Assembly: GCF_056746865.1 (NCBI RefSeq)
Contig: NZ_CM163382.1
Reading direction: 5' to 3' (one strand)
Length of the DNA stretch: 64,000 nucleotides
Part shown: in pieces, positions 1 to 64,000 of the stretch
Numbering within the stretch: the stretch's first letter is position 1
How the letters are laid out: every line of letters begins with the position of its first letter
Translations under genes and position numbers: made by a program
Notes under the pieces: generated by a model
Seen by the model: only the letters and a program-made list of their open reading frames with translations
Databases searched by the model: none
What the model was told of the DNA's origin: nothing

Positions 1-524
1 AAGTCGGCGTTCATCTGCGATGCCAGCAGCATTGGCGCTGGCCCCGGTACCAGGAACGCAGCCGCGGCCGCCACGCCTGCGAATAATGGGATTACCAGTT
101 TCACCAGGTTCGTACCGGTGTGGCGCGCCATTGAGAAAGCAACGCTAATCAGCAGAACAATCGCCACTTCAAAGAACAGCGGTAGCGCACAAACCAGCCC
201 CGCAAGGCCGATGGCATAATGTGCTCGGCTGTGACCGAAGGATTTGAGCATTTTGACGGCAATCTGATCGACTGCGCCAGTTTCATGTAAGATCTTGCCA
301 AACATAGCTCCCAGGGCGACAACCACCGCCAGGAAGCCGAGGGTGCCTCCCATCCCTTTTTCCATCGTCGCTGCGATTTTATCGAGCGGCATACCGGAAA
401 AAAGGCCAGCCCCCATGGACACCACCATCAAAGCCAGGAAAGCGTGCATACGCGCCTTCATGACTAAAAACAGCAGCAGTAAAACAGACCCTACTGCTGT
501 TAAAACAAGCGTTAATGTAGTCAC
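1..524 (-). CDS. gntU: Low-affinity gluconate:H+ symporter GntU, 5' portion only (gene continues beyond the window start)
   Basis: Minus-strand translation from a GTG at 524..522 reads MTTLTLVLTAVGSVLLLLFLVMKARMHAFLALMVV..., which matches GntU; it lies immediately downstream of gntK as in the gntRKU operon. The track shows no ORF because the frame has no stop inside the window. Confidence 0.85.
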   Translation of the reverse strand, partial: MTTLTLVLTAVGSVLLLLFLVMKARMHAFLALMVVSMGAGLFSGMPLDKIAATMEKGMGGTLGFLAVVVALGAMFGKILHETGAVDQIAVKMLKSFGHSRAHYAIGLAGLVCALPLFFEVAIVLLISVAFSMARHTGTNLVKLVIPLFAGVAAAAAFLVPGPAPMLLASQMNAD

Positions 525-527
525 TAC

Positions 528-1055
528 TTATTTGCCTTTTTTAATAACCTCAATGGTGCTTGCCACAACACCTTCCAGCGGTTGATCGATATCCACCACC
601 AGTACATCGGTTTCGTCCGCACCCGGCTCCTGCAGCGTTTCAAACTGCGTCACCAACATTTGGGTTTTAAAGAAATGGCCTTTGCGCGCTTTCAGGCGGC
701 TTTCAATCACATCAAAATCGCCTTTCAGGTAGATGAACGAGAGATTCGGATTACCTTCACGCAGCAAGTCGCGATAGTGTTTTTTCAGTGCAGAACAGAC
801 GATCAGCGACACTTTATTGGTGCGCTGCATAGCAAACGCGGCGTCGTTCAGCGCCTGCAACCACGGTTTGCGATCGTCGTCATTCAGCGGTTCACCAGAC
901 GCCATTTTTTCGATATTGCGCCTTGGATGGAGGAAATCGCCATCAAGAAACGCGGCATGAAGTTGATGCGCCACTTCACTGGCGACCGCAGATTTGCCGC
1001 TGCCCGATACGCCCATCAAGACGTAAATGTGGTGATCATGGTTAGTCGTGCTCAA
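528..1055 (-). CDS. gntK: Gluconokinase (thermoresistant), TTG start
   Basis: ORF 528..1076; the product reads STTNHDHHIYVLMGVSGSGKS with a P-loop, and a TTG at 1055..1053 gives the 175-aa GntK length. Confidence 0.9.
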   Translation of the reverse strand: MSTTNHDHHIYVLMGVSGSGKSAVASEVAHQLHAAFLDGDFLHPRRNIEKMASGEPLNDDDRKPWLQALNDAAFAMQRTNKVSLIVCSALKKHYRDLLREGNPNLSFIYLKGDFDVIESRLKARKGHFFKTQMLVTQFETLQEPGADETDVLVVDIDQPLEGVVASTIEVIKKGK

Positions 1056-1084
1056 AGTGGTGCCCCCACAATACAAGAAATAAA

Positions 1085-1115
1085 AATGTTACGGGTAACT
1101 GTTATCGGTAACATT
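1085..1115. promoter_or_regulatory. GntR operator-like palindrome in the gntK promoter region
   Basis: AATGTTACGGGTAACTGTTATCGGTAACATT is a near-perfect inverted repeat of ATGTTAC/GTAACAT half-sites, located between gntR and gntK. Confidence 0.55.
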
Positions 1116-1193
1116 GTCCGGCCGGACAATATCAGAAGCAATATCCATCCGTGCCTTAAGTGTATAAGTGTGAGCTACTTCAAATTTGTGGGC

Positions 1194-2189
1194 TTAAATA
1201 GATCCGCCCGGTGACAAGGTGAAACCTAAATCTAACATTTTCGGTGTCACAGATTCGCCACGAATACGCGCCAGCAGGCGTTCAGCGCCAATACTGCCCA
1301 TCCGCTCACGCGGCGTCAGTACGCTCGCCAACCGTGGTTCCATCACCTGACCAATGTCATGACCATGGAAACCGGCAATCGCCATATCGTCAGGAACTTT
1401 CAACCCCAGACGCTGGCATTCAAACGCCGCGCCGACCGCCAGGTCATCATTAGTACAGAACACGCCATCCAGCTGCGGATATTCCCGCCTCGCCTGGCGA
1501 ATCAGTTCAATACCGGAAGAGTAAGAAGAAGATTGCTCAACCATCACGCTATACGGCACCAGGCCTGCATCCAGCATCGCCTGTTCGTATCCCTTCTGTT
1601 TGATGATAGTACGTTCGTCGAGACGTGCGCCGAGATAGGCAATGTGGCGATGCCCGCGAGCAATAATGGCGGTGGTCATCTGGCGTGCCGCTTCAAAGTT
1701 ATCAAAACCGACGGCAATATCGAGGCACGGCGACTTGCTGTCCATCAACTCCACCACCGGAATCCCCGCCACTTCAATCATCTTTAAGGTGCGTGGCGTG
1801 TGGGTACGTTCGGTGAGGATCAGTCCATCGATATTCCATGAGAGCATTGATTCGAGGCGTTCTTGCTCCATTTCCGGTTTATAACCGTAGTGCGCCAGCA
1901 TAGTTTGATAACCGTGCGCGTCGGTGACGCTTTCGATTCCGCGTAATACTTCCGCGAAAACCTGGTTGGTGAGAGAAGGTAACAGGACGCCAATCGCCCG
2001 GCTGGTGGCATTAGAGAGGATATCGGGCGCGCGATTGGGAATATAACCCAGTTCATCAAGAGCGGCGGCAATCTTGCCGCGTAGAGCGACGGAAACCTGC
2101 TCCGGGTTGCGTAAAAAACGGCTGACCGTCATTTTGGTCACGCCTACACGGTCAGCCACATCCTGAAGTACGGGTCTTTTCTTTTTCAT
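1194..2189 (-). CDS. gntR: LacI-family gluconate repressor GntR
   Basis: 331-aa ORF with an N-terminal HTH (VTKMTVSRFLRN) and a periplasmic-binding-like core; sits in gntRKU order. Confidence 0.9.
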   Translation of the reverse strand: MKKKRPVLQDVADRVGVTKMTVSRFLRNPEQVSVALRGKIAAALDELGYIPNRAPDILSNATSRAIGVLLPSLTNQVFAEVLRGIESVTDAHGYQTMLAHYGYKPEMEQERLESMLSWNIDGLILTERTHTPRTLKMIEVAGIPVVELMDSKSPCLDIAVGFDNFEAARQMTTAIIARGHRHIAYLGARLDERTIIKQKGYEQAMLDAGLVPYSVMVEQSSSYSSGIELIRQARREYPQLDGVFCTNDDLAVGAAFECQRLGLKVPDDMAIAGFHGHDIGQVMEPRLASVLTPRERMGSIGAERLLARIRGESVTPKMLDLGFTLSPGGSI

Positions 2190-2412
2190 CGTCCTGAAGG
2201 TACAAAAGAGATAGATTCTCTTAGTTTAACACGGACGCATCAGAACCTTCCCGGGGAAAACAGTGCTTGTTTACAATTATTAGATATACACTAAATCAAT
2301 TGCATCGCATTGTGCTAACGACGCGGCAAAACCCCGGAAGCGTACATCAGCACGCGACCGGAGCGAGTGAGGAAGCCTGCAAAAAGGCAGGCTTCAAAGA
2401 TGCCGTTGAGTT

Positions 2413-3108
2413 TTAAACCGGCGGCAGATCGAACAGTAACACTTCGCTGTCGCTATCCGCATGAATGGAGATTGCCTGCTCATCCCAGATTGCCAGACCA
2501 TCGCTGGTCGAGGCTTTCACGCCGTTAATGGTGACATTGCCTTTCACCACCTGAATCCAGACGCGGCGTTCAGCGGCAATCTGATGCACCGACTGCTCAT
2601 CTTTTACCAGCGCCCAGCGGTACAGTTCCATATCCTGATACACTTTCAGCGAACCATCACGCGCATCCGGCGAGAGCACCAGCTGTTTGCCCTGTACGGC
2701 ATCGAAGCGACGCTGTTCATAACGCGGCGTAATACCGTTTTCTTCAGGCATGATCCAGATTTGATACAGATGCAGACGCTCGGTGCTGCTTGGGTTGTAC
2801 TCTGAGTGACGAATACCCGTACCCGCACTCATAATCTGGAACTCACCCGCCGGAACCTGCTCTTTATTGCCCATGCTGTCCTGATGCTCAACAGTACCTT
2901 CCAGCACGTAGGTCAAAATTTCCATATCTTTATGCGGGTGAGTGCCGAAGCCCTGCCCTGCTTCAATCACGTCGTCGTTAATCACGCGCAGCGCGGAGAA
3001 GCCCATAAAGTTCGGATCGTAATAGTTGGCAAAAGAGAAAGTATGCCAGGAGTCCAGCCAGCCATGATTTGCATGACCACGTTCATTTGCTTTGCGTAAG
3101 TAGATCAT
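2413..3108 (-). CDS. yhhW: Pirin-like quercetin 2,3-dioxygenase
   Basis: 231-aa ORF with a cupin/pirin signature (GFGTHPHKDMEILTYVLEG); position matches yhhW. Confidence 0.85.
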   Translation of the reverse strand: MIYLRKANERGHANHGWLDSWHTFSFANYYDPNFMGFSALRVINDDVIEAGQGFGTHPHKDMEILTYVLEGTVEHQDSMGNKEQVPAGEFQIMSAGTGIRHSEYNPSSTERLHLYQIWIMPEENGITPRYEQRRFDAVQGKQLVLSPDARDGSLKVYQDMELYRWALVKDEQSVHQIAAERRVWIQVVKGNVTINGVKASTSDGLAIWDEQAISIHADSDSEVLLFDLPPV

Positions 3109-3230
3109 TTTTATTCGCCCCCTGAATGATTTCGATGGGCTTAGTGTGGACCCGATCCGCCTGGGATGATAGAGGGTGAAAATTGACCCCTCTGTTCAAA
3201 AAAATTGAACTATTCGAGGGGCCATCAAAC

Positions 3231-4268
3231 TTACTTCGCGAGAGTCACTGTGGAGGGAGAGGCTTGCTCAAATCCTCGTTCAAGGATTTCCAGATTGGTA
3301 AGAACTTCAGATTCCTTGACGTAATTTGGCGCACCGTTGGTGATGGTTTGATACAACGCATCATAAACGCGCCCGTAATCGCCCATCTCCGGCTTCATCT
3401 CTTCTCTGACCGTCACACCCTCGTCATTGACATACTCCAGCACACCGACCGAATCATCCGCTGCGAATCCCGGTTCGCCCGGCATAATATTGGCCTTGAG
3501 GCTGGTTTCCTGCTGGTCGATACCGTATTTAATAAACGAACCTTTCTTACCGTGAACGATAAATTTCGGATAATCGATTTTCACCAGATGGCTGGTTTTG
3601 ACGATGGCTTTCAGGTCGCCATAAAACAGCTGCGCTTCAAAGGTGTCGTCAGGATTGGCTTTATTACGCAGGCTGCGGATGTCATAAGCGACGTGATCCG
3701 GGCGACCGAACAGAGAAATAATCTGGTCCATCGTATGCACACCAAGACCATAGAACGCGCCATCCTGCGGCAGCCCAGGTTTGGTTTCTGCCACCGGGCG
3801 GTAATAGTCAAAATGGCTTTCCACTTCGACAATCTCTCCAAGCTTGCCGCTTTCAATCGCTTTTTTCGCTGTCAGGAAGCAGGAATCAAAGCGACGATTC
3901 TGATACGGCGTGACGGTCAGCCCTTTGCTTTTCGCCAACGCAAACAGCTCCTTCGCCTGGGCAAGCGTCGGGGTGAACGGTTTTTCGACCAGCACATTTT
4001 TCCCGGCTTCCAGCGCGCGCTTCGCGTACTCGAAGTGGCTGTCTGCATGGGTGCAGACCACAACCAGCTTAACATCGGGATCGTTTAGTACTTCGTCGAG
4101 ATCGCTGGTGAAATGGATATGAGAGTAAATGGGGGCCTGTTCTTCCGGCTTCGCATGGCGGCGAAAAATATGCGCGACATGCCAGCTATCCTTGCGGTTA
4201 AGTACATACGGCAGATGGTAACGGGTGGTGCTTTTGCCGAAGCCAATAAAGGCGCAGTTAATGACCAT
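3231..4268 (-). CDS. yhhX: Gfo/Idh/MocA-family NAD(P)-dependent oxidoreductase
   Basis: 345-aa ORF with an N-terminal Rossmann motif (CAFIGFGKSTTRYH); position matches yhhX. Confidence 0.85.
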   Translation of the reverse strand: MVINCAFIGFGKSTTRYHLPYVLNRKDSWHVAHIFRRHAKPEEQAPIYSHIHFTSDLDEVLNDPDVKLVVVCTHADSHFEYAKRALEAGKNVLVEKPFTPTLAQAKELFALAKSKGLTVTPYQNRRFDSCFLTAKKAIESGKLGEIVEVESHFDYYRPVAETKPGLPQDGAFYGLGVHTMDQIISLFGRPDHVAYDIRSLRNKANPDDTFEAQLFYGDLKAIVKTSHLVKIDYPKFIVHGKKGSFIKYGIDQQETSLKANIMPGEPGFAADDSVGVLEYVNDEGVTVREEMKPEMGDYGRVYDALYQTITNGAPNYVKESEVLTNLEILERGFEQASPSTVTLAK

Positions 4269-4390
4269 GATTTCGTCCTTTTTAAGGGGGTTATTTACAC
4301 CTTAGCGCAAAGCGGACGTGGTTCCTACTGGAGTGCGCATAACGAACACAAGCACTTCCCGTGGATAAATTGAAAACGAAAGATCAAAAA

Positions 4391-4480
4391 AAAAGCCAGC
4401 ACCCGGCTGGCTAAGTAATACTGGAAGCAATGTGAGCAATGTCGTGCTTTCAGGTTCTCCGCGAGGGTCTTCCTGATCGC
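4391..4480 (-). ncRNA. ryhB: RyhB iron-responsive small RNA
   Basis: The reverse complement reads GCGATCAGGAAGACCCTCGCGGAGAACCTGAAAGCACGACATTGCTCACATTGCTTCCAGTATTACTTAGCCAGCCGGGTGCTGGCTTTT, which matches my memory of RyhB and ends in a GC hairpin plus U-run terminator. Track ORFs 4302..4487, 4325..4540 and 4450..4665 overlapping it are spurious. Confidence 0.9.
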
Positions 4481-4481
4481 G

Positions 4482-4500
4482 AGACAATAATAATCATTCT
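4482..4500 (-). promoter_or_regulatory. Fur box at the ryhB promoter
   Basis: GAGACAATAATAATCATTCTC lies immediately upstream of the RyhB 5' end and resembles the Fur consensus GATAATGATAATCATTATC. Confidence 0.6.
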
Positions 4501-4602
4501 CATTCGCACTTGTCCAACACTTTTTGCAAAAAAAATGCATTTGACTCGCATTTGAAAGTCAATGATGTTGAAAGGGACATTTACCCCAAAGAGGACAAAG
4601 GA

Positions 4603-5091
4603 ATGAGTGAGATAGTGATACGCCATGCTGAAACGCGGGACTACGAGGCCATCAGGCAGATTCACGCCCAGCCGGAGGTGTATTGCAACACGCTACAGGT
4701 GCCTCATCCCTCCGATCATATGTGGCAGGAGCGACTCGCCGATCGCCCCGGCATCAAGCAGTTAGTCGCCTGTATTGATGGAATCGTCGTAGGCCATCTC
4801 ACCATTGACGTGCAACAACGCCCACGCCGCAGTCATGTTGCCGATTTTGGTATCTGTGTCGACTCCCGTTGGAAGAATCGCGGTGTCGCCAGCGCCCTGA
4901 TGCGAGAGATGATTGAAATGTGCGACAACTGGTTGCGGGTAGATCGTATTGAGCTAACGGTGTTCGTCGATAACGCGCCAGCAATTAAGGTCTATAAAAA
5001 ATTTGGATTTGAGATTGAAGGGACTGGCAAGAAGTACGCATTACGTAATGGTGAATATGTCGATGCGTATTATATGGCGCGGGTGAAGTAA
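4603..5091 (+). CDS. yhhY: GNAT-family N-acetyltransferase
   Basis: Internal ATG at 4603 of ORF 4510..5091 gives a 162-aa product (MSEIVIRHAETRDYEAI...) with an acetyl-CoA-binding motif (RWKNRGVASALM). Confidence 0.85.
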   Translation: MSEIVIRHAETRDYEAIRQIHAQPEVYCNTLQVPHPSDHMWQERLADRPGIKQLVACIDGIVVGHLTIDVQQRPRRSHVADFGICVDSRWKNRGVASALMREMIEMCDNWLRVDRIELTVFVDNAPAIKVYKKFGFEIEGTGKKYALRNGEYVDAYYMARVK

Positions 5092-5097
5092 GATAGT

Positions 5098-5123
5098 GCC
5101 CTTTTTCTGAGATGGAAAAAGGG
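5098..5123 (+). terminator. Candidate hairpin terminator after yhhY
   Basis: GCCCTTTTTCTGAGATGGAAAAAGGG forms a perfect 8-bp stem (CCCTTTTT/AAAAAGGG). Confidence 0.35.
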
Positions 5124-5326
5124 TGTCATTCAAAATCGGCATACCTTCCTTTAAGGTATTTATTTTCCCAATAAATATATAAGATTTACCTCATAATTAC
5201 GTCCTAAAGTGTAATATTTTATTTTTTAATATATACGCCTACAATTTCCTGGAGTAAATAAATAACAATTAACAAGCATAATAGTGCCATTGATAAAATA
5301 GCATGCCATAAAAGGACTTTTCATGG

Positions 5327-6439
5327 ATGAGTAATATTGTTTACCTGACAGTAACGGGAGAACAACAAGGAAGCATCTCCGCAGGTTGTGGGACTTCTGA
5401 GTCTACAGGTAATCGCTGGCAGAGCGGGCATGAGGATGAAATATTTACATTCTCACTCTTAAATAGTATTACTAATACGGGGCTTGGTTCACAGTTCCAT
5501 GGTATAACATTTTGTAAATTAATTGATAAAAGCACTCCATTATTTATTAATTCCATTAACAATAATGAACAATTATTTATGGAATTTGACTTCTATCGAA
5601 TAAATAGATTTGGTAGATGGGAAAAGTATTATTATATACAACTAAGAGGCGCTTTTTTATCGGCTATTCATCATCAGATCATTGAAAATCAACTGGATAC
5701 AGAAACATTAACTGTTAGTTATGAATTTATCCTCTGTCAACATCTTATCGCAAATACCGAGTTCAGCTATTTGGCACTCCCTGAAAATTATAACTGTTTG
5801 TTTTTACCAAATTCAAAAAACCAAACAAATAATCGTTTCAAAACGTTAAACAGCAAAGCTATTGGCAGGCTACTTGCTGCTGGTGGCGTATACAATGGGA
5901 ACATTGAAGGATTCAGAGATACTGCGGAAAAACTGGGTGGAGATGCAATAAAAGGCTATGATCAAATACTAAATGAAAAAACAGCGGGCATAGCGATAGC
6001 AACAGCATCTATTCTTTTAACAAAGCGTTCTAATGTTGATACATATACAGAAATAAATAGTTACTTAGGCAAACTTAGAGGTCAACAAAAACTTCTTGAT
6101 GGTATAGACATAATAGAAATAATATACATTAAGAGACCTTCAAAAGACTTAGCTAACTTACGAAAGGAGTTTAATAAAACTGTAAGAAAAAATTTTCTTA
6201 TCAAACTTGCAAAAACCTCCGAAGCATCTGAAAGATTCAACGCCGAAGACCTTTTAAGAATGAGAAAGGGCAATGTTCCTCTAAATTATAATGTTCACCA
6301 TAAACTATCTCTAGATGATGGTGGTACTAATGATTTCGAAAATTTAGTATTAATCGAAAACGAACCATATCATAAAGTTTTTACTAACATGCAATCACGA
6401 ATAGCTAAGGGAGTATTAGTAGGTAGACTGGCCCCCTGA
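5327..6439 (+). CDS. yhhZ: Hcp-family (T6SS tube-like) protein fused to a C-terminal HNH nuclease domain; 3' end replaced by the IS2 insertion
   Basis: N-terminal Hcp-like region followed by an HNH motif (NYNVHHKLSLDDGGTNDFENLVLIENEPYHK). The reading frame runs into the IS2 left end at 6424 and terminates after 4 IS-encoded codons (RLAP). Confidence 0.8.
   Translation: MSNIVYLTVTGEQQGSISAGCGTSESTGNRWQSGHEDEIFTFSLLNSITNTGLGSQFHGITFCKLIDKSTPLFINSINNNEQLFMEFDFYRINRFGRWEKYYYIQLRGAFLSAIHHQIIENQLDTETLTVSYEFILCQHLIANTEFSYLALPENYNCLFLPNSKNQTNNRFKTLNSKAIGRLLAAGGVYNGNIEGFRDTAEKLGGDAIKGYDQILNEKTAGIAIATASILLTKRSNVDTYTEINSYLGKLRGQQKLLDGIDIIEIIYIKRPSKDLANLRKEFNKTVRKNFLIKLAKTSEASERFNAEDLLRMRKGNVPLNYNVHHKLSLDDGGTNDFENLVLIENEPYHKVFTNMQSRIAKGVLVGRLAP
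6419..6423. repeat. 5-bp target-site duplication (GTAGG), left copy
   Basis: GTAGG immediately precedes the IS2 left end and recurs at 7755..7759 immediately after the right end. Confidence 0.85.
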
Positions 6440-6514
6440 ATCTCCAGACAACCAATATCACTTAAATAAGTGATAGTCTTAATACTAGTTTTTAGACTAG
6501 TCATTGGAGAGCAG

Positions 6515-6880
6515 ATGATTGATGTCTTAGGACCGGAGAAACGCAGACGGCGTACTACACAGGAAAAGATCGCTATTGTTCAGCAGAGTTTTGAACCGGG
6601 AATGACGGTCTCCCTTGTTGCCCGGCAACACGGTGTGGCAGCCAGCCAGTTATTTCTCTGGCGCAAGCAATACCAGGAGGGAAGTCTTACTGCTGTGGCC
6701 GCAGGAGAGCAGGTCGTTCCTGCCTCTGAACTTGCTGCTGCCATGAAGCAGATTAAAGAACTCCAGCGCCTGCTCGGCAAAAAAACGATGGAAAATGAAC
6801 TCCTTAAAGAAGCCGTTGAATACGGGCGTGCAAAAAAGTGGATAGCGCACGCGCCCTTATTGCCCGGGGATGGGGAGTAA
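6515..6880 (+). CDS. insC: IS2 OrfA (InsC), HTH transposase subunit
   Basis: [53 protein letters not shown]..., 121 aa from the internal ATG of ORF 6470..6880. Confidence 0.9.
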
Positions 6881-7743
6881 GCTTAGTCAGCCGTTGTCTC
6901 CGGGTGTCGCGTGCGCAGTTGCACGTCATTCTCAGACGAACCGATGACTGGAAAGATGGTCGCCGCAGCCGTCACTCAGATGATACGGATGTGCTTCTCC
7001 GTATACACCATGTTATCGGAGAGCTGCCCACGTATGGTTATCGTCGGGTATGGGCGCTGCTTCGCAGACAGGCCGAACTTGATGGTATGCCTGCGATCAA
7101 TGCCAAACGTGTTTACCGGATCATGCGCCAGAATGCGCTGTTGCTTGAGCGAAAAACCGCTGTACCGCCATCGAAACGGGCACATACTGGCAAAGTGGCC
7201 GTGAAAGAAAGCAATCAACGATGGTGCTCTGACGGGTTCGAGTTCCGCTGTGATAACGGAGAAAAACTGCGAGTCACGTTCGCGCTGGACTGCTGTGACC
7301 GTGAGGCACTGCACTGGGCAGTCACTACGGGCGGCTTCGACAGTGAAACAGTACAGGACGTAATGCTGGGAGCGGTGGAACGCCGCTTCGGCAACGAGCT
7401 TCCGGCGTCTCCAGTAGAGTGGCTGACGGATAATGGTTCATGCTACCGGGCTAATGAAACACGGCAGTTTGCCCGGATGTTGGGGCTTGAACCGAAGAAC
7501 ACGGCGGTGCGGAGTCCGGAGAGTAACGGCATAGCAGAGAGCTTCGTGAAAACGATAAAGCGTGACTACATCAGTATCATGCCTAAACCAGACGGGTTAA
7601 CGGCAGCAAAGAACCTTGCAGAGGCGTTCGAGCATTATAACGAATGGCATCCGCATAGTGCACTGGGTTATCGCTCGCCACGGGAATATCTACGGCAGCG
7701 GGCCAGTAATGGGTTAAGTGATAACAGGTGTCTGGAAATATAG
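6838..7743 (+). CDS. insD: IS2 OrfB (InsD), DDE transposase catalytic subunit, expressed as an OrfAB fusion by -1 frameshift
   Basis: 301-aa ORF overlapping insC in the -1 frame, with an integrase-core-like sequence. Confidence 0.9.
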
Positions 7744-7754
7744 GGGCAAATCCA

Positions 7755-7759
7755 GTAGG
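7755..7759. repeat. 5-bp target-site duplication (GTAGG), right copy
   Basis: Identical to 6419..6423. Confidence 0.85.
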
Positions 7760-7841
7760 TGAAAGCAAAATCACTCCCTGGGCCATTCCATCTGGCTCAA
7801 TTTATCCTCCCATGAAAAATATTATGGAACCCACAAAATGA
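7755..7841 (+). pseudogene. yhhZ: Displaced 3' end of yhhZ (last ~26 codons, ESKITPWAIPSGSIYPPMKNIMEPTK)
   Basis: Joining 6423 to 7760 (removing IS2 and one duplication copy) restores a continuous frame that ends at the TGA at 7839..7841, giving a 392-aa product. Confidence 0.75.
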
Positions 7842-8332
7842 TGACTAAAACCCAAATAAATAAATTAAAAAAAATGATGAATGATTTAGACTATCCATTT
7901 GAAGCACCGCTCAAGGAATCATTTATTGAAAGTATAATCCAAATAGAATTTAATTCTAATTCAACTAATTGCCTGGAGAAATTATGTAATGAAGTTAGTA
8001 TTCTTTTTAATAATCAACCTGATTATCTTAATTTTTTAAGAGCAATGGATGGATTCGAAGTTAATGGATTACGATTATTTAGCCTCTCGATTCCAGAACC
8101 TTCAGTTAAAAACCTTTTTACCGTAAATGAATTTTATAGAAATAATGATGATTTCATAAACCCTGATCTACAAGAACGGTTAGTGATCGGGGATGATAGC
8201 ATTTCAATATTTACTTATGACATTAAAAGTAACTTTTTTGAAATTAGAGATAATATTGGCACCGAAAATATATTCAGTTCGTTTAGTGATTTCTCTTCAT
8301 TCTTAAACGAAATCATGGACAGTTGTTCATAA
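7838..8332 (+). CDS. yrhA: Putative immunity protein for the YhhZ nuclease (SUKH/Smi1-Knr4-like)
   Basis: 164-aa ORF whose ATG overlaps the reconstructed yhhZ stop (ATGA), indicating translational coupling; it carries an ...FLRAMDGFEVNGLRLFSL... motif reminiscent of SUKH immunity proteins. The name is assigned from position. Confidence 0.6.
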   Translation: MMTKTQINKLKKMMNDLDYPFEAPLKESFIESIIQIEFNSNSTNCLEKLCNEVSILFNNQPDYLNFLRAMDGFEVNGLRLFSLSIPEPSVKNLFTVNEFYRNNDDFINPDLQERLVIGDDSISIFTYDIKSNFFEIRDNIGTENIFSSFSDFSSFLNEIMDSCS

Positions 8333-8543
8333 TAATCAAAAGGTAACAAAAATCATTGTAAACCATGCCATCTTTTTAGAGATTACCAGCAGAAAATTCC
8401 TTGTTCGAAACTTAGCAATGCAAGCTATGGAAAAACTTACAACGGAACTACACTCCTTAAGTGAGATGGACCGAAGACATGTAATCTCTATTTTAGCCGA
8501 AATAGCTAATGGCTATGATGATTTTAGTGACATGTTGATTTAG
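8331..8543 (+). pseudogene. Start-less open frame / gene remnant (...LAMQAMEKLTTELHSLSEMDRRHVISILAEIANGYDDFSDMLI)
   Basis: About 70 sense codons are open with the first ATG only at 8418; the frame differs from yrhA and the region is AT-rich. Confidence 0.3.
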
Positions 8544-8566
8544 TTAGAACTTCACCCGAATCATAA

Positions 8567-8746
8567 GATTCTGATATCTTAAATAAGAAAATCCCGTTCG
8601 ACGTTCTGAAAAAGAAATCACAAAATATTAGCAGATACTTATTTCGTGACTGTATATTATCCGATGAACTTTTTTCAAAACCAGCATTTAATAATATATT
8701 TGACGAAGATGAACGCGTCTTTTCTCAAAGTATAACGCAAGAATAA
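8567..8746 (+). pseudogene. Start-less open frame / gene remnant (...FRDCILSDELFSKPAFNNIFDEDERVFSQSITQE)
   Basis: 59 open codons with no in-frame ATG, ending at the TAA at 8744..8746. Confidence 0.3.
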
Positions 8747-8781
8747 TAATATAACGATCAACAATAATATTTATTATAATT

Positions 8782-9066
8782 ATGATTACTTATCACGACG
8801 CATTCGCGAAAGCGAACCATTACCTTGATGATGCAGATCTCGCCGTCGTCATTACTCTACATGGACGCTTTAGCCAGGGCTGGTATTTCTGTTTCGAAGC
8901 ACGAGAATTTCTCGAAACTGGTGATGAGGCCGCGCGTTTATCCGGTAACGCACCTTTTATTATTGATAAAGACAGTGGTGAAATTCATTCCCTTGGAACG
9001 GCAAAGCCGCTGGAAGAATATCTACAGGATTATGAAATAAAAAAGGCTACCTTCGGCTTGCCCTGA
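8782..9066 (+). CDS. yrhB: Small YrhB-family protein
   Basis: 94-aa ORF (MITYHDAFAKANHYLDDADLAVVITLHGRFSQGWYFCFEAREF...) located upstream of ggt as in E. coli. Confidence 0.8.
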   Translation: MITYHDAFAKANHYLDDADLAVVITLHGRFSQGWYFCFEAREFLETGDEAARLSGNAPFIIDKDSGEIHSLGTAKPLEEYLQDYEIKKATFGLP

Positions 9067-9103
9067 CAATACGGCCCTCTTCCCACGAAGAGGGCCGCTA
9101 ACC

Positions 9104-10846
9104 TTAATACCCCGCCGTTAAATCATCCACCGAGCGCGGATCGGATGCACCGTACAGCTCACCGTCCGGCCCAACCATAATGCTTTGTGTACTGCCCATC
9201 GCCTCTTTCAGCGCCACTTTCTGACCTTTTGCTTCCAGCAGCTTGAGCGTATCCGGGCTAAACCCTTTTTCGACACGCAGCTCGTCCGGCAACCATTGAT
9301 GGTGGAAACGCGGTGCATTGGTCGCTTCAGCGACATTCATGCCATAATCGATGCTATTCACCACCATTTGCAGCACGGTGGTAATAATCCGACTCCCGCC
9401 AGGGCTACCGGTAACCAGCCAGGTTTTACCGTCTTTCACCACAATGGTTGGTGACATCGACGACAGCGGGCGTTTGTTCGGCCCGACCGCGTTGGCATCA
9501 CCGCCCACCAGCCCGTAAACGTTCGGTACGCCCGGTTTGGCGGAGAAATCATCCATCTGGTTATTAAGCAGAATACCGCTCTCGCCCGCGACAATGCCCG
9601 TACCGAAGGTGGTGTTCAGCGTATAGGTCACCGCCACCGCGTTGCCGTCTTTATCCACCACTGAGTAATGGGTAGTTTGATTACTCTCATAAGGCGCAAG
9701 CTTGCCGGGGCGAATTTCGCTGGATGGCTTCGCTTTATTGATATCAATTTGATCGGCAATAGATTTGGCATAGGCTTTATTGGTCAGCGCCTGCCACGGG
9801 ACTTTCACAAAATCCGGATCGCCAAGATATTCCGAGCGGTCGGCGTAGGCGTATTTCTCCGCTTCTGCCATGATTTGCATCGCATCGGCGCTGCCAAAGC
9901 CGTATTTCTGCATATCGAAGTTTTCCAGGATATTGAGGATCTGCACGATATGAATCCCACCGGAAGATGGCGGTGGCATCGAGTAAACCTGATACCCGCG
10001 ATATTCGCCGCTAATCGGTGTACGTTCGACCGCTTTATACGCCGCTAAATCTTCTTTAGTGATCAAGCCACCGTTTTTCTGCATCTCCTGAGCGATCTGC
10101 TCCGCTATTGTGCCTTTGTAGAATTCGTCCGGGCCGTTTTCGGCAATCATCTCCAGGCTCTTTGCCAGGTTCGCCTGCACCAGCTTGTCGCCCTTTTTCA
10201 GCGGCGCGCCCTCTTTCCAGAAGATAGCCTTGCTGTTTTCGTGATTCGGCAACACTTCGCTACCGTAGGTTTTGAGATCGTCAGCCAGCGCGTCATTAAC
10301 GATAAAACCATCGCGTGCCAGTTTAAACGCCGGCTGCACCACTTTATTTAACGGCATGGTGCCGTACTTCTCCAGCGCCAGCGAGAAACCTGCGACCGTA
10401 CCTGGCGTACCGGAGGCCAGATGCGAAGTGAGTGATTTTTTGCTGTCCGGGTTGCCCTGGTCATCGAGGAACATATCGCGGGTCGCTTTGGCGGGTGCCA
10501 TTTCGCGGAAATCGATAGCGGTGGTATTGCCATTTTTCGAGCGGATCAGCATAAAACCACCACCGCCCAGATTCCCTGCCTGCGGATGCGTTACCGCCAG
10601 CGCGTAGCCCACAGCCACGGCGGCATCAACGGCATTCCCGCCCTCCTTGAGGATATCCACCCCCACCTGAGTGGCAGTAGCATCTACAGACGCCACCATC
10701 CCCTGTTTCGCGCGTACCGGATGGAAGACATCTTCCTCCACGCCATAAGAAACAGGTGGCGGAGGAGGCGCGGCGGAGGCGCTAAAACAACTTCCTGAGA
10801 GCAGAGCAGCAATGGCCACCCGGCGTAAAAACGTCGGTTTTATCAT
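9104..10846 (-). CDS. ggt: Gamma-glutamyltranspeptidase (periplasmic)
   Basis: Internal start MIKPTFLRRVAIAALLSGSCFSA (signal peptide) gives 580 aa; the catalytic Thr motif (TTHYSVVD) is present. Confidence 0.92.
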   Translation of the reverse strand: MIKPTFLRRVAIAALLSGSCFSASAAPPPPPVSYGVEEDVFHPVRAKQGMVASVDATATQVGVDILKEGGNAVDAAVAVGYALAVTHPQAGNLGGGGFMLIRSKNGNTTAIDFREMAPAKATRDMFLDDQGNPDSKKSLTSHLASGTPGTVAGFSLALEKYGTMPLNKVVQPAFKLARDGFIVNDALADDLKTYGSEVLPNHENSKAIFWKEGAPLKKGDKLVQANLAKSLEMIAENGPDEFYKGTIAEQIAQEMQKNGGLITKEDLAAYKAVERTPISGEYRGYQVYSMPPPSSGGIHIVQILNILENFDMQKYGFGSADAMQIMAEAEKYAYADRSEYLGDPDFVKVPWQALTNKAYAKSIADQIDINKAKPSSEIRPGKLAPYESNQTTHYSVVDKDGNAVAVTYTLNTTFGTGIVAGESGILLNNQMDDFSAKPGVPNVYGLVGGDANAVGPNKRPLSSMSPTIVVKDGKTWLVTGSPGGSRIITTVLQMVVNSIDYGMNVAEATNAPRFHHQWLPDELRVEKGFSPDTLKLLEAKGQKVALKEAMGSTQSIMVGPDGELYGASDPRSVDDLTAGY

Positions 10847-10965
10847 CGTTATTCTCCAGAGATTAAGGGGCAACCCCAGCTAAGCCTGGTATATAACTCT
10901 GAATTAATCATCGTTTTGCCGGGAAGCGAGTAAACTTAAAGGATATCTTCAGAGGAGGATACGCG

Positions 10966-11406
10966 ATGAAACGACTTCTGATTCTTACGGCACTCCTGCC
11001 GTTTGTCGGCTTTGCACAGCCCATTAATACTCTGAACAACCCCAACCAGCCGGGATATCAGATCCCCAGCCAGCAGCGGATGCAAACCCAAATGCAAACG
11101 CAGCAAATCCAGCAAAAAGGGATGCTGAATCAGCAACTGAAAACGCAAACGCAGCTGCAACAACAGCATTTAGAAAACCAGATAAACAATAATTCTCAGC
11201 GGGTGTTGCAGTCACAGCCGGGGGAGCGAAATCCCGCCCGGCAGCAAATGCTGCCCAACACCAATGGCGGGATGTTAAACAGCAACCGTAATCCGGATAG
11301 TTCGTTGAATCAGCAGCATATGTTGCCGGAGAGGAGAAACGGCGACATGCTGAATCAGCCCGGCACGCCGCAGCCTGATATACCGTTGAAAACTATTGGG
11401 CCGTAA
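10966..11406 (+). CDS. yhhA: Secreted Q/N-rich protein YhhA (DUF2756)
   Basis: 146-aa ORF with a signal peptide and Gln-rich low-complexity sequence. Confidence 0.8.
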
Positions 11407-12136
11407 AGTTCGGACCAATCACATCAATCGCATCGGTACAGATGCAATCCACGCCCCAGCGCAGCAACTCTGCCGCGCGCTGGGGTTTATTGACGGTATA
11501 AACCAGAATCCGTAATCCGGCGTCTTTCAACTGCATCACTCGCGCTTTATCGAGCAACTTATGATTGAGATGAATAGAGACGCAGCCCAGCCGCGCGGTC
11601 AGTTCTCGCCAGTCGTCGCGCCACTCATCAAGCAATAAACCGCGCGGCAGTTCTGGTACTGCTTGTTGCGCGGCTTCTAAAGCATCAATCTCAAACGATG
11701 ACAGCAGCGGCGACGTCATACCAGCCCACAGTTCGCGTGCAGCCAGCGCCACCATTTTGCCCGTTAATGGCCCGGTGCCAGTGGTGGGCTTGATTTCGAT
11801 ATTCGCCATCATCCCGTGTTCACGACAGCGTTCCGCCACCTGCGAAAGCAACGGCAGCGGCTCACCTTTAAACGCTTTGCTGTACCAACTGCCCGCATCC
11901 ACGCGCAGTAAATCCTGCCAGTTCAGTTCACCCGCGACGCCCCAGCCGTTGCTGGTGCGTTCGAGATTGTCGTCATGGAGCAAGAAGATCTCGCCATCCT
12001 TCGATAACTTCGCGTCAAATTCGATCATCTTATGACCGTATTTTGCCCCCACGTCGATTGCCGCCAGGGTGTTCTCCGGGGCCAGTTTACCGCCGCCACG
12101 ATGGGCGACGATGCGGGGATAAGGCCAGTTACTCAT
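11393..12136 (-). CDS. ugpQ: Glycerophosphodiester phosphodiesterase (cytoplasmic)
   Basis: 247-aa ORF with the GDPD motif (IVAHRGGG...ENT); last gene of the ugp operon. Confidence 0.92.
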
Positions 12137-13203
12137 ACTCGTTGTCCTGTTTCACCATCAAAAAGATGCAGCTGATTTTCCGGCAGATGCAGCCACAGCG
12201 TGCTGCCTGCCGTCGGGCGCTCCTGATGCGCCAGTCGCACCACCAGCTTCTGTTCGCCCCAGCGTCCGTGCGCCAGGTTATCTGCGCCGAGGATCTCCAG
12301 CGTGTCCATCACCAGCGGCACGCCACCTTCAGCCTGCGAACGTAGCGTAATATGTTCCGGGCGAATGCCGAGAGTCATTTTACGTCCAGCATACTGACGG
12401 TAGCCACCGTTTAGCGGCAGCGCGATACCGCCGTCCAGTTCGAAATGCGTGCCTTCGTTATTCACACGCCCTGCCAGCAGATTCATCGCCGGGCTGCCGA
12501 TAAAACTCGCTACAAACAGGCTGGCGGGCTTTTCGTACACTTCAACTGGCGTGCCAATCTGTTCGGCAACGCCGCCGTTCATCACCATTACTCGCTGGGC
12601 GAGCGTCATCGCCTCAACCTGATCGTGGGTAACGTAGAGTGAAGTCGTTTTCAGGCGACGGTGCAACTGTTGCAGTTCAAGACGCATCTGCACGCGCAGC
12701 TTGGCATCGAGGTTAGAGAGCGGCTCATCAAACAAGAACACCGACGGATCGCGCACAATCGCGCGGCCCATCGCCACACGCTGGCGCTGACCGCCGGAAA
12801 GCTCGCGCGGGCGACGTTTGAGCAGACCGTCCAGCTCCAGAATGCGCGCCGCTTCTTTAACGCGCTCGGCAATTTGCTGCTTGCCCATGCCGCGAATTTT
12901 CAGCCCCCACGCCATGTTTTCTTCGACGCTCATATGCGGATAAAGCGCGTAGTTCTGGAACACCATCGCAATCCCGCGATCTTTCGGCTCCATTTCGGTC
13001 ACCCGCTGGTCGTTGATCCAGATATCGCCTTCCGTCACCCGCTCCAACCCGGCAACCATGCGCAGCAGCGTCGATTTCCCGCAGCCAGACGGCCCGACCA
13101 TCACGATAAATTCGCCATCCGCCACATCAAGGGTCAGCGGTTTAATCACCTGGGTTTTGCCATCCCAGCTTTTGGTTACTGCCTGTAATTTCAGTCCTGC
13201 CAT
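12133..13203 (-). CDS. ugpC: sn-glycerol-3-phosphate ABC transporter ATPase
   Basis: Internal start [13 protein letters not shown] gives 356 aa; Walker A (GPSGCGKST) and the LSGGQRQR signature are present. Confidence 0.92.
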
Positions 13204-13204
13204 C

Positions 13205-14050
13205 TTATTTCTCACTATCGACCAGGCCGCGCACGAAGGCACGCTGCATCACTAAAACAATCACTACTGGTGGGATCAGGGTTAACAACATCGCCGCCAT
13301 CACCGAGTTCCATTCCGTGGTGCCTTCGCCTGTGGCGATCATCCCTTTAATCCCTGCCACGGTGGTGCCTAGATCCACGTCGGTAATAATCAACAACGGC
13401 CACAAATACTGGTTCCAGCCGTAGATAAAGGTGATCACAAACAGCGCCGCCAGATTGGTTTTGGACAGCGGAAAAACGATGTCGCAAAAGAAACGCATTG
13501 GTGATGCGCCGTCGATCCGCGCGGCTTCCACCAGCTCATCCGGCAGCGTCATAAAGAACTGGCGGAACAGGAAGGTGGCGGTCGCCGAGGCCATCAGCGG
13601 CAGCGTTAAGCCGGCGTAGCTGTCGAGCATCTTCAGATTGGCGATGACTTCCACCGTCGGGAAAATACGCACTTCAACCGGCAACATCAGAGTAATAAAA
13701 ATCATCCAGAAGAAGAGGTTACGCAGCGGAAAACGAAACCAGACAATGGCAAATGCCGAGAGCATCGAGACGGTAATTTTGCCGAGCGTAATGCTAAACG
13801 CCATCACAAAGCTGTTAAGCAACATCCGCCAGAACGGCGCGCTATTCGTACCTACCCCGTTTACCCAGATGTTGTGGATATTTTCCAGCAGATGCGTGCC
13901 GGGGATGAGCGTCATCGGCGCGGCGTAGACGGCCTGTTTATCCAGCGTCGCCGCGACAAACGCCACGTACAGCGGGAAGAGGATCACCGCGATCCCGAGG
14001 ATCAGCATGGTATGGCTGAATATTGTCAGCCACGGACGGTTCTCAATCAT
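13205..14050 (-). CDS. ugpE: sn-glycerol-3-phosphate ABC transporter permease
   Basis: 281-aa polytopic membrane ORF in ugp order. Confidence 0.9.
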
Positions 14051-14934
14051 TGGTAACGCACCTTGCTTTCAACATAGCGGAACTGCACCACCGTCAGCAC
14101 GATGACGAGGAACATCAACACCACCGACTGCGCGGCAGACGAAGCCAGATCCAGTCCGGTAAAGCCTTCGCGGTAAATCTTATAAATCAGCGTCGTGGTG
14201 GCCTGAACCGGCCCGCCGGACGTGGCGGCGTCGATCACCGGGAAGGTGTCGAAGAAGGCGTATACCAGGTTCACCACCAGCAGGAAGAAACTCACCGGAG
14301 CGATAAGCGGCAGCGCAATCTTAAAGAAGCGGCGAATCGGGCCTGCACCGTCGATGGCTGCGGCTTCGATCAACGAACGGGGTATGGATTGCAGCGCGGC
14401 ATAGAAGAACAGGAAGTTGTAGCTAATTTGCTTCCACACCGAGGCAAACACCACCAGAAACATCGCCTGACCGCTGTTTTGCGCGTGGTTCCAGTCGTAG
14501 CCGAACTCAGCGAGAAAATGGGTGATCAGCCCGCGACCGGGGTTAAACAGGAAGATCCATAATACGGCGGCAACGGCGGGAGCCACGGCATACGGCAGCA
14601 GCATTAAGGTTTGATATAAACGGCTGCCGCGCACGATGTACTCCACCAGCGCTGCGAAGAACAGCGATACCAGCAAACCGCTGACGGTGACAAAGGTGCT
14701 GAATTTTATCGTCGTCCAGAAGGAGTCGAGATAGTAGCTGTCATGAAACAACGTGACGAAGTTATCCAGGCCGACAAACTGGCTGGAGAAACCAAACGGA
14801 TCGACGCTTTGTAGCGAGTACCACAACGCTTCGCCCGCAGGCCAGATAAAAAAGATAACGGTGATGATGAGCTGCGGCGCGACCAGCAAATAAGGCAGCC
14901 AGCGCGAGCGGAACACCGGACGGGATGATGACAT
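14047..14934 (-). CDS. ugpA: sn-glycerol-3-phosphate ABC transporter permease
   Basis: 295-aa polytopic membrane ORF; its stop overlaps the ugpE start. Confidence 0.9.
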
Positions 14935-14954
14935 TACGGTTAATTCCTGAACTG

Positions 14955-15022
14955 TGCCGGATGCGCTTCGCTTATCCGGCCTACACGCGATGCCAGGTCA
15001 GATAAGCGAAACGCATCCGACA
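14955..15022. repeat. REP/BIME element pair between ugpB and ugpA
   Basis: TGCCGGATGCGCTTCGCTTATCCGGCCTACA followed by an inverted REP-like copy. Confidence 0.7.
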
Positions 15023-15031
15023 TTACACTGA

Positions 15032-16348
15032 TTAAGACTTCGTCGATTTCTCAAAACGGCGCAGCAACTGATTTCCACGCTCAACGGCAGTATCCAGCGC
15101 CTGCTGTGGCGTCTTCTTACCGGTCCACACGCTCTCCAGCTCTTCATCCACAATCACGCGGATCTGCGGCATATTGCCCAGACGCAACCCTTTGGTGAAC
15201 GGCAACGGCGGCTTGTTCAGCATCTGACGCGTCGCGGTATCCGCCCCTGGGTTTTTCTCATAAAAGCCCTGCTCACGGGTCAGGTCATACGCCGCTTTGG
15301 TGATTGGCAGATAACCAGTTTTCTGATGCCACTCGGCAGCGTTTTCTGGCTTCGCGAGGAAGTCGAGGAACTTCGCCACACCCGTATAAGTTTCTTTATC
15401 TTTACCCTGCATTACCCACAGGCTGGCTCCACCGATAATGGCATTTTGCGGTGCATCTTTCGCATCGGCGTCGTAAGGCATCATGCCTACGCCGTAGTTA
15501 AATTTGGCGTACTCGCGAATGTTGGCAAGAGAACCGGAAGAGGCAGTGGTCATCGCGCAATCACCGTTATAGAACTTCTCAGTGGATTCATCCTTACGCC
15601 CGACGTAGCTGAAATCGCCCTTCTTGTTCATCTCTTCGAGCATAGTGATGTGTTTCACCTGCTCCGGCTTGTTGAACTCCAGCACCGCGTCTGTGCCGTC
15701 AAAGCCGTTGTTTTTGCTGGCAAACGGCAGACCGTTCCAGGCGCTAAAGTTTTCCAGTTGGATCCAGCCCTGCCAGCCGCTGGCGTAGCCGCACTTCATA
15801 CCGGAGGCTTTCAGTTTCGCGGCATAGTCCGCCAGATCCTGCCAGGTTTTCGGCGGCTGTTCCGGGTCTAAACCGGCTTTCTTGAAGGCGTCTTTGTTGT
15901 AATAGAGAACGGGAGTCGAGCTGTTGAACGGCTGGGAGAGTAAGTGGCCGGTTTTGCTGTCGGAGTAGTAACCTGAAACCGTCGGCACAAACTGCGACTC
16001 ATCGAACTGAATCCCCGCCTCTTTAAACACGTCATATACTGGTTTAATGGCTTTCGACGCCATCATGGTGGCGGTGCCAACTTCATAAACCTGCAAAATA
16101 GCAGGCGCGTTGCCGGTACGAAATGCGGCAATCCCCGCGCTTAAATTCTGTTCGTAGTTGCCTTTATAGGTCGGTACAATTTTGTAATCCGGGTTTTCGG
16201 CGTTAAAACGTTGGGCCAGAGAATCCACCTCTTTACCCAGTTCCCCTTCCATAGAATGCCAGAACGGAATGGTCGTCACTGCCTGTGCATTCCCCATTAA
16301 CGCCAGTCCGAGCGCCAGTGCTGAAGCTGTATAATGTAACGGTTTCAT
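15032..16348 (-). CDS. ugpB: Periplasmic sn-glycerol-3-phosphate-binding protein
   Basis: 438-aa ORF with a signal peptide ([23 protein letters not shown]). Confidence 0.92.
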
Positions 16349-16444
16349 CGTTTATCTCTCTTGTTGTACCGAATGCGCGAATTCACGCGTTTTATGCTCG
16401 CGGGGTAACATGACATGCTCGAATTACAGAAAAATAACTTTTTT

Positions 16445-16495
16445 GTTACATTTGTAAGATAGTAAGGTGTCAGAAAGATGACAAGGCGGTGACGG
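16445..16495 (-). promoter_or_regulatory. ugp promoter with candidate Pho boxes
   Basis: The minus strand reads CTTGTCATCTTTCTGACACCTTACTATCTTACAAATGTAACAAAA, containing TGTCA-type PhoB half-sites upstream of ugpB. Confidence 0.45.
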
Positions 16496-16585
16496 TACGG
16501 GTGAGGGAAAATGGGAGATGGGGCACGGATAAGCGGGAAAAATAGAAGGTCTGAATCAAACTCTACAGATTGCTCATCGTTTCAT

Positions 16586-16686
<101 letters not shown>

Positions 16687-16745
16687 TTTTACATTTGTAA
16701 CCTGTCTCAAAGGAGTCTTTTGACTCCTTATCAATCAACGTGTTA

Positions 16746-17459
16746 TTACCCGCCTAAATACGCACTTCTCACCGCTTCATTCGCCAGCAGCGCGTCGCCG
16801 GTATCGGAGAGCACTACATGACCGTTTTCCAGCACGTAGCCGCGATCCGCCAGCTTTAGCGCCTGGTTGGCGTTCTGCTCGACGAGGAAGATGGTCATCC
16901 CCTGCTCACGCAGCTGCTCGATGGTGTCGAAAATTTGCTGGATGATAATCGGCGCAAGACCGAGCGATGGCTCATCAAGCAACAATAAACGCGGGTTGCT
17001 CATCAGCGCGCGACCAATCGCCAGCATCTGCTGCTCACCGCCGGACATGGTGCCCGCCCGCTGAACACGGCGTTCATGGAGACGCGGAAACAGTTCATAC
17101 ACCCACTTTATGCGTTCCTGGAACTGGTCACGTTCAGCAAAAAAACCGCCCATCGCCAGGTTCTCTTCCACCGTCATCCGCGAGAAAACACGACGCCCTT
17201 CCGGGACAATCGCCACCGCTTCGCGCATGATTTTCGCCGTCTGCCAGTCGGTAATGTCTTTATCATCAAACACAATTCGCCCGCTGGTGGCGCGCGGGTC
17301 GCCGCATAATGTGCCGAGCAAGGTGGTTTTCCCCGCCCCGTTCGCGCCAATAAGGGTGACAATCTCGCCCTGATTGATATGCAGGCTCACCTCATGCAGC
17401 GCCTGGATTTTGCCGTAGTGGGCGCTGACTTTGTCAAAGGACAACATGACTTTTTCCAT
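16746..17459 (-). CDS. livF: Branched-chain amino acid ABC transporter ATPase
   Basis: Internal start MEKVMLSFDKVSAHYG gives 237 aa; Walker A (GANGAGKTT) present. Confidence 0.92.
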   Translation of the reverse strand: MEKVMLSFDKVSAHYGKIQALHEVSLHINQGEIVTLIGANGAGKTTLLGTLCGDPRATSGRIVFDDKDITDWQTAKIMREAVAIVPEGRRVFSRMTVEENLAMGGFFAERDQFQERIKWVYELFPRLHERRVQRAGTMSGGEQQMLAIGRALMSNPRLLLLDEPSLGLAPIIIQQIFDTIEQLREQGMTIFLVEQNANQALKLADRGYVLENGHVVLSDTGDALLANEAVRSAYLGG

Positions 17460-17460
17460 C

Positions 17461-18228
17461 TTATGCCTCACCTAAATAGGCACGGATCACGTCCGGGTTA
17501 TTACGGATTTGCTCCGGCGTACCGTTTGCCAGTGGCGTCCCCTGATTGACCACGTAAATTCGGTCCGAAATTCCCATCACCAGCTTCATATCGTGTTCAA
17601 TTAACAAGATAGTGGTGTTGTGATGATTGCGCAGTTCGGCAATCAGCTCATCCAGCTCTTTCGTCTCTTTCGGGTTAAGACCTGCCGCAGGTTCGTCGAG
17701 CATTAAAATCTCCGGCTGCGTCACCATGCAGCGGGCAATCTCCAGACGACGCTGGTCACCATAGGCCAGGTTACTCGCCTGACGGTTGGCATGTTCCAGC
17801 AAACCAATGCGCTCAAGCCAGGTAGCGGCGCGGTCGAGCGCTTCGCTCTGGGCGCGACGGAAAGAAGGCGTTTTCAAAAGGCCGGAGAACAGCCCGGTTT
17901 TCAGTTGCTGATGCTGTGCCACCAGCAGGTTTTCAATTACCGTCATTTCACGGAACAGACGCACATGCTGGAAGGTACGCACCACGCCCATGCGGGCAAT
18001 TTGCTGCCCCGGTAAACCTTCCAGATGCTGATCGCGCAGTAAAATAGTGCCGCCGGTGGGTTTATAGAATCCAGTCAGGCAGTTGAAGACCGTGGTTTTT
18101 CCGGCACCGTTAGGTCCGATTAACGAGACGATCTCCTGCGGGTACAGTTCAAGATTGACGTTGTTCACCGCCAGCAGGCCGCCGAAGCGCATCATCAGGC
18201 CGTTAACGGATAATAATGGCTGACTCAT
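17461..18228 (-). CDS. livG: Branched-chain amino acid ABC transporter ATPase
   Basis: 255-aa ORF with Walker A (GPNGAGKTT). Confidence 0.92.
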
Positions 18229-19502
18229 GCCTGCTCTCCTTTCGCTGCGCCGTTTTTCAGCTTCAGTTGCGGGCGCGTCATGGGCAGCAAGCCCTGCGGA
18301 CGCCAGATCATCATCAGCACCATCAAACCACCGAGCATTAACATGCTGTATTCGTTGAAATCACGCATCAATTCGCGCGACACCACCAGCAAAATTGCCG
18401 CCAGAATTACCGCAAATTGCGAGCCCATACCGCCAAGCACCACTATCGCCAGCACAAACGCCGATTCGGCAAAGGTGAAGGATTCCGGGCTGACAAAGCC
18501 CTGACGCGCAGCAAACAGCGTTCCGGCAAAACCGGCAAACGCAGCGCTAATGGTAAAGGCAGTCAGCTTGATACGACGCGGGCTTAAGCCCAGCGAACGG
18601 CAGGCGATCTCGTCTTCACGCAACGCTTCCCACGCACGGCCCAGCGGCATCCGCAGCAGGCGGTTAATGACAAACAGGCTTAATACCACCAGCAGCAACG
18701 CCACCAGGTACAGGAAGATAACGCGATCGGAGGGATCGTATTTCAGGCCAAAGAAATTACTGAACGTGTCCCAGCCGCCTTCGCGGGCGGTACGGCTGAA
18801 CTCGAGGCCGAAGAAAGTCGGTTTCGGGATCTGACTAATTCCGTTCGGGCCACCAGTGATTTCAGTGTTATTGAGCAGCAATATGCGCACAATTTCGCCG
18901 AAACCGAGGGTAACGATCGCCAGATAGTCACCGCGCAGACGCAGCACCGGAAAGCCGAGCAGGAAGCCCGCCGCCGCCGCCATTAACCCGGCAATCGGCA
19001 GACAGGTCCAGAAGCCCAGACCGTAATAGTGATTGAGCAGCGCAAAAGTGTAAGCGCCGATGGCGTAAAAGCCGCCGTACCCCAGCACCAGCAGACCAGA
19101 AAGACCTACCACCACGTTCAGCCCGAGGCCAAGGATAATGTAGATCATGGTCAGGGTGGCAATATCCACCGTCCCGCGTGAAACCATAAACGGCCACGCC
19201 ACCGCAAGCACCAACAGCGCCACGAGGAACAGTTTCTGTTTCACCGTGGAGCCATCAATCGCGGGCAGAATAAACTTCGGTCCGGAAACGCTTTTCAGCC
19301 CTTTCTGGAAAGCCGGTCGCAAAAGCTGGAAGAAAAAGACCACCGCCGTGCCGATAAACACCCACTGCCAACGGATGTCTGAAGCCGTGTCGACCACCAG
19401 TTTGGTGCCATCCAGCTCCAGTTGCACGCCCATAAAGACGCCAGCGAGGACAAAGAACATCGCGGCAGAGAGCAACGCCATTGCAATATGCATCGGTTTC
19501 AT
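18225..19502 (-). CDS. livM: Branched-chain amino acid ABC transporter permease
   Basis: 425-aa membrane ORF in liv order. Confidence 0.9.
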
Positions 19503-20425
19503 ACTTTCTCTACCTCCGGGCGACCCAGAATACCGGTCGGCATCACCAGCAACACAAGAATCAGCAGGGCGAATGAGACCACATCTTTATATTCCGTACT
19601 CAGATAGGCAGAAGAGAGCGCCTCCGCAATCCCCAGGATCAGCCCGCCAATCATCGCTCCCGGAATGCTGCCAATCCCACCGAGCACCGCAGCGGTAAAG
19701 GCTTTCATCCCGGCCATAAAGCCGATGTAGGGGTTAATGACGCCGTAGAACTGACCGAGTAGCACACCCGCCACCGCCGCCATCGCCGCGCCAATCACAA
19801 AGGTCAGCGCAATCACCCGATCGGTGTTGATGCCAAGCAGGCTCGCCATTTTCAGATCTTCCGCGCAGGCACGGCAGGCGCGCCCCATACGGGAATAGCG
19901 AATGAAAATCGTCAGCGCCAGCATGGCGAGGAAAGTAACAATCCATATCACCGCCTGCATGGTGGTAATAGAGGCAGAGAAGTTTTCGCTATGGCCCACC
20001 ACCCACTGACCGTTAAACAGACTGGGCAGCGCCACGTCGCGCGAACCTTCGGTCAGACTGACATAGTTTTGCAGGAAGATGGACATGCCGATTGCGGAAA
20101 TGAGCGCAATCAGGCGCTTAGAGTTACGCACCGGGCGATAGGCCACCCGTTCGATACTCCAGCCGTAGGCGCTGGCAATGACGATTGCGCCGACGAATCC
20201 CGCCGCCACCAGTAGCCAGCCGGTATCAATGCCCAGCATCATCAGTGCGGCGATGATCATAAAGGAGACATAGCTACCAATCATATAAACCTCGCCGTGG
20301 GCGAAGTTGATCATGCCGATAATGCCGTAAACCATGGTGTAGCCGATGGCTATCAGCGCGTAGGTACTGCCCAGCGTGACGCCGTTAAACATCTGCTGCA
20401 AGAAATACAAAAACTGCTCAGACAT
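19499..20425 (-). CDS. livH: Branched-chain amino acid ABC transporter permease
   Basis: 308-aa membrane ORF. Confidence 0.9.
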
Positions 20426-20472
20426 AAGGTAACCTTTCTAAACCCGCCCGTTTTTCACGGGCGGTGGGATGA

Positions 20473-21582
20473 TCACTTGGCTGCCGTGGATGAACCGTCG
20501 GCGTGCCACTGGAAGACACCAAAATCAAATCCCTTAAGATCGCCTTTTTCATCCCAGTTCAGCGGCCCAATCACGGTGTTCGCACCGTTAGCTTTTAAAT
20601 CTTTCACCAGTGCCAGCGGCTCATCGCTGCCGGTACGCTCAAGGGCAGTCGCCAGAGATTGCACCGCCGCGTAAGTGATCCAGACATAAGGCCCGGACGG
20701 ATCTTTCTTGTCTGCTTTCAACGCATCAACAATGCCCTGGTTTGCCGGATCCTGGTCATAGCGTTTTGGCATAGTGACCAACATGCCTTCGGCAGCATCG
20801 CCAGCAATATTCGACAACGACGCATTACCCACACCTTCCGGCCCCATAAACTGAGTTTTCAGGCCAACGGAACGGGCCTGGCGCAGCATCTGCCCCATTT
20901 CCGGGTAGTAACCGCCGTAGTAAACGAAGTCGATGTTTTCTTTTTTCAGGCGGGCGATCAGCGCGGAGAAATCTTTCTCCCCGGCGGTAATACCGTCGAA
21001 GAAAACGACGTTGGCATTGGCTGCTTTCAATCCGTCCTGCACCGAACGCGCCAGCCCTTCACCATACTGTTGTTTGTCGTGAATGATCGCGATGCGCTGG
21101 GGCTTCACCGTCTCAAGAATGTATTTTGCCGCCGTTGGCCCCTGGGAAGAGTCCAGCCCGGCAGTGCGCATGATGTGTTGATAACCGCGTTGGGTCAGCT
21201 CCGGGTTGGTCGCTCCCGGCGAGATCATCAGAATACCTTCGTCTTCGTAGATATCTGAAGCAGGCTGGGTAGAGGAGGAACACAGATGGCCGATGACGTA
21301 TTTAATGCCGTCGTTAACGATTTTGTTGGCGACCGCAACGGCTTGTTTCGGATCGCAGGCGTCGTCATATTCCACGCCCACCAGCTTATCGCCCTTAATT
21401 CCCCCTTTGGCATTAATGTCTTTAATGGCCTGACGCGCGCCGTTAAATTCCATATCGCCCCACTGAGCAATCGGACCGGACATCGCGCCGACAACGGCAA
21501 CTTTAATATCGTCGGCTAAAGCGGTGTGTGAAATTGCCAGTGCAATCATCCCTGCGATGATAGTTTTCGCATTCCGTTTCAT
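20473..21582 (-). CDS. livK: Leucine-specific periplasmic binding protein
   Basis: Internal start [23 protein letters not shown] gives 369 aa; paralogous to the downstream livJ. Confidence 0.9.
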
Positions 21583-22005
21583 AGTCAAAAATCCCCACTC
21601 GTAATGTTGTGTTGCTTTGTTTTTATGTGTTAACAAATCAGGCTGTTCTTTTTTTATACTGCGCTGTTTTTACCTGTCTGATTAAGGGTTTAGCGCAGTA
21701 TTTTGTGATAATAGCGATTAAAATCCCTATTTTTCAGTCGATTAAGAACAGATAATATTCTGAATTAATTGATAGATAAACAGAAAAAAGCACCGTTGTC
21801 AGCATAAAATAACGGAACAAAGGGCAGAATAATTCACTACCATTCAGGGGATTATGCTGGACATTTTTCATTCTCTAATGTTTTAACTTTGTAATTATTG
21901 CTGAAAAAAAATTAATCACCTGCCAAAAGAAATAAAAAAGAGAAAGCCTCCGATTAAATTATTTCGCTACACTGGTTCCTCTTTTGTGATTTACACGGGT
22001 TACCC

Positions 22006-22389
22006 ATGAAGCTGACCATCATTCGATTAGAAAACTTTAGCGACCAGGACCGGATTGACCTGCAAAAGATCTGGCCGGAGTATTCCCCTTCCTCTTTACA
22101 GGTTGACGATAACCACCGTATCTACGCCGCGCGTTTTAACGAGCGCCTCCTAGCGGCCGTGCGGGTAACCTTAAGCGGCACCGAGGGGGCACTGGATTCT
22201 CTACGTGTGCGGGAAGTCACCCGCCGTCGCGGTGTGGGGCAATATCTGCTGGAAGAGGTTTTGCGTACCAATCCTGGCGTTTTAGGCTGGTGGATGGCGG
22301 ATGCTGGCGTGGAAGATCGCGGTGTGATGACAGCGTTTATGCAGGCTCTGGGATTTACGGCACAACAGGGCGGCTGGGAGAAGCGTTAA
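22006..22389 (+). CDS. panM: PanD maturation factor (GNAT-like, CoA-binding)
   Basis: 127-aa ORF (MKLTIIRLENFSDQDRIDLQKIWPEY...) between livK and livJ. Confidence 0.85.
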   Translation: MKLTIIRLENFSDQDRIDLQKIWPEYSPSSLQVDDNHRIYAARFNERLLAAVRVTLSGTEGALDSLRVREVTRRRGVGQYLLEEVLRTNPGVLGWWMADAGVEDRGVMTAFMQALGFTAQQGGWEKR

Positions 22390-22430
22390 TCGTCAAGTTT
22401 GATTTCAAAAGTGACGACCAACGAGAAATT

Positions 22431-22530
22431 GCCTGATGCGCTACGCTTATCAGGCCTACAATGTGTGCTGCAATTTACTGATTTCTTTGGATCTTGTAGG
22501 CCGGATAAGGCGTATACGCCGCATCCGGCA
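22431..22530. repeat. REP/BIME element pair between panM and livJ
   Basis: GCCTGATGCGCTACGCTTATCAGGCCTACA and an inverted copy TGTAGGCCGGATAAGGCGTATACGCCGCATCCGGCA. Confidence 0.75.
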
Positions 22531-22588
22531 TGAAGCAACGTACTCGATATTAGCAATTTGGCGGCAACTCCAAGTTGCCGATTAATGA

Positions 22589-23692
22589 TTACTTCGCATC
22601 GGTCGCCGTGCCGTTGGCGTGCCAGTCAAATACGCCGAACTCAAAGCCTTTCAGATCGCCTTTCTCATCCCAGGTCAGCGGCCCCATCACCGTATCCACG
22701 GAGTTCGCTTTCAGGTATTTGGCGATTTCAGCCGGATCGTCAGACTGATTCAGACCCGCCTGCAAAGATTGCAGCGCGGCGTAGGTGGTCCAGACGAACG
22801 CGCCGCTTGGGTCCTGTTTCTTCGCTTTGATCGCGTCAACAATTGGTTTGTTCGCCGGAACCTGATCGTAGTTCTTCGGCTTGGTCACCAGCAGCCCTTC
22901 CGCTGATTCGCCCGCAATGTTAGACAGCGAGACGTTAGCCACGCCTTCCGGCCCCATAAACTGAGTTTTCAGCCCCGCCGCGCGTGCCTGACGCAGGATT
23001 TGCCCCATTTCCGGGTGATAACCGCCGTAGTAAACGAAGTCGATATTCTCTTTTTTCAGACGCGCCACCAGCGTAGAGAAATCTTTTTCCCCGGCGGTGA
23101 TGCCATCAAAGAACACCACGTTAGCATTGCCTTTCTTCAGGCCGTCCTGCACCGCACGCGCCAGACCTTCGCCGTATTGCTGTTTGTCGTGGACGATAGC
23201 AATACGCTGCGGTTTCACTTTATCAAGAATATATTTCGCCGCCGTCGGCCCCTGGTCGGAGTCCAGGCCGGTAGTGCGCAGGATCAGCTGATAGCCACGA
23301 GCGGTCAGCTCTGGCGCGGTTGCCGCTGGGGTGATCATTAAAATGCCTTCATCTTCATAGATGTCTGACGCTGGCTGCGTTGATGAAGAACAGAGGTGAC
23401 CAATCACATATTTAATGCCGTCGTTAACGACTTTGTTCGCCACCGCAACCGCCTGTTTCGGGTCACAGGCATCGTCATATTTCACGATTTGCAGTTTGTT
23501 GCCTTTGATACCACCTTTAGCATTGATATCCGCAACCGCCTGCTCAGCACCAGTAAACTCCTGGTCACCGTACTGGGCCACCGGACCGGACATTGCGCCC
23601 ACGACCGCGACTTTAATATCTTCTGCCAGAGCCATATTGCTGAATGCCAGCGCGATACATCCTGCCAGTAACGCTTTACCCTTTATATTCAT
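22589..23692 (-). CDS. livJ: Leu/Ile/Val-binding periplasmic protein
   Basis: Internal start [23 protein letters not shown] gives 367 aa. Confidence 0.9.
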
Positions 23693-23910
23693 CCTGAGAA
23701 TCCCCATTCTTCTGGTTATTACGTGTGTTGTGATGTTGTTGTTCAGCACTTTATTTCGTTTTATGCATGACTACCCGTGCTTTAGCAGCATACTCTGCTA
23801 AAACATACCCGATTTTTATGATATTGGAATAGCTATTTTGACAGTTTATTAACAATCTGCGTGGGGATTGGCGTTTTGCCGGAGGGGGAAACTGATTATT
23901 GCAGAGGCCC

Positions 23911-23944
23911 AAAAAACAAAAACCCCGGATTCTCATCCAGGGTT
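23911..23944 (-). terminator. Candidate intrinsic terminator of rpoH
   Basis: The minus strand reads AACCCTGGATGAGAATCCGGGGTTTTTGTTTTTT: a GC stem followed by a U-run, just downstream of the rpoH stop. Confidence 0.6.
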
Positions 23945-23963
23945 CTCTGCTTAATAGCGGAAA

Positions 23964-24818
23964 TTACGCTTCAATGGCAGCACGCAATTTTTTCATCGCG
24001 TTCTTTTCCAGCTGGCGCACACGCTCAGCGGAAACACCGTAACGGTCAGCCAGTTCCTGCAACGTGGACTTGTTGTCTTCGTCCAGCCAGCGCGCGCGGA
24101 TGATATCCTGGCTACGCTCGTCCAGACCTTGCATCGCGTCGGTCAGACGGTTTGCCGCCTGCTCTTCCCAGTTATCATCTTCAATGCCGTCAGCAAAGTT
24201 AGATGATTTATCCTGCAGATAGAGCACCGGAGCCATCGGCTGGCTGTCGGAATCGTCGTCGGAAGACAGGTCAAAGGTCATGTCCTGTGCCGCCATACGC
24301 GACTCCATCTCACGTACGTCTTTGCTGGTTACGCCCAGTTCACGGGCCACCATTTCAACTTCATCCTGGTTAAACCAGCCCAGACGCTGCTTGGTTTTAC
24401 GCAGGTTGAAGAACAGTTTGCGCTGCGCTTTGGTGGTCGCAACTTTGACGATACGCCAGTTACGCAGAACGTATTCGTGGATCTCTGCTTTGATCCAGTG
24501 GACGGCGAAGGAGACCAGGCGCACACCCACTTCCGGGTTAAAACGGCGCACTGCTTTCATCAGGCCGATGTTACCTTCCTGAATCAAATCCGCCTGTGGC
24601 AGGCCATAGCCCGCATAATTACGAGCAATATGAACAACAAACCGCAGGTGAGACAGGATCAGCGTTTTAGCTGCTTCCAGATCGCCATGGTAATGCAGCT
24701 TTTCAGCCAGCGCCCGCTCCTCGTCAGCCGACAACATCGGCCACGCGTTAGCTGCCCGGATGTAGGAATCCAGGTTGCCAACTGGGGCTAAAGCTAAACT
24801 TTGCATTTTGTCAGTCAT
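23964..24818 (-). CDS. rpoH: RNA polymerase heat-shock sigma factor sigma-32
   Basis: 284-aa ORF beginning [35 protein letters not shown], with sigma-70 regions 2 and 4. Confidence 0.95.
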
Positions 24819-24984
24819 TCAAATCCTCTCAATCGATATCTTCTGGCGCTTCAGTGGTAGCAACAACTGTGCCAGAGCTTAAGAGCAACGAGGTTATCAT
24901 TCACTGTTTTATCAGACCGTGATTTTATCCACAAGTTCAATGCAAGCTTGTGAATAAATTACGCACAAAATGTGACATAGAGAT

Positions 24985-25050
24985 GAAATACCGGGAAGAG
25001 ACAACGGGGTCTCTTTCCCTGCTACGGAACCCATTGCAGGGAAAGAGTAT
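24985..25050. promoter_or_regulatory. rpoH upstream regulatory region overlapping the ftsYEX terminator hairpins
   Basis: Perfect 10-bp inverted repeat CTTTCCCTGC...GCAGGGAAAG plus an overlapping alternative stem, between the ftsX stop and the rpoH promoters. Confidence 0.4.
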
Positions 25051-25062
25051 AACACGCTTTTA

Positions 25063-26121
25063 TTATTCAGGCGTAAAGTGGCGTAAATGTTGTACCGTGG
25101 CAAGCCACGCTGCCACCCAGCCAATCATCGAGCATACCAGCAGCAACAGCAGGCATTCATCGAACGATAAGCCATTGATATCAAACTTCGTTCCGAAAAC
25201 CTGTGCCACTTCTGCAACCGCCGATGACAAACGCAGTACCAGAATTTCTGACAAAATTAATGACAGCAATGCGCCAGAAAATCCCAGCAATGCGCCTCCG
25301 TACAGGAACGGGCGCAGGATGAAACCATCCGTCGCACCAATCAGTTTTTGTACGTTAATGGAGTCACGGCGAGCAAAGATGCTCAGACGCACACTGTTGC
25401 CGATGACGAGGAACACTGCTGCCACCATCAACACGCCGATCATCGCGGAAACGCGCCCGACCAGCCCGGTTAACGCCGCCAGACGGGCAAACCAGCTGTC
25501 ATCCATCCGCACTTCGTCAATGCCGTTGATCTGGGTGATACGATCACGCAGCGTATTCAGTGATTCCGTCCCCTGAAAATCGAGTTTCGGGATCACCACC
25601 GCCACTGCCGGAAGCGGGTTTTCTTCCAGCATATCCAGCGCACCACCAAAACCAGACCAGTTACGGAACTCGCCCAGCGCGTCTTCACGAGAAAGATAGT
25701 TCACTTTCTCCACGCCCTGCTCGGCCTGTAGCTGCGCCACCACGCCTGCTGCGGCATCATCGTCCAGCGTTTTTTGGAGATAAACGGTGATTTGCGGTGA
25801 CGGATAATACTGCGTCGCCGCCTGGTTAACGTTTTTGTAAACCATATAGCAGACGCTGGGCAGCGTCAGGGAGATGGCGATAACCATCACCGTTAAAAAC
25901 GTGGCGAACGGTTTGCTTTTCAGATCCTGCAATGCGCCGTGGAAGGCATAGCGCACCTGTTCGTTGAAAACGTTGGTTTTGCGATTTACCGGTTTTGGCG
26001 AGGATTTCGCGCGTTTCGGCGCGTTACGACCGCCGTCGCCAGAGCCACCGACCGATTTACGGAAGCGATCCAGACGCCCGCCAAACTGCCGAATATGATT
26101 GATTGCATCGCGCTTATTCAT
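25063..26121 (-). CDS. ftsX: Cell division ABC transporter permease-like protein
   Basis: Internal start [15 protein letters not shown] gives 352 aa; 4 predicted TM segments. Confidence 0.92.
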
Positions 26122-26782
26122 GGCCCACGCCTCCATGCAAGTGACCATCGCTCAGGGTGAGCATGCGATAGGAACGCCGCGAGATCAGGTTGATGTCGTG
26201 CGTTGCCATCAATACGGTTACCCCAACGCGGTTAAACTCTTCAAACAGACGTAGAATCCCTTCCGACAACGCGTCGTCCAGGTTACCAGTTGGTTCGTCC
26301 GCCAGCAGTACCGCGGGCTTGTTCACCACCGCGCGGGCAATGCCAACACGTTGTTGTTCACCGCCGGAAAGCTGAATAGGAAAGTTCTTCGCTTTGTCCA
26401 GTAGCCCGACTTTATCCAGTGCCGCCGACACCCGGCGACGAATATCGTCACCGCTGGCACCGGCGATAATCAGCGGGATCGCCACGTTATCGTAGACAGT
26501 ACGGTCCATCAGTAGATGGTGATCCTGGAAAATCATGCCAATCTGGCGGCGCAGAAACGGAACTTCACGGTTTTTCAGACGCGTGATGTCATGGCCGCTA
26601 AACCAGATTTTCCCGGCGCTGGGCCGCTCAATCCCACAGATCAGCTTCAGGAGGGTACTTTTCCCTGCGCCGGAATGACCGGTCAGAAACGCCATCTCAC
26701 CCGGCTGCATATGGAACGTAACGCCCTGCAGCGCCTGTCTCCCACCGAGATAAGCCTTGCTGACATGTTCAAAGCGAATCAT
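26114..26782 (-). CDS. ftsE: Cell division ATP-binding protein
   Basis: 222-aa ORF with Walker A (GHSGAGKST) and the LSGGEQQR signature. Confidence 0.95.
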
Positions 26783-26784
26783 TG

Positions 26785-28281
26785 TTAATCCTCTCGGGCA
26801 AAAAGTGCCTCTATAAAGTCGTCCGCCTTAAACGGACGCAAATCCTCAATACGTTCGCCGACACCAATGTAGCGGATAGGGATACCAAACTGGTCAGCCA
26901 CCGAGAAAATTACCCCGCCTTTCGCCGTGCCGTCCAGTTTCGTTAGCGTGATGCCGGTTAAGCCAACGGCTTCGTGAAACAGTTTGGCCTGGCTTACCGC
27001 GTTCTGCCCGGTGCTGGCATCAATAGTCAGCATAACCTCATGCGGCGCTTCAACGTCGAGTTTCTTCATCACGCGGACGATTTTCTTCAACTCTTCCATC
27101 AGGTGCGATTTGTTCTGCAGGCGTCCGGCGGTATCGGCAATCAGGACGTCGATATTACGCGCTTTAGCGGCCTGAATGGCGTCGAAGATAACAGAGGCGG
27201 AATCCGCACCGGTATGCTGGGCAATCACCGGAATATTGTTGCGCTGACCCCAGACCTGAAGCTGTTCAACCGCTGCCGCACGGAAAGTATCGCCCGCCGC
27301 CAGCATCACCGATTTACCCTGCTGCTCAAACTGACGCGCCAGCTTACCAATCGTCGTGGTTTTACCCACACCGTTGACGCCTACCATCAGGATCACGAAC
27401 GGCGTTTTACCTTCAACATTCAGCGGCTCATCGACTTTCGCCAGAATCTCGCCCATCTCTTCTTTCAGCAGGCCATAGAGCGCCTCGGCATCACGAAGCT
27501 GCTTGCGGGATGCGCCTTCCGTCAGATTGGTGATAATTTTACGTGTGGTTTCCACGCCCACATCGGCGATCAACAGCTGCTCTTCCAGCTCTTCAAACAG
27601 ATCATCGTCGATTTTTTTACCGCGGAACAGGCTGATAAATCCGGAACCGAGGTTTTCTTTGGTTTTTAACAGGCTGCGTTTCAGGCGCGCGAAGAAACCT
27701 TCTTTGGTCGGTTTTTCCTGCTCCTGAGCGATTTCTTCCACCGGCTGCTCTTCTTCTGCCGGAGGAACCACCATCACCGCCTCTTCTGCCGCTTCGGCAG
27801 CCAGCGCCTGTGCTTCCAGCTCTTCGTCGGTGATTTCTTCTTTAGCCGCTTCTTCTTCCGCCGCTTCGACAATCTCTACGGTTTCCGCTTCGGCCTGCCA
27901 CTCTTCTGGCGAAACCTCTTCGGCGTTGACGTCTTCCGGCAACGGCAGCTCTTCACGCTCGATAACCACTGGCTCCGGCGTTTCTTCTACGACCGGTTCC
28001 GGCTGTGCAACGACTTCCGCTTCAGGCTGCGCTTTTTCACTTTCAGCAACCTGTTCAGTGACTTCCACAACGTCGGCAGCAAAAGTTTCCGCCTCGGCTT
28101 CAGTATGCGCCTGCGGCTGCTCTTCAACGGCTTGTTCAGAAGCCTTCGCAGGCTCTTGCGCCGGAACGATTTCTTCTACAACCGGTTGTTCATTCTGAAC
28201 TTCTGTCTCTTTTTCCGGGGTCTGCTCTTTTTGACCAAAGCCCAGCCAGGAAAAAAAGCCACGTTTTTTTTCTTTCGCCAT
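26785..28281 (-). CDS. ftsY: Signal recognition particle receptor
   Basis: ORF with an acidic low-complexity N-terminal A-domain and a C-terminal SRP GTPase domain (GVNGVGKTTT, DTAGR). Confidence 0.95.
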   Translation of the reverse strand: MAKEKKRGFFSWLGFGQKEQTPEKETEVQNEQPVVEEIVPAQEPAKASEQAVEEQPQAHTEAEAETFAADVVEVTEQVAESEKAQPEAEVVAQPEPVVEETPEPVVIEREELPLPEDVNAEEVSPEEWQAEAETVEIVEAAEEEAAKEEITDEELEAQALAAEAAEEAVMVVPPAEEEQPVEEIAQEQEKPTKEGFFARLKRSLLKTKENLGSGFISLFRGKKIDDDLFEELEEQLLIADVGVETTRKIITNLTEGASRKQLRDAEALYGLLKEEMGEILAKVDEPLNVEGKTPFVILMVGVNGVGKTTTIGKLARQFEQQGKSVMLAAGDTFRAAAVEQLQVWGQRNNIPVIAQHTGADSASVIFDAIQAAKARNIDVLIADTAGRLQNKSHLMEELKKIVRVMKKLDVEAPHEVMLTIDASTGQNAVSQAKLFHEAVGLTGITLTKLDGTAKGGVIFSVADQFGIPIRYIGVGERIEDLRPFKADDFIEALFARED

Positions 28282-28430
28282 TTGCGACTACACTCCTCGC
28301 TGTTGCTTCATGGCACAGCGTTAACGCTATGTACATAGCAGCTAAAAAAATGATGAAATAGTCTATCACTTAACTTAATTCACATCACCGCCTGCAAGTA
28401 TGTGTTATCTGGCGGATTGAGCAATTTATC

Positions 28431-29027
28431 ATGAAAAAACCGAATCATTCCGGCAGCGGCCAGATCCGCATTATTGGCGGGCAGTGGCGAGGCCGTAAAC
28501 TCCCGGTTCCTGATAGCCCAGGTCTGCGCCCCACCACAGACCGCGTACGCGAAACGTTGTTTAACTGGCTGGCTCCGGTCATTGTTGACGCCCAATGTCT
28601 GGATTGCTTCGCCGGGAGCGGCGCGCTGGGGCTGGAAGCGTTATCGCGCTACGCTGCGGGGGCCACATTGATTGAAATGGATCGCGCGGTTTCTCAGCAG
28701 TTAATTAAGAATCTGGCGACACTAAAAGCAGGCAATGCACGCGTGGTGAACAGCAACGCGATGTCATTCCTGGCGCAAAAAGGCACACCGCATAATATCG
28801 TGTTTGTCGATCCACCGTTCCGCCGTGGCTTGTTAGAAGAGACGATAAATTTACTGGAAGATAACGGCTGGCTGGCTGACGAAGCCCTGATTTATGTCGA
28901 AAGCGAAGTCGAAAACGGTCTGCCCACTGTTCCGGCAAACTGGTCATTACATCGGGAAAAAGTGGCGGGTCAGGTGGCTTATCGGCTGTATCAACGCGAA
29001 GCACAAGGAGAAAGTGATGTTGATTAA
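28431..29027 (+). CDS. rsmD: 16S rRNA m2G966 methyltransferase
   Basis: 198-aa ORF with a SAM-binding motif (LDCFAGSGALGLEALSR) and DPPF. Confidence 0.9.
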   Translation: MKKPNHSGSGQIRIIGGQWRGRKLPVPDSPGLRPTTDRVRETLFNWLAPVIVDAQCLDCFAGSGALGLEALSRYAAGATLIEMDRAVSQQLIKNLATLKAGNARVVNSNAMSFLAQKGTPHNIVFVDPPFRRGLLEETINLLEDNGWLADEALIYVESEVENGLPTVPANWSLHREKVAGQVAYRLYQREAQGESDVD

Positions 29028-29286
29028 TATTGGACGTTTGTTAATGCTCTGCGTTTGGGGATTTTTAATCCTCAACCTGGTGCATCCCTTCCCGCGTCCG
29101 CTGAATATTTTCGTTAACGTGGCGCTGATTTTTACCGTGCTGATGCATGGTATGCAACTGGCGCTATTGAAATCCACTTTACCGAAAGATGGCCCGCAGA
29201 TGACCACCGCCGAAAAGGTGCGGATTTTCCTTTTCGGCGTGTTTGAACTGCTGGTCTGGCAGAAGAAATTTAAAGTTAAAAAATAA
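29017..29286 (+). CDS. yhhL: Small inner-membrane protein (DUF1145)
   Basis: Internal start MLINIGRLLMLCVWGFLILNL gives 89 aa. Confidence 0.75.
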   Translation: MLINIGRLLMLCVWGFLILNLVHPFPRPLNIFVNVALIFTVLMHGMQLALLKSTLPKDGPQMTTAEKVRIFLFGVFELLVWQKKFKVKK

Positions 29287-29288
29287 CC

Positions 29289-29648
29289 TTATTGTTCGCC
29301 AACAAAGCTGACAAAGCGCGTTCCTTTATAGCTCAGCGTACCTTTATCGCCCATTGTCAGGGCGTGGTACTGCTGGGCGTCGAGGCGAAACGTCTGCTCC
29401 ATTCCTCCGCTTTGCGGTTTGAAGCTTGCCTCATAGCGCATACTGGTGCCTGCCGGAGTCACTTCCTGCTGGCGCGAACGGCGATCGTTAATCGGTTTTT
29501 CCCGCTTGTTGCTCACCACCACCAGCTTTTGCTGGAGCGGTGCCATATCATTATCAGCTTTTTCCCGTCGTTGTTGCATAAAACGAAACGATGCGGCGAC
29601 GATGATTAAGCCAATGATAACAATAAAGAAAAGAGGTGGTTTGCTCAT
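29289..29648 (-). CDS. yhhM: DUF2500 membrane-anchored protein
   Basis: 119-aa ORF with an N-terminal TM helix. Confidence 0.8.
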   Translation of the reverse strand: MSKPPLFFIVIIGLIIVAASFRFMQQRREKADNDMAPLQQKLVVVSNKREKPINDRRSRQQEVTPAGTSMRYEASFKPQSGGMEQTFRLDAQQYHALTMGDKGTLSYKGTRFVSFVGEQ

Positions 29649-29788
29649 CTTTATCCCTCATCGGAAAATGCGGAATTAAGCATACCCTGCCAGTTATGGT
29701 GTTGTCATCCGTCCACCCTCGCCACTAAACTGGAAGCAAGACCGTAGGCATTCCGCTTACGAAAAAATAACGAATTCAAGGAACTAAG

Positions 29789-30415
29789 ATGCTTTGGTCG
29801 TTTATCGCTGTCTGTCTTTCCGCATGGCTATCTGTGGATGCATCGTATCGTGGGCCAACCTGGCAACGCTGGGTGTTTAAACCGTTAACCCTTCTTCTCC
29901 TGCTGTTACTGGCCTGGCAAGCGCCAATGTTCGACGCCATTAGCTATCTGGTGCTGGCGGGGCTGTGCGCCTCACTGCTGGGCGATGCGCTAACCCTGTT
30001 GCCACGTCAACGTCTGATGTACGCCATCGGCGCGTTTTTCCTCTCGCACCTGCTGTACACCATCTATTTCGCCAGTCAGATGACGCTCTCTTTCTTCTGG
30101 CCTCTGCCACTGGTGTTGCTGGTTCTGGGCGCGCTGTTACTGGCGATTATCTGGACGCGTCTGGAAGAGTATCGTTGGCCTATCTGCACGTTTATCGGCA
30201 TGACGCTGGTGATGGTGTGGCTGGCAGGTGAACTGTGGTTCTTCCGTCCGACCGCTCCGGCGCTCTCTGCGTTTGTCGGCGCTTCGTTGCTGTTTATCAG
30301 TAACTTTGTCTGGCTGGGTAGTCACTATCGCCGACGCTTCCGTGCGGACAACGCTATTGCTGCGGCCTGCTACTTTGCCAGTCATTTCCTCATCGTTCGC
30401 TCGCTGTATCTCTGA
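29789..30415 (+). CDS. yhhN: YhhN/TMEM86-family membrane protein (lysoplasmalogenase-like)
   Basis: 208-aa polytopic membrane ORF. Confidence 0.8.
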
Positions 30416-30421
30416 TAAAAC

Positions 30422-30453
30422 TTGACTCTGGAGTCGACTCCAGAGTGTATCCT
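30422..30453 (+). promoter_or_regulatory. zntA promoter with a ZntR (MerR-type) operator
   Basis: -35 TTGACT and -10 TATCCT are separated by a 20-bp spacer containing the palindrome ACTCTGGAGTCGACTCCAGAGT, the MerR-family architecture. Confidence 0.8.
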
Positions 30454-30488
30454 TCGGTTAATGAGAAAAAACTTAACCGGAGGATGCC

Positions 30489-32687
30489 ATGTCGACTCCT
30501 GACAATCACGGCAAGAAAGCCCCTCACTTTGCTGCGTTCAAACCGCTAACCACGGCACAGAACGCCAACGACTGTTGCTGCGACGGCGCATGTTCCAGCA
30601 CGCCAACGCTCTCTGAAAACGTCTCCGGCACCCGCTATAGCTGGAAAGTCAGCGGCATGGACTGCGCCGCCTGTGCGCGCAAGGTAGAAAATGCCGTGCG
30701 CCAGCTTGCAGGCGTGAATCAGGTGCAGGTGTTGTTCGCCACCGAAAAACTGGTGGTCGATGCCGACAATGACATCCGTGCCCAGGTTGAATCTGCGGTG
30801 CAAAAAGCGGGCTATTCCCTGCGCGATGAACAGGCCGCCGACGAACCGCAAGCATCACGCCTGAAAGAGAATTTGCCGCTGATTACGCTTATCGTGATGA
30901 TGGCGGTAAGTTGGGGACTGGAGCAGTTTAATCATCCGTTCGGGCAACTGGCGTTTATCGCGACCACGCTGGTTGGACTGTACCCGATTGCTCGTCAGGC
31001 ATTACGGCTGATCAAATCCGGCAGCTACTTCGCTATTGAAACCTTAATGAGCGTAGCCGCTATTGGTGCGCTGTTTATTGGCGCAACGGCTGAAGCTGCG
31101 ATGGTGTTGCTGCTGTTTTTGATTGGTGAACGACTGGAAGGCTGGGCCGCCAGCCGCGCGCGTCAGGGCGTTAGCGCGTTAATGGCACTGAAACCAGAAA
31201 CCGCCACGCGCCTGCGTAACGGTGAGCGTGAAGAGGTGGCGATTAACAGCCTGCGCCCTGGCGATGTGATTGAAGTTGCCGCAGGCGGGCGTTTGCCTGC
31301 CGACGGTAAACTGCTCTCACCGTTTGCCAGTTTTGATGAAAGCGCCCTGACCGGCGAATCCATTCCGGTGGAGCGCGCGACGGGTGATAAAGTTCCTGCA
31401 GGAGCCACCAGCGTAGACCGTCTGGTAACGCTGGAAGTGCTGTCAGAACCGGGTGCCAGCGCCATTGACCGGATTCTGAAACTGATCGAAGAAGCCGAAG
31501 AGCGTCGCGCACCCATTGAGCGGTTTATCGACCGTTTCAGCCGTATCTACACGCCCGCGATTATGGCCGTCGCCCTGCTGGTAACGCTGGTGCCGCCGCT
31601 GCTGTTTGCGGCCAGCTGGCAAGAGTGGATTTATAAAGGGCTGACGCTGCTGCTGATTGGTTGCCCGTGTGCGTTAGTTATCTCAACGCCTGCGGCGATA
31701 ACCTCCGGGCTGGCAGCAGCAGCGCGTCGTGGGGCGTTGATTAAAGGCGGTGCGGCGCTGGAACAACTAGGTCGTGTTACCCAGGTGGCGTTTGATAAAA
31801 CCGGTACGCTGACCGTCGGTAAACCGCGCGTTACCGCGATTCATCCGGCAACGGGTATTAGTGAATCTGAACTGCTGACACTGGCAGCGGCGGTCGAGCA
31901 AGGCGCGACGCATCCACTGGCGCAAGCCATCGTACGCGAAGCACAGGTTGCTGAACTCGCCATTCCCGCCGCCGAATCACAGCGGGCGCTGGTCGGGTCT
32001 GGCATTGAAGCGCAGGTTAACGGTGAGCGCGTGTTGATATGCGCTGCCGGAAAACATCCGGCTGTTGCATTTGCTGGTTTGATTAATGAACTGGAAAGCG
32101 CCGGGCAAACGGTAGTGCTGGTAGTGCGTAACGATGACGTGCTTGGCGTAATTGCATTGCAGGATACCCTGCGCGCCGATGCTGCAACTGCCATCAGTGA
32201 ACTGAACGCGCTGGGCGTCAAAGGGGTGATCCTCACCGGCGATAATCCACGCGCAGCGGCGGCAATTGCCGGGGAACTGGGGCTGGAGTTTAAAGCGGGC
32301 CTGTTGCCGGAAGATAAAGTCAAAGCGGTGACCGAGCTGAATCAACATGCGCCGCTGGCGATGGTCGGTGACGGTATTAACGACGCGCCAGCGATGAAAG
32401 CCGCCACCATTGGGATTGCAATGGGCAGTGGCACAGACGTGGCGCTGGAAACCGCCGATGCAGCATTAACCCATAACCACCTGCGCGGCCTGGTGCAAAT
32501 GATTGAACTGGCACGCGCCACTCACGCCAATATCCGCCAGAACATCACCATTGCGCTGGGGCTGAAAGGGATCTTCCTCGTCACCACGCTGTTAGGGATG
32601 ACCGGACTATGGCTGGCGGTGCTGGCAGATACGGGTGCGACGGTGCTGGTGACAGCGAATGCGTTAAGGCTGTTGCGCAGGAAGTAA
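30489..32687 (+). CDS. zntA: Zn/Cd/Pb-exporting P1B-type ATPase
   Basis: 732-aa ORF with an N-terminal metal-binding region (GMDCAACARKVE), a CPC transduction motif, DKTGTLT phosphorylation site and GDGINDAP. Confidence 0.95.
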   Translation: MSTPDNHGKKAPHFAAFKPLTTAQNANDCCCDGACSSTPTLSENVSGTRYSWKVSGMDCAACARKVENAVRQLAGVNQVQVLFATEKLVVDADNDIRAQVESAVQKAGYSLRDEQAADEPQASRLKENLPLITLIVMMAVSWGLEQFNHPFGQLAFIATTLVGLYPIARQALRLIKSGSYFAIETLMSVAAIGALFIGATAEAAMVLLLFLIGERLEGWAASRARQGVSALMALKPETATRLRNGEREEVAINSLRPGDVIEVAAGGRLPADGKLLSPFASFDESALTGESIPVERATGDKVPAGATSVDRLVTLEVLSEPGASAIDRILKLIEEAEERRAPIERFIDRFSRIYTPAIMAVALLVTLVPPLLFAASWQEWIYKGLTLLLIGCPCALVISTPAAITSGLAAAARRGALIKGGAALEQLGRVTQVAFDKTGTLTVGKPRVTAIHPATGISESELLTLAAAVEQGATHPLAQAIVREAQVAELAIPAAESQRALVGSGIEAQVNGERVLICAAGKHPAVAFAGLINELESAGQTVVLVVRNDDVLGVIALQDTLRADAATAISELNALGVKGVILTGDNPRAAAAIAGELGLEFKAGLLPEDKVKAVTELNQHAPLAMVGDGINDAPAMKAATIGIAMGSGTDVALETADAALTHNHLRGLVQMIELARATHANIRQNITIALGLKGIFLVTTLLGMTGLWLAVLADTGATVLVTANALRLLRRK

Positions 32688-32719
32688 AAGTGTTGCCTGA
32701 TAGCCTCTGGCTATCAGGC

Positions 32720-33028
32720 TTAGTGCTGAGGCGGGAACGGCGGCATAGTCAGGAAAGCATAATAAAGCGCTAACATCAGAATGACAGAGACAACACAGCA
32801 TGCAGCAACCAGGCGGGATGCTATAGATGGCCTTTTGAACATCAACCACAGGGCATAAGCAAGCCCGACACCGTTAAGTAAAGGTAAAAAAATCATTAGC
32901 CAGAGCCAACCCCAGGCAAGTACCCCCAGCCATCCCCCCACGACGATAAAAACAGGGATCAGCCAATTGGGGGTGAAGATCGCGAGTAATCCCAGCAATG
33001 CCAGACAAACTGGAATTAAATAATCCAT
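32720..33028 (-). CDS. Hypothetical small hydrophobic membrane protein (uncertain)
   Basis: 102-aa ORF that is Trp/Leu-rich with 2-3 predicted TM helices; no clear Shine-Dalgarno; lies between zntA and a REP cluster. Confidence 0.3.
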   Translation of the reverse strand: MDYLIPVCLALLGLLAIFTPNWLIPVFIVVGGWLGVLAWGWLWLMIFLPLLNGVGLAYALWLMFKRPSIASRLVAACCVVSVILMLALYYAFLTMPPFPPQH

Positions 33029-33052
33029 TTGTGCATTCCATTACACTTGCTT

Positions 33053-33190
33053 GCCGGATGCGGCGTAAACGCCTTATCCAGCCTACACAGGGCATCGAAC
33101 TCGTAGCCATGATAAAACGCGACAGCGTCGCATCAGGCATTGCGCACCGTATCGCCAGATGCAGCTTGAACGTTTTATCCGTCCTACAAA
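33053..33190. repeat. REP/BIME cluster between zntA and tusA
   Basis: GCCGGATGCGGCGTAAACGCCTTATCCAGCCTACA plus further REP-like palindromic units. Confidence 0.65.
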
Positions 33191-33242
33191 CCGGTTGCAA
33201 GCCGCAAAATTGAGCGCGATCGGTCCGCTAGCCTGATCCACC

Positions 33243-33488
33243 TTACCCCGATTTGCGAATCAAATAACGATAAGGCAGTTCATCCGTCTCTTTAGCAACC
33301 AGCTCATGTTCCATAAAGGTACAAAACCCAGGAATATCGCGGGTCGTCGCCGGATCGTCAGCAATAATCAGCAACGTTTCACCTGGCTGCATATTGCGCA
33401 CAGTTTTGCGCACCATCATTACTGGTTCCGGGCAGCGCAGGCCAAGCGCGTCGAGTGTGTGGTCAGGGCTGGAAAAGAGATCGGTCAT
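33243..33488 (-). CDS. tusA: Sulfur carrier protein TusA
   Basis: 81-aa ORF with the CPxP motif ([14 protein letters not shown]). Confidence 0.95.
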
Positions 33489-33708
33489 TTTCTTCTCATC
33501 ACATAAAAAAACGGCGCTAGTTTACGCCCTGTGAGTCCGTAAGCAAACCAGGTTAACGATTGCGTGAAAATTAACCATTGCATTGTCAACGTAAAGCAGT
33601 ATCATGCGGCGGCTCGAAAAAAGGGTCAGCACGTTATTATGTTAAGGTAACAGACGTGTCGTACGTATTGGGTTCCCTCACCCCAATGGTTAATCAAAAA
33701 GGTACAAT

Positions 33709-34374
33709 ATGAACGTTTTCTCGCAAACTCAACGCTATAAGGCGTTGTTCTGGTTATCGTTATTTCATCTTTTGGTGATCACCTCCAGTAACTATCTGGT
33801 TCAGCTTCCCGTCTCCATTTTTGGTTTCCATACCACCTGGGGCGCGTTTAGCTTTCCGTTTATTTTCCTTGCTACCGACCTGACCGTGCGTATTTTTGGC
33901 GCACCGCTGGCCCGTCGTATCATCTTTGCGGTGATGATCCCGGCGTTACTGATCTCCTACGTCATCTCGTCGCTGTTCTATATGGGTTCCTGGCAGGGAT
34001 TCGGCGCGCTCGCCCACTTCAACCTGTTTGTCGCCCGTATCGCCACCGCCAGTTTCATGGCCTACGCGCTGGGGCAAATCCTCGACGTGCACGTTTTTAA
34101 CCGCCTGCGTCAGAGTCGCCGCTGGTGGCTGGCACCGACGGCTTCCACACTGTTCGGTAACGTCAGCGACACGCTGGCCTTTTTCTTCATTGCCTTCTGG
34201 CGTAGCCCGGATGCCTTTATGGCTGAACACTGGATGGAAATCGCGCTGGTCGATTACTGTTTCAAAGTGTTAATCAGTATCGTTTTCTTCCTACCAATGT
34301 ATGGCGTATTACTCAATATGCTGTTGAAAAGACTGGCAGATAAATCCGAAATCAACGCTTTGCAGGCGAGTTAA
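33709..34374 (+). CDS. yhhQ: Queuosine precursor transporter
   Basis: 221-aa polytopic membrane ORF in tusA-yhhQ-dcrB order. Confidence 0.88.
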   Translation: MNVFSQTQRYKALFWLSLFHLLVITSSNYLVQLPVSIFGFHTTWGAFSFPFIFLATDLTVRIFGAPLARRIIFAVMIPALLISYVISSLFYMGSWQGFGALAHFNLFVARIATASFMAYALGQILDVHVFNRLRQSRRWWLAPTASTLFGNVSDTLAFFFIAFWRSPDAFMAEHWMEIALVDYCFKVLISIVFFLPMYGVLLNMLLKRLADKSEINALQAS

Positions 34375-34446
34375 AGGTTCGTTATCAGAGTTGTGATAAG
34401 ATGGATGAATGAGCCGTTATGGCCGTTTATCGAAAGGAAGAAGTCA

Positions 34447-35004
34447 ATGCGCAATCTGGTTAAATATGTCGGAATTGGCCTGCTGGTTATGGGGCTTGCG
34501 GCCTGTGATGATAAAGACACTAACGCTACGGCGCAGGGTTCGGTCGCGGAAAGTAACGCTACCGGGAATCCCGTCAACCTGCTTGATGGCAAGTTAAGTT
34601 TCTCGCTGCCAGCGGATATGACCGACCAGAGCGGTAAGCTGGGAACGCAGGCTAATAACATGCATGTCTGGTCCGACGCCACCGGGCAAAAAGCAGTCAT
34701 CGTCATCATGGGCGATGATCCGAAAGAAGATCTGGCGGTGCTGGCGAAGCGCCTGGAAGATCAGCAACGTAGCCGCGATCCGCAGCTGCAAGTGGTAACC
34801 AATAAAGCCATTGAGCTGAAAGGTCACAAAATGCAGCAGTTAGACAGCATTATCTCCGCGAAAGGCCAGACGGCGTACTCTTCCGTTATTCTGGGTAACG
34901 TGGGTAATCAACTGCTGACCATGCAAATTACGCTGCCAGCTGACGATCAGCAAAAAGCACAGACCACCGCAGAAAACATCATTAATACGCTGGTTATTCA
35001 GTAA
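34447..35004 (+). CDS. dcrB: Periplasmic lipoprotein DcrB
   Basis: Internal start [20 protein letters not shown] (lipobox) gives 185 aa. Confidence 0.88.
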
Positions 35005-35007
35005 GTT

Positions 35008-36225
35008 TTAAGATGATGAGATGGCCTCAGGAACTTCCACCGGAGGCCGTTTTTTTAATCGCCACGTCAGTAATAACGCGATTGCGACCAGTCCCGCCGC
35101 CGCCAGATAAATCACCGGGACGCCCGCCCAGCTCATCACCAGCCCAGCCAGTGGTCCGGTCACGCCAAGCGATAAATCCATAAATACGGTGTAAGTTGCC
35201 AGCGCCGCCCCCTGATTTTGCTGCGGAACCGCTTTTACCGCCACTACGCCCAATGCCGGGAACACCAGTGAAAACCCGGCCCCCGCCAGCAAGACGCCGA
35301 TTTTCGCCATCCACGGCATAGTCGCCACGCCAACCAGTAGCAGGCCGATTATCTCAACGCTAAAGCAAATCATCGCTACGTTTAAGCCGCCGATACGGTT
35401 AATGCCGTTAGGGAATAACAAACGCGTACCGACAAACGCACAGCTAAACAGCGTCAGCGCGAAAGCCGCACCGTCCCAACCTTTAGCGTCATAAAACAGC
35501 GTGATAAAGGTGGCAATAACGCCAAATCCGGCGGAAGCCAGTGCCAGCGCCATACCGTACAGCCAGACGCGCCCAAGCACCGCGCGAAACGGCAGCGGTT
35601 TGCCTTTACTGGCTTTTACCGTCGGACGCGGGATCGCCAACAAAATGGCCACCAGCGCCACGCCCATAATGATTAACGCTAACGCCTGCAAGCCGCCCCA
35701 GTGATAAAACACGACACCTAACGGCGCACCCATCGCCATCGCCCCGTAAGTGACAATGCCGTTCCACGAAATCACCCGTCCGATATGCAGCGAGCCAACC
35801 ACGCCAACGCCCCACAGGGTCGATCCCGTTCCGGCAAAACTTTGCCCAATCCCAAGGATGACGCGCCCCAGGCAAAGTAATAACAGGCTGATGACGGGCA
35901 GACTGGCGGTTAATCCTGCCGTCAGATACCCCAGACCGCTCAAAAAGCAGCCGCACAAACCGAAGACGACAATCTTTTTGGGCCCCAGCAAATCGGCGTA
36001 ACGTCCGGCATGAGGACGGCTCAGCAAGGTGGCGAAATATTGCAGGCTGATAACCAATCCTGCCCAGAAAGCGCTAAAGCCCATCACATCATGGACATAG
36101 CCCGGTAATACAGCGAGCGGTAACCCGATGGTGAGGTAGCTGGCGAAGTTAAACATGACTATAGAGACAATGCGCAAATTCAGGCGCAATCCGTTTAGCG
36201 CGGGTTCGGCTACGGGTTCGGGCAT
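35008..36225 (-). CDS. yhhS: MFS-family transporter
   Basis: About 405 aa with 12 predicted TM segments; start assigned at MPEPVAEPALNG. Confidence 0.85.
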   Translation of the reverse strand: MPEPVAEPALNGLRLNLRIVSIVMFNFASYLTIGLPLAVLPGYVHDVMGFSAFWAGLVISLQYFATLLSRPHAGRYADLLGPKKIVVFGLCGCFLSGLGYLTAGLTASLPVISLLLLCLGRVILGIGQSFAGTGSTLWGVGVVGSLHIGRVISWNGIVTYGAMAMGAPLGVVFYHWGGLQALALIIMGVALVAILLAIPRPTVKASKGKPLPFRAVLGRVWLYGMALALASAGFGVIATFITLFYDAKGWDGAAFALTLFSCAFVGTRLLFPNGINRIGGLNVAMICFSVEIIGLLLVGVATMPWMAKIGVLLAGAGFSLVFPALGVVAVKAVPQQNQGAALATYTVFMDLSLGVTGPLAGLVMSWAGVPVIYLAAAGLVAIALLLTWRLKKRPPVEVPEAISSS

Positions 36226-36356
36226 GAGGATCACCACATTTTTACAACAGTGTTTCATTTTTACCACGTGCTGACGTGAAAATCAGCAGTAAGAATCAGA
36301 ATATTGCTGGCGTGACTCCCGCTACACTTAATACAAAAAGTCACAAGGAAGCCCCA

Positions 36357-37406
36357 ATGGAAACCCCTCAACCCGATAAAACGGGCATGCACATTCTGCT
36401 CAAGCTGGCCTCGCTGGTAGTGATCCTCGCGGGCATTCACGCAGCGGCAGATATCATTGTGCAGCTGTTACTGGCGCTGTTTTTTGCCATCGTCCTCAAC
36501 CCGCTCGTCACCTGGTTTATTCGTCGGGGAGTACAACGCCCCGTTGCCATTACGATTGTGGTGGTGGTGATGCTGATCGCACTAACTGCGCTGGTCGGCG
36601 TACTGGCGGCATCGTTTAACGAATTTATCTCTATGCTGCCGAAGTTTAATAAGGAGCTAACGCGCAAACTTTTTAAATTGCAGGAGATGTTGCCTTTTCT
36701 TAATTTGCATATGTCACCGGAGCGAATGCTGCAGCGGATGGACTCGGAAAAAGTGGTTACCTTCACCACGGCGCTAATGACCGGGCTTTCCGGGGCAATG
36801 GCGAGCGTGCTTTTGCTGGTGATGACCGTAGTTTTCATGCTGTTTGAAGTGCGCCACGTCCCTTACAAAATGCGTTTTGCGTTGAATAATCCACAGATTC
36901 ACATCGCCGGACTACACCGCGCCTTAAAAGGTGTTTCGCATTATCTGGCGTTAAAGACGCTGCTAAGTTTATGGACAGGCGTAATCGTCTGGCTGGGGCT
37001 GGCGCTAATGGGCGTACAGTTTGCGCTGATGTGGGCAGTACTGGCGTTTTTGCTCAACTACGTGCCCAATATCGGCGCGGTAATTTCCGCCGTACCGCCA
37101 ATGATTCAGGTGCTGCTGTTTAATGGCGTTTACGAATGTATTCTGGTCGGCGCATTGTTTTTAGTGGTCCATATGGTCATCGGCAATATTTTAGAACCAC
37201 GGATGATGGGCCATCGCCTGGGGATGTCCACCATGGTGGTATTTCTTTCATTGTTAATTTGGGGATGGCTGCTCGGCCCGGTAGGGATGCTACTTTCGGT
37301 ACCATTAACCAGCGTGTGTAAAATCTGGATGGAAACCACCAAAGGCGGTAGCAAACTGGCGATTTTACTGGGACCGGGCAGACCGAAAAGTCGATTACCG
37401 GGTTAA
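36357..37406 (+). CDS. yhhT: AI-2E-family (PerM-like) transporter
   Basis: Internal start METPQPDKTGMHILLKLASLVV gives 349 aa. Confidence 0.85.
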   Translation: METPQPDKTGMHILLKLASLVVILAGIHAAADIIVQLLLALFFAIVLNPLVTWFIRRGVQRPVAITIVVVVMLIALTALVGVLAASFNEFISMLPKFNKELTRKLFKLQEMLPFLNLHMSPERMLQRMDSEKVVTFTTALMTGLSGAMASVLLLVMTVVFMLFEVRHVPYKMRFALNNPQIHIAGLHRALKGVSHYLALKTLLSLWTGVIVWLGLALMGVQFALMWAVLAFLLNYVPNIGAVISAVPPMIQVLLFNGVYECILVGALFLVVHMVIGNILEPRMMGHRLGMSTMVVFLSLLIWGWLLGPVGMLLSVPLTSVCKIWMETTKGGSKLAILLGPGRPKSRLPG

Positions 37407-37425
37407 TAGCACCTCCTGAGCAGGC

Positions 37426-37462
37426 AATGGCCACCGTTTATCTAACAGTGGCCATTTGATTT
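37426..37462 (+). terminator. Candidate terminator after yhhT
   Basis: AATGGCCACCGTTTATCTAACAGTGGCCATT forms a perfect 9-bp stem, followed by TGATTTG. Confidence 0.45.
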
Positions 37463-37785
37463 GAGGAAATGAAGAAACATTATTCAGACAATTAATTTAT
37501 AAAAACCATTCCTTAAGTCAAATATATATAAACGCCGAATAGCGATTAAATCCTTCTCAAAGAATGCACTGATAACATTGTGTTATTTTTATTGCCTCAT
37601 TTTTCTCACTCACTTATAGTTGGTCCCCGCTGGCAGTAATTTAGTCATTTCAGAAATTTTTACTCTGATGTGCACTTACTGACTTATCTCACAAGTAATT
37701 TTTTCGCTAAATAAAGAATAGTGATGCCAGCAATTACAGTTAAATCTTGCTTTACTCGTAAAAACAATACTTTAATGGGGTTCTA

Positions 37786-38175
37786 ATGAGACATTACATG
37801 AAATGGTTTGCGGCTATTGCTGTTGTGGGTGCTTTAGCGGGTTGCGCGCGTACTGCGCCAATTGATCAGGTTCACTCAACCGTCAGCGCTGGTCATACCC
37901 AGGAACAAGTGAAAAAAGCGATTCTGAAAGCTGGCGTTGAACGCAAATGGATTATGTCCGAAGCCGGACAAGGCGTAATTAAAGCACGTCAACAGTCACG
38001 CGATCATTCAGCCGAAATTCGCATTAACTACACGGCATCCAGCTACGATATCAATTATGAAAATAGCCAGAACCTACAAGCGTCAGGCGGACAAATTCAT
38101 AAAAACTACAATCGCTGGGTCCGCAATCTCGACAAAGATATTCAACTGAATTTGTCAGCGGGCGCAGATTTATAA
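37786..38175 (+). CDS. Small lipoprotein, first gene of the accessory cluster
   Basis: 129-aa ORF with a lipobox (LAGC); follows ~330 bp of AT-rich sequence and may correspond to the first ape gene (position only). Confidence 0.55.
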   Translation: MRHYMKWFAAIAVVGALAGCARTAPIDQVHSTVSAGHTQEQVKKAILKAGVERKWIMSEAGQGVIKARQQSRDHSAEIRINYTASSYDINYENSQNLQASGGQIHKNYNRWVRNLDKDIQLNLSAGADL

Positions 38176-38234
38176 TTCTTCCTAAAGTCGGGCCGCTGCG
38201 GTCCGATAATAATTTAATTCCCTCTTAACAGGTT

Positions 38235-39302
38235 GTGCCCAACATGTACGAACAGGATTCTCTTAGCGCACTGGATGCGATTACCGAAGCTCAACGCATT
38301 GCCTTTGCCCCTATGCTTTTTCAAACAGCACTCTGCCTACGTAATGCGGGTGTACTTTCATATCTGGATCGGCAAGGCAAACATGGCGCAACGCTGGCTG
38401 ATATCACCGAACATAGCCATATCAACGAATATGCGGCCAGCGTTCTGTTAGATATGGGCTTAAGCGGGCGAATTATTACCTGTAAAGAGGGAATGTATTA
38501 CCTGGCGAAAATCGGTCATTACCTCCTGCATGACACTATGACTCGCGTGAATATGGATTTCACCCAGGATGTCTGTTACCAGGGGCTCTTCTTCCTCGCC
38601 GATTCACTCAATGAAGGAAAACCGTCCGGGTTAAAAGTATTTGGCGACTGGTCGACGATATATCCGGCACTTTCACAATTACCAGACGCCGCTCGTGAAA
38701 GCTGGTTTGCGTTTGATCATTACTATTCAGATGGCGCATTTAACGCCGCACTGCCTTATGTATTCGCCAACAACCCCACAACATTGTACGATGTAGGCGG
38801 CAATACGGGTAAGTGGGCTTTGCGTTGCTGCAAATACAATGAAAACATAGCCGTGACGTTATTAGATCTGCCACAACAAATCGTACTAGCGAAAGAAAAT
38901 ATCGCGAATGCAGGTTTTTCTGATCGCATAGATTTCCATGCGGTGGATATGCTAAGCGATGCCCCATTACCGGGCGAGGCTGATATCTGGTGGATGAGCC
39001 AATTTTTAGACTGTTTTTCACCCGAACAAATAATTAGCATACTCAGCAAAATCGCCAGCGTAATGAAGCCTGGCGCAAAAGTTTGCATCATGGAGTTGTT
39101 CTGGGATGCGCAGCGGTTTGAAGCAGCATCATTTAGCCTGAACGCGTCCTCACTTTATTTTACCTGCATGGCAAACGGTAACAGCCGTTTCTATAGTGCA
39201 GAGAAATTTTACGACTATCTGAATAAAGCAGGATTCCAGGTAGCAGAGCGCCACGATAATTTAGGCGTTGGGCATACACTTTTGATATGCCAAAAGAAAT
39301 AA
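38235..39302 (+). CDS. Class I SAM-dependent methyltransferase (ApeB-like)
   Basis: 355-aa ORF with a glycine-rich SAM-binding motif (LYDVGGNTGKWA) and an acidic-loop motif (LLDLPQ). Confidence 0.75.
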   Translation: MPNMYEQDSLSALDAITEAQRIAFAPMLFQTALCLRNAGVLSYLDRQGKHGATLADITEHSHINEYAASVLLDMGLSGRIITCKEGMYYLAKIGHYLLHDTMTRVNMDFTQDVCYQGLFFLADSLNEGKPSGLKVFGDWSTIYPALSQLPDAARESWFAFDHYYSDGAFNAALPYVFANNPTTLYDVGGNTGKWALRCCKYNENIAVTLLDLPQQIVLAKENIANAGFSDRIDFHAVDMLSDAPLPGEADIWWMSQFLDCFSPEQIISILSKIASVMKPGAKVCIMELFWDAQRFEAASFSLNASSLYFTCMANGNSRFYSAEKFYDYLNKAGFQVAERHDNLGVGHTLLICQKK

Positions 39303-39342
39303 TCGTCACTTAATAATTTTGGTTTACCGCGGGCGCGCGTTG

Positions 39343-40065
39343 ATGAAATTTACATTAAATATTACCGACTGGCAGGCACTGGCGCCTGGACTTAGCGAAG
39401 CGCAGCAATGGCAAGCATGGTCGCGCCAGCCGTGGGCGATTGACCCTGCCGCGCCGTTGGCAAAATTAAGTGAACTGCCAATGATGACCGCCCGCCGCCT
39501 TAGTTCAGGCAGCAAACTGGCTGTTGAATGCGGTCTGGCAATGCTACGCCGCCATCAGCCAGACGCCGTTTTGTATACCAGTCGTCATGGCGAACTGGAG
39601 CGCAATTACCGCATTGTTCATGCACTGGCAACCGAACAGGCGCTTTCTCCGACCGACTTCGCGCTCTCCGTACACAACTCTTCCGTGGGTAACCTGACCA
39701 TTGCGGCCAAACAGCCGATAGTTTCGTCATCGCTTTCTGCTGGTCGCGACACTTTCCAGCAAGGTTTGTGTGAAGTGCTTAGCCTGTTACAAGCGGGATA
39801 CCAGCGCGTGTTGATGGTCGATTTTGACGGTTTTCTGCCCGAGTTTTATCACCCACAACTGCCATCAGAAATGCCGACCTGGCCGTACGCCGTCGCGCTG
39901 GTGATTGAATCTGGCGATGACTGGCAATGTGAAACGCAGTCAGCCATTGCGGGCAATGAAACATCACTGCCGCAAAGCATGTTGTTTTTACAGCATTATT
40001 TACAAAATGCAGACGCATTTTCACTGCCTGGCGAGCGCGTGCAATGGCGCTGGAGCCGCAGATGA
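39343..40065 (+). CDS. Ketosynthase-like protein lacking the active-site Cys (chain-length-factor-like, ApeC-like)
   Basis: About 240 aa resembling the N-terminal half of a KS; the position equivalent to the catalytic Cys reads HNSS rather than CSSS. Confidence 0.65.
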   Translation: MKFTLNITDWQALAPGLSEAQQWQAWSRQPWAIDPAAPLAKLSELPMMTARRLSSGSKLAVECGLAMLRRHQPDAVLYTSRHGELERNYRIVHALATEQALSPTDFALSVHNSSVGNLTIAAKQPIVSSSLSAGRDTFQQGLCEVLSLLQAGYQRVLMVDFDGFLPEFYHPQLPSEMPTWPYAVALVIESGDDWQCETQSAIAGNETSLPQSMLFLQHYLQNADAFSLPGERVQWRWSRR

Positions 40066-40883
40066 GTAAGCTGATGTCACGTCTGGAGTGGACCTGGCGA
40101 CTGGTCATGACCGGGTTATGTTTTGCCCTGTTTGGTCTCGGCGGCCTGCTGCTTTCTGTCGTGTGGTTTAACATATTGTTAGTTTTGGTGTGGGATACTT
40201 CCCGCCGCCGTCGTTTGGCGCGTCGCAGCATTGCCGCCAGTTTTCGCCTGTTTTTAACTGTCGCGAAAGGGCTTGGCGTGCTGGATTATCGTATTGATGG
40301 CGCTGAAATTTTACGTCAGGAACGCGGTTGCCTCGTCGTAGCCAATCATCCCACGCTGATCGATTACGTGCTGCTGGCGTCAGTCATGCCAGAAACTGAC
40401 TGCCTGGTGAAAAGCGCGCTGTTAAAAAATCCTTTTCTTGGCGGCGTCGTGCGGGCGGCAGATTATTTAATCAACAGCGAAGCTGAAACCCTGTTACCCC
40501 GCTGCCAACAGCGACTGGCACAGGGTGACACTATCCTGATTTTCCCCGAAGGCACGCGAACGAAGCCCGGTGAAAAAATGACGCTGCAGCGCGGGGCGGC
40601 GAATATTGCCGTGCGCTGTGCCAGCGATTTACGCATCGTGACGATCGGCTGTAGCGAGCATCTGCTGGATAAACAAAGTAAATGGTATGACGTTCCACCT
40701 GACCGGCCGTTTTTTACGGTTGAAGTCCATGGTCGGGTTGAAATCAATAAATTTTACGATGCAACTTCACAAGAACCGGCGCTGGCAGCAAGGCAGTTAA
40801 ACCGGCATCTTTTGCTTCTATTACAACAAGGTTGTTTACCTCTCTCAGGAATAAATAATGCAAGCGCTTTATCTGGAAATTAA
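40062..40883 (+). CDS. Lysophospholipid (PlsC-family) acyltransferase (ApeD-like)
   Basis: HX4D acyltransferase motif (VANHPTLIDY) plus FPEGTR; N-terminal TM helix; ATGA overlap with the upstream gene. Confidence 0.75.
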   Translation: MSKLMSRLEWTWRLVMTGLCFALFGLGGLLLSVVWFNILLVLVWDTSRRRRLARRSIAASFRLFLTVAKGLGVLDYRIDGAEILRQERGCLVVANHPTLIDYVLLASVMPETDCLVKSALLKNPFLGGVVRAADYLINSEAETLLPRCQQRLAQGDTILIFPEGTRTKPGEKMTLQRGAANIAVRCASDLRIVTIGCSEHLLDKQSKWYDVPPDRPFFTVEVHGRVEINKFYDATSQEPALAARQLNRHLLLLLQQGCLPLSGINNASALSGN

Positions 40884-41115
40884 AAACCTCATCATCAGCA
40901 CCCTCAATCTGGACGAGTTGACTCCTGATGATATCGAGACCGATGCGCCGCTGTTCGGCGACGGTTTAGGACTGGATTCCATCGATGCCCTGGAACTGGG
41001 ACTGGCAGTAAAAAATGAGTACGGCGTGGTGCTCTCAGCCGAAAGCGAAGAGATGCGTCAGCACTTTTTCTCCGTCGCCACTCTGGCCTCTTTCATTGCT
41101 GCGCAACGCGCCTGA
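40858..41115 (+). CDS. Acyl carrier protein 1
   Basis: 85-aa acidic protein with the phosphopantetheine-attachment motif GLGLDSIDALEL. Confidence 0.85.
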   Translation: MQALYLEIKNLIISTLNLDELTPDDIETDAPLFGDGLGLDSIDALELGLAVKNEYGVVLSAESEEMRQHFFSVATLASFIAAQRA

Positions 41116-41126
41116 GGAAAGCCATC

Positions 41127-41378
41127 ATGACAGAACAACAAACCGTCTATCAGGAAGTCTCAGCCCTGCTGGTTAAGCTGTTTGAAATCGATCCGCAGGA
41201 CATCAAACCTGAAGCGCGCCTGTACGAAGATCTGGAACTGGACAGCATCGACGCCGTTGACATGATTGTGCACCTGCAAAAGAAAACCGGTAAGAAAATC
41301 AAGCCGGAAGAGTTTAAAGCAGTGCGCACAGTTCAGGATGTCGTAGAGGCTGTAGAACGCCTGCTACAAGAAGCCTGA
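41127..41378 (+). CDS. Acyl carrier protein 2
   Basis: 83-aa acidic protein with the motif DLELDSIDAVDM. Confidence 0.85.
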   Translation: MTEQQTVYQEVSALLVKLFEIDPQDIKPEARLYEDLELDSIDAVDMIVHLQKKTGKKIKPEEFKAVRTVQDVVEAVERLLQEA

Positions 41379-41382
41379 TCTG

Positions 41383-41964
41383 ATGTCGGGCATTCGCTCG
41401 CTACCGATGATTAAGCTGCTGACTGGATTATTGCTGCTCGCCTGGCCGTTTGTGATTTGGTTTGGCCTGGCGCATAACGGCCTGCACTGGTTGTTGCCGC
41501 TAATAGCGTTGCTGCTATTGTTGCGCCTGCGCCAGACCCGTCGCCGGGCGGGGCCGCTACAAGCCGTCACACAAATCGTCGCTGTCGTGGGCATCGCATT
41601 GTGTGTCGCCAGCTTTCTGTTGAAAACGCACCAGCTACTGCTGTTTTACCCGGTAGTGGTTAACGCGATCATGCTGGCGGTTTTTGGCGGTTCGCTGTGG
41701 TCGACAATGCCGATAGTTGAGCGGCTGGCACGTTTGCAGGAGCCAGACCTCCCGGAAAAGGGCGTGCGCTATACCCGCCGTGTCACGCAAATCTGGTGCG
41801 GCTTTTTCATCATTAACGGCGGAATTGCCCTCTTTACCGCGCTTTATGGCGATATGTCGTTATGGACCGCCTGGAACGGCATGATTGCTTATTTTTTGAT
41901 GGGAACGTTAATGGCAGGTGAATGGCTGGTGCGCCGTCAGGTGATAAAAAGAGATCGCTCATGA
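41383..41964 (+). CDS. Integral membrane protein of unknown function (ApeG-like)
   Basis: 193-aa ORF with about 4 hydrophobic helices. Confidence 0.6.
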   Translation: MSGIRSLPMIKLLTGLLLLAWPFVIWFGLAHNGLHWLLPLIALLLLLRLRQTRRRAGPLQAVTQIVAVVGIALCVASFLLKTHQLLLFYPVVVNAIMLAVFGGSLWSTMPIVERLARLQEPDLPEKGVRYTRRVTQIWCGFFIINGGIALFTALYGDMSLWTAWNGMIAYFLMGTLMAGEWLVRRQVIKRDRS

Positions 41965-43322
41965 AGCAGACCTTACCGCTTGCACGCTGGCTGACTGCGC
42001 CACGCCCTGATGACACGCCCATTGCGTGGCTGGACGAAAGCTCGTGGACACTGGGCGATTTGCGTCACGATGTCGCGCAACTTATCTGCCGCTTGCAGCA
42101 ACAGCCGGGTGAACGCTGGGCGCTGTGCTTTGAGAACAGTTATTTGTTTATCGTTGCCCTGCTTGCCACGCTACACGCCGGAAAAACGCCGGTGCTTCCG
42201 GGGCATAACCGTGTCATCCAGCTTAATGAACAACGTGAACTGTTCGATGGTGTACTTAGCGACAGCGATCTTAACTGGCAAGGTTCATTGCTGTTGGTAG
42301 CAAGTTCCCCACAAGTCGCGACACAATCATTCACCTTTGCCGCTATAGCGCCAGACGCTTATATCGAGCTATTTACCTCCGGTTCTACGGGGCAGCCAAA
42401 GCGGGTAATTAAACCTGTTCATTTGCTGGACCGTGAAGCAGAACTGCTGGCTGAACGATTAGGCGCACGTCTTGCCGGATGTCGTGTCGTCGGTTCCGTA
42501 TTGCCGCAGCATCTGTACGGCCTGACTTTTCGCGTTTTCCTGCCAATGGCGCTGGGATTACCGCTGCACGCCGCCATGCTCTGGTATGTCGAACAGTTTG
42601 CCGCATTGAGTCACCAGCATCGCTATATCTTCATCAGCAGCCCGGCATTTTTGAAACGGCTGGATACCCAGCTTTCTCCGCCGCCCGTTCAGGTGCTTCT
42701 CTCTGCTGGCGGTGAGCTGCCGTGGCAGGACGTAAAACACACCGCGAGCTGGCTGCGCGTCTGGCCTGATGAAATCTACGGCAGCACGGAAACCGGCGTC
42801 ATTGCCTGGCGTTACCGCGAACAAGAGCAACGCCGCTGGCTGCCCTTTCCAGGTATGCACTTCCAGGCCGAAGGTGAAGCATTTCGTCTCTTTTCACCGC
42901 TGATAGCGGAAGATAACGGCCTGTTACTCGATGATCTCTTGCAGTTTAGCCAGGACGGTCAGTTCCATCTGATGGGGCGTCGTGGGCGCATCGTTAAGAT
43001 TGAAGAAAAACGTATTTCTCTGCAGGAAGTAGAACAACGTCTGCTGGCGCTGGACGGCATTCGCGAGGCGGCGGCAGTTCCCGTTACGCGCGGCGGGCGT
43101 CAGAGCATCGGCGTTTTGCTGGTGCTGGATGACGAAGCTCGCCTGCAATGGCAGAACGGCGGCGGGCATAGCCAGGAAATGACCTGGCGGCGATTACTGC
43201 GCCCGACGCTGGAGCCAGTTGCTATTCCGCGTTACTGGCGCGTTATTGATGAAATGCCAGTAAACAGTATGAACAAGCGTGTCTATGCGCAATTACAGGA
43301 GTTATTTCATGAAGCCCCATGA
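41961..43322 (+). CDS. Acyl-CoA/acyl-ACP synthetase (adenylate-forming ligase, ApeH-like)
   Basis: AMP-binding motif YIELFTSGSTGQPKRV; ATG at 41961 overlaps the upstream stop. Confidence 0.8.
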   Translation: MKQTLPLARWLTAPRPDDTPIAWLDESSWTLGDLRHDVAQLICRLQQQPGERWALCFENSYLFIVALLATLHAGKTPVLPGHNRVIQLNEQRELFDGVLSDSDLNWQGSLLLVASSPQVATQSFTFAAIAPDAYIELFTSGSTGQPKRVIKPVHLLDREAELLAERLGARLAGCRVVGSVLPQHLYGLTFRVFLPMALGLPLHAAMLWYVEQFAALSHQHRYIFISSPAFLKRLDTQLSPPPVQVLLSAGGELPWQDVKHTASWLRVWPDEIYGSTETGVIAWRYREQEQRRWLPFPGMHFQAEGEAFRLFSPLIAEDNGLLLDDLLQFSQDGQFHLMGRRGRIVKIEEKRISLQEVEQRLLALDGIREAAAVPVTRGGRQSIGVLLVLDDEARLQWQNGGGHSQEMTWRRLLRPTLEPVAIPRYWRVIDEMPVNSMNKRVYAQLQELFHEAP

Positions 43323-43662
43323 AATCGAGCGCCATCAGGCACAAGCGAATCACCTTGAGATTGTTTTGCATCTCAGGGCAGATCTGTTCTGGTTTCGCGG
43401 CCATTTTGCCGTGCAGCCGTTACTCCCAGGAGTTGCACAAATCGACTGGGCGATGAGCTACGCGCTCACTCTGCTCGCGCCTGGCTGGCGTTTTCACTCT
43501 ATTCAGAACATCAAATTCCAGTCCCCGTTGCTGCCGGACAACCGCGTCACGCTCACGCTTAACTGGCAGGAAGAACGCCAGATTCTGAGCTTTAGCTATC
43601 AGCGTCACGACGGTGACGCCCGCCACACCGCCAGTAGCGGGAAGATCCGCCTATGTCGGTAA
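43309..43662 (+). CDS. Hotdog-fold 3-hydroxyacyl-ACP dehydratase (FabZ/FabA-like)
   Basis: About 117 aa with FRGHFAVQPLLPGVAQID, a typical dehydratase motif. Confidence 0.7.
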   Translation: MKPHEIERHQAQANHLEIVLHLRADLFWFRGHFAVQPLLPGVAQIDWAMSYALTLLAPGWRFHSIQNIKFQSPLLPDNRVTLTLNWQEERQILSFSYQRHDGDARHTASSGKIRLCR

Positions 43663-45329
43663 ACTTTTCTCCCTGCGTGTTGATCCCCTGCTACAACCAC
43701 GGCGCGATGATGCCGGGCGTGCTGGCGCGTCTTAAGCCATTTAATCTGCCCTGTATTGTAGTGGATGACGGCAGCGATGCCGCCACGCAACAGCAACTGG
43801 ATAATCTGGTTGCCGAACAGCCTGGCGTGACCTTAATTCGCCTGGCAGAAAACGCAGGCAAAGGCGCGGCAGTGATGCGTGGCTTACAGGCAGCGGCAGA
43901 CGCGGGCTTCAGCCATGCGGTGCAGGTGGATGCTGACGGTCAGCACGCGATTGAAGACATCCCTAAACTGCTGGCACTCGCTGAACAGCAGCCTGCGGCG
44001 CTGATCTCCGGCCAGCCGATTTACGATGACTCCATCCCCCGCTCACGGCTGTACGGGCGCTGGGTCACCCACGTGTGGGTATGGATCGAAACGCTCTCCC
44101 TGCAACTGAAAGACAGTATGTGCGGCTTTCGCGTTTATCCGGTTGCGCCAACGCTGCAACTGGCAAAATACGCTACCATCGGCAAGCGGATGGATTTTGA
44201 CACCGAAGTGATGGTGCGCCTCTACTGGCAGGGAAATACCAGTTATTTCGTGCCGACCCGCGTCACCTATCCGCTGGACGGGCTTTCGCATTTTGATGCC
44301 CTGAAAGATAACGTCCGCATCTCGCTGATGCACACACGTCTGTTTTTCGGCATGTTGCCGCGTATTCCTTCACTGCTGATGCGCCACTCTTCCAGCCACT
44401 GGGCGCGGCAGAGCGAAGTGAAAGGGTTATGGGGAATGCGCCTGATGCTGCTGGTCTGGCGTCTGCTGGGAAGAACTGCGTTTACCGCGCTGCTTTACCC
44501 GGTGGTGGGCGTCTACTGGCTCACCGCTGCTCGTGCACGTAAAGCGTCGCAAGACTGGCTCGCCCGTGTGCGCCAACAACAACCACAGGCAGCAAAACTC
44601 AACAGCTATCAGCATTTTCTACGTTTCGGCAACGCCATGCTCGACAAAATCGCCAGCTGGCGCGGCGAGCTGCAACTCGGGCGTGATGTGCTGTTTGCAC
44701 CAGGCGCAGAAGCGGCACTTAACGTCAGCGATCCGCGCGGCAAATTGCTGCTGGCCTCGCATCTTGGCGATGTGGAAGTGTGCCGGGCGCTGGCAAAAAT
44801 TCAGGGCTACAAAACCATTAACGCGCTGGTGTTTAGCGAAAACGCCCAACGCTTTAAACAGATAATGCAGGAGATGGCCCCGCAGGCAGGCATCAACCTG
44901 CTCCCGGTAACAGATATCGGCCCGGAAACCGCCATCCTGCTGAAAGAGAAGCTGGATAACGGCGAATGGGTGGCGATTGTCGGTGACCGCATCGCCGTCA
45001 ACCCGCAACGCGGCGGCGACTGGCGCGTCTGCTGGAGTCCGTTTATGGGCCAGCCTGCGCCTTTCCCACAGGGGCCGTTTATTCTTGCGTCTATTTTGCG
45101 CTGCCCGGTGAATCTGATTTTCGCCCTGCGCCAGCACGGCAAGCTGCATATTCACTGCGAAACCTTTGCCGACCCGCTGCTGTTGCCGCGTGGCGAACGC
45201 CAGCAGGCGCTGCAAAACGCTATCGATCATTACGCCGCGCGTCTGGAACATTACGCGCTCCAGTCGCCCCTCGACTGGTTTAATTTTTTCGATTTCTGGC
45301 AACTGCCGGAAGTCCAGGACAAGGAGTAA
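43653..45329 (+). CDS. Bifunctional protein: N-terminal GT2 glycosyltransferase fused to a C-terminal LpxL/HtrB-like lipid acyltransferase domain (ApeJ-like)
   Basis: 558-aa ORF; N-terminus CVLIPCYNHG...VVDDGSDA (GT-A fold); C-terminal half has LASHLGDVEV and IVGDR motifs resembling lipid A late acyltransferases. Confidence 0.7.
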   Translation: MSVNFSPCVLIPCYNHGAMMPGVLARLKPFNLPCIVVDDGSDAATQQQLDNLVAEQPGVTLIRLAENAGKGAAVMRGLQAAADAGFSHAVQVDADGQHAIEDIPKLLALAEQQPAALISGQPIYDDSIPRSRLYGRWVTHVWVWIETLSLQLKDSMCGFRVYPVAPTLQLAKYATIGKRMDFDTEVMVRLYWQGNTSYFVPTRVTYPLDGLSHFDALKDNVRISLMHTRLFFGMLPRIPSLLMRHSSSHWARQSEVKGLWGMRLMLLVWRLLGRTAFTALLYPVVGVYWLTAARARKASQDWLARVRQQQPQAAKLNSYQHFLRFGNAMLDKIASWRGELQLGRDVLFAPGAEAALNVSDPRGKLLLASHLGDVEVCRALAKIQGYKTINALVFSENAQRFKQIMQEMAPQAGINLLPVTDIGPETAILLKEKLDNGEWVAIVGDRIAVNPQRGGDWRVCWSPFMGQPAPFPQGPFILASILRCPVNLIFALRQHGKLHIHCETFADPLLLPRGERQQALQNAIDHYAARLEHYALQSPLDWFNFFDFWQLPEVQDKE

Positions 45330-45332
45330 AGG

Positions 45333-45755
45333 GTGCTTAACGATCCCCGATTTACCGCTGAAGTCGAGCTGACCATTCCCTTTCACGACGTCGATATGAT
45401 GGGCGTGGCCTGGCACGGTAACTATTTTCGCTACTTTGAAGTGGCCCGCGAGGCGCTGCTCAACCAGTTCAATTACGGCTATCGGCAGATGAAAGAGTCC
45501 GGTTATTTGTGGCCAGTGGTCGATGCGCGGGTGAAATATCGCCACGCCCTCACCTTTGAGCAACGCATCCGCGTGCGTGCACATATCGAAGAGTTCGAAA
45601 ACCGTCTGCGGATTGGCTATCAGATTTTCGATGCCGAAACGGGCAAACGCGCCACCACCGGATACACCATTCAGGTCGCGGTCGACGAGCAAAGCCGCGA
45701 ACTGTGCTTTGTCAGCCCCGATATTTTGTTTGAACGCATGGGAGTCAAACCATGA
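45333..45755 (+). CDS. 4HBT/YbgC-like hotdog thioesterase
   Basis: 140-aa ORF with a GTG start and the motif FHDVDMMGVAWHGNYFRYFE. Confidence 0.75.
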   Translation: MLNDPRFTAEVELTIPFHDVDMMGVAWHGNYFRYFEVAREALLNQFNYGYRQMKESGYLWPVVDARVKYRHALTFEQRIRVRAHIEEFENRLRIGYQIFDAETGKRATTGYTIQVAVDEQSRELCFVSPDILFERMGVKP

Positions 45756-46357
45756 AATTTTTACCACTGCTGGCGCTGCTGATTAGCCCGTTTGTGAGCG
45801 CCCTGAACCTGGACGATCTTCAGCAACGCTTTACCGAACAGCCGGTGATCCGCGCTCATTTCGATCAAACCCGGACGATTAAAGATCTGCCGCAGCCGCT
45901 ACGATCTCAGGGCCAGATGTTGATCGCCCGCGACCAGGGGCTGTTGTGGGATCAAACCTCACCATTTCCCATGCAACTATTGCTGGACGATAAACGCATG
46001 GTGCAGGTGATCAACGGTCAGCCGCCGCAAATCATCACGGCAGAAAATAACCCGCAGATGTTCCAGTTTAACCACCTGCTGCGCGCGCTGTTCCAGGCCG
46101 ATCGCAAAGTGCTGGAACAAAATTTCCGCGTCGAATTTGCTGACAAAGGCGAAGGCCGCTGGACACTGCGCCTGACGCCGACCACCACGCCGCTGGATAA
46201 AATTTTCAACACCATCGATCTCGCCGGGCAAACCTATCTGGAGAGCATTCAGCTTAATGATAAACAGGGCGATCGCACCGATATCGCTCTTACCCAACAT
46301 CAACTGACGCCAGCGCAACTGACCGATGACGAACGCCAACGTTTTGCCGCCCAGTAA
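45752..46357 (+). CDS. LolA-like outer-membrane lipoprotein carrier protein
   Basis: 201-aa ORF with a signal peptide (MKFLPLLALLISPFVSA); LolA-like length and composition. Confidence 0.65.
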   Translation: MKFLPLLALLISPFVSALNLDDLQQRFTEQPVIRAHFDQTRTIKDLPQPLRSQGQMLIARDQGLLWDQTSPFPMQLLLDDKRMVQVINGQPPQIITAENNPQMFQFNHLLRALFQADRKVLEQNFRVEFADKGEGRWTLRLTPTTTPLDKIFNTIDLAGQTYLESIQLNDKQGDRTDIALTQHQLTPAQLTDDERQRFAAQ

Positions 46358-48644
46358 ACGCCCGGCGCTGTTATGGGGGATCGTCTGCCTGGTCATGGCG
46401 GCGGCGTTGCTGATCCTGTTGCCGCAATCACGACTGAACAGTAGCGTGCTGGCTATGTTACCCAAACAGGCGATGGGCGATATTCCTCCAGCGCTGAATG
46501 ACGGCTTTATGCAGCGTCTGGACCGCCAACTGGTGTGGCTGGTCAGCCCCGGTAAAGAGGCTAATCCCAGGGTGGCTCAGGAGTGGCTGACGCTGCTGCA
46601 AAAATCCGCTGCGCTCGGCGACGTTAAAGGGCCAATGGATGCCGCCAGCCAGCAGGCGTGGGGAGCGTTTTTCTGGCAGCACCGCAACGGCCTGGTTGAC
46701 CCCGACACCCGCGCGCGCCTGCAAAACGGCGGCGAAGCGCAGGCGCAGTGGATCCTCTCCCAGCTTTATTCTGCGTTCTCCGGGGTAAGCGGTAAGGAGC
46801 TGCAAAACGATCCGCTGATGTTAATGCGTGGCTCGCAGCTGGCGATGGCGAAAAACGGCCAGCGTTTGCGGCTGATGGACGGCTGGCTGGTGACGCAGGA
46901 TCCCCAGGGCAACTACTGGTATCTGCTGCACGGCGAACTGGCGGGATCGTCGTTTGATATGCAGCAAACCCACCAGCTCATCACGACCCTGAATACGCTG
47001 GAAAAGGATCTGAAAACGCGTTACCCGCAGGCGCAGTTGCTCTCGCGCGGCACGGTGTTTTACAGCGATTACGCCAGCCAACAGGCGAAGCAGGATATCT
47101 CCAACCTGGGCGTGGCAACGCTGCTGGGGGTGATATTACTGATTGTGGCGGTGTTCCGCTCTTTACGCCCATTGCTGCTTTGCGTGATTTCCATCGGCAT
47201 CGGCGCGCTGGCGGGAACGGTCGCCACCTTGTTGATTTTCGGCGAATTACACCTGATGACGCTGGTGATGAGCATGAGCGTTATCGGCATTTCCGCTGAC
47301 TACACGCTCTATTACCTCACCGAGCGGATGGTGCACGGCAATGACGTTTCGCCGTGGCAAAGCCTGGCGAAAGTGCGCAATGCCCTGCTGCTGGCGCTGC
47401 TCACCACCGTGGCGGCGTATCTGATTATGATGCTCGCCCCCTTCCCCGGCATTCGCCAGATGGCGATTTTTGCCGCCGTCGGGTTGAGCGCCTCCTGTCT
47501 GACCGTCCTGTTCTGGCATCCGTGGCTGTGCCGTGGCCTGCCGGTGCGTCCGGTTCCGGCGATGGCGCTGATGCTGCGCTGGCTGGCTGCGTGGCGGCGT
47601 AATAAAAAACTGTCGCTGGGTCTGCCCGTCGCGCTGGCGCTGTTTTCGCTGGCGGGGATGTCAATGCTGCGCGTCGACGACGATATCTCGCAGTTACAGG
47701 CGCTACCGCAGCATATTCTGGCCCAGGAGAAAGCCATTACCGCCCTGACCGGACAAAGCGTCGATCAAAAATGGTTTGTAGTTTACGGCGACTCTCCACA
47801 GCAAACATTGCGGCGGCTGGAGAAATTTACCGCCTCGCTGGAGAATGCGAAAAAAGAGGGGCTTATCAGCAACTACCGCACCATTCCGCTGAACTCCCTG
47901 GCGCGGCAGGAGGAAGATTTACATCTGCTGAAAACGGCTGCCCCGACAGTAACAAAAGCACTGCAAAATGCCGGGCTGGCGGCAGTGAATCCGGATCTCA
48001 ACGCCATGCCAGTGAAGGTCGATGAATGGCTGGCAAGCCCCGCCAGTGAAGGCTGGCGTCTGCTGTGGCTGACGCTGAAAAACGGCGAAAGCGGCGTACT
48101 GGTGCCGGTTGAAGGGGTTAAAAGTAGCGCGTTGTTGCAGGAAATCGCCAGCGATTACCCTGGCGGCATTGCCTGGGTTGATCGCAAAAGCACCTTTGAT
48201 GAGTTGTTCGCACTTTACCGCTACGTCTTAACCGGTTTGTTGCTGGTGGCGCTGGCGGTGATTGCCTGCGGCGCAGTGGCCCGCCTCGGCTGGCGCAAAG
48301 GGCTTATCAGCCTGGTGCCTTCGGTACTTTCGCTGGGCTGCGGTCTGGCAGTGCTGGCGATGAGCGGGCAGGCGGTGAATCTCTTTTCGCTACTGGCGCT
48401 GGTGCTGGTGCTTGGCATCGGCATCAATTACACGCTGTTTTTCAGTAATCCGCGCGGTACACCGTTAACTTCCCTACTGGCGATCACGCTGGCAATGCTC
48501 ACCACCTTGCTGGCGCTGGGAATGCTGGTATTCAGCGCCACCCAGGCCATCAGCAGTTTTGGCATTGTGCTGGTGAGCGGTATTTTCACCGCCTTCCTGC
48601 TTTCGCCGCTGGCTATGCCCGATAAAAAGAGAACAAAAAAATGA
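46326..48644 (+). CDS. MMPL/RND-superfamily exporter (start codon uncertain)
   Basis: 772-aa ORF with two blocks of about 6 TM helices separated by soluble domains. Confidence 0.75.
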   Translation: MTNANVLPPSKRPALLWGIVCLVMAAALLILLPQSRLNSSVLAMLPKQAMGDIPPALNDGFMQRLDRQLVWLVSPGKEANPRVAQEWLTLLQKSAALGDVKGPMDAASQQAWGAFFWQHRNGLVDPDTRARLQNGGEAQAQWILSQLYSAFSGVSGKELQNDPLMLMRGSQLAMAKNGQRLRLMDGWLVTQDPQGNYWYLLHGELAGSSFDMQQTHQLITTLNTLEKDLKTRYPQAQLLSRGTVFYSDYASQQAKQDISNLGVATLLGVILLIVAVFRSLRPLLLCVISIGIGALAGTVATLLIFGELHLMTLVMSMSVIGISADYTLYYLTERMVHGNDVSPWQSLAKVRNALLLALLTTVAAYLIMMLAPFPGIRQMAIFAAVGLSASCLTVLFWHPWLCRGLPVRPVPAMALMLRWLAAWRRNKKLSLGLPVALALFSLAGMSMLRVDDDISQLQALPQHILAQEKAITALTGQSVDQKWFVVYGDSPQQTLRRLEKFTASLENAKKEGLISNYRTIPLNSLARQEEDLHLLKTAAPTVTKALQNAGLAAVNPDLNAMPVKVDEWLASPASEGWRLLWLTLKNGESGVLVPVEGVKSSALLQEIASDYPGGIAWVDRKSTFDELFALYRYVLTGLLLVALAVIACGAVARLGWRKGLISLVPSVLSLGCGLAVLAMSGQAVNLFSLLALVLVLGIGINYTLFFSNPRGTPLTSLLAITLAMLTTLLALGMLVFSATQAISSFGIVLVSGIFTAFLLSPLAMPDKKRTKK

Positions 48645-49225
48645 TCAAACCCACATTCTGGCGAGCGTTCGCCCTGACCGCTACGCTTATCCTCACCGGC
48701 TGTAGCCACTCGCAACCGGAACAGGAAGGTCGCCCACAGGCGTGGCTGCAACCTGGCACGCGCATCACGCTGCCGGCACCAGGGATTTCGCCCGCCGTTA
48801 ATTCCCAGCAACTATTGAGCGGCAGCTTCAACGGCAAAACCCAGTCTCTGCTAGTGATGCTTAACGCCGACGACCAGAAAATCACCCTTGCCGGGCTGTC
48901 GTCGGTCGGCATTCGTCTGTTTCTGGTGACCTACGATGCGCAAGGGCTACGCGCCGAGCAATCCATCGTCGTCCCACAGTTGCCGCCCGCAAGTCAGGTG
49001 CTGGCTGACGTGATGCTTAGCCACTGGCCGATTAGCGCCTGGCAACCGCAACTCCCCGCTGGATGGACGCTTCGCGACAACGGTGACAAACGCGAACTGC
49101 GTAACGCCAGCGGCAAACTGGTCACGGAAATCACCTATCTGAATCGCCAGGGAAAACGCGTGCCAATCAGCATTGAACAGCATGTCTTTAAATACCACAT
49201 CACCATTCAATATTTAGGTGACTGA
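48641..49225 (+). CDS. Lipoprotein (DUF3261-like, possibly LolB-like)
   Basis: 194-aa ORF with a lipobox (LTGC). Confidence 0.65.
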   Translation: MIKPTFWRAFALTATLILTGCSHSQPEQEGRPQAWLQPGTRITLPAPGISPAVNSQQLLSGSFNGKTQSLLVMLNADDQKITLAGLSSVGIRLFLVTYDAQGLRAEQSIVVPQLPPASQVLADVMLSHWPISAWQPQLPAGWTLRDNGDKRELRNASGKLVTEITYLNRQGKRVPISIEQHVFKYHITIQYLGD

Positions 49226-50396
49226 TATGATTTACATTTCCGCCGTCGGCATGATCAACGCCCTGGGAAATAACCTTGACGATATCGCAGCCAACCTGAC
49301 TCGCGGTGTCGCTCCCGGCATGCGCCCGCGCGCAGGCTGGTTGCAGGGGCATCCGCAGGCGGTCCTGGCTGGCGTGGATGGCGAGCTTCCGGTTATCCCG
49401 GAAAAATTCGCTGCGCACCGCTCGCGCAACAATCAGATCCTGCTGGCGGCGCTGGCGCAGATCCAGCCGCAGGTTGATGACGCTATTGCGAAATATGGCC
49501 GCGAGCGCATCGCGATTGTGCTTGGCACCAGCACCTCCGGCCTGCATGAAGGCGACACGCACGTTAACCTGCGCACCCACGGGCAGCCGAGCACCACGTG
49601 GCACTATGCACAACAAGAGCTCGGCGATCCGTCGCGTTTTCTCAGCCACTGGCTGGCGCTCGACGGCCCAGCTTATACCCTTTCAACCGCCTGCTCCTCC
49701 AGTGCCAGAGCGATGATCAGCGGGCGCAGGCTTATCGAGGCGGGGCTGGTCGATGCCGCCATTGTGGGTGGTGCAGACACCCTGAGCCGAATGCCGATTA
49801 ACGGTTTTCACAGCCTCGAATCGCTCTCGCCAACCTTATGTCAGCCGTTTGGTCGTGACCGCGCGGGCATCACCATTGGCGAAGGTGCGGGGCTGATGCT
49901 GTTGACCCGCGAACCGCAGCCCATCGCCTTGCTGGGCGTCGGTGAATCGAGCGACGCTTATCATATTTCGGCCCCGCATCCACAGGGCGAAGGCGCAATT
50001 CGCGCCATTAACCAGGCGCTGGCTGATGCGCAGCTTACGCCGGATGAGGTGGGCTATATCAACCTGCACGGCACCGCCACACAACTCAACGACCAGATTG
50101 AATCGATGGTGGTAAACGCCCTGTTTGGCGAACGCGTACCGTGCAGCTCCACCAAACATTTGACCGGACACACGCTGGGCGCAGCGGGCATTACCGAAGC
50201 GGCAATCAGTATGTTGATCTTAGAGCGTGATTTACCGCTGCCCGCTCAGGACTTCAGCCTGTCGCCGCGCGATCCCACGCTGCCACCGTGCGGCATTATC
50301 GAACAACCACAGCCGCTGGCACGTCCGGTGATCCTGTCCAATTCCTTCGCCTTTGGCGGCAATAACGCCAGCATTCTGCTCGGGAGGGTTTCGTGA
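49218..50396 (+). CDS. Beta-ketoacyl-ACP synthase (KS, ApeO-like)
   Basis: Active-site Cys (LSTACSSSARAM), HGTAT, and NSFAFGGNNASIL. Confidence 0.85.
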   Translation: MTDMIYISAVGMINALGNNLDDIAANLTRGVAPGMRPRAGWLQGHPQAVLAGVDGELPVIPEKFAAHRSRNNQILLAALAQIQPQVDDAIAKYGRERIAIVLGTSTSGLHEGDTHVNLRTHGQPSTTWHYAQQELGDPSRFLSHWLALDGPAYTLSTACSSSARAMISGRRLIEAGLVDAAIVGGADTLSRMPINGFHSLESLSPTLCQPFGRDRAGITIGEGAGLMLLTREPQPIALLGVGESSDAYHISAPHPQGEGAIRAINQALADAQLTPDEVGYINLHGTATQLNDQIESMVVNALFGERVPCSSTKHLTGHTLGAAGITEAAISMLILERDLPLPAQDFSLSPRDPTLPPCGIIEQPQPLARPVILSNSFAFGGNNASILLGRVS

Positions 50397-50857
50397 GCCA
50401 CTATTTATCCCCCGGCGCTTATCTGCCCCACGACGCGCCCATGTTACTGCTGGAAGAAGTGGTGAGCGTCAGCGATGACAGCGCGGTGTGCCGTGTAACG
50501 GTCTCGCCCAGTGGCGTACTGGCACCGTTTCTCGACCCGGACGGCAATCTCCCTGGCTGGTTTGCCCTTGAATTGATGGCGCAAACCGTCGGCGTCTGGT
50601 CTGGCTGGCATCGCCACCAGCAGGGCAAAAACAGTATTGAGTTAGGGATGGTACTGGGCGCACGTGAATTGCTTTGCGCCGCTGGCATTCTGCCCGCAGG
50701 CCAGACGCTGACCATTACCGTCAAACTCCTGATGCAAGACGATCGCTTCGGCAGTTTTGAGTGCAGCATCAACAACGGCACGGCAACGGGCCGCATTAAC
50801 ACCTTCCAGCCGACCGCGGAAGAACTTACCACCCTGTTTCAACAAGGAGCGTCCTGA
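50393..50857 (+). CDS. Hotdog-fold dehydratase (FabA/FabZ-like, ApeP-like)
   Basis: 154-aa ORF overlapping the neighbouring genes; hotdog-like length and motif spacing. Confidence 0.6.
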   Translation: MSHYLSPGAYLPHDAPMLLLEEVVSVSDDSAVCRVTVSPSGVLAPFLDPDGNLPGWFALELMAQTVGVWSGWHRHQQGKNSIELGMVLGARELLCAAGILPAGQTLTITVKLLMQDDRFGSFECSINNGTATGRINTFQPTAEELTTLFQQGAS

Positions 50858-51588
50858 TGAGTCGTTCAGTTCTGGTTACTGGTGCCAGCAAAGGCATTGG
50901 TCGCGCCATCGCCTGCCAACTGGCGGCAGACGGCTTTAATATTGGCGTTCACTATCACCGTGACGCCACAGGCGCTCAGGAAACGCTAAATGCCATTGTC
51001 GCCAACGGGGGTAACGGGCGTTTGCTCAGTTTCGACGTCGCAAACCGCGAACAGTGTCGGGAAGTGCTGGAGCACGAAATCGCGCAAAACGGTGCCTGGT
51101 ACGGCGTGGTTAGTAACGCCGGGATCGCCCGCGATGCCGCTTTTCCGGCTTTAAGCGATGACGACTGGGATGCGGTGATCCACACCAATCTCGACAGTTT
51201 CTACAACGTTATTCAGCCGTGCATTATGCCGATGATCGGCACACGCCAGGGTGGACGCATCATCACGCTGTCCTCGGTTTCCGGCGTGATGGGCAATCGC
51301 GGACAGGTGAACTACAGCGCTGCCAAAGCCGGAATTATCGGCGCAACAAAAGCACTGGCTATCGAACTCGCGAAGCGCAAAATCACCGTCAACTGCATCG
51401 CGCCGGGGCTTATTGATACCGGGATGATCGAAATGGAAGAGAGCGCCCTGAAAGAGGCAATGTCGATGATCCCCATGAAACGCATGGGCCAGGCGGAAGA
51501 AGTTGCCGGGCTTGCCAGCTATTTAATGTCTGATATTGCGGGTTACGTCACCCGCCAGGTTATTTCCATCAACGGAGGGATGTTATGA
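50857..51588 (+). CDS. 3-oxoacyl-ACP reductase (SDR, FabG-like)
   Basis: VLVTGASKGIGRAIA Rossmann motif and YSAAKAG catalytic motif. Confidence 0.88.
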   Translation: MSRSVLVTGASKGIGRAIACQLAADGFNIGVHYHRDATGAQETLNAIVANGGNGRLLSFDVANREQCREVLEHEIAQNGAWYGVVSNAGIARDAAFPALSDDDWDAVIHTNLDSFYNVIQPCIMPMIGTRQGGRIITLSSVSGVMGNRGQVNYSAAKAGIIGATKALAIELAKRKITVNCIAPGLIDTGMIEMEESALKEAMSMIPMKRMGQAEEVAGLASYLMSDIAGYVTRQVISINGGML

Positions 51589-52814
51589 CACGTCGCGTAG
51601 TGATTACAGGAATGGGCGGCGTGACTGCCTTTGGTGAAAACTGGCAGGACGTTTCCGCGCGTCTGCTGGCGTATGAGAATGCAGTGCGCAAAATGCCGGA
51701 GTGGCAGGTCTACGATGGTCTGCACACCCTGCTTGGCGCGCCTGTTGATGATTTCACGCTACCGGAGCACTACACCCGCAAGCGTATCCGTGCGATGGGC
51801 CGCGTGTCGCAAATGTCGACCCGTGCCAGCGAGCTGGCGTTAGAGCAGGCAGGATTGATTGGCGATCCGATATTAACCAGCGGCGAAACGGGCATTGCGT
51901 ACGGTTCATCGACCGGCAGTACCGGTCCGGTGAGCGAATTTGCCACCATGCTGACGGAAAAGCACACCAATAACATCACCGGCACCACCTATGTACAGAT
52001 GATGCCGCACACCACCGCCGTTAATACCGGTCTGTTTTTCGGCCTGCGCGGGCGGGTGATCCCGACCTCCAGCGCCTGTACCTCCGGCAGCCAGGCGATC
52101 GGTTATGCGTGGGAAGCCATTCGCCACGGTTATCAAACGGTGATGGTTGCTGGTGGTGCCGAAGAGTTATGCCCTTCAGAAGCAGCGGTATTTGATACAC
52201 TTTTCGCCACCAGCCAGCACAATGATGCGCCGAAAACCACACCTTCACCGTTCGATGAAAACCGCGACGGGCTGGTGATTGGTGAAGGCGCAGGTACGCT
52301 GATTCTTGAAGAACTGGAGCACGCCAAAGCGCGCGGCGCGACCATTTACGGTGAAATCGTCGGCTTTGCGACTAACTGCGACGCGGCACATATTACCCAG
52401 CCTCAGCGTGAGACCATGCAATATTGTATGGAAAAATCGTTAAAAATCGCCGGGTTAAGTGCAAGTGATATCGGCTATATTTCGGCGCATGGTACGGCGA
52501 CCGATCGTGGTGATATGGCAGAAAGTCTGGCGACAGCAACCATTTACGGTGATAATGTGCCGCTCTCCTCGCTGAAAAGTTATTTTGGTCATACGCTTGG
52601 TGCCTGTGGCGCGCTCGAAGCCTGGATGAGTCTGCAAATGATGCGCGAAGGTTGGTTTGCGCCTACGCTAAACCTGAATAAACCAGACCCGAACTGTGGC
52701 GCGCTGGATTACATCATGCATGAAGCCCGCAAGGTTGATTGTGAGTTTTTGCAGAGTAACAACTTTGCCTTTGGCGGCATTAATACATCCATCATCATTA
52801 AACGTTGGCCCTGA
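51585..52814 (+). CDS. Beta-ketoacyl-ACP synthase (KS, ApeR-like)
   Basis: Active-site Cys (SSACTSGSQAIG), HGTAT and GHTLGACG. Confidence 0.88.
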   Translation: MTRRVVITGMGGVTAFGENWQDVSARLLAYENAVRKMPEWQVYDGLHTLLGAPVDDFTLPEHYTRKRIRAMGRVSQMSTRASELALEQAGLIGDPILTSGETGIAYGSSTGSTGPVSEFATMLTEKHTNNITGTTYVQMMPHTTAVNTGLFFGLRGRVIPTSSACTSGSQAIGYAWEAIRHGYQTVMVAGGAEELCPSEAAVFDTLFATSQHNDAPKTTPSPFDENRDGLVIGEGAGTLILEELEHAKARGATIYGEIVGFATNCDAAHITQPQRETMQYCMEKSLKIAGLSASDIGYISAHGTATDRGDMAESLATATIYGDNVPLSSLKSYFGHTLGACGALEAWMSLQMMREGWFAPTLNLNKPDPNCGALDYIMHEARKVDCEFLQSNNFAFGGINTSIIIKRWP

Positions 52815-52815
52815 T

Positions 52816-53403
52816 ATGTATCGGATAGTTCTGGGGAAAGTTTCGACCTTAAGCGCAGCTCCACTGCCACCGGCTTTACGCGATCAAGCACCGCAAGGTC
52901 CACGACGCGAACGCTGGCTGGCGGGGCGTGCATTACTTTCGCACACGCTTTCCCCGCTACCGGAGATCATCTATGGCGAACAAGGCAAACCGGCATTCGC
53001 GCCGGAAACGCCGCTATGGTTCAACTTAAGCCATAGCGGTGACGATATCGCCCTGCTGTTGAGCGATGAAGGCGAAGTCGGCTGCGATATCGAAGTGATT
53101 CGCCCGCGCGCCAACTGGCGCTGGCTGGCGAACGCCGTGTTCAGCCTCGGGGAACACGCTGAGATGGACGCCGTGCATCCCGATCAGCAACTGGAAATGT
53201 TCTGGCGCATCTGGACGCGCAAAGAAGCCATCGTTAAACAGCGTGGCGGCAGCGCCTGGCAAATCGTCAGCGTAGACAGCACCTATCACTCATCACTGTC
53301 AGTCAGCCATTGTCAGCTAGAAAATTTAAGCCTGGCGATCTGCACCCCTACCCCCTTTACGCTCTCCGCCGACAGTGTGCAATGGATCGATTCAGTTAAC
53401 TGA
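52816..53403 (+). CDS. acpT: 4'-phosphopantetheinyl transferase (holo-ACP synthase 2)
   Basis: Internal start MYRIVLGKVSTLSAAPLPPALRD gives 195 aa; the ATG lies 1 bp after the stop of the upstream KS gene. Confidence 0.88.
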   Translation: MYRIVLGKVSTLSAAPLPPALRDQAPQGPRRERWLAGRALLSHTLSPLPEIIYGEQGKPAFAPETPLWFNLSHSGDDIALLLSDEGEVGCDIEVIRPRANWRWLANAVFSLGEHAEMDAVHPDQQLEMFWRIWTRKEAIVKQRGGSAWQIVSVDSTYHSSLSVSHCQLENLSLAICTPTPFTLSADSVQWIDSVN

Positions 53404-53448
53404 TCCGCCCACCCGACTGCCCATCTATTGATCCAGAACAGGTAATCA

Positions 53449-53476
53449 GTATGACGAATACTTAAAATCGTCATAC
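53449..53476 (+). promoter_or_regulatory. NikR operator in the nikA promoter
   Basis: GTATGA-N16-TCATAC dyad, 38 bp upstream of the nikA ATG. Confidence 0.85.
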
Positions 53477-53513
53477 TTATTTCCGCCATCTATTTTAATC
53501 CATTGGGGTTACC

Positions 53514-55088
53514 ATGTTCTCTACACTCCGCCGCACTCTATTTGCGCTGCTGGCTTGTGCGTCTTTTATCGTCCATGCCGCTGCACCAGATGAAATCACC
53601 ACCGCCTGGCCGGTGAATGTCGGGCCACTAAACCCGCACCTTTACACGCCTAACCAGATGTTCGCCCAGAGCATGGTTTATGAACCATTGGTGAAATATC
53701 AGGCAGACGGTTCGGTGATCCCGTGGCTGGCAAAAAGCTGGACTCATTCTGAAGATGGCAAAACCTGGACCTTCACCCTGCGTGATGACGTGAAATTCTC
53801 CAACGGCGAACCGTTTGATGCAGAGGCGGCGGCAGAAAACTTCCGCGCAGTGCTCGATAACCGTCAACGTCACGCCTGGCTGGAGCTGGCAAACCAGATT
53901 GTTGATGTCAAAGCACTCAGTAAAAACGAGCTGCAAATCACCCTGAAAAGCGCCTACTATCCTTTCCTGCAAGAACTGGCCCTGCCCCGTCCTTTCCGTT
54001 TTATCGCACCCTCGCAGTTTAAAAACCACGAAACCATGAACGGAATTAAAGCGCCGATTGGCACCGGGCCGTGGGTTTTACAGGAATCGAAACTGAATCA
54101 GTACGATGTCTTCGTCCGTAACGAAAACTACTGGGGCGAAAAGCCAGCGATTAAAAAGATCACCTTTAACGTGATCCCGGACCCGACTACCCGCGCGGTG
54201 GCGTTTGAAACTGGCGATATCGACCTGCTGTACGGAAACGAAGGGTTATTACCGCTCGATACCTTCGCCCGCTTTAGCCAGAACCCGGCTTACCACACCC
54301 AACTGTCACAGCCGATCGAAACCGTGATGCTGGCGCTCAATACCGCCAAAGCCCCCACCAACGAGCTGGCCGTACGTGAAGCTCTTAATTACGCGGTAAA
54401 CAAAAAATCGCTGATTGATAACGCGTTGTATGGCACCCAGCAGGTCGCCGACACCCTGTTTGCTCCTTCTGTACCCTACGCCAACCTCGGCCTGAAACCG
54501 CGCCAGTACGATCCGCAGAAAGCGAAAGCGTTGCTGGAAAAAGCCGGTTGGACGTTGCCTGCGGGCAAAGACATCCGCGAGAAAAATGGTCAGCCGCTGC
54601 GCATTGAACTGTCGTTCATCGGCACCGATGCGTTAAGTAAATCGATGGCGGAAATCATTCAGGCTGATATGCGCCAGGTTGGCGCAGATGTCTCGCTGAT
54701 TGGCGAAGAAGAGAGCAGTATCTATGCTCGTCAGCGCGACGGTCGTTTTGGCATGATTTTCCACCGCACCTGGGGCGCGCCATACGATCCACACGCCTTC
54801 CTGAGTTCAATGCGCGTACCGTCGCACGCTGATTTCCAGGCACAGCAAGGATTAGCCGACAAGCCGCTGATTGATAAAGAGATCGGCGAAGTGCTGGCAA
54901 CCCATGACGAAACGCAACGTCAGGCGCTGTATCGCGACATTCTGACCCGTCTGCATGACGAGGCGGTTTATCTGCCTATCAGTTACATCTCAATGATGGT
55001 GGTATCAAAACCGGAGCTGGGTAACATCCCCTACGCGCCGATCGCCACCGAAATTCCGTTCGAACAGATTAAACCGGTGAAACCTTAA
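53514..55088 (+). CDS. nikA: Periplasmic nickel-binding protein
   Basis: 524-aa ORF with a signal peptide. Confidence 0.93.
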
Positions 55089-56028
55089 TGTTGCGTTACG
55101 TATTACGCCGCTTTCTGCTGCTGATCCCGATGGTGCTCGCCGCCTCGGTGATCATTTTTTTGATGCTGCGCCTCGGCACCGGCGACCCGGCGCTTGATTA
55201 TTTGCGTTTATCTAACCTGCCGCCGACGCCGGAGATGCTGACCTCTACCCGCACCATGCTGGGGCTGGATCAGCCGCTGTACGTGCAATACGGCACCTGG
55301 CTATGGAAGGCGCTGCATCTTGATTTCGGTATCTCATTCGCCAGCCAACGCCCGGTGCTGGACGATATGCTGAACTTCCTGCCCGCCACGCTGGAACTGG
55401 CGGGTGCGGCGCTGGTATTAATTCTGCTCACCTCCGTGCCGCTCGGTATCTGGGCTGCACGCCACCGCGATCGCTTGCCCGATTTCGCCGTCCGTTTCAT
55501 CGCGTTTCTCGGCGTGTCGATGCCCAACTTCTGGCTGGCGTTTTTGCTGGTGATGGCGTTTTCGGTATATCTGCAATGGCTACCCGCGATGGGCTACGGC
55601 GGCTGGCAGCACATCATTTTGCCTGCGGTTTCCATTGCCTTTATGTCGCTGGCGATTAACGCGCGGCTGCTGCGCGCCAGTATGCTGGACGTCGCCGGTC
55701 AGCGTCACGTCACCTGGGCGCGGCTACGCGGCCTGAATGACAAACAGACCGAGCGTCGTCATATTCTGCGCAATGCCTCGCTGCCGATGATCACCGCCGT
55801 GGGGATGCACATTGGCGAACTGATTGGCGGGACGATGATTATCGAAAACATCTTTGCCTGGCCGGGCGTCGGGCGCTATGCGGTGTCGGCGATTTTTAAC
55901 CGTGACTATCCGGTGATCCAGTGCTTTACGCTGATGATGGTGGTGGTTTTTGTGGTCTGTAATTTGATTGTCGATTTGCTCAACGCCGCGCTGGACCCGC
56001 GCATTCGTCGTCATGAAGGAGCCCACGC

Positions 56029-56032
<4 letters not shown>
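55088..56032 (+). CDS. nikB: Nickel ABC transporter permease
   Basis: 314-aa membrane ORF. Confidence 0.93.
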
Positions 56033-58835
<2,803 letters not shown>

Positions 58836-59024
58836 CACCTCCCAACGCGCCGTTATTTCCTGACGGCGCAGTAGACTTCTGCCAAATATCGACTCACGTC
58901 ACATTTTTTTGATCACGATTTAGTCCCCTAAAATGTGAGACGCTTCGATCCTCTTTTTCGCCTGTTCACCTACTATACGCTTGAAGTTGTCCATGATTGT
59001 CCATAGACAACTGTAAATGTTCAG

Positions 59025-59779
59025 GTGCGCGCCATGAAATCATTGAGTAAGTCGTCACAAATACCGCTCTATCAACAAGTGGTGGAGTGGATAAGAGAAA
59101 ATATTTATACCGGGGATCTGGTGGAAGACGATCGCATTCCTTCGGAATACCAGATTATGGATATGCTGGAAGTGAGTCGGGGAACCGTTAAAAAAGCTGT
59201 CGCCCAACTGGTAAAACAAGGCGTGTTGATTCAGGTCCAGGGGAAGGGAACATTTGTCAAAAAAGAGAACGTGGCATATCCGTTAGGTGAAGGATTATTG
59301 TCATTCGCGGAATCGCTGGAAAGCCAGAAAATACACTTTACCACTGAAGTTATTACGTCACGGATTGAACCGGCTAATCGTTATGTGGCAGAGAAATTAA
59401 GAATAACGCCCGGTCAGGATATTCTTTACCTTGAGCGTTTACGTTCAATTGGTGATGAAAAAGCGATGCTGATAGAGAACCGTATCAATATTGAGCTATG
59501 CCCCGGCATCGTGGAAATCGATTTTAATCAACACAATTTATTTCCAACAATAGAAAGTTTGTCGAAAAGAAAAATTCGTTACTCGGAAAGTCGCTATGCC
59601 GCGCGATTAATTGGTAATGAACGCGGTCATTTTTAGATATCTGTGAAGATGTACCCGTTTTGCATCTGGAGCAATTAGTCTTTTTCTCCCGAGAGTTACC
59701 CGTTGAGTTTGGCAACGTCTGGTTAAAAGGAAATAAATATTATCTGGGCACCGTGCTGCAACGGCGGGAATTGAGTTAA
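59025..59779 (+). pseudogene. GntR/HutC-family transcriptional regulator, frameshifted in a T5 run (about 59630..59634)
   Basis: N-terminal winged HTH (IPSEYQIMDMLEVSRGTVKKAV) and a UTRA-like C-terminal domain; the frame stops at 59634..59636, but the +1 frame continues DICEDVPVLHLEQLVFFSRELPVEFGNVWLKGNKYYLGTVLQRRELS to 59779. Confidence 0.65.
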
Positions 59780-59803
59780 ATACACTTTTTTATGAGGAAT
59801 AAA

Positions 59804-60277
59804 ATGCAAGGCATACAGTTTCAGGAAAATTATATTCAACGACTTCCGGCAGGGTTAAGCGTTGAACAGATCATCCGTCAGTTAGCGCAACCGTTGGTTG
59901 CTGCTGAGCTGGTGGTCCCTGATTTTGCCGATCACGTACTGAAACGTGAGGCGACGTACCCAACGGGGCTGCCTACCGAACCACCGTGCGTCGCCATTCC
60001 GCACACGGACCATAAATATGTCAGGCACAATGCAATTGCCGTCGGCATCCTTCCGGAACCGGTAGAGTTTGCCGATATGGGCGGCGATCCTGACCCCGTA
60101 CATGTCAGGGTGATTTTTTTGCTCGCCTTAAGTGAAAGTAATAAACAATTAAATGCCCTGGGCTGGATTATGGAGATGATTCAGGATACGCCCTTTATGC
60201 GCGCCCTGCTTACGATGGAAACAACAGAAATACACACAGTAATCTTAAACAAAATGAAAGAACGAGGTGAAATATGA
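59804..60277 (+). CDS. PTS EIIA component (galactitol-family)
   Basis: Phosphorylation-site His motif VAIPHTDHKYV, GatA-like; GAGGA ribosome-binding site upstream of the ATG at 59804. Confidence 0.75.
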   Translation: MQGIQFQENYIQRLPAGLSVEQIIRQLAQPLVAAELVVPDFADHVLKREATYPTGLPTEPPCVAIPHTDHKYVRHNAIAVGILPEPVEFADMGGDPDPVHVRVIFLLALSESNKQLNALGWIMEMIQDTPFMRALLTMETTEIHTVILNKMKERGEI

Positions 60278-60555
60278 GTCAAACCATTTTATTTGTCTGC
60301 GCCACGGGTATTGCCACATCCACGGCGGTAACAGAAAAAGTCATGGAATATTGTAAAGAGCACGGTCTTAACGTCAATTATTCCCAAACCAACGTTGCCT
60401 CTTTACCTGGAAATACTGACGGCGTAGCACTGGTAGTCTCAACGACTAAAGTGCCTTATGAACTCGACGTCCCGGTGGTTAACGGCTTGCCGATTATTAC
60501 CGGTATTGGCGAAGAGAAAGTACTGGCGCAAATTGTTTCGATCCTTAAAAAGTAA
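60274..60555 (+). CDS. PTS EIIB component (galactitol-family)
   Basis: 93-aa ORF with the active-site Cys motif ILFVCATGIATS. Confidence 0.8.
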   Translation: MSQTILFVCATGIATSTAVTEKVMEYCKEHGLNVNYSQTNVASLPGNTDGVALVVSTTKVPYELDVPVVNGLPIITGIGEEKVLAQIVSILKK

Positions 60556-60631
60556 TTAATAATAATTAATTTCAACCCACTCCATCAGGCGCTAACGCGA
60601 GGTGCGCTCTCGCCTGAAAAAGAGGTTTATT

Positions 60632-61990
60632 ATGAACGATATCGCGCATACCCTCTATAATATTGTGCAATATATATTGGGATTTGGTCCCACGGTAATG
60701 TTGCCGTTGGTGTTATTTATTCTTGCTCTCTTTTTTAAAGTAAAACCCGCTAAAGCCTTACGTTCGTCATTAACGGTCGGCATTGGTTTTGTCGGTATTT
60801 ATGCCATTTTCGATATTCTTACCAGCAATGTCGGGCCAGCGGCCCAGGCGATGGTTGAACGCACCGGAATTAATTTACCGGTGGTGGATTTAGGCTGGCC
60901 GCCGCTTTCCGCTATTACATGGGGTTCGCCAATTGCCCCGTTTGTTATTCCCCTGACTATTCTGATTAACGTGGCGATGCTGGCGTTAAATAAAACCCGC
61001 ACCGTTGACGTAGATATGTGGAACTACTGGCATTTTGCCCTTGCCGGTACGCTGGTTTATTACAGCACCGGCAGCCTGTTCTTTGGTTTGCTGGCAGCGG
61101 CGATTGCTGCGGTGGTAGTACTTAAACTCGCCGACTGGTCTGCGCCACTGGTACAAAAATACTTTGGCCTGGAAGGGATCTCTTTGCCGACGCTCTCTTC
61201 GGTGGTGTTCTTTCCGGTCGGTCTGTTGGTCGACAAAATCATCGACCATATCCCCGGCCTCAATCGTATTCATATCGATCCGGAAACCGTACAGAAAAAG
61301 TTTGGCATATTCGGCGAACCGATGATGGTTGGTACTATTCTGGGCATTCTGCTCGGCGTAATTGCCGGATACGATTTCAAAAAAGTCTTGCTGCTTGGCA
61401 TCAGCATTGGCGGTGTGATGTTCATCCTGCCACGCATGGTTCGCATTCTGATGGAAGGTTTATTACCGCTGTCTGAAGCCATTAAAAAGTATCTCAATGC
61501 CAAATACCCTGACCGTGACGATCTCTATATCGGCCTGGATATCGCCGTTGCCGTAGGTAACCCAGCGATTATCTCCACCGCCCTGCTGCTGACGCCAATC
61601 TCGGTCTTTATCGCGTTTGTCCTTCCGGGTAATGAAGTCCTGCCGCTTGGCGACCTTGCCAACCTGGCGGTAATGGCGTCGATGATTGCTTTAGCCAGCC
61701 GTGGCAACATTTTCCGCACCGTTCTGGCGGCGATTCCGGTGATTATTGCCGATCTGTGGATTGCGACTAAAATCGCGCCGTTTATTACCGGAATGGCGAA
61801 AGACGTTAATTTCAAATTTGCCGAAGGCTCCAGCGGCCAGGTCTCCAGTTTCCTTGATGGCGGTAACCCGTTCCGCTTCTGGCTGCTGGAAATCTTCAAC
61901 GGCAATCTCATCGCCATTGGTCTGGTGCCGGTTATCGCCCTGGTACTGTATGGTATTTTCCGAATGACGCGGAGCACGGTTTATGCCTGA
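60632..61990 (+). CDS. PTS EIIC permease (GatC-like)
   Basis: About 452 aa; LGFGPTVMLP and GPAAQAMVERTGINLPVVDLGWP resemble GatC. Confidence 0.8.
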   Translation: MNDIAHTLYNIVQYILGFGPTVMLPLVLFILALFFKVKPAKALRSSLTVGIGFVGIYAIFDILTSNVGPAAQAMVERTGINLPVVDLGWPPLSAITWGSPIAPFVIPLTILINVAMLALNKTRTVDVDMWNYWHFALAGTLVYYSTGSLFFGLLAAAIAAVVVLKLADWSAPLVQKYFGLEGISLPTLSSVVFFPVGLLVDKIIDHIPGLNRIHIDPETVQKKFGIFGEPMMVGTILGILLGVIAGYDFKKVLLLGISIGGVMFILPRMVRILMEGLLPLSEAIKKYLNAKYPDRDDLYIGLDIAVAVGNPAIISTALLLTPISVFIAFVLPGNEVLPLGDLANLAVMASMIALASRGNIFRTVLAAIPVIIADLWIATKIAPFITGMAKDVNFKFAEGSSGQVSSFLDGGNPFRFWLLEIFNGNLIAIGLVPVIALVLYGIFRMTRSTVYA

Positions 61991-63491
61991 TAACAGCGCA
62001 GCTATCGTTATCGATATTGGCACCACCAATTGCAAAGTCACCTGCTTTTCCTGCCTGGACGCAACGACGTTGGGCGCGCATAAATTCGTGACGGCAAAAC
62101 AGATCTCCCCACAGGGCAATGTCGATTTCGATATCGACGCCCTCTGGCAGGAGGTCCGCCAGGCGATAGCGCAACTGAACGCCGCTTCGCCGCTGCCAGT
62201 CAGGCGGATAAGCATTGCCAGTTTTGGCGAGTCAGGCGTGTTCCTTGACGAGCATGGCGAGATCCTGACGCCAATGCTGGCATGGTATGACCGTCGCGGT
62301 GAAGAGTATCTGGCTACACTTAGCGAGGCAGACAGTGCGGCACTTTATGACATTTGCGGGTTACCGCTGCACAGCAATTACTCTGCCTTCAAAATGCGTT
62401 GGTTGCTGGAACATTACCCACTGCGTAATCGCCGCGGCCTGCGTTGGCTACATGCGCCGGAAGTACTGCTCTGGCGGCTGACCGGCGAACAGCGCACGGA
62501 TATCACCTTAGCCAGCCGCACGCTGTGTCTTGACGTGCGCAAAGGCGAATGGTCAGCGAAAGCGGCGGCGTTGTTACACGTTCCCTGTTCAGCATTTGCG
62601 CCATTGGTGCAGCCAGGCGAACACGCCGGATGGGTCAGCGAGTCGCTCTGCAAAACGGTTGGGTTCTCGCAACCGGTCAGCGTGACGCTGGCCGGACATG
62701 ACCATATGGTGGGTGCGCGAGCGTTGCAGATGATGCCGGGCGATATCCTTAACTCGACGGGGACCACAGAAGGCATTCTGCAACTGGATACACAACCGAC
62801 GCTGGATGAACAGGCCAAACGTGACAAGCTGGCAAACGGCTGTTATTCGCTTGCAAACCAGTTCACCCTGTTTGCGTCGCTGCCCGTGGGCGGTTTCGCT
62901 CTGGAGTGGCTGCGTAACACGTTCCGGCTAACCGATGAGGAGATCGCCGCATCACTTACTCGCGGACATGCGGATTACCTGGCGGGGAACTGGTCGCTCG
63001 ATGACATTCCCCTCTTTATTCCACATCTTCGCGGTTCGGGTTCGCCCTATAAAAATCGCCATACTCGTGGATTATTTTATGGGCTTGGCGATACGTTAAA
63101 TATCGACATGTTAATTGCCAGCGTCTCACTGGGATTAACCATGGAATTTGCCAACTGCTTCGCCTGTTTTAATGTGCCTGGCACCAGCGCGTTAAAAGTG
63201 ATAGGTCCGGCAACCCAAAATCCCCTTTGGCTGCAATTAAAAGCGGATATTTTACAGCGTCCGGTTGAAGCAATTGCATTTAACGAGGCGGTTTCTGTCG
63301 GAGCATTATTAACTGCCGCACCGGATATTCCACCGCCGCAAGTTACCATAGCCCAACGTTTGTTACCGAATCGGGCGAGATACCATCAATTACAGCGTTA
63401 TCAGCACAAATGGAAAAGCTGGTATCAGTTGAAATTACAGCAAGAAGGCGTGATGCCATTACACCATCGGGAGGAGCACTATGTTGAGTAA
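61983..63491 (+). CDS. FGGY-family carbohydrate kinase
   Basis: 502-aa ORF whose N-terminus AIVIDIGTTNCKV is a sugar-kinase/actin-fold phosphate-1 motif. Confidence 0.75.
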   Translation: MPDNSAAIVIDIGTTNCKVTCFSCLDATTLGAHKFVTAKQISPQGNVDFDIDALWQEVRQAIAQLNAASPLPVRRISIASFGESGVFLDEHGEILTPMLAWYDRRGEEYLATLSEADSAALYDICGLPLHSNYSAFKMRWLLEHYPLRNRRGLRWLHAPEVLLWRLTGEQRTDITLASRTLCLDVRKGEWSAKAAALLHVPCSAFAPLVQPGEHAGWVSESLCKTVGFSQPVSVTLAGHDHMVGARALQMMPGDILNSTGTTEGILQLDTQPTLDEQAKRDKLANGCYSLANQFTLFASLPVGGFALEWLRNTFRLTDEEIAASLTRGHADYLAGNWSLDDIPLFIPHLRGSGSPYKNRHTRGLFYGLGDTLNIDMLIASVSLGLTMEFANCFACFNVPGTSALKVIGPATQNPLWLQLKADILQRPVEAIAFNEAVSVGALLTAAPDIPPPQVTIAQRLLPNRARYHQLQRYQHKWKSWYQLKLQQEGVMPLHHREEHYVE

Positions 63492-63750
63492 AACCGTGGA
63501 GGTCAGAAACAGTACTGGCCTGCATGCACGTCCGGCGGCGTGTCTGGTGAAAGCCGCCAAAAAGTTTAGCTGTAAAGTGACGCTGCATTATGAGGGTAAT
63601 GATATTAATGCCACCAGCATGATGAATATTATGCGCGCCGGAATAAAAGGCGGCAAAACGGTGGAAATACGCTGCGAAGGCGATGATGAAAATGAGGCAA
63701 TACAAACTCTCACCACCTTATTTCGTGACCGCTTCGGTGAAGCTGAATAA
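63481..63750 (+). CDS. HPr-like phosphocarrier protein
   Basis: 89-aa ORF with the active-site His motif NSTGLHARPAA. Confidence 0.8.
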   Translation: MLSKTVEVRNSTGLHARPAACLVKAAKKFSCKVTLHYEGNDINATSMMNIMRAGIKGGKTVEIRCEGDDENEAIQTLTTLFRDRFGEAE

Positions 63751-63780
63751 TTAACTGATATTAAAAGATGAGGTTTTCAA

Positions 63781-64000
63781 ATGCCATTAGTTAATGGACG
63801 GATACTGCTCGACCGCATTCAGGAAAAACGGGTATTAGCGGGCGCGTTTAATACCACCAATCTGGAGACGACAATTTCAATTTTAAACGCTATTGAGCGT
63901 TCGGGATTGCCTAACTTCATTCAGATTGCGCCCACCAATGCACAACTCTCGGGATACGATTACATTTATGAAATCGTGAAACGTCACGCCGATAAAATGG
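63781..64000 (+). CDS. Class II ketose-bisphosphate aldolase (GatY/KbaY-like), N-terminal fragment; continues beyond the window end
   Basis: MPLVNGRILLDRIQEKRVLAGAFNTTNLETTISILNAIERSGLPNFIQIAP... resembles class II aldolase N-termini. Confidence 0.7.
   Translation, partial: MPLVNGRILLDRIQEKRVLAGAFNTTNLETTISILNAIERSGLPNFIQIAPTNAQLSGYDYIYEIVKRHADKM

Follow-up and report, generated by a model that had tools for sequence, protein, structure and literature searches.

The question raised by this locus is what is encoded in the gap between yhhX and yhhY, across which three overlapping open reading frames (ORFs) are listed, and where the original prediction had placed the small RNA RyhB with its intrinsic terminator and an upstream Fur-box-like site, treating the three frames as spurious. 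RyhB drives the iron-sparing response of E. coli and is among the best-studied bacterial sRNAs. The DNA analyzed is a single stretch of 64 kb, referred to here as the window, and the features of the locus are collected in Table 1. It is almost certain that the minus strand carries ryhB at this position, a 90–95-nt Hfq-dependent sRNA, and that the three ORFs lying over it are chance frames which encode nothing.

Table 1. Features of the ryhB locus and its flanks, in window coordinates.
Feature	Position or length	Strand	Basis and remarks
ryhB gene	4480..4386	-	95 nt, from transcription start G 4480 to end of U9 tail 4386; 100% identity to K-12
RF00057-covered part of RyhB	4451..4387	-	Covariance model
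Transcription start, G of GCGATCAGG	4480	-	Read directly from the sequence
27-nt core GCACGACATTGCTCACATTGCTTCCAG	4447..4421	-	Holds the target-pairing region; identical to K-12
A/U-rich linker of RyhB	Between core and terminator hairpin	-	Sequence read directly
Intrinsic terminator hairpin	4412..4394	-	7-bp GC-rich stem, 5-nt loop; terminator scan, same hairpin in the MFE fold
U9 tract	4394..4386	-	With the hairpin, the Hfq-binding 3' module
Sigma-70 promoter of ryhB	4516..4487	-	Consensus scan, 10/12 matches
-35 TGGACA	4516..4511	-	Promoter scan
Spacer between -35 and -10	18 nt	-	Promoter scan
-10 TATTAT	4492..4487	-	Promoter scan; start site 7 nt downstream
Fur box GACAATAATAATCATTCTC	4483..4501		16/19 against consensus GATAATGATAATCATTATC, 3 mismatches
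ORF 1, 61 aa, TTG start 4487..4485	4302..4487	-	ORF list; spans the whole sRNA and terminator
ORF 2, 71 aa, ATG at 4540	4325..4540	-	ORF list; runs through promoter, Fur box, RyhB and terminator
ORF 3, 71 aa, GTG start	4450..4665	-	ORF list; antisense to the yhhY 5' end, crosses the intergenic region
yhhX, GFO/IDH/MocA oxidoreductase	3231..4268	-	Pfam PF01408 and PF02894; annotated yhhX in K-12 and 042
yhhY, GNAT N-acetyltransferase, divergent flank	4603..5091	+	Pfam PF00583, E 2.8e-18; K-12 annotation

Identification of the RNA rests first on an Rfam covariance-model scan, in which 4227 families were compared with the whole 64-kb window and RyhB was the sole family to exceed its gathering threshold. 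The RF00057 match covers the full model (positions 1–67 of 67) and scores 83.1 bits, the gathering score being 55, with an E-value of 3.6e-14, and the family was recovered at the same place in a permissive rescan of 4200..4700 (E 2.8e-16). Alignment to E. coli K-12 MG1655 gives the same answer: the gene is 100% identical to ncRNA ryhB (b4451, NC_000913.3 3580922..3581016), the aligned 95 nt coincide exactly with that ncRNA as annotated in K-12 between yhhX and yhhY, and identity is unbroken from a point upstream of the -35 element to the end of the terminator. All differences from K-12 lie outside this run, with one extra T in a T-run upstream (about 4528), one SNP and one 1-nt insertion in the RyhB–yhhX spacer downstream of the terminator, and one more SNP near the yhhX start. 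The location between yhhX and yhhY is the same in K-12 and in strain 042, that is, orthologous in Escherichia, and the gene is present as a single copy in the window.

The original prediction had named the Rfam covariance-model search and the alignment to K-12 ryhB as its checks, and both have now been run, giving a strong RyhB match at the position and complete identity from the -35 element through the terminator. Its central statement, that a full RyhB with an intrinsic terminator is present, is borne out by the RF00057 score, the K-12 identity and the hairpin followed by nine U residues, as is its description of the RNA as a known element, this being K-12 ryhB b4451. The extent it had given, 4391..4500, needs adjustment: it covers the 90-nt form of the RNA, but falls five U residues short at the 3' end of the gene (4386) and one base short at the far end of the Fur box (4501). 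A strand had not been given; RyhB is on the minus strand.

Within the species the locus is nearly universal. The segment 4250..4650, comprising the gap and the adjoining gene ends, was found in 5424 of 5426 complete E. coli genomes, and the 126-nt stretch with ryhB and the Fur box (4380..4505) was likewise found in 5424 of 5426, at 99% identity or higher in 5377 of them. One divergent case is E. coli 23AR0151 (NZ_CP195448.1 310798..310932), where the ryhB/Fur-box stretch has 92.6% identity and is 135 nt long rather than 126 (9 nt longer); this could represent either an uncommon variant or a ryhB allele that has been disrupted.

These data bear directly on whether the match could be a decayed, non-functional relic or a chance resemblance, and the likelihood of this is considered vanishingly small. 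The only thing to be said for it is the unremarkable folding energy of the RNA, with an MFE of -24.1 kcal/mol and a z-score of -0.59, so that its stability is not above that of shuffled sequences. RyhB is thus not flagged by thermodynamics alone, and the fold energy is evidence neither way. A relic or chance match is refuted by the full-length covariance-model match, which is 28 bits over threshold, by the 100% identity to the functional K-12 gene together with its promoter, and by the distribution across E. coli at 99% identity or higher. With ryhB accepted as the intact gene, nothing in the sequence speaks against this reading; it is a known, textbook element, and the copy in this strain shows no sign of anything unusual.

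Upstream of the gene, a consensus scan recovered the ryhB promoter as the sole promoter-like site in 4200..4700, and it is identical in K-12. The Fur-box-like site expected from the original prediction is also present and is unique: it is the sole site with three or fewer mismatches in the 64 kb, and none of 100 shuffles gave one. It covers positions -3 to -21 with respect to the transcription start, including the whole of the -10 hexamer. The identical site in K-12 was scored at 25.2 bits at -15, and Fur was bound there in a gel shift (PMC2189734).

This arrangement suggests how the locus would operate. Bound at the box, which overlaps both the -10 element and the start site, Fe2+-Fur would block RNA polymerase when iron is plentiful; when iron is scarce, Fur would leave the box and RyhB would be made. 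Hfq would then bind the A/U-rich linker and the terminator/poly-U module, and the core would pair with mRNAs of non-essential iron proteins (sodB, sdhCDAB, acnB, ftnA and others) in the regions where their translation starts, an interaction expected to block translation and trigger decay by RNase E. Within the core, GACAUUGCU is what we take to be the segment pairing with the sodB start region. The mechanism is reportedly that set out by Massé and Gottesman in 2002 and in later work. From the 100% identity to K-12 we infer Fur repression, Hfq binding, expression and target regulation in this strain as well.

Further evidence that the RNA is the conserved unit comes from other genera. With one genome per species, exact matches to the core were found in at least 120 stretches from Enterobacterales, Aeromonadales and Vibrionales; as the homologous loci were collected by means of this exact match, conservation of the core among them is by construction and only the flanks provide independent evidence. 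Among the matches listed, 116 of the 122 loci with enough upstream sequence have a Fur-box-like site (five or fewer mismatches) ahead of the core, at roughly 30–85 nt and mostly 50–80 nt from it, and most loci also have a T-run starting about 26 nt past the core. Thirteen loci of other genera were sampled against RF00057, of which 11 scored above its gathering score, with scores of 68–87 bits; the two Vibrionaceae loci sampled, from Photobacterium and Aliivibrio, fell below it and have no T-run within 80 nt after the core.

Covariation is seen in the terminator. In an alignment of 74 distinct homologues from about 70 species, compensatory double changes occur at three of the seven pairs of the stem; two pairs each switch from A-U to C-G or G-C in 10 sequences. 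The pairs of the internal stem-loop in the Rfam consensus are able to form here, their columns being invariant by construction among core-matched homologues, and one pair flanking the core varies solely from A-U to G-U in the same alignment. The region of the 5' stem-loop is too divergent for reliable alignment across genera.

Among the matches listed, many genomes of Yersinia, Photorhabdus, Serratia, Pantoea, Hafnia and Pectobacterium carry a second copy of the RyhB core at a separate site, usually on a separate contig. Such paired copies are known from Salmonella, where RyhB-1 and RyhB-2/IsrE are the example. In several of these pairs (Yersinia, Photorhabdus, Serratia bockelmannii and Hafnia) the second copy has a T-run 2 nt after the core, without the usual linker of about 26 nt and hairpin, which is a paralogue architecture unlike that of E. 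coli. One of the two RyhB copies of Photorhabdus cinerea has a match to a group II intron domain (RF00029, 50.4 bits against 40; locus 654..729, minus strand) about 2 kb away.

Turning to the three ORFs, they exist exactly as they had been listed, all on the same strand as RyhB, and ORF 3 ends at a TGA within the RNA at nt 29–31. Frames as short as these are expected by chance when all six frames are listed, and their mere presence is therefore no signal. A search of Pfam gave no match for ORFs 1 and 3 and only chance-level matches for ORF 2 (E 0.18 or worse), and nothing better than E 0.18 was obtained for a 38-aa ORF on the antisense strand. Codon scores of -0.14, -0.24 and -0.11 (log2 per codon) for ORFs 1, 2 and 3 fall below the 5th percentile of 62-codon windows in true genes of this window (+0.16) and lie within the off-frame distribution. 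As a low-GC, probably horizontally acquired gene nearby, the yhhZ-like gene, is also negative (-0.18), the codon test alone cannot exclude a foreign gene and was used only beside the evidence from conservation.

That evidence is the instability of the frames. Through the indels described above, the K-12 counterpart of ORF 1 has 53 aa and a different C-terminus, that of ORF 2 has 95 aa with both ends changed, and that of ORF 3 has 54 aa and a different C-terminus. The frames of ORFs 1 and 2, the two that were followed across genera, open and close at unrelated positions and show no conservation beyond Escherichia; the ORF 1 frame closes at +38 (about 25 aa) in Citrobacter, Klebsiella, Enterobacter and Pluralibacter, while the RNA is conserved there. 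Given the Pfam results, the codon scores and the unstable ends, the ORFs are accidents of stop-codon spacing and are non-coding, in line with the original prediction. Elsewhere in the region, a 301-aa shadow ORF runs antisense to yhhX (3183..4088, plus strand), far longer than any of the three and, with a codon score of about 0, just as non-coding. In this part of the window, the length of an ORF says little by itself.

ORF 1 deserves separate consideration, as the 61-aa frame, or a shorter version begun at a UUG inside RyhB, might be a real protein, making the locus dual-functional in the manner of sgrS/sgrT. The exact 61-aa sequence is the representative of a 'hypothetical protein' cluster with members in E. 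coli, Shigella flexneri and E. fergusonii (APJ55853.1 and WP_269412715.1 are examples of the deposits), present on at least 1000 contigs, the frame is open for 53–78 aa in the Escherichia loci examined, two in-frame UUG codons are present at nt 42 and 51 of RyhB, and transcripts reading through the terminator exist (PMC4509938). However, the TTG start lies 5–7 nt upstream of the transcription start and is therefore absent from the sRNA transcript, RyhB contains no AUG, and the frame has no stop before the terminator, so that it could be completed only on readthrough RNA. The C-terminus differs from that of K-12 because of a 1-nt indel, the closure at +38 in other genera occurs despite the conserved RNA, the codon score and Pfam search of this ORF are those of non-coding sequence, and current RefSeq annotation places nothing there in 60 of 60 sampled genomes. 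A literature search returned no report of a RyhB-encoded peptide or of dual-function status. A protein product of this kind is held to be very unlikely, and ryhB is taken in what follows as a gene for RNA.

The public records show how the locus has been handled. Neither ORF 2 nor ORF 3 has an exact counterpart in a collection of about 15 billion proteins, though the intergenic sequence occurs in many genomes. In RefSeq, the 60 complete E. coli genomes that were evenly sampled have no annotation of any type over ryhB and the Fur box (4380..4505); compared with these and with strain 042, only the curated K-12 MG1655 record carries the ncRNA. Strain 042 has nothing annotated at ryhB, and its tags skip there from RS19725 to RS19735, as though a feature once annotated at this point had been taken out. 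The contention that annotation by ORFs misleads here is therefore right for the widely deposited 61-aa ORF, but not for the other two, which the protein collection lacks, and RefSeq calls none of the three. ryhB is in this sense a documented sRNA locus that has been mis-annotated or left unannotated, and the value of the observation is practical, as a caveat, with no new biology. Known sRNA loci should be masked before E. coli genomes are searched for conserved hypothetical small proteins or for empty intergenic regions.

The remaining question concerns yhhX, which lies 118 nt downstream of RyhB on the same strand. Vassinova and Kozyrev reportedly first interpreted the Fur-controlled promoter as belonging to yhhX, and it is conceivable that the promoter serves mainly for yhhX mRNA, with RyhB merely a 5' leader or an attenuated by-product. 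In the spacer between the two genes, the consensus scan detected no separate promoter for yhhX, in keeping with a published but unproven proposal that the ryhB promoter also serves yhhX. RNA polymerase is reported to read through the ryhB terminator frequently, and the extended forms do not bind Hfq (PMC4509938); furthermore, yhhX rises under iron limitation, and this rise is lost on deletion of ryhB and its promoter (PMC8896160). Against this, the hairpin and U9 tract form a strong terminator that covaries, and co-transcription of ryhB and yhhX was suggested in both papers but stated by both to be unproven (PMC4509938, PMC8896160). In addition, among the matches listed, the sRNA, Fur box and terminator are kept in genera with different flanking genes, and many genomes hold two copies on different contigs; the conserved unit is thus the sRNA and not its link to yhhX. 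A promoter serving chiefly yhhX is considered improbable, and such a reading extends the explanation of the locus as ryhB more than it replaces it.

A more elaborate version combines both possibilities: readthrough under iron limitation would give a Fur-controlled ryhB–yhhX operon with the sRNA as its leader, and a short frame, the tail of the 61-aa ORF, would be translated from the in-frame UUG codons of the core. Nothing supports the translated part, and the combination as a whole is judged very improbable. The spacer itself (4269..4385, minus strand) contains a second, weak terminator-like hairpin at 4363..4347 with a 1-nt indel relative to K-12. On the other flank, the true start of yhhY is the ATG at 4603 and not the TTG at 4510 of the ORF list.

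Several features lie further along the window. An insertion of the IS3 family (IS2-like) of about 1.3 kb occupies 6433..7746, with imperfect 33-nt terminal inverted repeats (6433–6465 and 7714–7746) and two overlapping transposase ORFs on the plus strand (6470..6880 and 6838..7743). Otherwise 100%-identical strains (118UI, 2017C-4173W12 and others) cover just 81% of 5100..12000 and therefore appear to be without the insertion. In relatives, the yhhZ-like ORF (5327..6439, plus strand) carries the annotation 'tssD: Hcp1 family type VI secretion system effector'; here it has 370 aa compared with 392 aa in K-12. As its final codons run into the left end of the IS, the gene seems to have been truncated by the insertion. 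Its very low GC3 (0.25) and negative codon score suggest a horizontal origin. A tRNA scan of the 64-kb window found none.

In comparing the locus to known systems, PrrF1/PrrF2 of Pseudomonas (RF00444) is a functional analogue, being a Fur-repressed iron-sparing sRNA. No homology to it is detectable: apart from RyhB, the permissive rescan of 4200..4700 gave only a PrrF match of 21.3 bits, far below the gathering score of 90 (E 0.27), which was rejected as arising by chance or from shared Fur-box and terminator features. The sgrS–setA locus resembles ryhB–yhhX, each having an Hfq-dependent sRNA whose leaky terminator is followed by another gene on the same strand (PMC4509938). It differs in that the downstream gene of sgrS is co-transcribed and SgrS encodes SgrT, whereas for ryhB and yhhX co-transcription is a suggestion only, and the literature search gave no evidence of a RyhB peptide. 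The RyhB homologues of other Enterobacterales, Aeromonas and Vibrionaceae share the 27-nt core, the upstream Fur box and the terminator about 26 nt past the core, while their 5' stem-loop regions and genomic neighbors are unlike those of E. coli. RyhB of K-12 MG1655 (b4451; formerly SraI; RF00057) matches the present gene in its 95-nt sequence, promoter, Fur box, terminator and yhhX–yhhY location, with no difference inside the gene and all differences lying outside it.

Follow-up and report, generated by a model that had tools for sequence, protein, structure and literature searches.

A yhhZ-yrhA effector-immunity island of Escherichia coli in which an IS2-type element interrupts the orphan Hcp-HNH toxin gene

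Introduction

An Hcp-domain nuclease encoded in a region devoid of T6SS structural genes raises the question of what becomes of its product: it might be delivered by a T6SS encoded elsewhere, might be a relic, or might have a role independent of T6SS. Analysis of the window, i.e., the whole stretch of 64,000 nucleotides studied here, identified the region between yhhY and ggt as the yhhZ-yrhA-yrhD-yrhB island of E. coli, an AT-rich cassette that was acquired long ago and sits at the variable yhhY-ggt site. Quite probably, this is an Hcp-HNH/YrhA island whose toxin relies on a T6SS encoded elsewhere for its delivery and has been inactivated here by IS2. The island and its orthologue Hcp-ET1/ETi1 are already known, and its genes are named in K-12; the IS2 insertion is private to the genome analyzed.

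Results

An AT-rich island with sharp borders occupies the yhhY-ggt site

The first-pass annotation had described positions 5092 to 8780 as AT-rich relative to the flanking core genes and had proposed a sliding-window GC and codon-adaptation check. Outside the island, the mean GC content was 0.537 (SD, 0.040; minimum, 0.419; 583 windows of 1 kb). In contrast, the left arm of the island (5092-6423) had a GC content of 0.329 and the right arm (7755-8781) of 0.304, which is ∼5 SD below the window mean. GC3 was 0.25 in yhhZ and 0.24 in yrhA, compared to 0.41 to 0.78 in the other 57 long open reading frames (ORFs), and the local codon-adaptation index of the two genes was 0.44 and 0.51, compared to 0.58 to 0.72 in core genes. 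Both GC content and codon usage were thus distinguishable from those of the flanking core, as had been expected. The interval is not AT-rich throughout, however, as positions 6424 to 7754 are an IS2-type element with a GC content of 0.53.

The limits of the island were defined by comparison with strain ampC_0069 (L015), in which the site is empty: homology to the window ended at 5090 and restarted at 9104, and yrhB was missing along with the rest of the island. The right end at 8780 therefore had been placed too far to the left, since the island includes yrhB. In about 1,600 genomes, the yhhY match broke off at window positions 5091 to 5093, and in O157:H7 the yhhY-ggt site holds a different AT-rich cassette (DUF4225 allele). 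The island itself was found in 3,812 of 5,426 complete E. coli genomes (70%) at an identity of at least 97%.

5091-9103, no strand: whole variable island, from the yhhY stop to the ggt stop; 4,013 bp, of which 1,336 bp are IS2 plus its duplication

The foreign character of the segment was borne out by its atypical GC and GC3 values together with sharp boundaries of presence and absence, i.e., the combination of unusual composition and sharp-edged polymorphism that marks a genomic island. Earlier listings for K-12 and O104:H4 also place it among genomic islands or foreign genes (PMC3309015, PMC3661553). Low GC content could in principle be ordinary local variation of core sequence without any foreign origin, and no integrase, tRNA target, or flanking direct repeats were annotated for the island, no att-like repeat of at least 8 bp was common to both of its borders, and no mobility genes were found within it. 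Given the deviation of ∼5 SD, the GC3 of 0.24 to 0.25, the exact boundaries, the other AT-rich cassette in O157:H7, and the earlier listings, we attach practically no credence to local variation, which is refuted by the comparison with the empty site.

In K-12, H-NS-bound "promoter islands" lie inside yhhZ and yrhA (PMC3661553, Table 1). The low GC content, together with H-NS binding at the same genes in K-12, suggests that the locus is normally silenced. A search against Rfam gave only a subthreshold chance match to a plant snoRNA.

The Hcp-HNH toxin gene is cut by an IS2-type element after codon 366

[quoted passage not shown] Together with the HNH motif, these family matches confirmed the earlier notion that a nuclease is fused to an Hcp domain. 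The ORF listed for this protein turned out to encode a truncated form of 370 amino acids (aa), however, the intact form being 392 aa long. Its residues 1 to 366 were identical to those of the 392-aa gene of strain 118UI, and the truncated product did not occur among 15 billion collected proteins. With respect to the Hcp-ET class, the N-terminal Hcp (TssD) domain and a putative cognate immunity gene downstream of the toxin gene were both found, and the C-terminal HNH toxin domain is incomplete in the interrupted copy.

5327-6439, plus strand: truncated yhhZ/tssD (Hcp-ET1 type), 370 aa; native residues 1 to 366, then RLAP (IS2 encoded) and a stop
5327-5767, plus strand: Hcp (T6SS tube protein) domain, residues 1 to 147
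6290-6379, plus strand: HNH (His-Me finger) catalytic motif, residues 322 to 351, kept
7755-7841, plus strand: displaced yhhZ 3' end, codons 365 to 392 plus stop, encoding VGESKITPWAIPSGSIYPPMKNIMEPTK; without an upstream in-frame start

The inserted element, which we take to be IS2 from its ends, length, and 5-bp duplication, shows the features of the IS2/IS3 family: a size of ∼1.3 kb, two overlapping ORFs, an rve domain, imperfect inverted repeats at the ends, and a target duplication of 5 bp. An A6G slippery motif (AAAAAAG, 6833-6839) is present in the orfA/orfB overlap. RefSeq labels matching copies (99.6 to 100% identical) as IS3 family transposase, and a plasmid copy was 100% identical.

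6424-7754, plus strand: IS2-type element (IS3 family), 1,331 bp, GC 0.53, in the same orientation as yhhZ
6419-6423, no strand: target-site duplication GTAGG, left copy, read from the sequence
7755-7759, no strand: target-site duplication GTAGG, right copy, read from the sequence
6515-6880, plus strand: IS2 orfA, ATG at 6515 (the listed ORF begins at 6470 with GTG), Pfam HTH_Tnp_1
6838-7743, plus strand: IS2 orfB, DDE integrase core, Pfam rve (E = 8.5e-20), also rve_3

Insertion occurred cleanly after codon 366, with flanks 100% identical to those of uninterrupted relatives, in which the allele carries a single GTAGG copy. As a result, the last 26 toxin residues are replaced by 4 foreign ones, and the toxin gene is split from yrhA, which now lies 1.4 kb downstream. 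The element was missing from relatives that were otherwise 100% identical, and no other genome among the 5,426 complete E. coli genomes carried IS2 at the same site.

The locus is also affected by insertion sequences in other strains. Strain N9 carries IS1 in place of the toxin and immunity genes, and strain L37 carries IS1 and IS2 downstream of the toxin gene. In draft assemblies, many partial Hcp-HNH proteins end at contig ends.

Loss of a conserved C-terminal tail most likely inactivates the toxin

Alignment of 43 sequences (36 to 96% identity) revealed that the displaced tail holds the invariant residues W373, P376, and Y381 as well as the near-invariant G378 and P382. Conservation of these residues extends from E. 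coli as far as Pantoea and Erwinia, and none of the 42 full-length homologues aligned lacked the tail. In the AF2 model, residues 368 to 376 of the lost tail formed a strand with a pLDDT of about 82 to 86. As a whole, the full-length model was poor (mean pLDDT, 60), with confident prediction only for residues 250 to 385; the Hcp half reached a pLDDT of 30 to 55 from a shallow alignment, and we make no claim on ring formation.

Because the lost segment contains residues that are invariant across genera and forms a β-strand of the nuclease in a confident part of the model, the toxin cut by IS2 is most likely inactivated, and the strain would be immune but unarmed with respect to the Hcp-HNH effector. 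Most likely, the yhhZ copy is a relic of very recent date, and the private insertion probably was an inactivating event by which the neighboring immunity gene was left intact.

Alternatively, the truncated Hcp-HNH protein might still be a working effector that is fired through a T6SS encoded elsewhere, with yrhA expressed by read-through or by IS2-derived transcription. Indeed, all invariant residues of the HNH core (H324, H325, D330, D331, N335, N339, and H349) precede the break at 366, the break spares the Hcp domain, IS2 and the operon run in the same direction, and a T6SS is present in relatives. In contrast, three invariant and two near-invariant residues are gone, the segment that held them was predicted with confidence to form a strand of the nuclease domain, and the tail was present in each of the aligned full-length homologues, which makes a working effector unlikely. 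Promoter and terminator scans gave results no richer than those for shuffled sequence, and no IS2-derived yrhA promoter is claimed.

yrhA encodes a predicted SUKH-fold immunity protein and is intact

In intact alleles, the yrhA start codon overlaps the toxin stop codon (ATGA). YrhA was modelled confidently as a SUKH alpha/beta fold, as identified by fold search. YrhA itself had no Pfam match, and a sequence search against solved structures yielded chance matches only; of 37 YrhA family members linked by phmmer, 17 matched SMI1_KNR4, 13 matched SUKH_6, and 12 matched SUKH_5. By its predicted fold and by analogy with its orthologue, YrhA is the putative cognate SUKH-fold immunity protein of the Hcp-HNH toxin. 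The orthologue ETI1 has been reported, in secondary sources, to neutralize the toxin (10.1101/2024.03.05.583533).

7838-8332, plus strand: yrhA (by inference, ETi1), intact, 164 aa, predicted SUKH-fold immunity protein
8427-8543, plus strand: yrhD pseudogene, 38 codons; a TAT codon of the 51-aa K-12 gene is the nonsense codon TAG here
8782-9066, plus strand: yrhB, 94 aa, orphan Imm35-family immunity protein, GC 0.45

YrhB matched Pfam Imm35 (PF15567) over profile positions 1 to 85 of 85 (E = 4.4e-22; 78.5 bits versus a cut-off of 27.5). No second toxin gene was found in the island, where only the yrhD pseudogene and decayed sequence lie upstream of yrhB. Since an adjacent toxin gene is missing, yrhB was classified as an orphan immunity gene.

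Intact orthologues are reportedly linked to a T6SS encoded elsewhere

The first-pass annotation had noted that T6SS structural genes were missing from the window. This was upheld by annotation transfer from EC31, the nearest complete relative, which is 99.996% identical to the window over positions 15717 to 64000, and from 118UI, which is 100% identical across the island flanks: the annotation of neither strain contains a T6SS gene in the region other than tssD/yhhZ. At aspV, EC31 carries all 13 core genes, tssA to tssM, with tssL annotated as icmH/DotU and tssD as Hcp. C227-11 has a collinear cluster (TssC, 76% identical; Hcp, 94% identical), and 118UI shares the tssBC genes of EC31. The apparatus of EC31 may be nonfunctional, since its vgrG has been annotated as a pseudogene. 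By megablast, EC31-type tssBC was present in 552 genomes, a count that understates T6SS2-type clusters, since protein identity to the C227-11 cluster reaches only 76%, and that is unfit for co-occurrence statistics.

The yhhY-ggt locus of C227-11 carries AAF13_RS24950 (tssD) and AAF13_RS24945 (yrhA). The intact toxin of the lineage shares 381 of 392 residues with its C227-11 counterpart at this locus and is thus orthologous to Hcp-ET1, an equivalence that rests on a published locus tag no more than one gene away from that in RefSeq and on reviews and a preprint. In a review, Hcp-ET1 is listed under the tag AAF13_24945 as an HNH-DNase with T6SS2 as its delivery route (PMC6730261), and in a preprint it is described as an orphan hcp with ETI1 downstream that is delivered by T6SS2 and not by T6SS1 (10.1101/2024.03.05.583533). 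By extension from these near-identical orthologues, the Hcp domain of the intact toxin would become part of the tube of T6SS2, whose genes lie elsewhere, at aspV, the DNase joined to it would be fired into neighboring bacteria and degrade their DNA, and YrhA would shield kin.

A role independent of T6SS is very unlikely

K-12 has been reported to lack a T6SS (PMC6730261) and keeps yhhZ intact. Since the island is present in 70% of the genomes and yhhZ is intact in this reportedly T6SS-less strain, the island persists without an apparatus. Retention in such lineages would be explained if the island had a role independent of T6SS, e.g., as an intracellular toxin-antitoxin or a stress/biofilm module. 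This would also fit the identity of at least 97% across the 3,812 genomes and the finding that Enterobacter and related genera carry the toxin module, likewise in an orphan pair, with DUF8093 rather than Hcp fused to it. Nevertheless, we consider such a role very unlikely. T6SS2-dependent killing has been reported for the orthologue (PMC6730261, 10.1101/2024.03.05.583533), and the YrhA fold is that of polymorphic-toxin immunity proteins. No PADLOC defense-system model matched YhhZ, YrhA, or YrhB at an E value of ≤0.01. Moreover, K-12 tolerates an IS1-disrupted yrhA next to an intact yhhZ, which argues against an addictive toxin-antitoxin pair, and a silenced island can persist vertically without function. 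With regard to the three fates considered at the outset, delivery from elsewhere, namely, by T6SS2, has been reported for intact orthologues, and the copy analyzed here is most likely a relic; a T6SS-independent role, not supported here, has a low probability.

Repeated disruption by insertion sequences might reflect selection for an "immune but unarmed" state, in which lineages lose the toxin but retain immunity, or the island might be kept for a T6SS-independent function of its linker-HNH part. We regard this as quite doubtful; selection would contrast with a mere preference of insertion sequences for AT-rich targets.

Discussion

For annotation, tssD/yhhZ is best treated as an IS2-disrupted pseudogene and yrhA and yrhB as immunity genes (SUKH and Imm35, respectively), and the island limits should be set to 5091-9103. 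Beyond annotation, the significance of this textbook orphan T6SS effector-immunity island is slight.

Similarity to solved HNH toxins is remote: identity to Rhs2-CT HNH of the Serratia marcescens Rhs2-CT/RhsI2 pair (PDB 9t38) and to the colicin E7 and E9 DNases is only about 20%. These toxins are joined to Rhs/PAAR (Rhs2-CT) or to colicin translocation domains, whereas the island toxin has Hcp as its delivery domain, and the island immunity protein has a predicted SUKH fold, not the Im7/Im9 fold of the colicin systems. Fold-level relatives of YrhA are the SUKH (SMI1/KNR4) proteins YobK of B. subtilis (2prv), Lin2918 (2icg), and RhsPI (8bd1); without a direct Pfam SUKH match, the link runs through distant homologues and the predicted fold. 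In the DUF8093-HNH proteins of Enterobacter, Klebsiella, Leclercia, Pantoea, Serratia, and Erwinia, the linker and HNH module are 50 to 70% identical. A YrhA homologue (62% identical) is encoded downstream, likewise as an orphan pair, which is conserved in Enterobacter. Their N-terminal domain is DUF8093 (PF26362), not Hcp, and the DUF8093 profile had no match in the PDB.

Hcp-ET1/ETi1 of STEC O104:H4 C227-11 and STEC004 is reportedly the subject of Ma et al. 2017 (Virulence 8:1189). The pair occupies the same yhhY-ggt locus in the same gene order, and Hcp-ET1, like the island toxin, is an orphan relative to the T6SS cluster. The C227-11 toxin and YrhA are each 97% identical to the intact alleles of the lineage; in contrast, IS2 interrupts the toxin gene analyzed here after codon 366, and a nonsense codon is present in yrhD. 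In E. coli K-12, the same island is found at the same site as yhhZ-yrhA'-IS1E-yrhD-yrhB, with 382 of 392 toxin residues identical. There, IS1 breaks the immunity gene yrhA and leaves the toxin gene intact, whereas here IS2 breaks the toxin gene and spares the immunity gene, a contrast that illustrates the decay of such cassettes.

Composition of the yhhY-ggt interval and identification of an insertion

The first-pass annotation had described 5092-8780 as one AT-rich island carrying an Hcp-domain effector. A sliding-window GC profile resolved two AT-rich blocks (5092-6423, GC 0.329; 7755-8781, GC 0.304) separated by a block of normal GC (6424-7754, 0.530; whole window, 0.528). Off-island 1-kb windows had a mean GC of 0.537 (SD 0.040, minimum 0.419, n=583). 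GC3 was 0.25 in the Hcp-nuclease open reading frame (ORF) and 0.24 in yrhA versus 0.41-0.78 in 57 other long ORFs, and the codon-adaptation index, with the flanking genes as reference set, was 0.44 and 0.51, respectively, versus 0.58-0.72. The described AT-richness was therefore genuine, well beyond chance, in both arms, but did not hold for the interval as a unit.

The middle block was located by aligning the window to 118UI, a near-identical Escherichia coli strain (both flanks 100% identical). The features of the interval were as follows (window coordinates).

5327-6439, truncated yhhZ ORF: residues 1-366, four IS2 codons (RLAP) and a stop, by comparison with the intact gene
6419-6423 and 7755-7759, target duplication GTAGG flanking the insert
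6424-7754, extra element of 1331 bp, by alignment to 118UI
7755-7841, displaced yhhZ 3' end, VGESKITPWAIPSGSIYPPMKNIMEPTK, without an in-frame start upstream
8427-8543, yrhD: codon 39 changed from TAT to the nonsense codon TAG by comparison with K-12 (51 aa), a pseudogene in the 118UI annotation
8782-9066, yrhB: clear member of the Imm35 family (78.5 bits)

Two overlapping frames of the insert code for an HTH_Tnp_1 protein and an rve (DDE) protein; a slippery site (AAAAAAG) lies inside the overlap. The insert is 99.6-100% identical to copies annotated as "IS3 family transposase" in numerous E. coli chromosomes and plasmids. From its ends, length and 5-bp duplication, we take it to be IS2. IS2 was found at this position in none of 5426 complete E. 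coli genomes, and a collection of 15 billion proteins did not contain the chimeric YhhZ-IS2 product. Since the duplication and the IS reading frames are intact and the flanks identical, the data point to a recent insertion private to this strain. A copy on the 233-kb plasmid NZ_CP102854.1 (chicken isolate) is 100% identical and several further plasmid copies are 99.9% identical, which hints at a plasmid-borne source.

Effect of the insertion on YhhZ and its partners

In uninterrupted relatives, tssD (called yhhZ in K-12) specifies a 392-residue protein, and the tssD stop overlaps the yrhA start as ATGA. The Hcp-nuclease gene noted initially was present, but its ORF is cut by IS2 after residue 366. 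The HNH motif at the C terminus of intact YhhZ gave a sub-threshold Pfam match (17.3 versus 21.4 bits); H324, H325, D330, D331, N335, N339 and H349 were invariant in an alignment of 43 homologues (36-96% identity), and YhhZ forms a separate group in the published His-Me finger superfamily classification (PMC5714182). The break falls 3' of this catalytic motif, and a truncated protein that keeps its catalytic residues could still be functional. The 26 lost residues argue against this: they include W373, P376 and Y381, which are the same in all aligned sequences, those of Pantoea and Erwinia included, as well as the nearly invariant G378 and P382. Moreover, residues 368-376 were modelled as a strand (pLDDT about 82-86), and only the last ten residues are E. 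coli specific. Because the lost tail is conserved, we infer that the truncation probably inactivates or destabilises the toxin, even though the catalytic motif is spared.

The helical linker joining the Hcp domain to the HNH domain (5835-6030; residues about 170-235) was the family's most conserved part; 19 columns were invariant, among them NSK..GRLLAAGGVYNGN. This linker matched no Pfam model and may serve in translocation or entry. Linker and HNH module are fused to DUF8093 (PF26362), not Hcp, in Enterobacter, Klebsiella, Leclercia, Pantoea, Serratia and Erwinia. At one such Enterobacter locus (comparison sequence L012, 8001-9663; CP056148.1), no T6SS genes were found within 8 kb, and a profile search detected no DUF8093 relatives in the PDB.

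In Enterobacter, the gene after that of a toxin with linker and HNH module (about 67% identity) encodes a YrhA homologue (62% identity), and this conserved pairing supports YrhA as the putative cognate immunity partner of the YhhZ-type toxin. yrhB is an orphan immunity gene, since it has no toxin partner. A short open stretch ending …YLFRDCILSDELFSKPAFNNIFDEDERVFSQSITQE* at about 8640-8745, 3' of in-frame stop codons, resembles the degenerate end of a gene that once lay between yrhD and yrhB. The IS2 insertion has most likely left the strain, previously both armed and immune, with immunity alone.

Limits and alleles of the island

yhhY was matched in all but 3 of 5426 genomes, and in about 1600 the match stopped at 5091-5093, the yhhY stop codon. 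In the empty-site strain ampC_0069, only 60 bp separate yhhY and ggt; its sequence matches the window up to 5090 and again from 9104. This sets the island limits at 5091-9103, with yrhB inside, so the right end first proposed (8780) was too short. O157:H7 carries another AT-rich insert at this site (1855 bp, GC 0.318) with a lone DUF4225 gene (303 aa; comparison sequence L014, 6490-8344, NZ_CP064383.1; counterpart of window 5092-9067). As the yhhZ-type island, the DUF4225 insert and the empty site all occur here, yhhY-ggt is a variable locus with three alleles. The yhhZ-yrhA pair was present as a single chromosomal copy in 3812/5426 genomes (at least 97% identity). Annotation and border comparison revealed no integrase, tRNA or border repeat at the island. 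Insertion sequences have struck it repeatedly:

K-12, IS1 within yrhA
Strain N9, IS1 in place of yhhZ-yrhA
Strain L37, IS1, IS2 and a second IS1 3' of yrhA
Window strain, IS2 in yhhZ

Draft E. coli assemblies contain hundreds of "partial" Hcp-HNH proteins (clusters P0004, P0007, P0010, P0015 and P0094), and two truncated forms had 631 and 526 member sequences. Such numbers would be expected if repeated elements often interrupt yhhZ; contig breaks may stem from other causes.

yhhZ-yrhAB has been listed as a genomic island (PMC3309015), and H-NS-bound promoter islands lie within yhhZ and yrhA in K-12 (PMC3661553). The island was thus already known and correctly observed in the first-pass annotation; the new detail is the strain-private IS2 insertion.

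T6SS apparatus and comparison with Hcp-ET1

The annotation of E. coli EC31, 99.996% identical over 15717-64000, and that of 118UI for the left part bore out that the window holds no T6SS genes besides tssD/yhhZ. The EC31 counterpart of 15717-64000 comprises ugp, liv, rpoH, fts, znt and nik genes, an aryl-polyene-type cluster and a PTS cluster. The aryl-polyene-type cluster (about 37786-52814, between yhhT and acpT) encodes an ApeP dehydratase, ketosynthases, ACPs, an MMPL transporter, a LolA-like protein and a glycosyltransferase; STEC O104:H4 strain C227-11 lacks it, and yhhT adjoins acpT. The PTS/FGGY kinase/class II aldolase cluster (59034-64000) lies between nikR and yhhJ, and its GntR-family regulator (59034-59779) is frameshifted per the EC31 annotation.

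The T6SS cluster at the EC31 aspV tRNA is complete (tssB, C, E, F, G, tagH, tssJ, K, L, H, vasI, tssA, M, a VasL-domain gene and two hcp genes), with vgrG annotated as a truncated pseudogene; tssBC of 118UI are identical to those of EC31. The YhhZ Hcp domain shares 38% and 29% identity with the two Hcp proteins of this cluster. The effector end is undergoing remodelling: 3' of vgrG (comparison sequence L005, 2096-13619; NZ_CP056036.1) lie a DUF4123 adaptor gene, two hypothetical genes, ISAs1 fragments and a group II intron.

A T6SS-independent role of the island is an unlikely alternative. It would fit the persistence of the island in K-12, reported to lack a T6SS, and the replacement of Hcp by DUF8093 in other genera. 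Yet no defence-system matches were found, and K-12 survives with an intact toxin gene although its immunity gene is broken, as would not be expected of an addictive toxin-antitoxin pair.

YhhZ was earlier termed an "evolved Hcp" (PMC2907695). According to a review, STEC Hcp-ET1 (AAF13_24945) is a growth-inhibiting HNH-DNase delivered via T6SS2 (PMC6730261), and a preprint reports that delivery depends on T6SS2, not T6SS1 (10.1101/2024.03.05.583533). The C227-11 yhhY-ggt locus carries AAF13_RS24950 (tssD) and AAF13_RS24945 (yrhA), and its toxin is identical to the intact allele of the window lineage at 381/392 residues. Because this same-locus gene is reported to be T6SS2 delivered, the question of delivery from elsewhere would already be answered for intact orthologues. 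The aspV clusters of C227-11 and EC31 are collinear; their TssC and Hcp share 76% and 94% identity, respectively.

Follow-up and report, generated by a model that had tools for sequence, protein, structure and literature searches.

A close described counterpart of this locus is Hcp-ET1, presented in a review and a preprint as an HNH-DNase that is delivered by T6SS2 and neutralised by ETI1 (PMC6730261; bioRxiv 10.1101/2024.03.05.583533). The Hcp-ET1/ETI1 pair is attributed to STEC004, O104:H4 C227-11 and 55989 (Ma et al. 2017, via PMC6730261 and PMC6099711). T6SS-dependent secretion and DNase-mediated killing are reported for Hcp-ET1 in the same reviews (PMC6730261, PMC6099711), and neutralisation of the adjacent toxin by ETI1 is reported in the secondary literature (bioRxiv 10.1101/2024.03.05.583533). 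Escherichia coli proteins with the Hcp-ET1 architecture are 96–100% identical to the 392-aa protein reconstructed here, and from these accounts in reviews and a preprint we infer that YhhZ is the published Hcp-ET1. According to the same sources, the published protein is full length and kills through T6SS2, whereas the allele described here lacks the conserved C-terminal 26 residues.

The toxin domain has the fold of the DNase domains of colicins E7 and E9 and pyocins S2 and AP41, with which it shares the His-Me finger (HNH) core and the helices preceding it (Foldseek probability 0.97–1.00 over 77–88 columns, with weak profile matches). The YhhZ-type domain has in addition a three-stranded sheet at its N-terminus and, at its C-terminus, a strand that ends in GxIYP; the colicin DNases lack both and are paired with Im-type immunity proteins, in contrast to the SUKH/YrhA type of YhhZ.

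IS2 insertions are classically polar on operons, as in the gal operon, and an IS2 insertion can create a hybrid promoter, as for ampC. The present insertion resembles these mutations in that an IS2 with a 5-bp duplication breaks an operon and downstream expression can change. It differs from the ampC case in that no hybrid promoter is evident in our promoter scan.

The same islet and gene pair have been struck by a co-directional IS in K-12 MG1655 (b3442–b3446). The partner that was hit differs: K-12 has an undamaged toxin gene and a yrhA immunity gene broken by IS1E (an IS1, 768 bp), whereas in the present strain yrhA is whole and the 1331-bp IS2 breaks the toxin gene. The yhhZ promoters of K-12 have been proposed to read through the co-oriented IS1 at the locus (PMC12428005), and a paper section dealing with the formation of H-NS complexes lists yhhZ and yrhA among the 'promoter islands' of K-12 (PMC3661553).

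The window analysed is a stretch of 64,000 nucleotides (NZ_CM163382.1, assembly GCF_056746865.1). Its features at this locus are as follows.

5100–8800, no strand: AT-rich yhhZ-yrhA-yrhD islet with a GC content of 29–35% (window: 53%), broken up by IS2, which has 53% GC.
5327–6439, plus strand: truncated yhhZ (tssD/Hcp-ET1-type) open reading frame, 370 aa; residues 1–366 are native and are followed by RLAP and a stop from the IS2 left end.
6419–6423, no strand: left copy of the target-site duplication, GTAGG, 5 bp.
6424–7754, plus strand: complete IS2 (IS3 family), 1331 bp, with transposase genes co-directional with yhhZ and yrhA.
6424–6465, plus strand: IS2 left inverted repeat (IRL), identified by aligning it, gaps allowed, to the reverse-complemented right end.
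6515–6880, plus strand: IS2 orfA (InsC/TnpA repressor), 121 aa, protein identical to K-12 InsC1.
6832–6838, plus strand: A6G slippery heptamer at which the −1 frameshift producing the OrfAB transposase occurs.
6838–7743, plus strand: IS2 orfB frame (InsD/TnpB, the DDE transposase part), 301 aa, with 10 amino acid differences from K-12 InsD1.
7713–7754, minus strand: IS2 right inverted repeat (IRR), in gapped alignment with the left end.
7755–7759, no strand: right copy of the target-site duplication, GTAGG, 5 bp.
7760–7841, plus strand: orphaned yhhZ 3′ remnant, codons 367–392 and TGA, encoding ESKITPWAIPSGSIYPPMKNIMEPTK and holding the conserved strand and GxIYP motif.
7838–8332, plus strand: yrhA, 164 aa, YrhA-family (SUKH/SMI1_KNR4-related) immunity gene, intact, with its ATG overlapping the native yhhZ stop.

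The N-terminal part of YhhZ matches the Hcp1 model TIGR03344 (118.3 bits, cutoff 58.9; residues 1–147), the Pfam family T6SS_HCP (PF05638, E = 3.8e-11; residues 27–139) and the Hcp3 structure 3he1 in the PDB (E = 2.6e-12). The C-terminal part is a member of a toxin family in which the Pfam HNH model PF01844 is found in all 46 of 46 sequences at E ≤ 0.1 and in 23 of them at E ≤ 0.001. With an N-terminal Hcp/TssD domain, a C-terminal HNH toxin domain and an immunity gene directly downstream, YhhZ shows the three sequence features of Hcp-ET proteins. Judged by these sequence matches, it is an orphan 'evolved Hcp' effector of the Hcp-ET1 type, composed of an Hcp tube domain and a predicted C-terminal HNH/His-Me DNase toxin. 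In the IS2 allele the HNH toxin domain is incomplete, as residues 367–383 are missing.

The inserted element is a complete IS2. Both reading frames are intact and give full-length matches to the IS2 models of NCBIfam, orfA to TnpA (NF006928, 275.8 bits, cutoff 229) and orfB to TnpB (NF006918, 707.8 bits, cutoff 597). The element is collinear with K-12 IS2A over its whole length (1331 versus 1331 bp, 95.8% identity, 56 substitutions, no indels), and an annotated IS3-family copy on plasmid NZ_CP102854.1 of another strain is 100% identical to it. The ends match poorly when aligned ungapped; with gaps allowed, imperfect IS2-type repeats emerge, which agree at 31 positions over about 42 bp and contain one indel (6424–6465 against the reverse complement of 7713–7754). 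Length and collinearity, terminal repeats of about 41/42 bp, the orfA/orfB overlap at A6G and the 5-bp duplication are thus all those of IS2. The earlier note had claimed a complete IS2 flanked by GTAGG at 6419–6423 and 7755–7759 and about 1.3 kb of IS DNA between toxin and immunity gene; the element fills exactly the 1331 bp (6424–7754) between the two copies.

When IS2 is deleted together with one GTAGG copy, a 392-aa Hcp-HNH open reading frame results, whose TGA (7839–7841) overlaps the yrhA ATG (7838–7840). The earlier note had described this frame and had suggested alignment to intact yhhZ alleles; the reconstructed yhhZ-yrhA sequence (1670 nt) is 100% identical to that of E. coli 118UI, where the empty site has a single GTAGG. 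The flanks show no mismatches to 118UI over 6424 + 6579 nt or to EC31 over 6424 + 4964 nt, and on these identical flanks both genomes have the intact tssD product WP_000065916.1. As excision recreates a natural allele exactly, a chance arrangement is ruled out. 118UI and EC31 are ST69-type genomes.

The same comparison bears on whether a repeat copy of IS2 was misplaced here during assembly or editing. The junction is in no other record and the copy is identical to the plasmid-borne one from another strain, as such an artefact might produce. Both junctions are, however, base-exact, the full 1331 bp is present between perfect 5-bp repeats, and excision gives a natural allele with no mismatches. 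Misassemblies do not generate target-site duplications, and the exact GTAGG duplication led us to reject this origin, which we consider barely credible.

The insertion removes the end of the toxin domain. According to the earlier note, the insertion exchanges the toxin's final 26 residues directly behind the HNH core; the number is correct, but the wording understates the damage, as 16–17 of the 26 belong to the conserved toxin domain. Residues 367–383 are kept across hundreds of related toxin domains, most of which end at about residue 383. Intact homologues ending naturally at the junction had been named as evidence that would count against a truncation. Instead, 143 of the 150 best toxin-domain relatives extend to residue 376 or beyond, and 122 of these 143 stop 0–3 residues past the end of the alignment, at about residues 381–385. 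Among yhhZ orthologues down to 51% identity, K369, W373 and Y381 never vary, and the conservation of G366 and P376 is 90% or higher. Among 46 diverse toxin domains (36–58% identity), conservation reaches 90% or more at G366, G378, Y381 and P382. An AlphaFold model of the whole protein, based on 13 orthologues, performed badly in the Hcp half (mean pLDDT 52.5), and an AlphaFold2 model of the toxin domain only, built from the 46 diverse sequences, was used instead (pLDDT 92.9). In this model residues 368–376 form a strand with pLDDT 96–97. By this comparison, the lost part contains the last conserved element of the toxin domain, consisting of the predicted β-strand 368–376 and the G-x-[IV]-Y-P end at 378–382; after these comes a disordered tail specific to E. 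coli. In place of the whole lost segment, the IS supplies four residues. The conservation indicates that the 26 residues lost here are more than an expendable end, and the boundary of the YhhZ-type HNH toxin domain would accordingly be drawn at about residue 383, after the conserved strand and GxIYP. Since residues 367–383 are conserved and include a confidently predicted β-strand, the truncation likely inactivates the toxin.

The catalytic residues themselves are retained. H324, H325, N335, N339 and H349 are invariant in yhhZ orthologues, and the H-N-H set (324, 325, 335/339 and 349) and the helix 345–360 all lie upstream of the junction. The truncated Hcp-HNH protein could on this ground still be an active, deliverable DNase, the main effect of IS2 being regulatory: yrhA would be uncoupled and lowered, or raised by IS2-derived transcription, and protection of self or kin would be altered. 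Colicin-type DNases align to the core only, without the extra C-terminal strand; the ββα-metal core can work without such a strand in other families, and the colicin and pyocin DNases end a few residues past the last histidine. Read-through into IS2 and yrhA is plausible given the K-12 yhhZ promoters proposed to cross a co-oriented IS1 (PMC12428005). We nevertheless hold continued activity to be unlikely. Practically all members of the toxin family, whatever their architecture, have kept the lost segment, which is therefore probably needed, and the model gives its strand very high confidence. Selection would act against a strain whose toxin is active while its immunity is weakened, and the scan showed no outward promoter-like site at the right end of IS2. 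In a more specific form, which we regard as quite improbable, the truncated protein would keep its nuclease activity, the lost strand would serve immunity binding or packing in the Hcp tube, and yrhA expression would be altered. If true, the strain would carry a mis-regulated, partly immunity-escaping self-toxin with DNA damage or stress as a consequence, or would have turned sensitive to kin in which the effector is intact and still fired; in both cases the strain would offer a natural experiment in how toxin–immunity modules fall apart.

The downstream gene was assigned as the immunity gene in the earlier note, and conserved linkage in two unrelated architectures now strengthens this assignment. 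YrhA matches its family model NF038335 with 127.9 bits (cutoff 55). In L003 and L004, where this toxin domain belongs to a MuF_C fusion and to a PT-TG protein, a YrhA-family gene directly follows it (156.8 and 142.3 bits). E. coli YrhA has no direct Pfam SMI1_KNR4/SUKH match at E ≤ 0.001; its link to SMI1_KNR4 is indirect, through the L003 and L004 homologues, which carry that Pfam match and are members of the YrhA family. The identification of YrhA as the cognate SUKH-type immunity protein of YhhZ is well supported by these sequence relationships, and a YrhA-family immunity gene consistently accompanies the YhhZ-type toxin domain, whether the carrier is Hcp, MuF or PT-TG.

A consensus promoter scan found no promoter-like site on the plus strand between 7500 and 7838, which includes the right end of IS2. 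In the region as a whole, 12 promoter-like sites were observed against 11.5 expected from shuffles, so the scan gives no support to IS2-driven expression of yrhA; AT-rich DNA may hide weak promoters that escape a consensus scan. The sole terminator-like hairpin (7779–7799) was not counted as functional, as it lies inside the native coding sequence and is present in intact alleles too. The argument for polarity on yrhA draws on the general behaviour of IS2 and Rho. The loss of translational coupling, together with polarity exerted by IS2, probably lowers yrhA expression.

We propose the following course of events, and put the probability of the explanation as a whole at roughly 0.8. In a recent, strain-specific transposition, IS2 has inserted into codon 366/367 of yhhZ and thereby removed the last conserved element of the toxin domain. 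The truncated domain would misfold or lose activity, and yhhZ would now be a pseudogene. With the ATGA overlap interrupted, yrhA would have lost its translational coupling and its expression would fall; the gene also now comes after 1.3 kb of IS2 RNA that would be mostly untranslated and sensitive to Rho, and no consensus promoter faces out of the right end. Overall, this would be IS-mediated decay of an AT-rich, H-NS-bound toxin–immunity islet, in which yhhZ and yrhA have GC contents of 0.341 and 0.281 and IS2 one of 0.529. For annotation, the gene should be recorded as the pseudogene yhhZ::IS2, and the 370-aa open reading frame should be left out of any tally of working T6SS effectors.

The uninterrupted yhhZ-yrhA locus is found in 3767 of 5426 complete E. 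coli genomes. A megablast search with the whole feature and with the 240-nt left junction found the IS2 junction in none of the 5426, and an exact scan found no junction 32-mer in metagenome contigs. Neither the 370-aa truncated product nor the equivalent product built on the K-12-type allele has an exact match in the gene-product index. Retention of orphan immunity genes is a known theme in T6SS biology. In that light the insertion could have been selected, a costly or self-harming effector being lost and the immunity gene kept to give an 'immunity-only' defensive genotype; yrhA is fully intact, and independent IS insertions struck the same islet in K-12 and here. We find this very unlikely: no other genome or contig searched has the allele, so nothing points to its spread or repeated origin; expression of yrhA was probably lost rather than maintained; and neutral IS activity would be expected to leave just such a single insertion in DNA that is AT-rich and non-essential. 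On the preferred reading of a recent IS2 transposition, all components are already known and the event is routine IS-mediated decay; beside yrhA::IS1 of K-12, it is one more case of IS elements eroding this AT-rich toxin–immunity islet. The insertion also provides a clean lineage marker for a strain that is otherwise identical here to 118UI and EC31.

The insertion in yhhZ lies between codons 366 and 367, where the earlier note had described a complete IS2 with a GTAGG target duplication. The following features were located.

6419-6423 and 7755-7759, target duplication GTAGG, seen in the sequence
6515-6880, orfA, 121 aa, full-length match to NCBIfam 'IS2 repressor TnpA' (275.8 bits, cutoff 229)
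6832, A6G frameshift heptamer
6838-7743, orfB frame, 301 aa, full-length match to NCBIfam 'IS2 transposase TnpB' (707.8 bits, cutoff 597)

The two GTAGG copies are separated by exactly 1331 bp, and the termini of this segment pair as imperfect, IS2-type inverted repeats; a gapped alignment of approximately 42 bp matches at 31 positions and has one indel. Against IS2A of K-12 MG1655 the element aligns end to end (1331 vs 1331 bp), with 56 substitutions and zero indels; the OrfA protein matches the K-12 copy exactly, and OrfB differs from it at 10 residues. The ends, the repeat and the completeness of the element are thus as first described. The window holds one IS2 copy only. Many copies with 99.9% identity are found in complete genomes, both plasmid and chromosomal. 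At 95.8% identity to K-12 IS2A, the window copy (6424-7754) is a divergent isoform. Its sole 100% match among complete genomes comes from a chicken isolate, on a plasmid of 233 kb, and copies at 99.9% occur on many large plasmids, which hints at a plasmid-borne donor.

Deletion of IS2 and one GTAGG restores, as claimed, an open reading frame of 392 aa whose TGA (7839-7841) overlaps the ATG of the next gene, yrhA (7838-7840). Comparison with intact alleles bears this out: the reconstructed yhhZ-yrhA sequence (1670 nt) is 100% identical to that of Escherichia coli 118UI, which was isolated from urine in Mexico. The window flanks show no mismatches to 118UI over 6424 + 6579 nt, and none over 6424 + 4964 nt to the duck isolate EC31, which carries an intact yhhZ. 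The locus is uninterrupted in 3767 of the 5426 complete E. coli genomes, and no genome in this set gives a match that crosses the IS2 junction. Neither the 370-aa truncated product nor its K-12-type-allele equivalent has a record in the gene-position index, and the 32-nt junction does not occur in the metagenome contigs. A misassembly would not be expected to leave an exact target duplication. By every sequence criterion the insertion is real, and it is a recent event limited to the source strain.

The N-terminal part of the reconstructed protein is an Hcp/TssD domain (TIGR03344, 118.3 bits, residues 1-147), which also matches PF05638 (E=3.8e-11) and the PDB Hcp3 chain 3he1 (E=2.6e-12). The C-terminal domain is an HNH/His-Me finger. 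Pfam HNH matches the single YhhZ sequence weakly; when 46 diverse toxin-family members are scanned, all 46 give a hit at E<=0.1 and 23 of them at E<=0.001. H324, H325, N335, N339, and H349 are invariant in YhhZ orthologues. The toxin-domain model is of high confidence (pLDDT 92.9, pTM 0.86) and has a fold like the DNase domains of pyocins S2 and AP41 and colicins E7 and E9 (approximately 77-88 of 161 residues), which also give weak profile matches. YhhZ has been termed an 'evolved Hcp' that joins an Hcp domain to a degenerate HNH domain (PMC2907695). Reviews and a preprint present Hcp-ET1 as an E. coli orphan, an Hcp-HNH-DNase that T6SS2 delivers and that ETI1, encoded downstream, neutralises (PMC6730261, PMC6099711, bioRxiv 10.1101/2024.03.05.583533). 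We infer that YhhZ/YrhA is Hcp-ET1/ETI1, because this description fits and E. coli proteins of Hcp-HNH architecture are 96-100% identical to the reconstructed protein.

The junction had been placed just after the HNH core. This is correct for the catalytic residues; the domain itself runs past the junction. The segment E367-P382 (ESKITPWAIPSGSIYP) is conserved in orthologues down to 51% identity, with K369, W373, and Y381 invariant and G366 and P376 at least 90% conserved. An exhaustive search with residues 232-392 gave 581 cluster representatives at E<=1e-3 (350 at E<=1e-10). The best 150 of these range from 136 to 1542 residues in length, and 143 of them align to residue 376 or further, so intact homologues do not end at the junction; 122 of the 143 stop within 0-3 residues of the point where the alignment ends, at about residue 381-385. 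Across the 46 diverse domains (36-58% identity), conservation reaches at least 90% at G366, G378, Y381, and P382. Residues 368-376 are modelled as a β-strand (pLDDT 96-97); only the final nine or so residues, specific to E. coli, are of low confidence. The strand is predicted to be part of a family-specific subdomain, since colicin-type DNases lack both it and the N-terminal three-stranded sheet of the YhhZ domain. Alignments and model thus indicate that the insertion deletes a conserved structural element, which makes loss or strong reduction of toxin function most likely, although the catalytic residues and the helix 345-360 are still present in the truncated protein.

YrhA (164 aa) belongs to the NCBIfam 'YrhA family' (NF038335, 127.9 bits); no Pfam family matched the E. 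coli protein. YhhZ-type toxin domains are also found at the C-terminus of a 1261-aa MuF_C protein on a phage-like contig and of a 579-aa PT-TG protein, with genes of 150 and 140 aa, respectively, immediately downstream. Both genes match Pfam SMI1_KNR4/SUKH (weakly for the 140-aa gene), score 156.8 and 142.3 bits with the YrhA-family model and align to YrhA (E=1e-8 and E=2e-11). Because unrelated delivery modules keep this linkage, the comparative case for YrhA as the cognate immunity protein, a role the earlier note had called putative, is strong. The MuF_C (phage head morphogenesis) locus, L003 2501-6751, is adjoined by holin and endolysin genes and is a phage-borne polymorphic toxin with the same toxin-immunity pair. 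Rare in-frame YhhZ-YrhA fusions of 552-556 aa (392 + 164 = 556) are found outside the window in database clusters P0001, P0004, and P0005, with 1-2 members each. P0001 contains NIMEPHKMMTKTQ, a pattern that a single-base change close to the CCCACAAAATGATG overlap could give; the fusions could be sequencing errors or genuine.

Where the allele is intact, the ATGA overlap points to translational coupling of yhhZ and yrhA. This coupling would be lost because yhhZ translation ends at 6437-6439. Transcripts from the yhhZ promoters would have to cross 1.3 kb of IS2, within which only orfA would be efficiently translated, leaving approximately 860 nt open to Rho. The promoter scan gave no promoter-like site on the + strand at 7500-7838, and such sites are no more frequent across the region than in shuffled sequences. 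Some read-through into yrhA is plausible, because it has been proposed for K-12 that transcription from the yhhZ promoters passes through the IS1E in this locus, which has the same orientation (PMC12428005). We would expect yrhA expression to be reduced, not necessarily abolished.

The observation of IS2 in yhhZ is confirmed and its interpretation supported, with the correction that the lost tail belongs to the conserved toxin domain. Each component (IS2, YhhZ/Hcp-ET1, and YrhA/ETI1) was already known, and the junction is the sole unrecorded item. yhhZ::IS2 is probably an ordinary strain-specific pseudogenisation, of use in annotation and as a lineage marker. Erosion of the module by IS elements is not new in kind, as K-12 carries the mirror event, with yrhA split by IS1E and yhhZ intact. 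The yhhZ-yrhA islet (approximately 5100-8800) has 29-35% GC compared to 53% for the window. In a published section on H-NS complex formation, the K-12 'promoter islands' include yhhZ and yrhA (PMC3661553). Cluster P0007 (317 aa, 631 member sequences) holds 'partial' YhhZ proteins; its representative is 100% identical to the window allele and ends at residue 317. The members may be contig-end fragments of draft assemblies; this would fit a locus at which repeats or IS elements cause assemblies to break.

Two further small features were located.

4387-4451, - strand, RyhB small RNA (Rfam RF00057, 83.1 bits), between yhhX and yhhY as in K-12
8418-8543, + strand, yrhD-equivalent ORF, 41 aa

Apart from RyhB, no Rfam match in the 64-kb window exceeds the gathering score. 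The annotation of 118UI and EC31, whose sequences are identical here, treats yrhD as an incomplete pseudogene ('missing C-terminus'); the K-12 yrhD CDS is intact. The far end of the window (39001-64000) is a lineage-restricted accessory region, since no more than 513 of the 5426 complete E. coli genomes cover it to at least 80%, and EC31 and ST69-type strains have it at 100% identity. Annotations there in matching genomes include an MMPL transporter, a family-2 glycosyltransferase, an AMP-binding protein, an FGGY kinase, and nikA.

What the first reader, a model, noticed from the sequence alone, without database searches (positions are those of the whole stretch)
7838..8332. Intact putative immunity gene (yrhA) translationally coupled to the reconstructed toxin
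The yrhA ATG at 7838 overlaps the restored yhhZ stop (ATGA), the classic toxin-immunity arrangement, and the product has an FL...NG...LF motif reminiscent of SUKH immunity proteins. From memory, K-12 carries this gene interrupted by IS1; here it is uninterrupted while the toxin is hit instead, suggesting recurrent IS-mediated inactivation of this module in different lineages.
Basis: partly seen in the sequence, partly recalled or inferred. Interest (0 to 1): 0.45.

Follow-up and report, generated by a model that had tools for sequence, protein, structure and literature searches.

The report
Known T6SS immunity gene yrhA (ETI1)
This is the ordinary, intact E. coli gene yrhA, which encodes the already-described immunity protein (ETI1) against the neighbouring Hcp-nuclease toxin YhhZ (Hcp-ET1); the only unusual thing in this strain is a private IS2 insertion in the toxin gene.

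Summary
yrhA (7838-8332, 164 aa) is intact. Its ATG overlaps, as ATGA, the stop codon of a yhhZ gene that is split by a complete IS2 (6424-7754, 5-bp duplication GTAGG). Removing IS2 in silico gives a 392-aa Hcp-HNH gene with no nucleotide differences from strain 118UI.

It is not new. YhhZ/YrhA are the published Hcp-ET1/ETI1 effector-immunity pair (Ma et al. 2017), matched here by locus and by exact identity values. About 69% of complete E. coli genomes carry the module, and 51 of 60 sampled carriers have it intact, so K-12's IS1-broken yrhA is the exception.

"Recurrent IS inactivation" is real but rare. I found at least five independent lesions: IS1 in K-12, IS5 in strain ANT, two IS1-flanked deletions, and this IS2. 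The IS2 junction occurs in 0 of 5426 genomes.

IS2 removes only the last 26 codons of the toxin and leaves the HNH motif, so inactivation is inferred, not shown. Interest is low.

The parts
5327..6423 (+). yhhZ (hcp-ET1) 5' part, codons 1-366. It contains the Hcp/TssD tube domain (about residues 1-147), a linker, and the toxin domain including the HNH motif VHHKLSLDDGGTN...NLVLIENEPYHK (residues 322-350). As it stands, the ORF runs 4 codons into IS2 (RLAP) and stops at 6437-6439.
   Evidence: TIGR03344 VI_effect_Hcp1 E=2.7e-34; Pfam T6SS_HCP 3.8e-11, HNH 0.013; PDB Hcp hits; toxin-domain profile hits the HNH of Cas8f-HNH at E=0.0018 and the pyocin S2 DNase at 0.046; ORF list.
6419..6423 (.). 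Left copy of the 5-bp target-site duplication GTAGG.
6424..7754 (+). Complete IS2 (1331 bp), with both transposase ORFs open (6470/6516-6880 and 6838-7743) and imperfect terminal inverted repeats. It lies in the same orientation as yhhZ-yrhA.
   Evidence: The junction is absent from all 5426 complete E. coli genomes.
7755..7759 (.). Right copy of the target-site duplication GTAGG.
7760..7841 (+). yhhZ 3' remnant, codons 367-392 (ESKITPWAIPSGSIYPPMKNIMEPTK) plus the TGA stop. The first 16 residues are conserved in toxin-domain homologues from other genera.
7838..8332 (+). yrhA (= eti1), intact, 164 aa. It is a SUKH-fold immunity protein, and its ATG overlaps the yhhZ stop (ATGA).
8427..8543 (+). 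yrhD, shortened here to 38 aa by a premature stop (51 aa in most strains). Function unknown.
   Evidence: Annotated as an incomplete pseudogene in the identical strain 118UI and as 156 bp in 55989, 154 and K-12.
8782..9066 (+). yrhB, 94 aa, Pfam Imm35. It is a second, orphan immunity-type gene at the end of the AT-rich island.
   Evidence: Pfam Imm35 E=5.2e-22. It is retained in genomes that lack yhhZ-yrhA.

Best explanation
yrhA encodes the cognate immunity protein (published name ETI1) of the type VI secretion effector YhhZ/Hcp-ET1, an Hcp tube subunit fused to a C-terminal HNH-type DNase.

YrhA is a cytoplasmic, single-domain protein with a SUKH (Smi1/Knr4-like) fold. It most likely neutralises the DNase by binding its toxin domain 1:1. 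That protects the producer from its own toxin and from toxin injected by sibling or competitor E. coli.

In the ancestral arrangement the two genes form one operon. yrhA's ATG overlaps the toxin's stop codon (ATGA), so immunity is made whenever toxin is made.

In this strain a recent, private IS2 insertion cut the toxin gene after codon 366. That removed a conserved 26-residue tail and broke the coupling, while yrhA stayed untouched. The strain has therefore probably become an 'immunity-only' carrier.

Shown here: the anatomy, the orthology, the fold, the conserved toxin-immunity linkage, and the population frequencies.

Taken from the literature: the DNase toxicity, T6SS2-dependent delivery and neutralisation by ETI1.

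Inferred: direct binding, loss of toxin activity after the truncation, and continued expression of yrhA.
For: Anatomy and precise restoration of the toxin gene.

Effector identity: Hcp domain E=2.7e-34; HNH motif and weak HNH/colicin-DNase hits; YhhZ is placed in His-Me finger group 32 (PMC5714182).

Orthology to Hcp-ET1/ETI1: same locus and orientation in STEC 154. The 98.98% and 99.39% identities between 154 and 55989 reproduce the preprint's 99% and 99.4%. The window's YrhA is 159/164 identical to the 55989 protein.

Function in the literature: Hcp-ET1 degrades target DNA, is delivered by T6SS2, and was 'characterized together with' its immunity protein (PMC6099711; PMC6730261).

Cassette behaviour: in Leclercia and in two metagenome contigs, a YrhA homologue directly follows a protein that shares YhhZ residues 172-382 but has a non-Hcp N-terminus. 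Toxin and immunity identities fall together: 69/61%, 53/49%, 49/26%.

Conservation: the module is present in 3765 of 5426 complete genomes.
Against: I could not read the primary paper (Ma et al. 2017 is not held). The experimental claim of protection is therefore second-hand, from two reviews and a preprint.

Pfam-A, the PDB sequence search and PADLOC give nothing for YrhA itself.

No toxin-immunity complex was modelled, and the toxin-domain model failed (pLDDT 39.7). The binding mode is inferred only by analogy.

Expression of yrhA after IS2 is unknown. Coupling is lost, the only Shine-Dalgarno-like element is a weak GGA 9 nt upstream, and the promoter scan is at background (12 found against 11.5 expected).

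K-12 tolerates an intact yhhZ with an IS1-broken yrhA. So immunity is not always needed for viability, probably because the AT-rich island is poorly expressed and K-12 lacks a T6SS. That explanation is my inference.
Confidence: 0.85

Rival explanations
1. In this strain yrhA is a silent relic. The IS2 insertion is polar and removes translational coupling, so the gene is intact in sequence only because the insertion is too recent for decay. It gives no protection.
For: Ribosomes translating yhhZ now stop at 6437-6439, 1.4 kb upstream. There is only a weak SD-like GGA before the ATG. No above-background promoter lies between IS2 and yrhA. The sequence has 0 nucleotide differences from the uninterrupted relative 118UI, so the insertion is very recent and intactness says nothing about selection.
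Against: The transposase ORF runs in the same direction and ends 95 nt before yrhA, so read-through transcription is possible. In other genera the homologous immunity genes start 10-17 nt after the toxin stop with their own SD, so the family does not depend on overlap coupling. Strain ANT also keeps yrhA intact behind an IS5-broken toxin.
Confidence: 0.2
2. The toxin is not inactivated. The 370-aa product (366 native residues plus RLAP) keeps the Hcp domain and the full HNH motif and is still a DNase. yrhA would then be retained because the cell is still 'addicted' to it.
For: The insertion lies after codon 366, downstream of the HH...N...N...H motif at residues 322-350.
Against: The lost segment ESKITPWAIPSGSIYP is conserved at 49-69% overall identity across genera, which suggests it is structurally needed. 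The 10 residues after it are E. coli-specific.
Confidence: 0.2
3. YrhA is a SUKH-fold protein with a housekeeping or regulatory role (as for yeast Smi1/Knr4 or E. coli Syd), and its position after yhhZ is incidental.
For: The SUKH superfamily includes non-immunity members, namely Syd and Knr4.
Against: The linkage to the same toxin domain is conserved across different N-terminal delivery domains and genera, with co-varying divergence. The gene is absent from about 30% of E. coli genomes together with the toxin. It lies in an AT-rich island. The literature assigns it immunity.
Confidence: 0.03

Closest known systems
Hcp-ET1 / ETI1 effector-immunity pair of E. coli (Ma et al. 2017, Virulence 8:1189; strains STEC004, C227-11, 55989)
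   Same: Same chromosomal locus (yhhY-[yhhZ-yrhA-yrhD-yrhB]-ggt). The restored YhhZ is 380/392 identical and YrhA 159/164 identical to the 55989 proteins. The 4-bp start/stop overlap is the same.
   Different: Here the effector gene is split by IS2 after codon 366. There are five amino-acid substitutions in the immunity protein (K11I, D16N, N58K, N65T, T95A relative to 55989).
SUKH superfamily immunity proteins (Zhang, Iyer & Aravind 2011), e.g. B. subtilis YobK (2PRV), Lin2918 (2ICG), and RhsPI, a SMI1/KNR4 immunity protein solved in complex with a WHH toxin (8BD1)
   Different: YrhA is too divergent for the Pfam SUKH models to detect directly. It has an extra N-terminal helical segment (residues 1-59) compared with the roughly 130-150-aa SUKH-1 proteins. 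Its partner toxin is delivered as an Hcp fusion, which the 2011 survey did not describe.
E. coli K-12 yhhZ-yrhA'::IS1E
   Same: Same module, and an insertion sequence in a toxin-immunity operon.
   Different: In K-12, IS1 sits in the immunity gene (window-equivalent 8219-8227, 9-bp duplication) and the toxin gene is intact. Here IS2 sits in the toxin gene and the immunity gene is intact.
Colicin E7/E9 DNase with Im7/Im9
   Same: An HNH (His-Me finger) DNase toxin neutralised by a small immunity protein encoded immediately downstream. There are weak profile matches of the toxin to the Col-Pyo DNase model and to pyocin S2.
   Different: The immunity fold is unrelated (a four-helix Im protein against a SUKH alpha+beta fold). 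Delivery is by T6SS Hcp fusion rather than receptor-mediated import.

Membership tests
YrhA family (NCBIfam NF038335, YPO0640_fam) | Whole-protein score above the curated cutoff of 55 bits. | tested here: met
   127.9 bits, E=2.8e-37, covering residues 4-163 and profile positions 2-149 of 150.
ETI1 (cognate immunity of Hcp-ET1) | Orthologous in sequence to the ETI1 of E. coli 55989 / C227-11. | tested here: met
   159/164 identical to the 55989 yhhZ-locus protein. That protein is equated with ETI1 because the 154-vs-55989 identities (98.98% and 99.39%) equal the published 99% and 99.4%.
ETI1 (cognate immunity of Hcp-ET1) | Encoded immediately downstream of, and co-oriented with, hcp-ET1. | tested here: met
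   There is an ATGA overlap with the restored yhhZ stop. The same overlap is annotated in four other strains.
ETI1 (cognate immunity of Hcp-ET1) | Neutralises Hcp-ET1 toxicity, or protects against T6SS2-delivered Hcp-ET1. | not testable with these tools
   Reported second-hand in PMC6099711, PMC6730261 and 10.1101/2024.03.05.583533. The primary paper is not held.
SUKH superfamily (Smi1/Knr4, Syd, US22) | Three-dimensional fold shared with the reference structures 2PRV, 2ICG, 2PAG, 3D5P and 3FFV. | tested here: met
SUKH superfamily (Smi1/Knr4, Syd, US22) | Direct match of the protein to a Pfam SUKH model (SMI1_KNR4, SUKH_5, SUKH_6 and others). | tested here: not met
   No SUKH model appears among the hits even at E<=10 for YrhA itself.
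SUKH superfamily (Smi1/Knr4, Syd, US22) | Transitive or profile-level sequence homology to SUKH members. | tested here: met
   Of 42 phmmer homologues (whole-library E<=1e-3), 11 hit SMI1_KNR4, 8 hit SUKH_6 and 7 hit SUKH_5 at E<=1e-3. The family profile hits 2ICG at E=4.3e-4 across the conserved motif. Some sources already name members 'SMI1/KNR4 family protein'.
Polymorphic toxin / immunity cassette (Zhang et al. 2012) | The same C-terminal toxin domain is found on different N-terminal delivery domains, each followed by a related immunity gene. | tested here: met
   YhhZ residues 172-382 recur at 69%, 53% and 49% identity on non-Hcp N-termini (DUF8093 in Leclercia; another next to TraG_N). 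Each is followed by a YrhA homologue of 61%, 49% and 26% identity. A 44% homologue lies in the immunity array of a DUF8093-Ntox30 toxin. The sample is small: six neighbourhoods.
HNH / His-Me finger nuclease (partner toxin) | A beta-beta-alpha-metal motif with conserved HH...N...N/H residues. | tested here: inconclusive
   The motif VHHK[LI].LDDGGTN..NL.LI.N.PYH is conserved in 5 of 6 aligned sequences. Pfam HNH is only E=0.013. The profile against the Cas8f-HNH fusion gives E=0.0018. The structure model is unusable (pLDDT 39.7). The literature classifies YhhZ as His-Me group 32.

The most novel reading that the evidence does not exclude
The IS2 insertion has produced a functional 'immunity-only cheater'. 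The strain no longer pays for, or risks, the Hcp-ET1 DNase, but still expresses YrhA, now uncoupled and perhaps driven by read-through from IS2. It would stay resistant to Hcp-ET1-armed E. coli, which are the majority. Alternatively, the 366-residue truncated toxin is still active and keeps the cell addicted to yrhA. Either way, insertion sequences would be acting as a recurrent switch between armed, disarmed-immune and fully susceptible states of one T6SS module within a species.
Probability: 0.25. Interest if true: 0.3.

Novelty: already known. Interest (0 to 1): 0.12.

Why it matters
It matters little beyond annotation. The result links the K-12 gene names (yhhZ, yrhA) to the T6SS literature names (Hcp-ET1, ETI1). 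It places the YrhA family, which has no Pfam entry of its own, in the SUKH superfamily on fold evidence. It also shows that the toxin domain and its immunity gene travel as a cassette on non-Hcp carriers in other Enterobacteriaceae. The IS lesions (IS1, IS2, IS5 and IS1-flanked deletions) give a small natural series of armed, disarmed and susceptible genotypes that could be used to study the cost and benefit of an orphan Hcp effector. None of this would surprise a specialist.

Tried and rejected
These attempts gave nothing useful:

- Pfam-A on YrhA alone gave only noise (Importin_rep_2, NPC1_N, E about 0.1).
- phmmer of YrhA against PDB sequences gave only spurious antibody heavy-chain hits (E>=0.04).
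- PADLOC gave no hits for YhhZ, YrhA, YrhD or YrhB, so this is not a listed phage-defence system.
- The promoter and terminator scan of 5090-9110 was at background (12 found against 11.5 expected; 2 against 3.6). It says nothing about yrhA expression after IS2.
- The AF2 model of the toxin C-terminal domain, built from a 6-sequence alignment, had pLDDT 39.7 and was unusable. It was not taken to a fold search.
- The primary paper, Ma et al. 2017, could not be obtained by DOI or PMC id.
- Two neighbourhoods were uninformative. In L013 the partner is a degenerate, G/R-rich homologue (21% identity, HNH motif lost) on a 1.6-kb contig. In L014 (P0162) no recognisable toxin lies upstream.

Two ideas were considered and rejected:

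- A type II toxin-antitoxin module. The toxin carries a secretion (Hcp) domain, the protective gene lies downstream, and its fold is SUKH.
- The Met-to-Cys conversion function given for 'yhhZ-yrhAB' in PMC3309015. This is a name collision with the unrelated B. subtilis yrhA/yrhB.

Full report
**1. What is in the sequence**

The window is the E. coli chromosomal region yhhW-yhhX-yhhY-[yhhZ-yrhA-yrhD-yrhB]-ggt-yhhA-ugpQ.

With the local composition (28% GC), a 164-codon open frame has a chance of about 3e-6.

Upstream, an Hcp-family gene starts at 5327 and is interrupted by a complete 1331-bp IS2. IS2 occupies 6424-7754, has both transposase frames open, and is flanked by a 5-bp duplication, GTAGG, at 6419-6423 and 7755-7759.

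Joining 5327-6423 to 7760-7841 gives a 1179-bp, 392-aa gene. Its TGA (7839-7841) overlaps the yrhA ATG (7838) as ATGA.

The restored gene and yrhA both have zero nucleotide differences from the uninterrupted genes of E. coli 118UI. RefSeq annotates the same 4-bp overlap in strains 154, 55989, 118UI and MG1655.

**2. What the two genes are**

The restored YhhZ has an N-terminal T6SS tube (Hcp/TssD) domain: TIGR03344 E=2.7e-34, Pfam T6SS_HCP 3.8e-11, and PDB Hcp hits.

It also has a C-terminal domain with the motif VHHKLSLDDGGTN..NLVLIENEPYHK. That domain gives weak HNH and colicin/pyocin-DNase matches (Pfam HNH 0.013). A profile of the domain hits the HNH of Cas8f-HNH fusions at E=0.0018 and pyocin S2 at 0.046. 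Jablonska et al. place YhhZ in His-Me finger group 32 (PMC5714182).

YrhA matches the NCBIfam 'YrhA family' model far above its cutoff (127.9 against 55 bits). It has no Pfam-A hit of its own.

**3. It is the published Hcp-ET1/ETI1 pair**

[quoted passage not shown] They call it Hcp-ET1, report that it is delivered by T6SS2, and report an immunity protein, ETI1, encoded directly downstream (Ma et al. 2017, cited in PMC6730261, PMC6099711 and 10.1101/2024.03.05.583533). The primary paper is not in the held library.

I tied the names together as follows. The preprint states that Ec154_00381 and Ec154_00380 of STEC O22:H8 strain 154 are 99% and 99.4% identical to Hcp-ET1 and ETI1 of strain 55989.

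I fetched the yhhZ-yrhA locus of both genomes. The YhhZ proteins are 98.98% identical and the YrhA proteins 99.39% identical, which is 1 difference in 164. Gene order, strand and approximate gene index also fit.

So YhhZ = Hcp-ET1 and YrhA = ETI1. The window's YrhA is 159/164 identical to the 55989 protein, and its restored YhhZ is 380/392 identical.

**4. Is YrhA a SUKH protein?**

- *Homologues.* A phmmer scan of 1.84 billion representatives found 72 relatives. In an alignment of 42 full-length ones, Y63, G72, G77, N97 and D138 are nearly invariant, and the consensus DYxxFLxxMDGFExNGxxLY is the classical Smi1/Knr4 motif.
- *Pfam on the homologues.* Scanned individually, 11 of the 42 hit SMI1_KNR4 (SUKH-1), 8 hit SUKH_6 and 7 hit SUKH_5 at E<=1e-3.
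- *PDB by profile.* The family profile hits PDB 2ICG (Lin2918) at E=4.3e-4.
- *Fold.* An AlphaFold2 model built on this alignment is confident (pLDDT 90.9, pTM 0.87). Its best Foldseek hits are 2PRV (YobK), 2ICG, 3D5P, 2PAG and 3FFV (Syd). These are exactly the five structures Zhang, Iyer & Aravind used to define the SUKH superfamily.

The one defining feature that failed is a direct Pfam SUKH hit. YrhA is therefore a divergent SUKH-fold family rather than a member of an existing Pfam SUKH family. Some UniRef names already say 'SMI1/KNR4 family protein'.

**5. Independent comparative evidence for immunity**

In Leclercia, a 61%-identical YrhA homologue lies 17 nt downstream of a 379-aa protein. 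The N-terminus of that protein is DUF8093, not Hcp. Its last 212 residues are 69% identical to YhhZ residues 172-382.

On a metagenome contig, the pair is 53% (toxin domain) and 49% (immunity) identical to the window's. On another contig, next to a TraG_N gene, the figures are 49% and 26%.

A 44% homologue sits in the immunity-gene array behind a DUF8093-Ntox30 toxin.

So the toxin domain and the YrhA-type gene move together as a cassette on different delivery domains and diverge together. That is the signature of a polymorphic toxin with a cognate immunity protein.

The exact ATGA overlap is specific to E. coli, where the toxin carries a 10-residue extension. Elsewhere the immunity gene has its own Shine-Dalgarno sequence 10-17 nt after the stop.

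**6. How common is the intact state, and how recurrent are IS hits?**

The yhhZ+yrhA query covers at least 80% in 3765 of 5426 complete E. coli genomes.

In an evenly spread sample of 60 hits:
- 51 have both genes uninterrupted.
- 8 are K-12-type, with IS1 in yrhA. These are laboratory K-12 derivatives, so they represent one event.
- 1 (strain ANT) has IS5 in yhhZ with a 195-bp deletion.

The breakpoints, in window coordinates, are:

| Strain | Lesion |
|---|---|
| K-12 | IS1 at 8219-8227, with a 9-bp duplication |
| 1008S19 | IS1 replaces 5169-8274 |
| ET846 | IS1 replaces 5174-9038 |
| AR24.2b | lacks 5090-8765, with no IS |

The window's own IS2 junction is found in none of the 5426 genomes.

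The module is thus an AT-rich island (29-37% GC against 52-55% in the flanks) that has suffered at least five independent IS-associated lesions. Each is rare, and an intact yrhA is the rule.

**7. What the IS2 insertion does**

The interrupted ORF now encodes residues 1-366 plus RLAP.

It keeps the Hcp domain and the whole HNH motif (residues 322-350). It loses ESKITPWAIPSGSIYP, a segment conserved in all good homologues, plus the 10-residue tail.

Loss of toxin activity is therefore likely but only inferred.

Translational coupling to yrhA is gone, and whether yrhA is still expressed cannot be told from sequence. There is a weak GGA 9 nt upstream, the IS2 transposase frame ends 95 nt upstream in the same orientation, and the promoter scan is at background.

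**8. Verdict**

However, the object is a known, experimentally described effector-immunity pair in its commonest state, apart from a private IS2 in the toxin gene.

The novelty class is 'already known', and interest is low.

Three modest additions come from this work: the explicit link of yhhZ/yrhA to Hcp-ET1/ETI1, fold-level placement of the YrhA family in SUKH, and the finding that the toxin-immunity cassette occurs on non-Hcp carriers.

Noticed in passing
window 8782-9066 (yrhB): YrhB is a clear Pfam Imm35 immunity protein (E=5.2e-22). Zhang et al. 2012 link Imm35 to papain-like Tox-PL1 toxins, not to HNH. It is retained even in genomes that lack yhhZ-yrhA-yrhD, for example AR24.2b. It looks like an orphan immunity gene against a different effector, possibly the papain-like Hcp-ET5 class.
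   Followed up: partly
window 8427-8543 (yrhD): yrhD ends early here, at 38 aa instead of 51. The identical strain 118UI has it flagged as an incomplete pseudogene. Function unknown, and no family hit.
   Followed up: partly
window 6424-7754: This is a complete IS2 with a GTAGG duplication. The yhhZ::IS2 junction is absent from all 5426 complete RefSeq E. coli genomes, while the flanks are 100% identical to strain 118UI. The insertion is therefore very recent or strain-private.
   Followed up: yes
L017 (K-12 MG1655), locus 1729-4046: K-12 has the opposite genotype: an intact 392-aa toxin gene with the immunity gene cut by IS1 after about codon 130. How K-12 tolerates this is not addressed here. 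Possible explanations are silencing of the AT-rich island, lack of a T6SS, or residual function of the 138-aa fragment.
   Followed up: no
L009 2845-3984 (Leclercia); L016 316-1485: A DUF8093 N-terminal domain carries either the YhhZ-type HNH toxin domain or Ntox30. It therefore behaves as an uncharacterised delivery or trafficking domain of polymorphic toxins. In L009 it lies beside a two-partner-secretion (CdiA-like) toxin with Imm63 and Imm70 genes.
   Followed up: no
window 5327-8332 versus L008 (55989): Codon differences between the window and 55989 alleles are mostly non-synonymous: yrhA 5 non-synonymous to 2 synonymous, yhhZ 12 to 3. The numbers are too small to test, but they are compatible with diversifying or relaxed selection on the pair.
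   Followed up: partly
literature: PMC3309015: A 2012 genomic-island paper assigns 'conversion of methionine to cysteine' to the E. coli yhhZ-yrhAB cluster. This appears to confuse it with the unrelated B. subtilis yrhA/yrhB genes, a name-collision error.
   Followed up: partly
window 5090-9070: The whole yhhZ-yrhA-yrhD-yrhB block is an AT-rich island (29-37% GC) between flanks of 52-55% GC. It is absent, in part or in full, from roughly 30% of complete E. coli genomes.
   Followed up: partly

Follow-up and report, generated by a model that had tools for sequence, protein, structure and literature searches.

The 449-nt spacer between yrhA and yrhB in Escherichia coli is very probably made up of the remains of two different genes, which once stood as separate cassettes behind the toxin gene yhhZ. 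Both stretches of the spacer (relic 1 and relic 2 in Table 1) carry the hallmarks of gene relics, such as homology to intact protein families, disabling lesions and, on small counts, relaxed constraint, and they are a new instance of a known by-product of toxin-module swapping. Presumably, neither of them now makes a functional protein. The stretches were pointed out in an earlier note on the DNA analysed here, a 64,000-nt stretch from contig NZ_CM163382.1 (hereafter, the window), in which they were read as decayed remnants of orphan cassettes downstream of a polymorphic toxin locus. This reading is borne out, since their homologues are found beside toxin domains or in CDI arrays.

The yhhZ island and the open frames of its spacer

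In E. coli, the island has the gene order yhhZ – yrhA – yrhB (Imm35) – ggt, and the copy in the window sits between yhhY and ggt. The Hcp-HNH toxin, YrhA, the two relics and Imm35 follow one another on the plus strand. Hcp proteins that carry a toxin domain at their C-terminus (Hcp-ET) are described as polymorphic T6SS effectors with immunity genes downstream in passages of PMC6730261 that cite Ma et al. 2017, and PMC5714182 includes YhhZ among the Hcp1-family polymorphic toxins, assigning it a His-Me finger. The ORF at 5327-6439 matches Pfam T6SS_HCP (E 2e-11), weakly HNH, and NCBIfam TssD (E 3e-34), and up to position 6424 yhhZ shares 100% identity with the tssD of strain 118UI, which is intact. 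The adjacent yrhA, which encodes 164 aa in the window, is presumed to be the cognate immunity gene of the HNH toxin. Neither fragment in the spacer matches Imm35 (Pfam PF15567), unlike yrhB.

Of 5426 complete E. coli genomes, 4090 contain the 1321 nt from yrhA to yrhB at 90-100% identity, and 3808 of the 5426 keep the spacer itself. Across that region and its toxin neighbour, RefSeq gives the labels tssD, yrhA, ‘protein YrhD’ and yrhB. The spacer had been described as AT-rich, and its GC content is indeed 31%; however, the whole island has 28-36% GC, and consequently the spacer is not unusual in this respect.

Table 1. Location of the genes, relics and insertion sequence at the yhhZ locus in the window, and of the alternative toxin domain in other loci.
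Feature	Position	Strand	Evidence
yhhZ, 5' part (Hcp-ET1-type toxin: Hcp domain + HNH nuclease; ~codons 1-366)	5327..6424	+	cut by IS2
IS2 interrupting yhhZ	6425..7753	+	TnpA/TnpB (NCBIfam E 4e-83, 1e-213)
yhhZ, displaced 3' end (~last 27 codons + stop)	7754..7841	+	100% identity to L001 3975-4062
yrhA, intact	7838..8332	+	NCBIfam YrhA family E 2.8e-37, model positions 2-149 of 150
Relic 1, 5'-truncated, start-less Lc82-family copy	8322..8582	+	HMM match 8334-8519, hhalign match 8337-8561
‘yrhD’ ORF, C-terminal two thirds of relic 1	8427..8543	+	RefSeq, on a sequence identical to the window: YrhD pseudogene, incomplete, missing C-terminus
Relic 2, 5' two thirds of a Cy85-family gene	8583..8746	+	HMM match 8585-8743
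yrhB, intact orphan immunity gene	8782..9066	+	Pfam Imm35 (PF15567) E 4.4e-22, model positions 1-85 of 85
Alternative toxin domain, C. rodentium Hcp	L026:4526-4996		
Alternative toxin domain, Budvicia Rhs	L024:4535-4996		
Alternative toxin domain, third contig	L028:2849-3394		

Two stop-free stretches are present in the spacer just as had been noted, 8331-8543 with 70 codons followed by TAG and 8567-8746 with 59 codons followed by TAA. The first frame is in fact open from 8307 (8307-8543), and therefore overlaps the last 26 nt of yrhA. Both stretches had been said to have no plausible start codon. This holds for the second frame, which contains no ATG, GTG or TTG, and for the N-terminal 26-30 codons of the first, since none of these codons is in frame between 8307 and 8418; at 8418 and at 8427, however, an ATG is present in the first frame.

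Openness by itself is weak evidence of coding, because runs of at least 59 codons arise in 43% of 2000 dinucleotide shuffles of the 449-nt spacer. Runs of at least 70 codons arise in 20% of the shuffles, and two plus-strand runs of at least 59 codons in 0.7%. The description of the stretches as protein-like is upheld by the HMMs of the two families presented below, which score the first and second plus-strand frames at 48.6 and 38.2 bits, respectively, while the best of 2000 shuffled peptides reach 10.8 bits with the family HMM of stretch 1 and 7.8 bits with that of stretch 2. Among all frames of the spacer, only these two match either HMM. The minus strand also has stop-free runs of 66 codons (8524-8724) and 58 codons (8336-8512), which neither family HMM matches; these runs most likely arose as by-products of the frames that once coded for protein.

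Intact relatives of the two relics

The first stretch is related to a family of proteins of about 80 aa (Lc82), of which eight members were aligned. An 82-aa protein of Leclercia (L014:7633-7881), whose gene was found by tblastn against a set of individual loci and has a CdiA toxin and a 160-aa gene upstream of it, is 39% identical to relic 1 over 56 aa (BLASTP, E 1e-11). When relic 1 was searched by tblastn against 7.3 Gb of plasmids, the matches following those in E. coli were Lc82 members of Rahnella (E 4e-5) and Pantoea, and the Leclercia protein as query retrieved the Rahnella and Pantoea members again, plus copies in Ralstonia and Streptomyces. Relic 1 covers nearly the whole of the Lc82 family length, and its comparison with the Lc82 profile has an hhalign probability of 96.9% (E 1.3e-10, 73 columns).

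The ATG of yrhD lies 26-30 codons downstream of the beginning of the Lc82 match (near 8334-8337), and this match extends to the C-terminus of the family. Therefore, the TAA at 8580-8582, which is the stop codon of YrhD in K-12, looks ancestral. Relic 1 has two lesions, that is, its first 26-30 homologous codons are without a start, and a premature TAG is present at 8541-8543. Because of this TAG, yrhD encodes only 38 aa in the window, where RefSeq places ‘protein YrhD’ at 8427-8540, compared with 51 aa in K-12-like strains; the locus and the frame are the same as in K-12, and, compared as proteins, stretch 1 and the K-12-like YrhD allele share 93% identity. The DNA similarity between the yrhA genes of E. 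coli and Citrobacter stops near 8321, which points to a recombination junction within the last yrhA codons. The joining to the end of yrhA would have removed the first few codons and the start of the relic 1 gene, and the remainder would be the ORF with an internal ATG that is annotated as yrhD, cut further here by the TAG.

The Leclercia Lc82 protein is modelled with four helices (pLDDT 84.8), and the annotated YrhD would be without the predicted helix 1. No significant match to the family was found in Pfam, NCBIfam, PADLOC or PDB sequences, and a Foldseek search of the model against the PDB returned generic helical bundles alone (E > 0.7). In the CDI arrays of Leclercia, Pantoea, Rahnella and Ralstonia, a single gene separates the Lc82 genes from the C-terminal domain of the toxin, and their upstream neighbours are mutually unrelated; the copies in Streptomyces and one Pantoea have no toxin nearby. 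No Lc82-like gene follows yrhA in the yrhA-bearing loci of Dryocola, two metagenome/Logan assemblies and C. koseri.

The Leclercia CdiA array comprises the 160-aa gene, the Lc82 gene, a 74-aa membrane-like ORF, Imm63 and Imm70. In the same region of Leclercia (L014 3845-5501 and 6083-10501), a YrhA homologue of 61% identity and a protein of the DUF8093 type, the latter matching Pfam HNH weakly, stand within about 2 kb of this convergent CdiA locus. Consequently, a YrhA-type immunity gene is also paired with a carrier protein other than Hcp, of the DUF8093 type.

For the second stretch, the relatives were reached through C. youngae, whose gene order is equal to that of E. coli (yhhW, yhhX, yhhY, Hcp-HNH and yrhA, on to ggt). 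Here, a gene for 85 aa (L008:5516-5773) begins 20 nt past yrhA. The protein translated from relic 2 is 45% identical to its product over 53 aa (BLASTP, E 2e-14) and matches residues 2-54 of 85; the alignment opens with MKKIPLDILEQKAKEIS... against NKKIPFDVLKKKSQNIS.... At the DNA level, 8585-8680 is 67% identical to L008 5519-5614. The profile of this family (Cy85), whose intact members of 85-88 aa are present in many Citrobacter species, in Budvicia and in other assemblies, matches relic 2 over columns 2-51 of 101 with an hhalign probability of 97.5% (E 8.7e-12). There was no significant match to Cy85 in Pfam, NCBIfam, PADLOC or PDB sequences, and its AlphaFold model, with a pLDDT of 48, is too poor for use.

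Relic 2 has lesions at both ends. Where Citrobacter has the start ATGAAAAAA (ATGAAA), E. coli has AATAAG after TAA, and the five E. coli sequences compared at this point, which represent four sequence types, are all alike. The loss of the ATG fits a G dropped from TAAATGAAG, or two substitutions. At the other end, the frame stops at residue 54, so that the last 31 of 85 codons are missing, among them those for the block that is best conserved in the family, R-x-R-M-N-[IV]-Y-x-G-E-G-x-V-E-Y-[VI]-G-L-E-R. The start of yrhB is located 35 nt beyond the stop of relic 2. MAFFT pairs an internal Met codon with the ATG of yrhB, but such a continuation of relic 2 into the start of yrhB was rejected as indistinguishable from chance similarity of AT-rich sequence.

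In Citrobacter, the place of yrhB beside ggt is filled by another cassette, a gene of 81-87 aa (C. youngae L008 5807-6070, C. koseri L012 2581-2826). Its matches are below threshold (EarA-like Pfam, E 0.12; Lrs14-type HTH in NCBIfam, E 0.041), and hint weakly at a helix-turn-helix fold.

Could the two stretches instead be the halves of one frameshifted gene, or belong to a yrhA that once reached further at its 3' end? Their frames share positions 8567-8582, and some database ‘proteins’ (P0006, P0011 and P0012) fuse yrhA with stretch 1 or stretch 1 with stretch 2. However, nearly every one of these fusions is a cluster of a single member on one short metagenomic contig, so that indel errors are suspected. 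The two stretches match different stand-alone families of 80-85 aa, and they meet at a stop/start junction, where stretch 1 reaches the C-terminus of its family at the TAA of 8580-8582 and stretch 2 resumes directly after it at family residue 2; a single frameshifted gene is therefore excluded. The frameshifted longer yrhA, which the earlier note had offered as its other reading, fares no better, because YrhA covers its model end to end and the yrhA of Citrobacter stops at the aligned position. Among the intact homologues listed, which end at about 164-166 aa, none runs through 8331-8543 in one frame. Taken as a whole, an origin from one gene is extremely unlikely.

The proposal that TBLASTN would find full-length homologues of the fragments was successful in part, i.e., by way of synteny and small databases, whereas the large protein searches returned nothing outside E. 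coli. The query of the large searches was a concatenated reconstruction of both stretches, which had been built on the idea of a single frameshifted gene, an idea that was dropped once each half matched a family of its own. With it, a k-mer search of 5.8 billion proteins yielded E. coli variants of the locus only, including fusion artefacts, and HMMER, run exhaustively over 1.84 billion representatives, yielded nothing beyond E. coli variants. The true relatives were missed because they score only about 35-48 bits, which is too low for databases of such size; they were reached via synteny, from the genes that follow yrhA in other genera. In a peptide-pattern scan of 100,044 species genomes, the sole match was one E. 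coli-like contig. This contig (L007, CABHOW010000200.1, 3996 nt), from a MAG named ‘uncultured Flavihumibacter sp.’, carries the spacer at 92% protein identity, and probably represents E. coli contamination or mis-binning. Neither fragment has a significant match in Pfam or NCBIfam. In addition, neither the toxin/immunity DNA of Citrobacter nor the Lc82 DNA of Leclercia had a blastn match in the 5426 E. coli genomes. Since neither gene turned up intact in Escherichia, whether in the large protein and genome searches or in the 5426 E. coli genomes, the time and the route of pseudogenisation can only be inferred.

Decay within E. coli

The window was aligned with four other E. coli sequences, among which two blood isolates share one allele (B2-like). 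Further changes in the reading frames differ from lineage to lineage. The codon at 8541-8543 is TAG in the lineage of the window, TAT in a K-12-like strain and TGG in the two blood isolates. The blood isolates have a TAA at 8493-8495, inside yrhD, and the K-12-like strain has a TAA at 8621-8623, in stretch 2. The spacer of strain EC556 contains a 9-bp duplication.

Between lineages, the spacer diverges by 7.8%, which is near the pS of yrhA and yrhB (0.08-0.13). The pN/pS ratio amounts to about 0.9 in relic 1 and about 0.6 in relic 2 and exceeds 2 in the yrhD part of relic 1, compared with 0.16 for yrhA and 0.07-0.28 for yrhB, where these values are based on 4-16 substitutions per region in four lineages. 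The counts are small, but all of them lie in the same direction, i.e., relaxed constraint on both relics.

These data bear on the question of whether yrhD is a genuine small-protein gene, in which a truncated fragment of the four-helix protein has kept or gained a function while the rest is junk. RefSeq annotates ‘protein YrhD’ in most of the genomes that bear the spacer, with an open ORF of 51 codons; about 3000 of the 3808 genomes fall in the band of 95-99% identity typified by K-12-like alleles, and the 51-aa sequence is present on more than 1000 contigs. However, yrhD keeps neither an intact ORF nor a sign of purifying selection, since premature stops occur in the window and B2-like lineages, that is, in two of the four lineages sampled, and its differences comprise 8-9 non-synonymous changes versus 1 synonymous change. 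The homology to the parent family reaches 26-30 codons upstream of the ATG, into a part that has no start, and the ORF would leave out the first predicted helix. By eye, no Shine-Dalgarno-like motif was seen upstream of 8418 or 8427, and among the literature that mentions yrhD, the titles and abstracts contain nothing on a function. We therefore regard a functional small protein as unlikely. The evidence treats yrhD as the putative tail of a longer dead gene and not as a gene in its own right. The named K-12 gene yrhD would accordingly be reinterpreted as the tail of a dead cassette, which argues for marking it as a pseudogene in annotation, and relic 2 would be a second pseudogene, previously unannotated. 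With both, the spacer would be explained.

It is also conceivable that the spacer is functional non-coding DNA, such as a promoter or leader of yrhB or a small RNA, and that its open frames are incidental. A promoter is needed for yrhB, weak sigma-70-like matches are located at 8672-8700, 8722-8750 and 8758-8786, and the spacer has been retained in the 3808 genomes mentioned above. However, the number of promoter-like sites (7) is close to that in shuffles (5.7 ± 2.0), a match to Rfam is absent from the spacer, the divergence is at about the synonymous rate of the neighbouring genes, and the open frames are directly accounted for by the protein homologies. Non-coding function as the explanation is consequently very improbable, although a relic could also supply the yrhB promoter incidentally. 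A terminator scan of the spacer showed no enrichment over shuffles. A sub-threshold Rfam snoRNA match inside yrhA was dismissed as chance.

Toxin neighbours, proposed cassette replacement and insertion sequences

At the same chromosomal locus in C. rodentium, a Cy85 member of 101 aa starts 2 nt after the gene for a 402-aa Hcp protein. The N-terminal 229 aa of this protein are 69% identical to YhhZ, whereas its last 157 aa (residues about 246-402) constitute a different domain, which shares 61% identity with the C-terminal domain of an orphan Rhs in Budvicia. There, too, a Cy85 member is located directly 3' with a gap of 2 nt, and on a third contig the same toxin domain is again followed by a Cy85 member. 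The Cy85 gene thus travels with one toxin domain on both Hcp and Rhs carriers, and therefore looks like an immunity gene; judging from gene position, the family is probably the immunity gene of this alternative toxin domain, and relic 2 would accordingly be a former immunity gene.

The toxin domain contains the conserved motif W-S-S-H-V-H-P-D-G-x4-S-x-G-D, i.e., H-x-H-x7-S-x-x-D, which we take, from the motif itself, to resemble the JAMM/JAB metallopeptidase signature. It has no match in Pfam (scanned at E up to 10) or in PDB sequences. The C-terminal domain of C. rodentium and its 85-aa partner are without a Pfam family, and they were not matched to the named types Hcp-ET1 to ET4 as covered in PMC6730261. 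Tentatively, Cy85 and the toxin domain of about 155 aa might form an undescribed pair, and, separately, Lc82 might be a new four-helix class of immunity or accessory proteins in CDI arrays, with yrhD as its relic. If Cy85 and the toxin domain are such a pair, E. coli would preserve, as a fossil, the trace of an earlier time at which it faced or carried that toxin.

How the two cassettes came to lie behind yrhA may be pictured as follows. Successive replacement of toxin C-terminal domains and their immunity genes at the Hcp gene would have pushed older immunity genes downstream, where those without a matching threat decayed, while yrhA and yrhB would have stayed under selection. The yhhZ locus would then have exchanged toxin/immunity modules with the equivalent locus of Citrobacter and with Rhs and CDI arrays. 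The two uncharacterised protein families and the unclassified toxin domain are candidate modules of interbacterial competition.

Orphan immunity genes and degenerate cassettes downstream of toxin genes are well known, for example, the cdiA-CT/cdiI orphans of CDI systems, the orphan arrays of Rhs and the arrays of T6SS. As in these, the relics of E. coli lie downstream of a toxin gene whose C-terminal domain varies and are on the same strand as that gene, the homologues of relic 2 directly follow toxin C-terminal domains elsewhere, and an intact orphan, yrhB (Imm35), is present alongside the decayed ones. The Budvicia and Pantoea loci are themselves arrays of multiple cassettes. However, both E. 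coli cassettes are dead (without a start, truncated) and unaccompanied by an orphan toxin fragment, and the carrier at this locus is an Hcp fusion, unlike that of the CdiA and Rhs orphan arrays. For Hcp-ET, three duplicated copies of the cognate immunity gene are described downstream of an Hcp-ET3-4 gene in the passages of PMC6730261 on Ma et al. 2017.

The toxin gene in the window is itself interrupted by IS2, at a site about 27 codons before the end of yhhZ. The breakpoints were obtained by blastn against the uninterrupted locus L001 and are uncertain by a few bases, with the blast segments overlapping by 7 bp. Strain 118UI has the identical locus without IS2. Consequently, the YhhZ toxin has probably been inactivated here, while its presumed immunity gene yrhA stays intact. 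The yhhZ-yrhB locus seems to be eroding repeatedly. In the K-12-like strain JME64 (L003 229-1371), an IS1 is located within or just past a shortened yrhA, and in strain PKF8 (L006 2288-2985) an IS1 stands in place of yhhZ, yrhA and most of the spacer, with about 70 nt left before yrhB.
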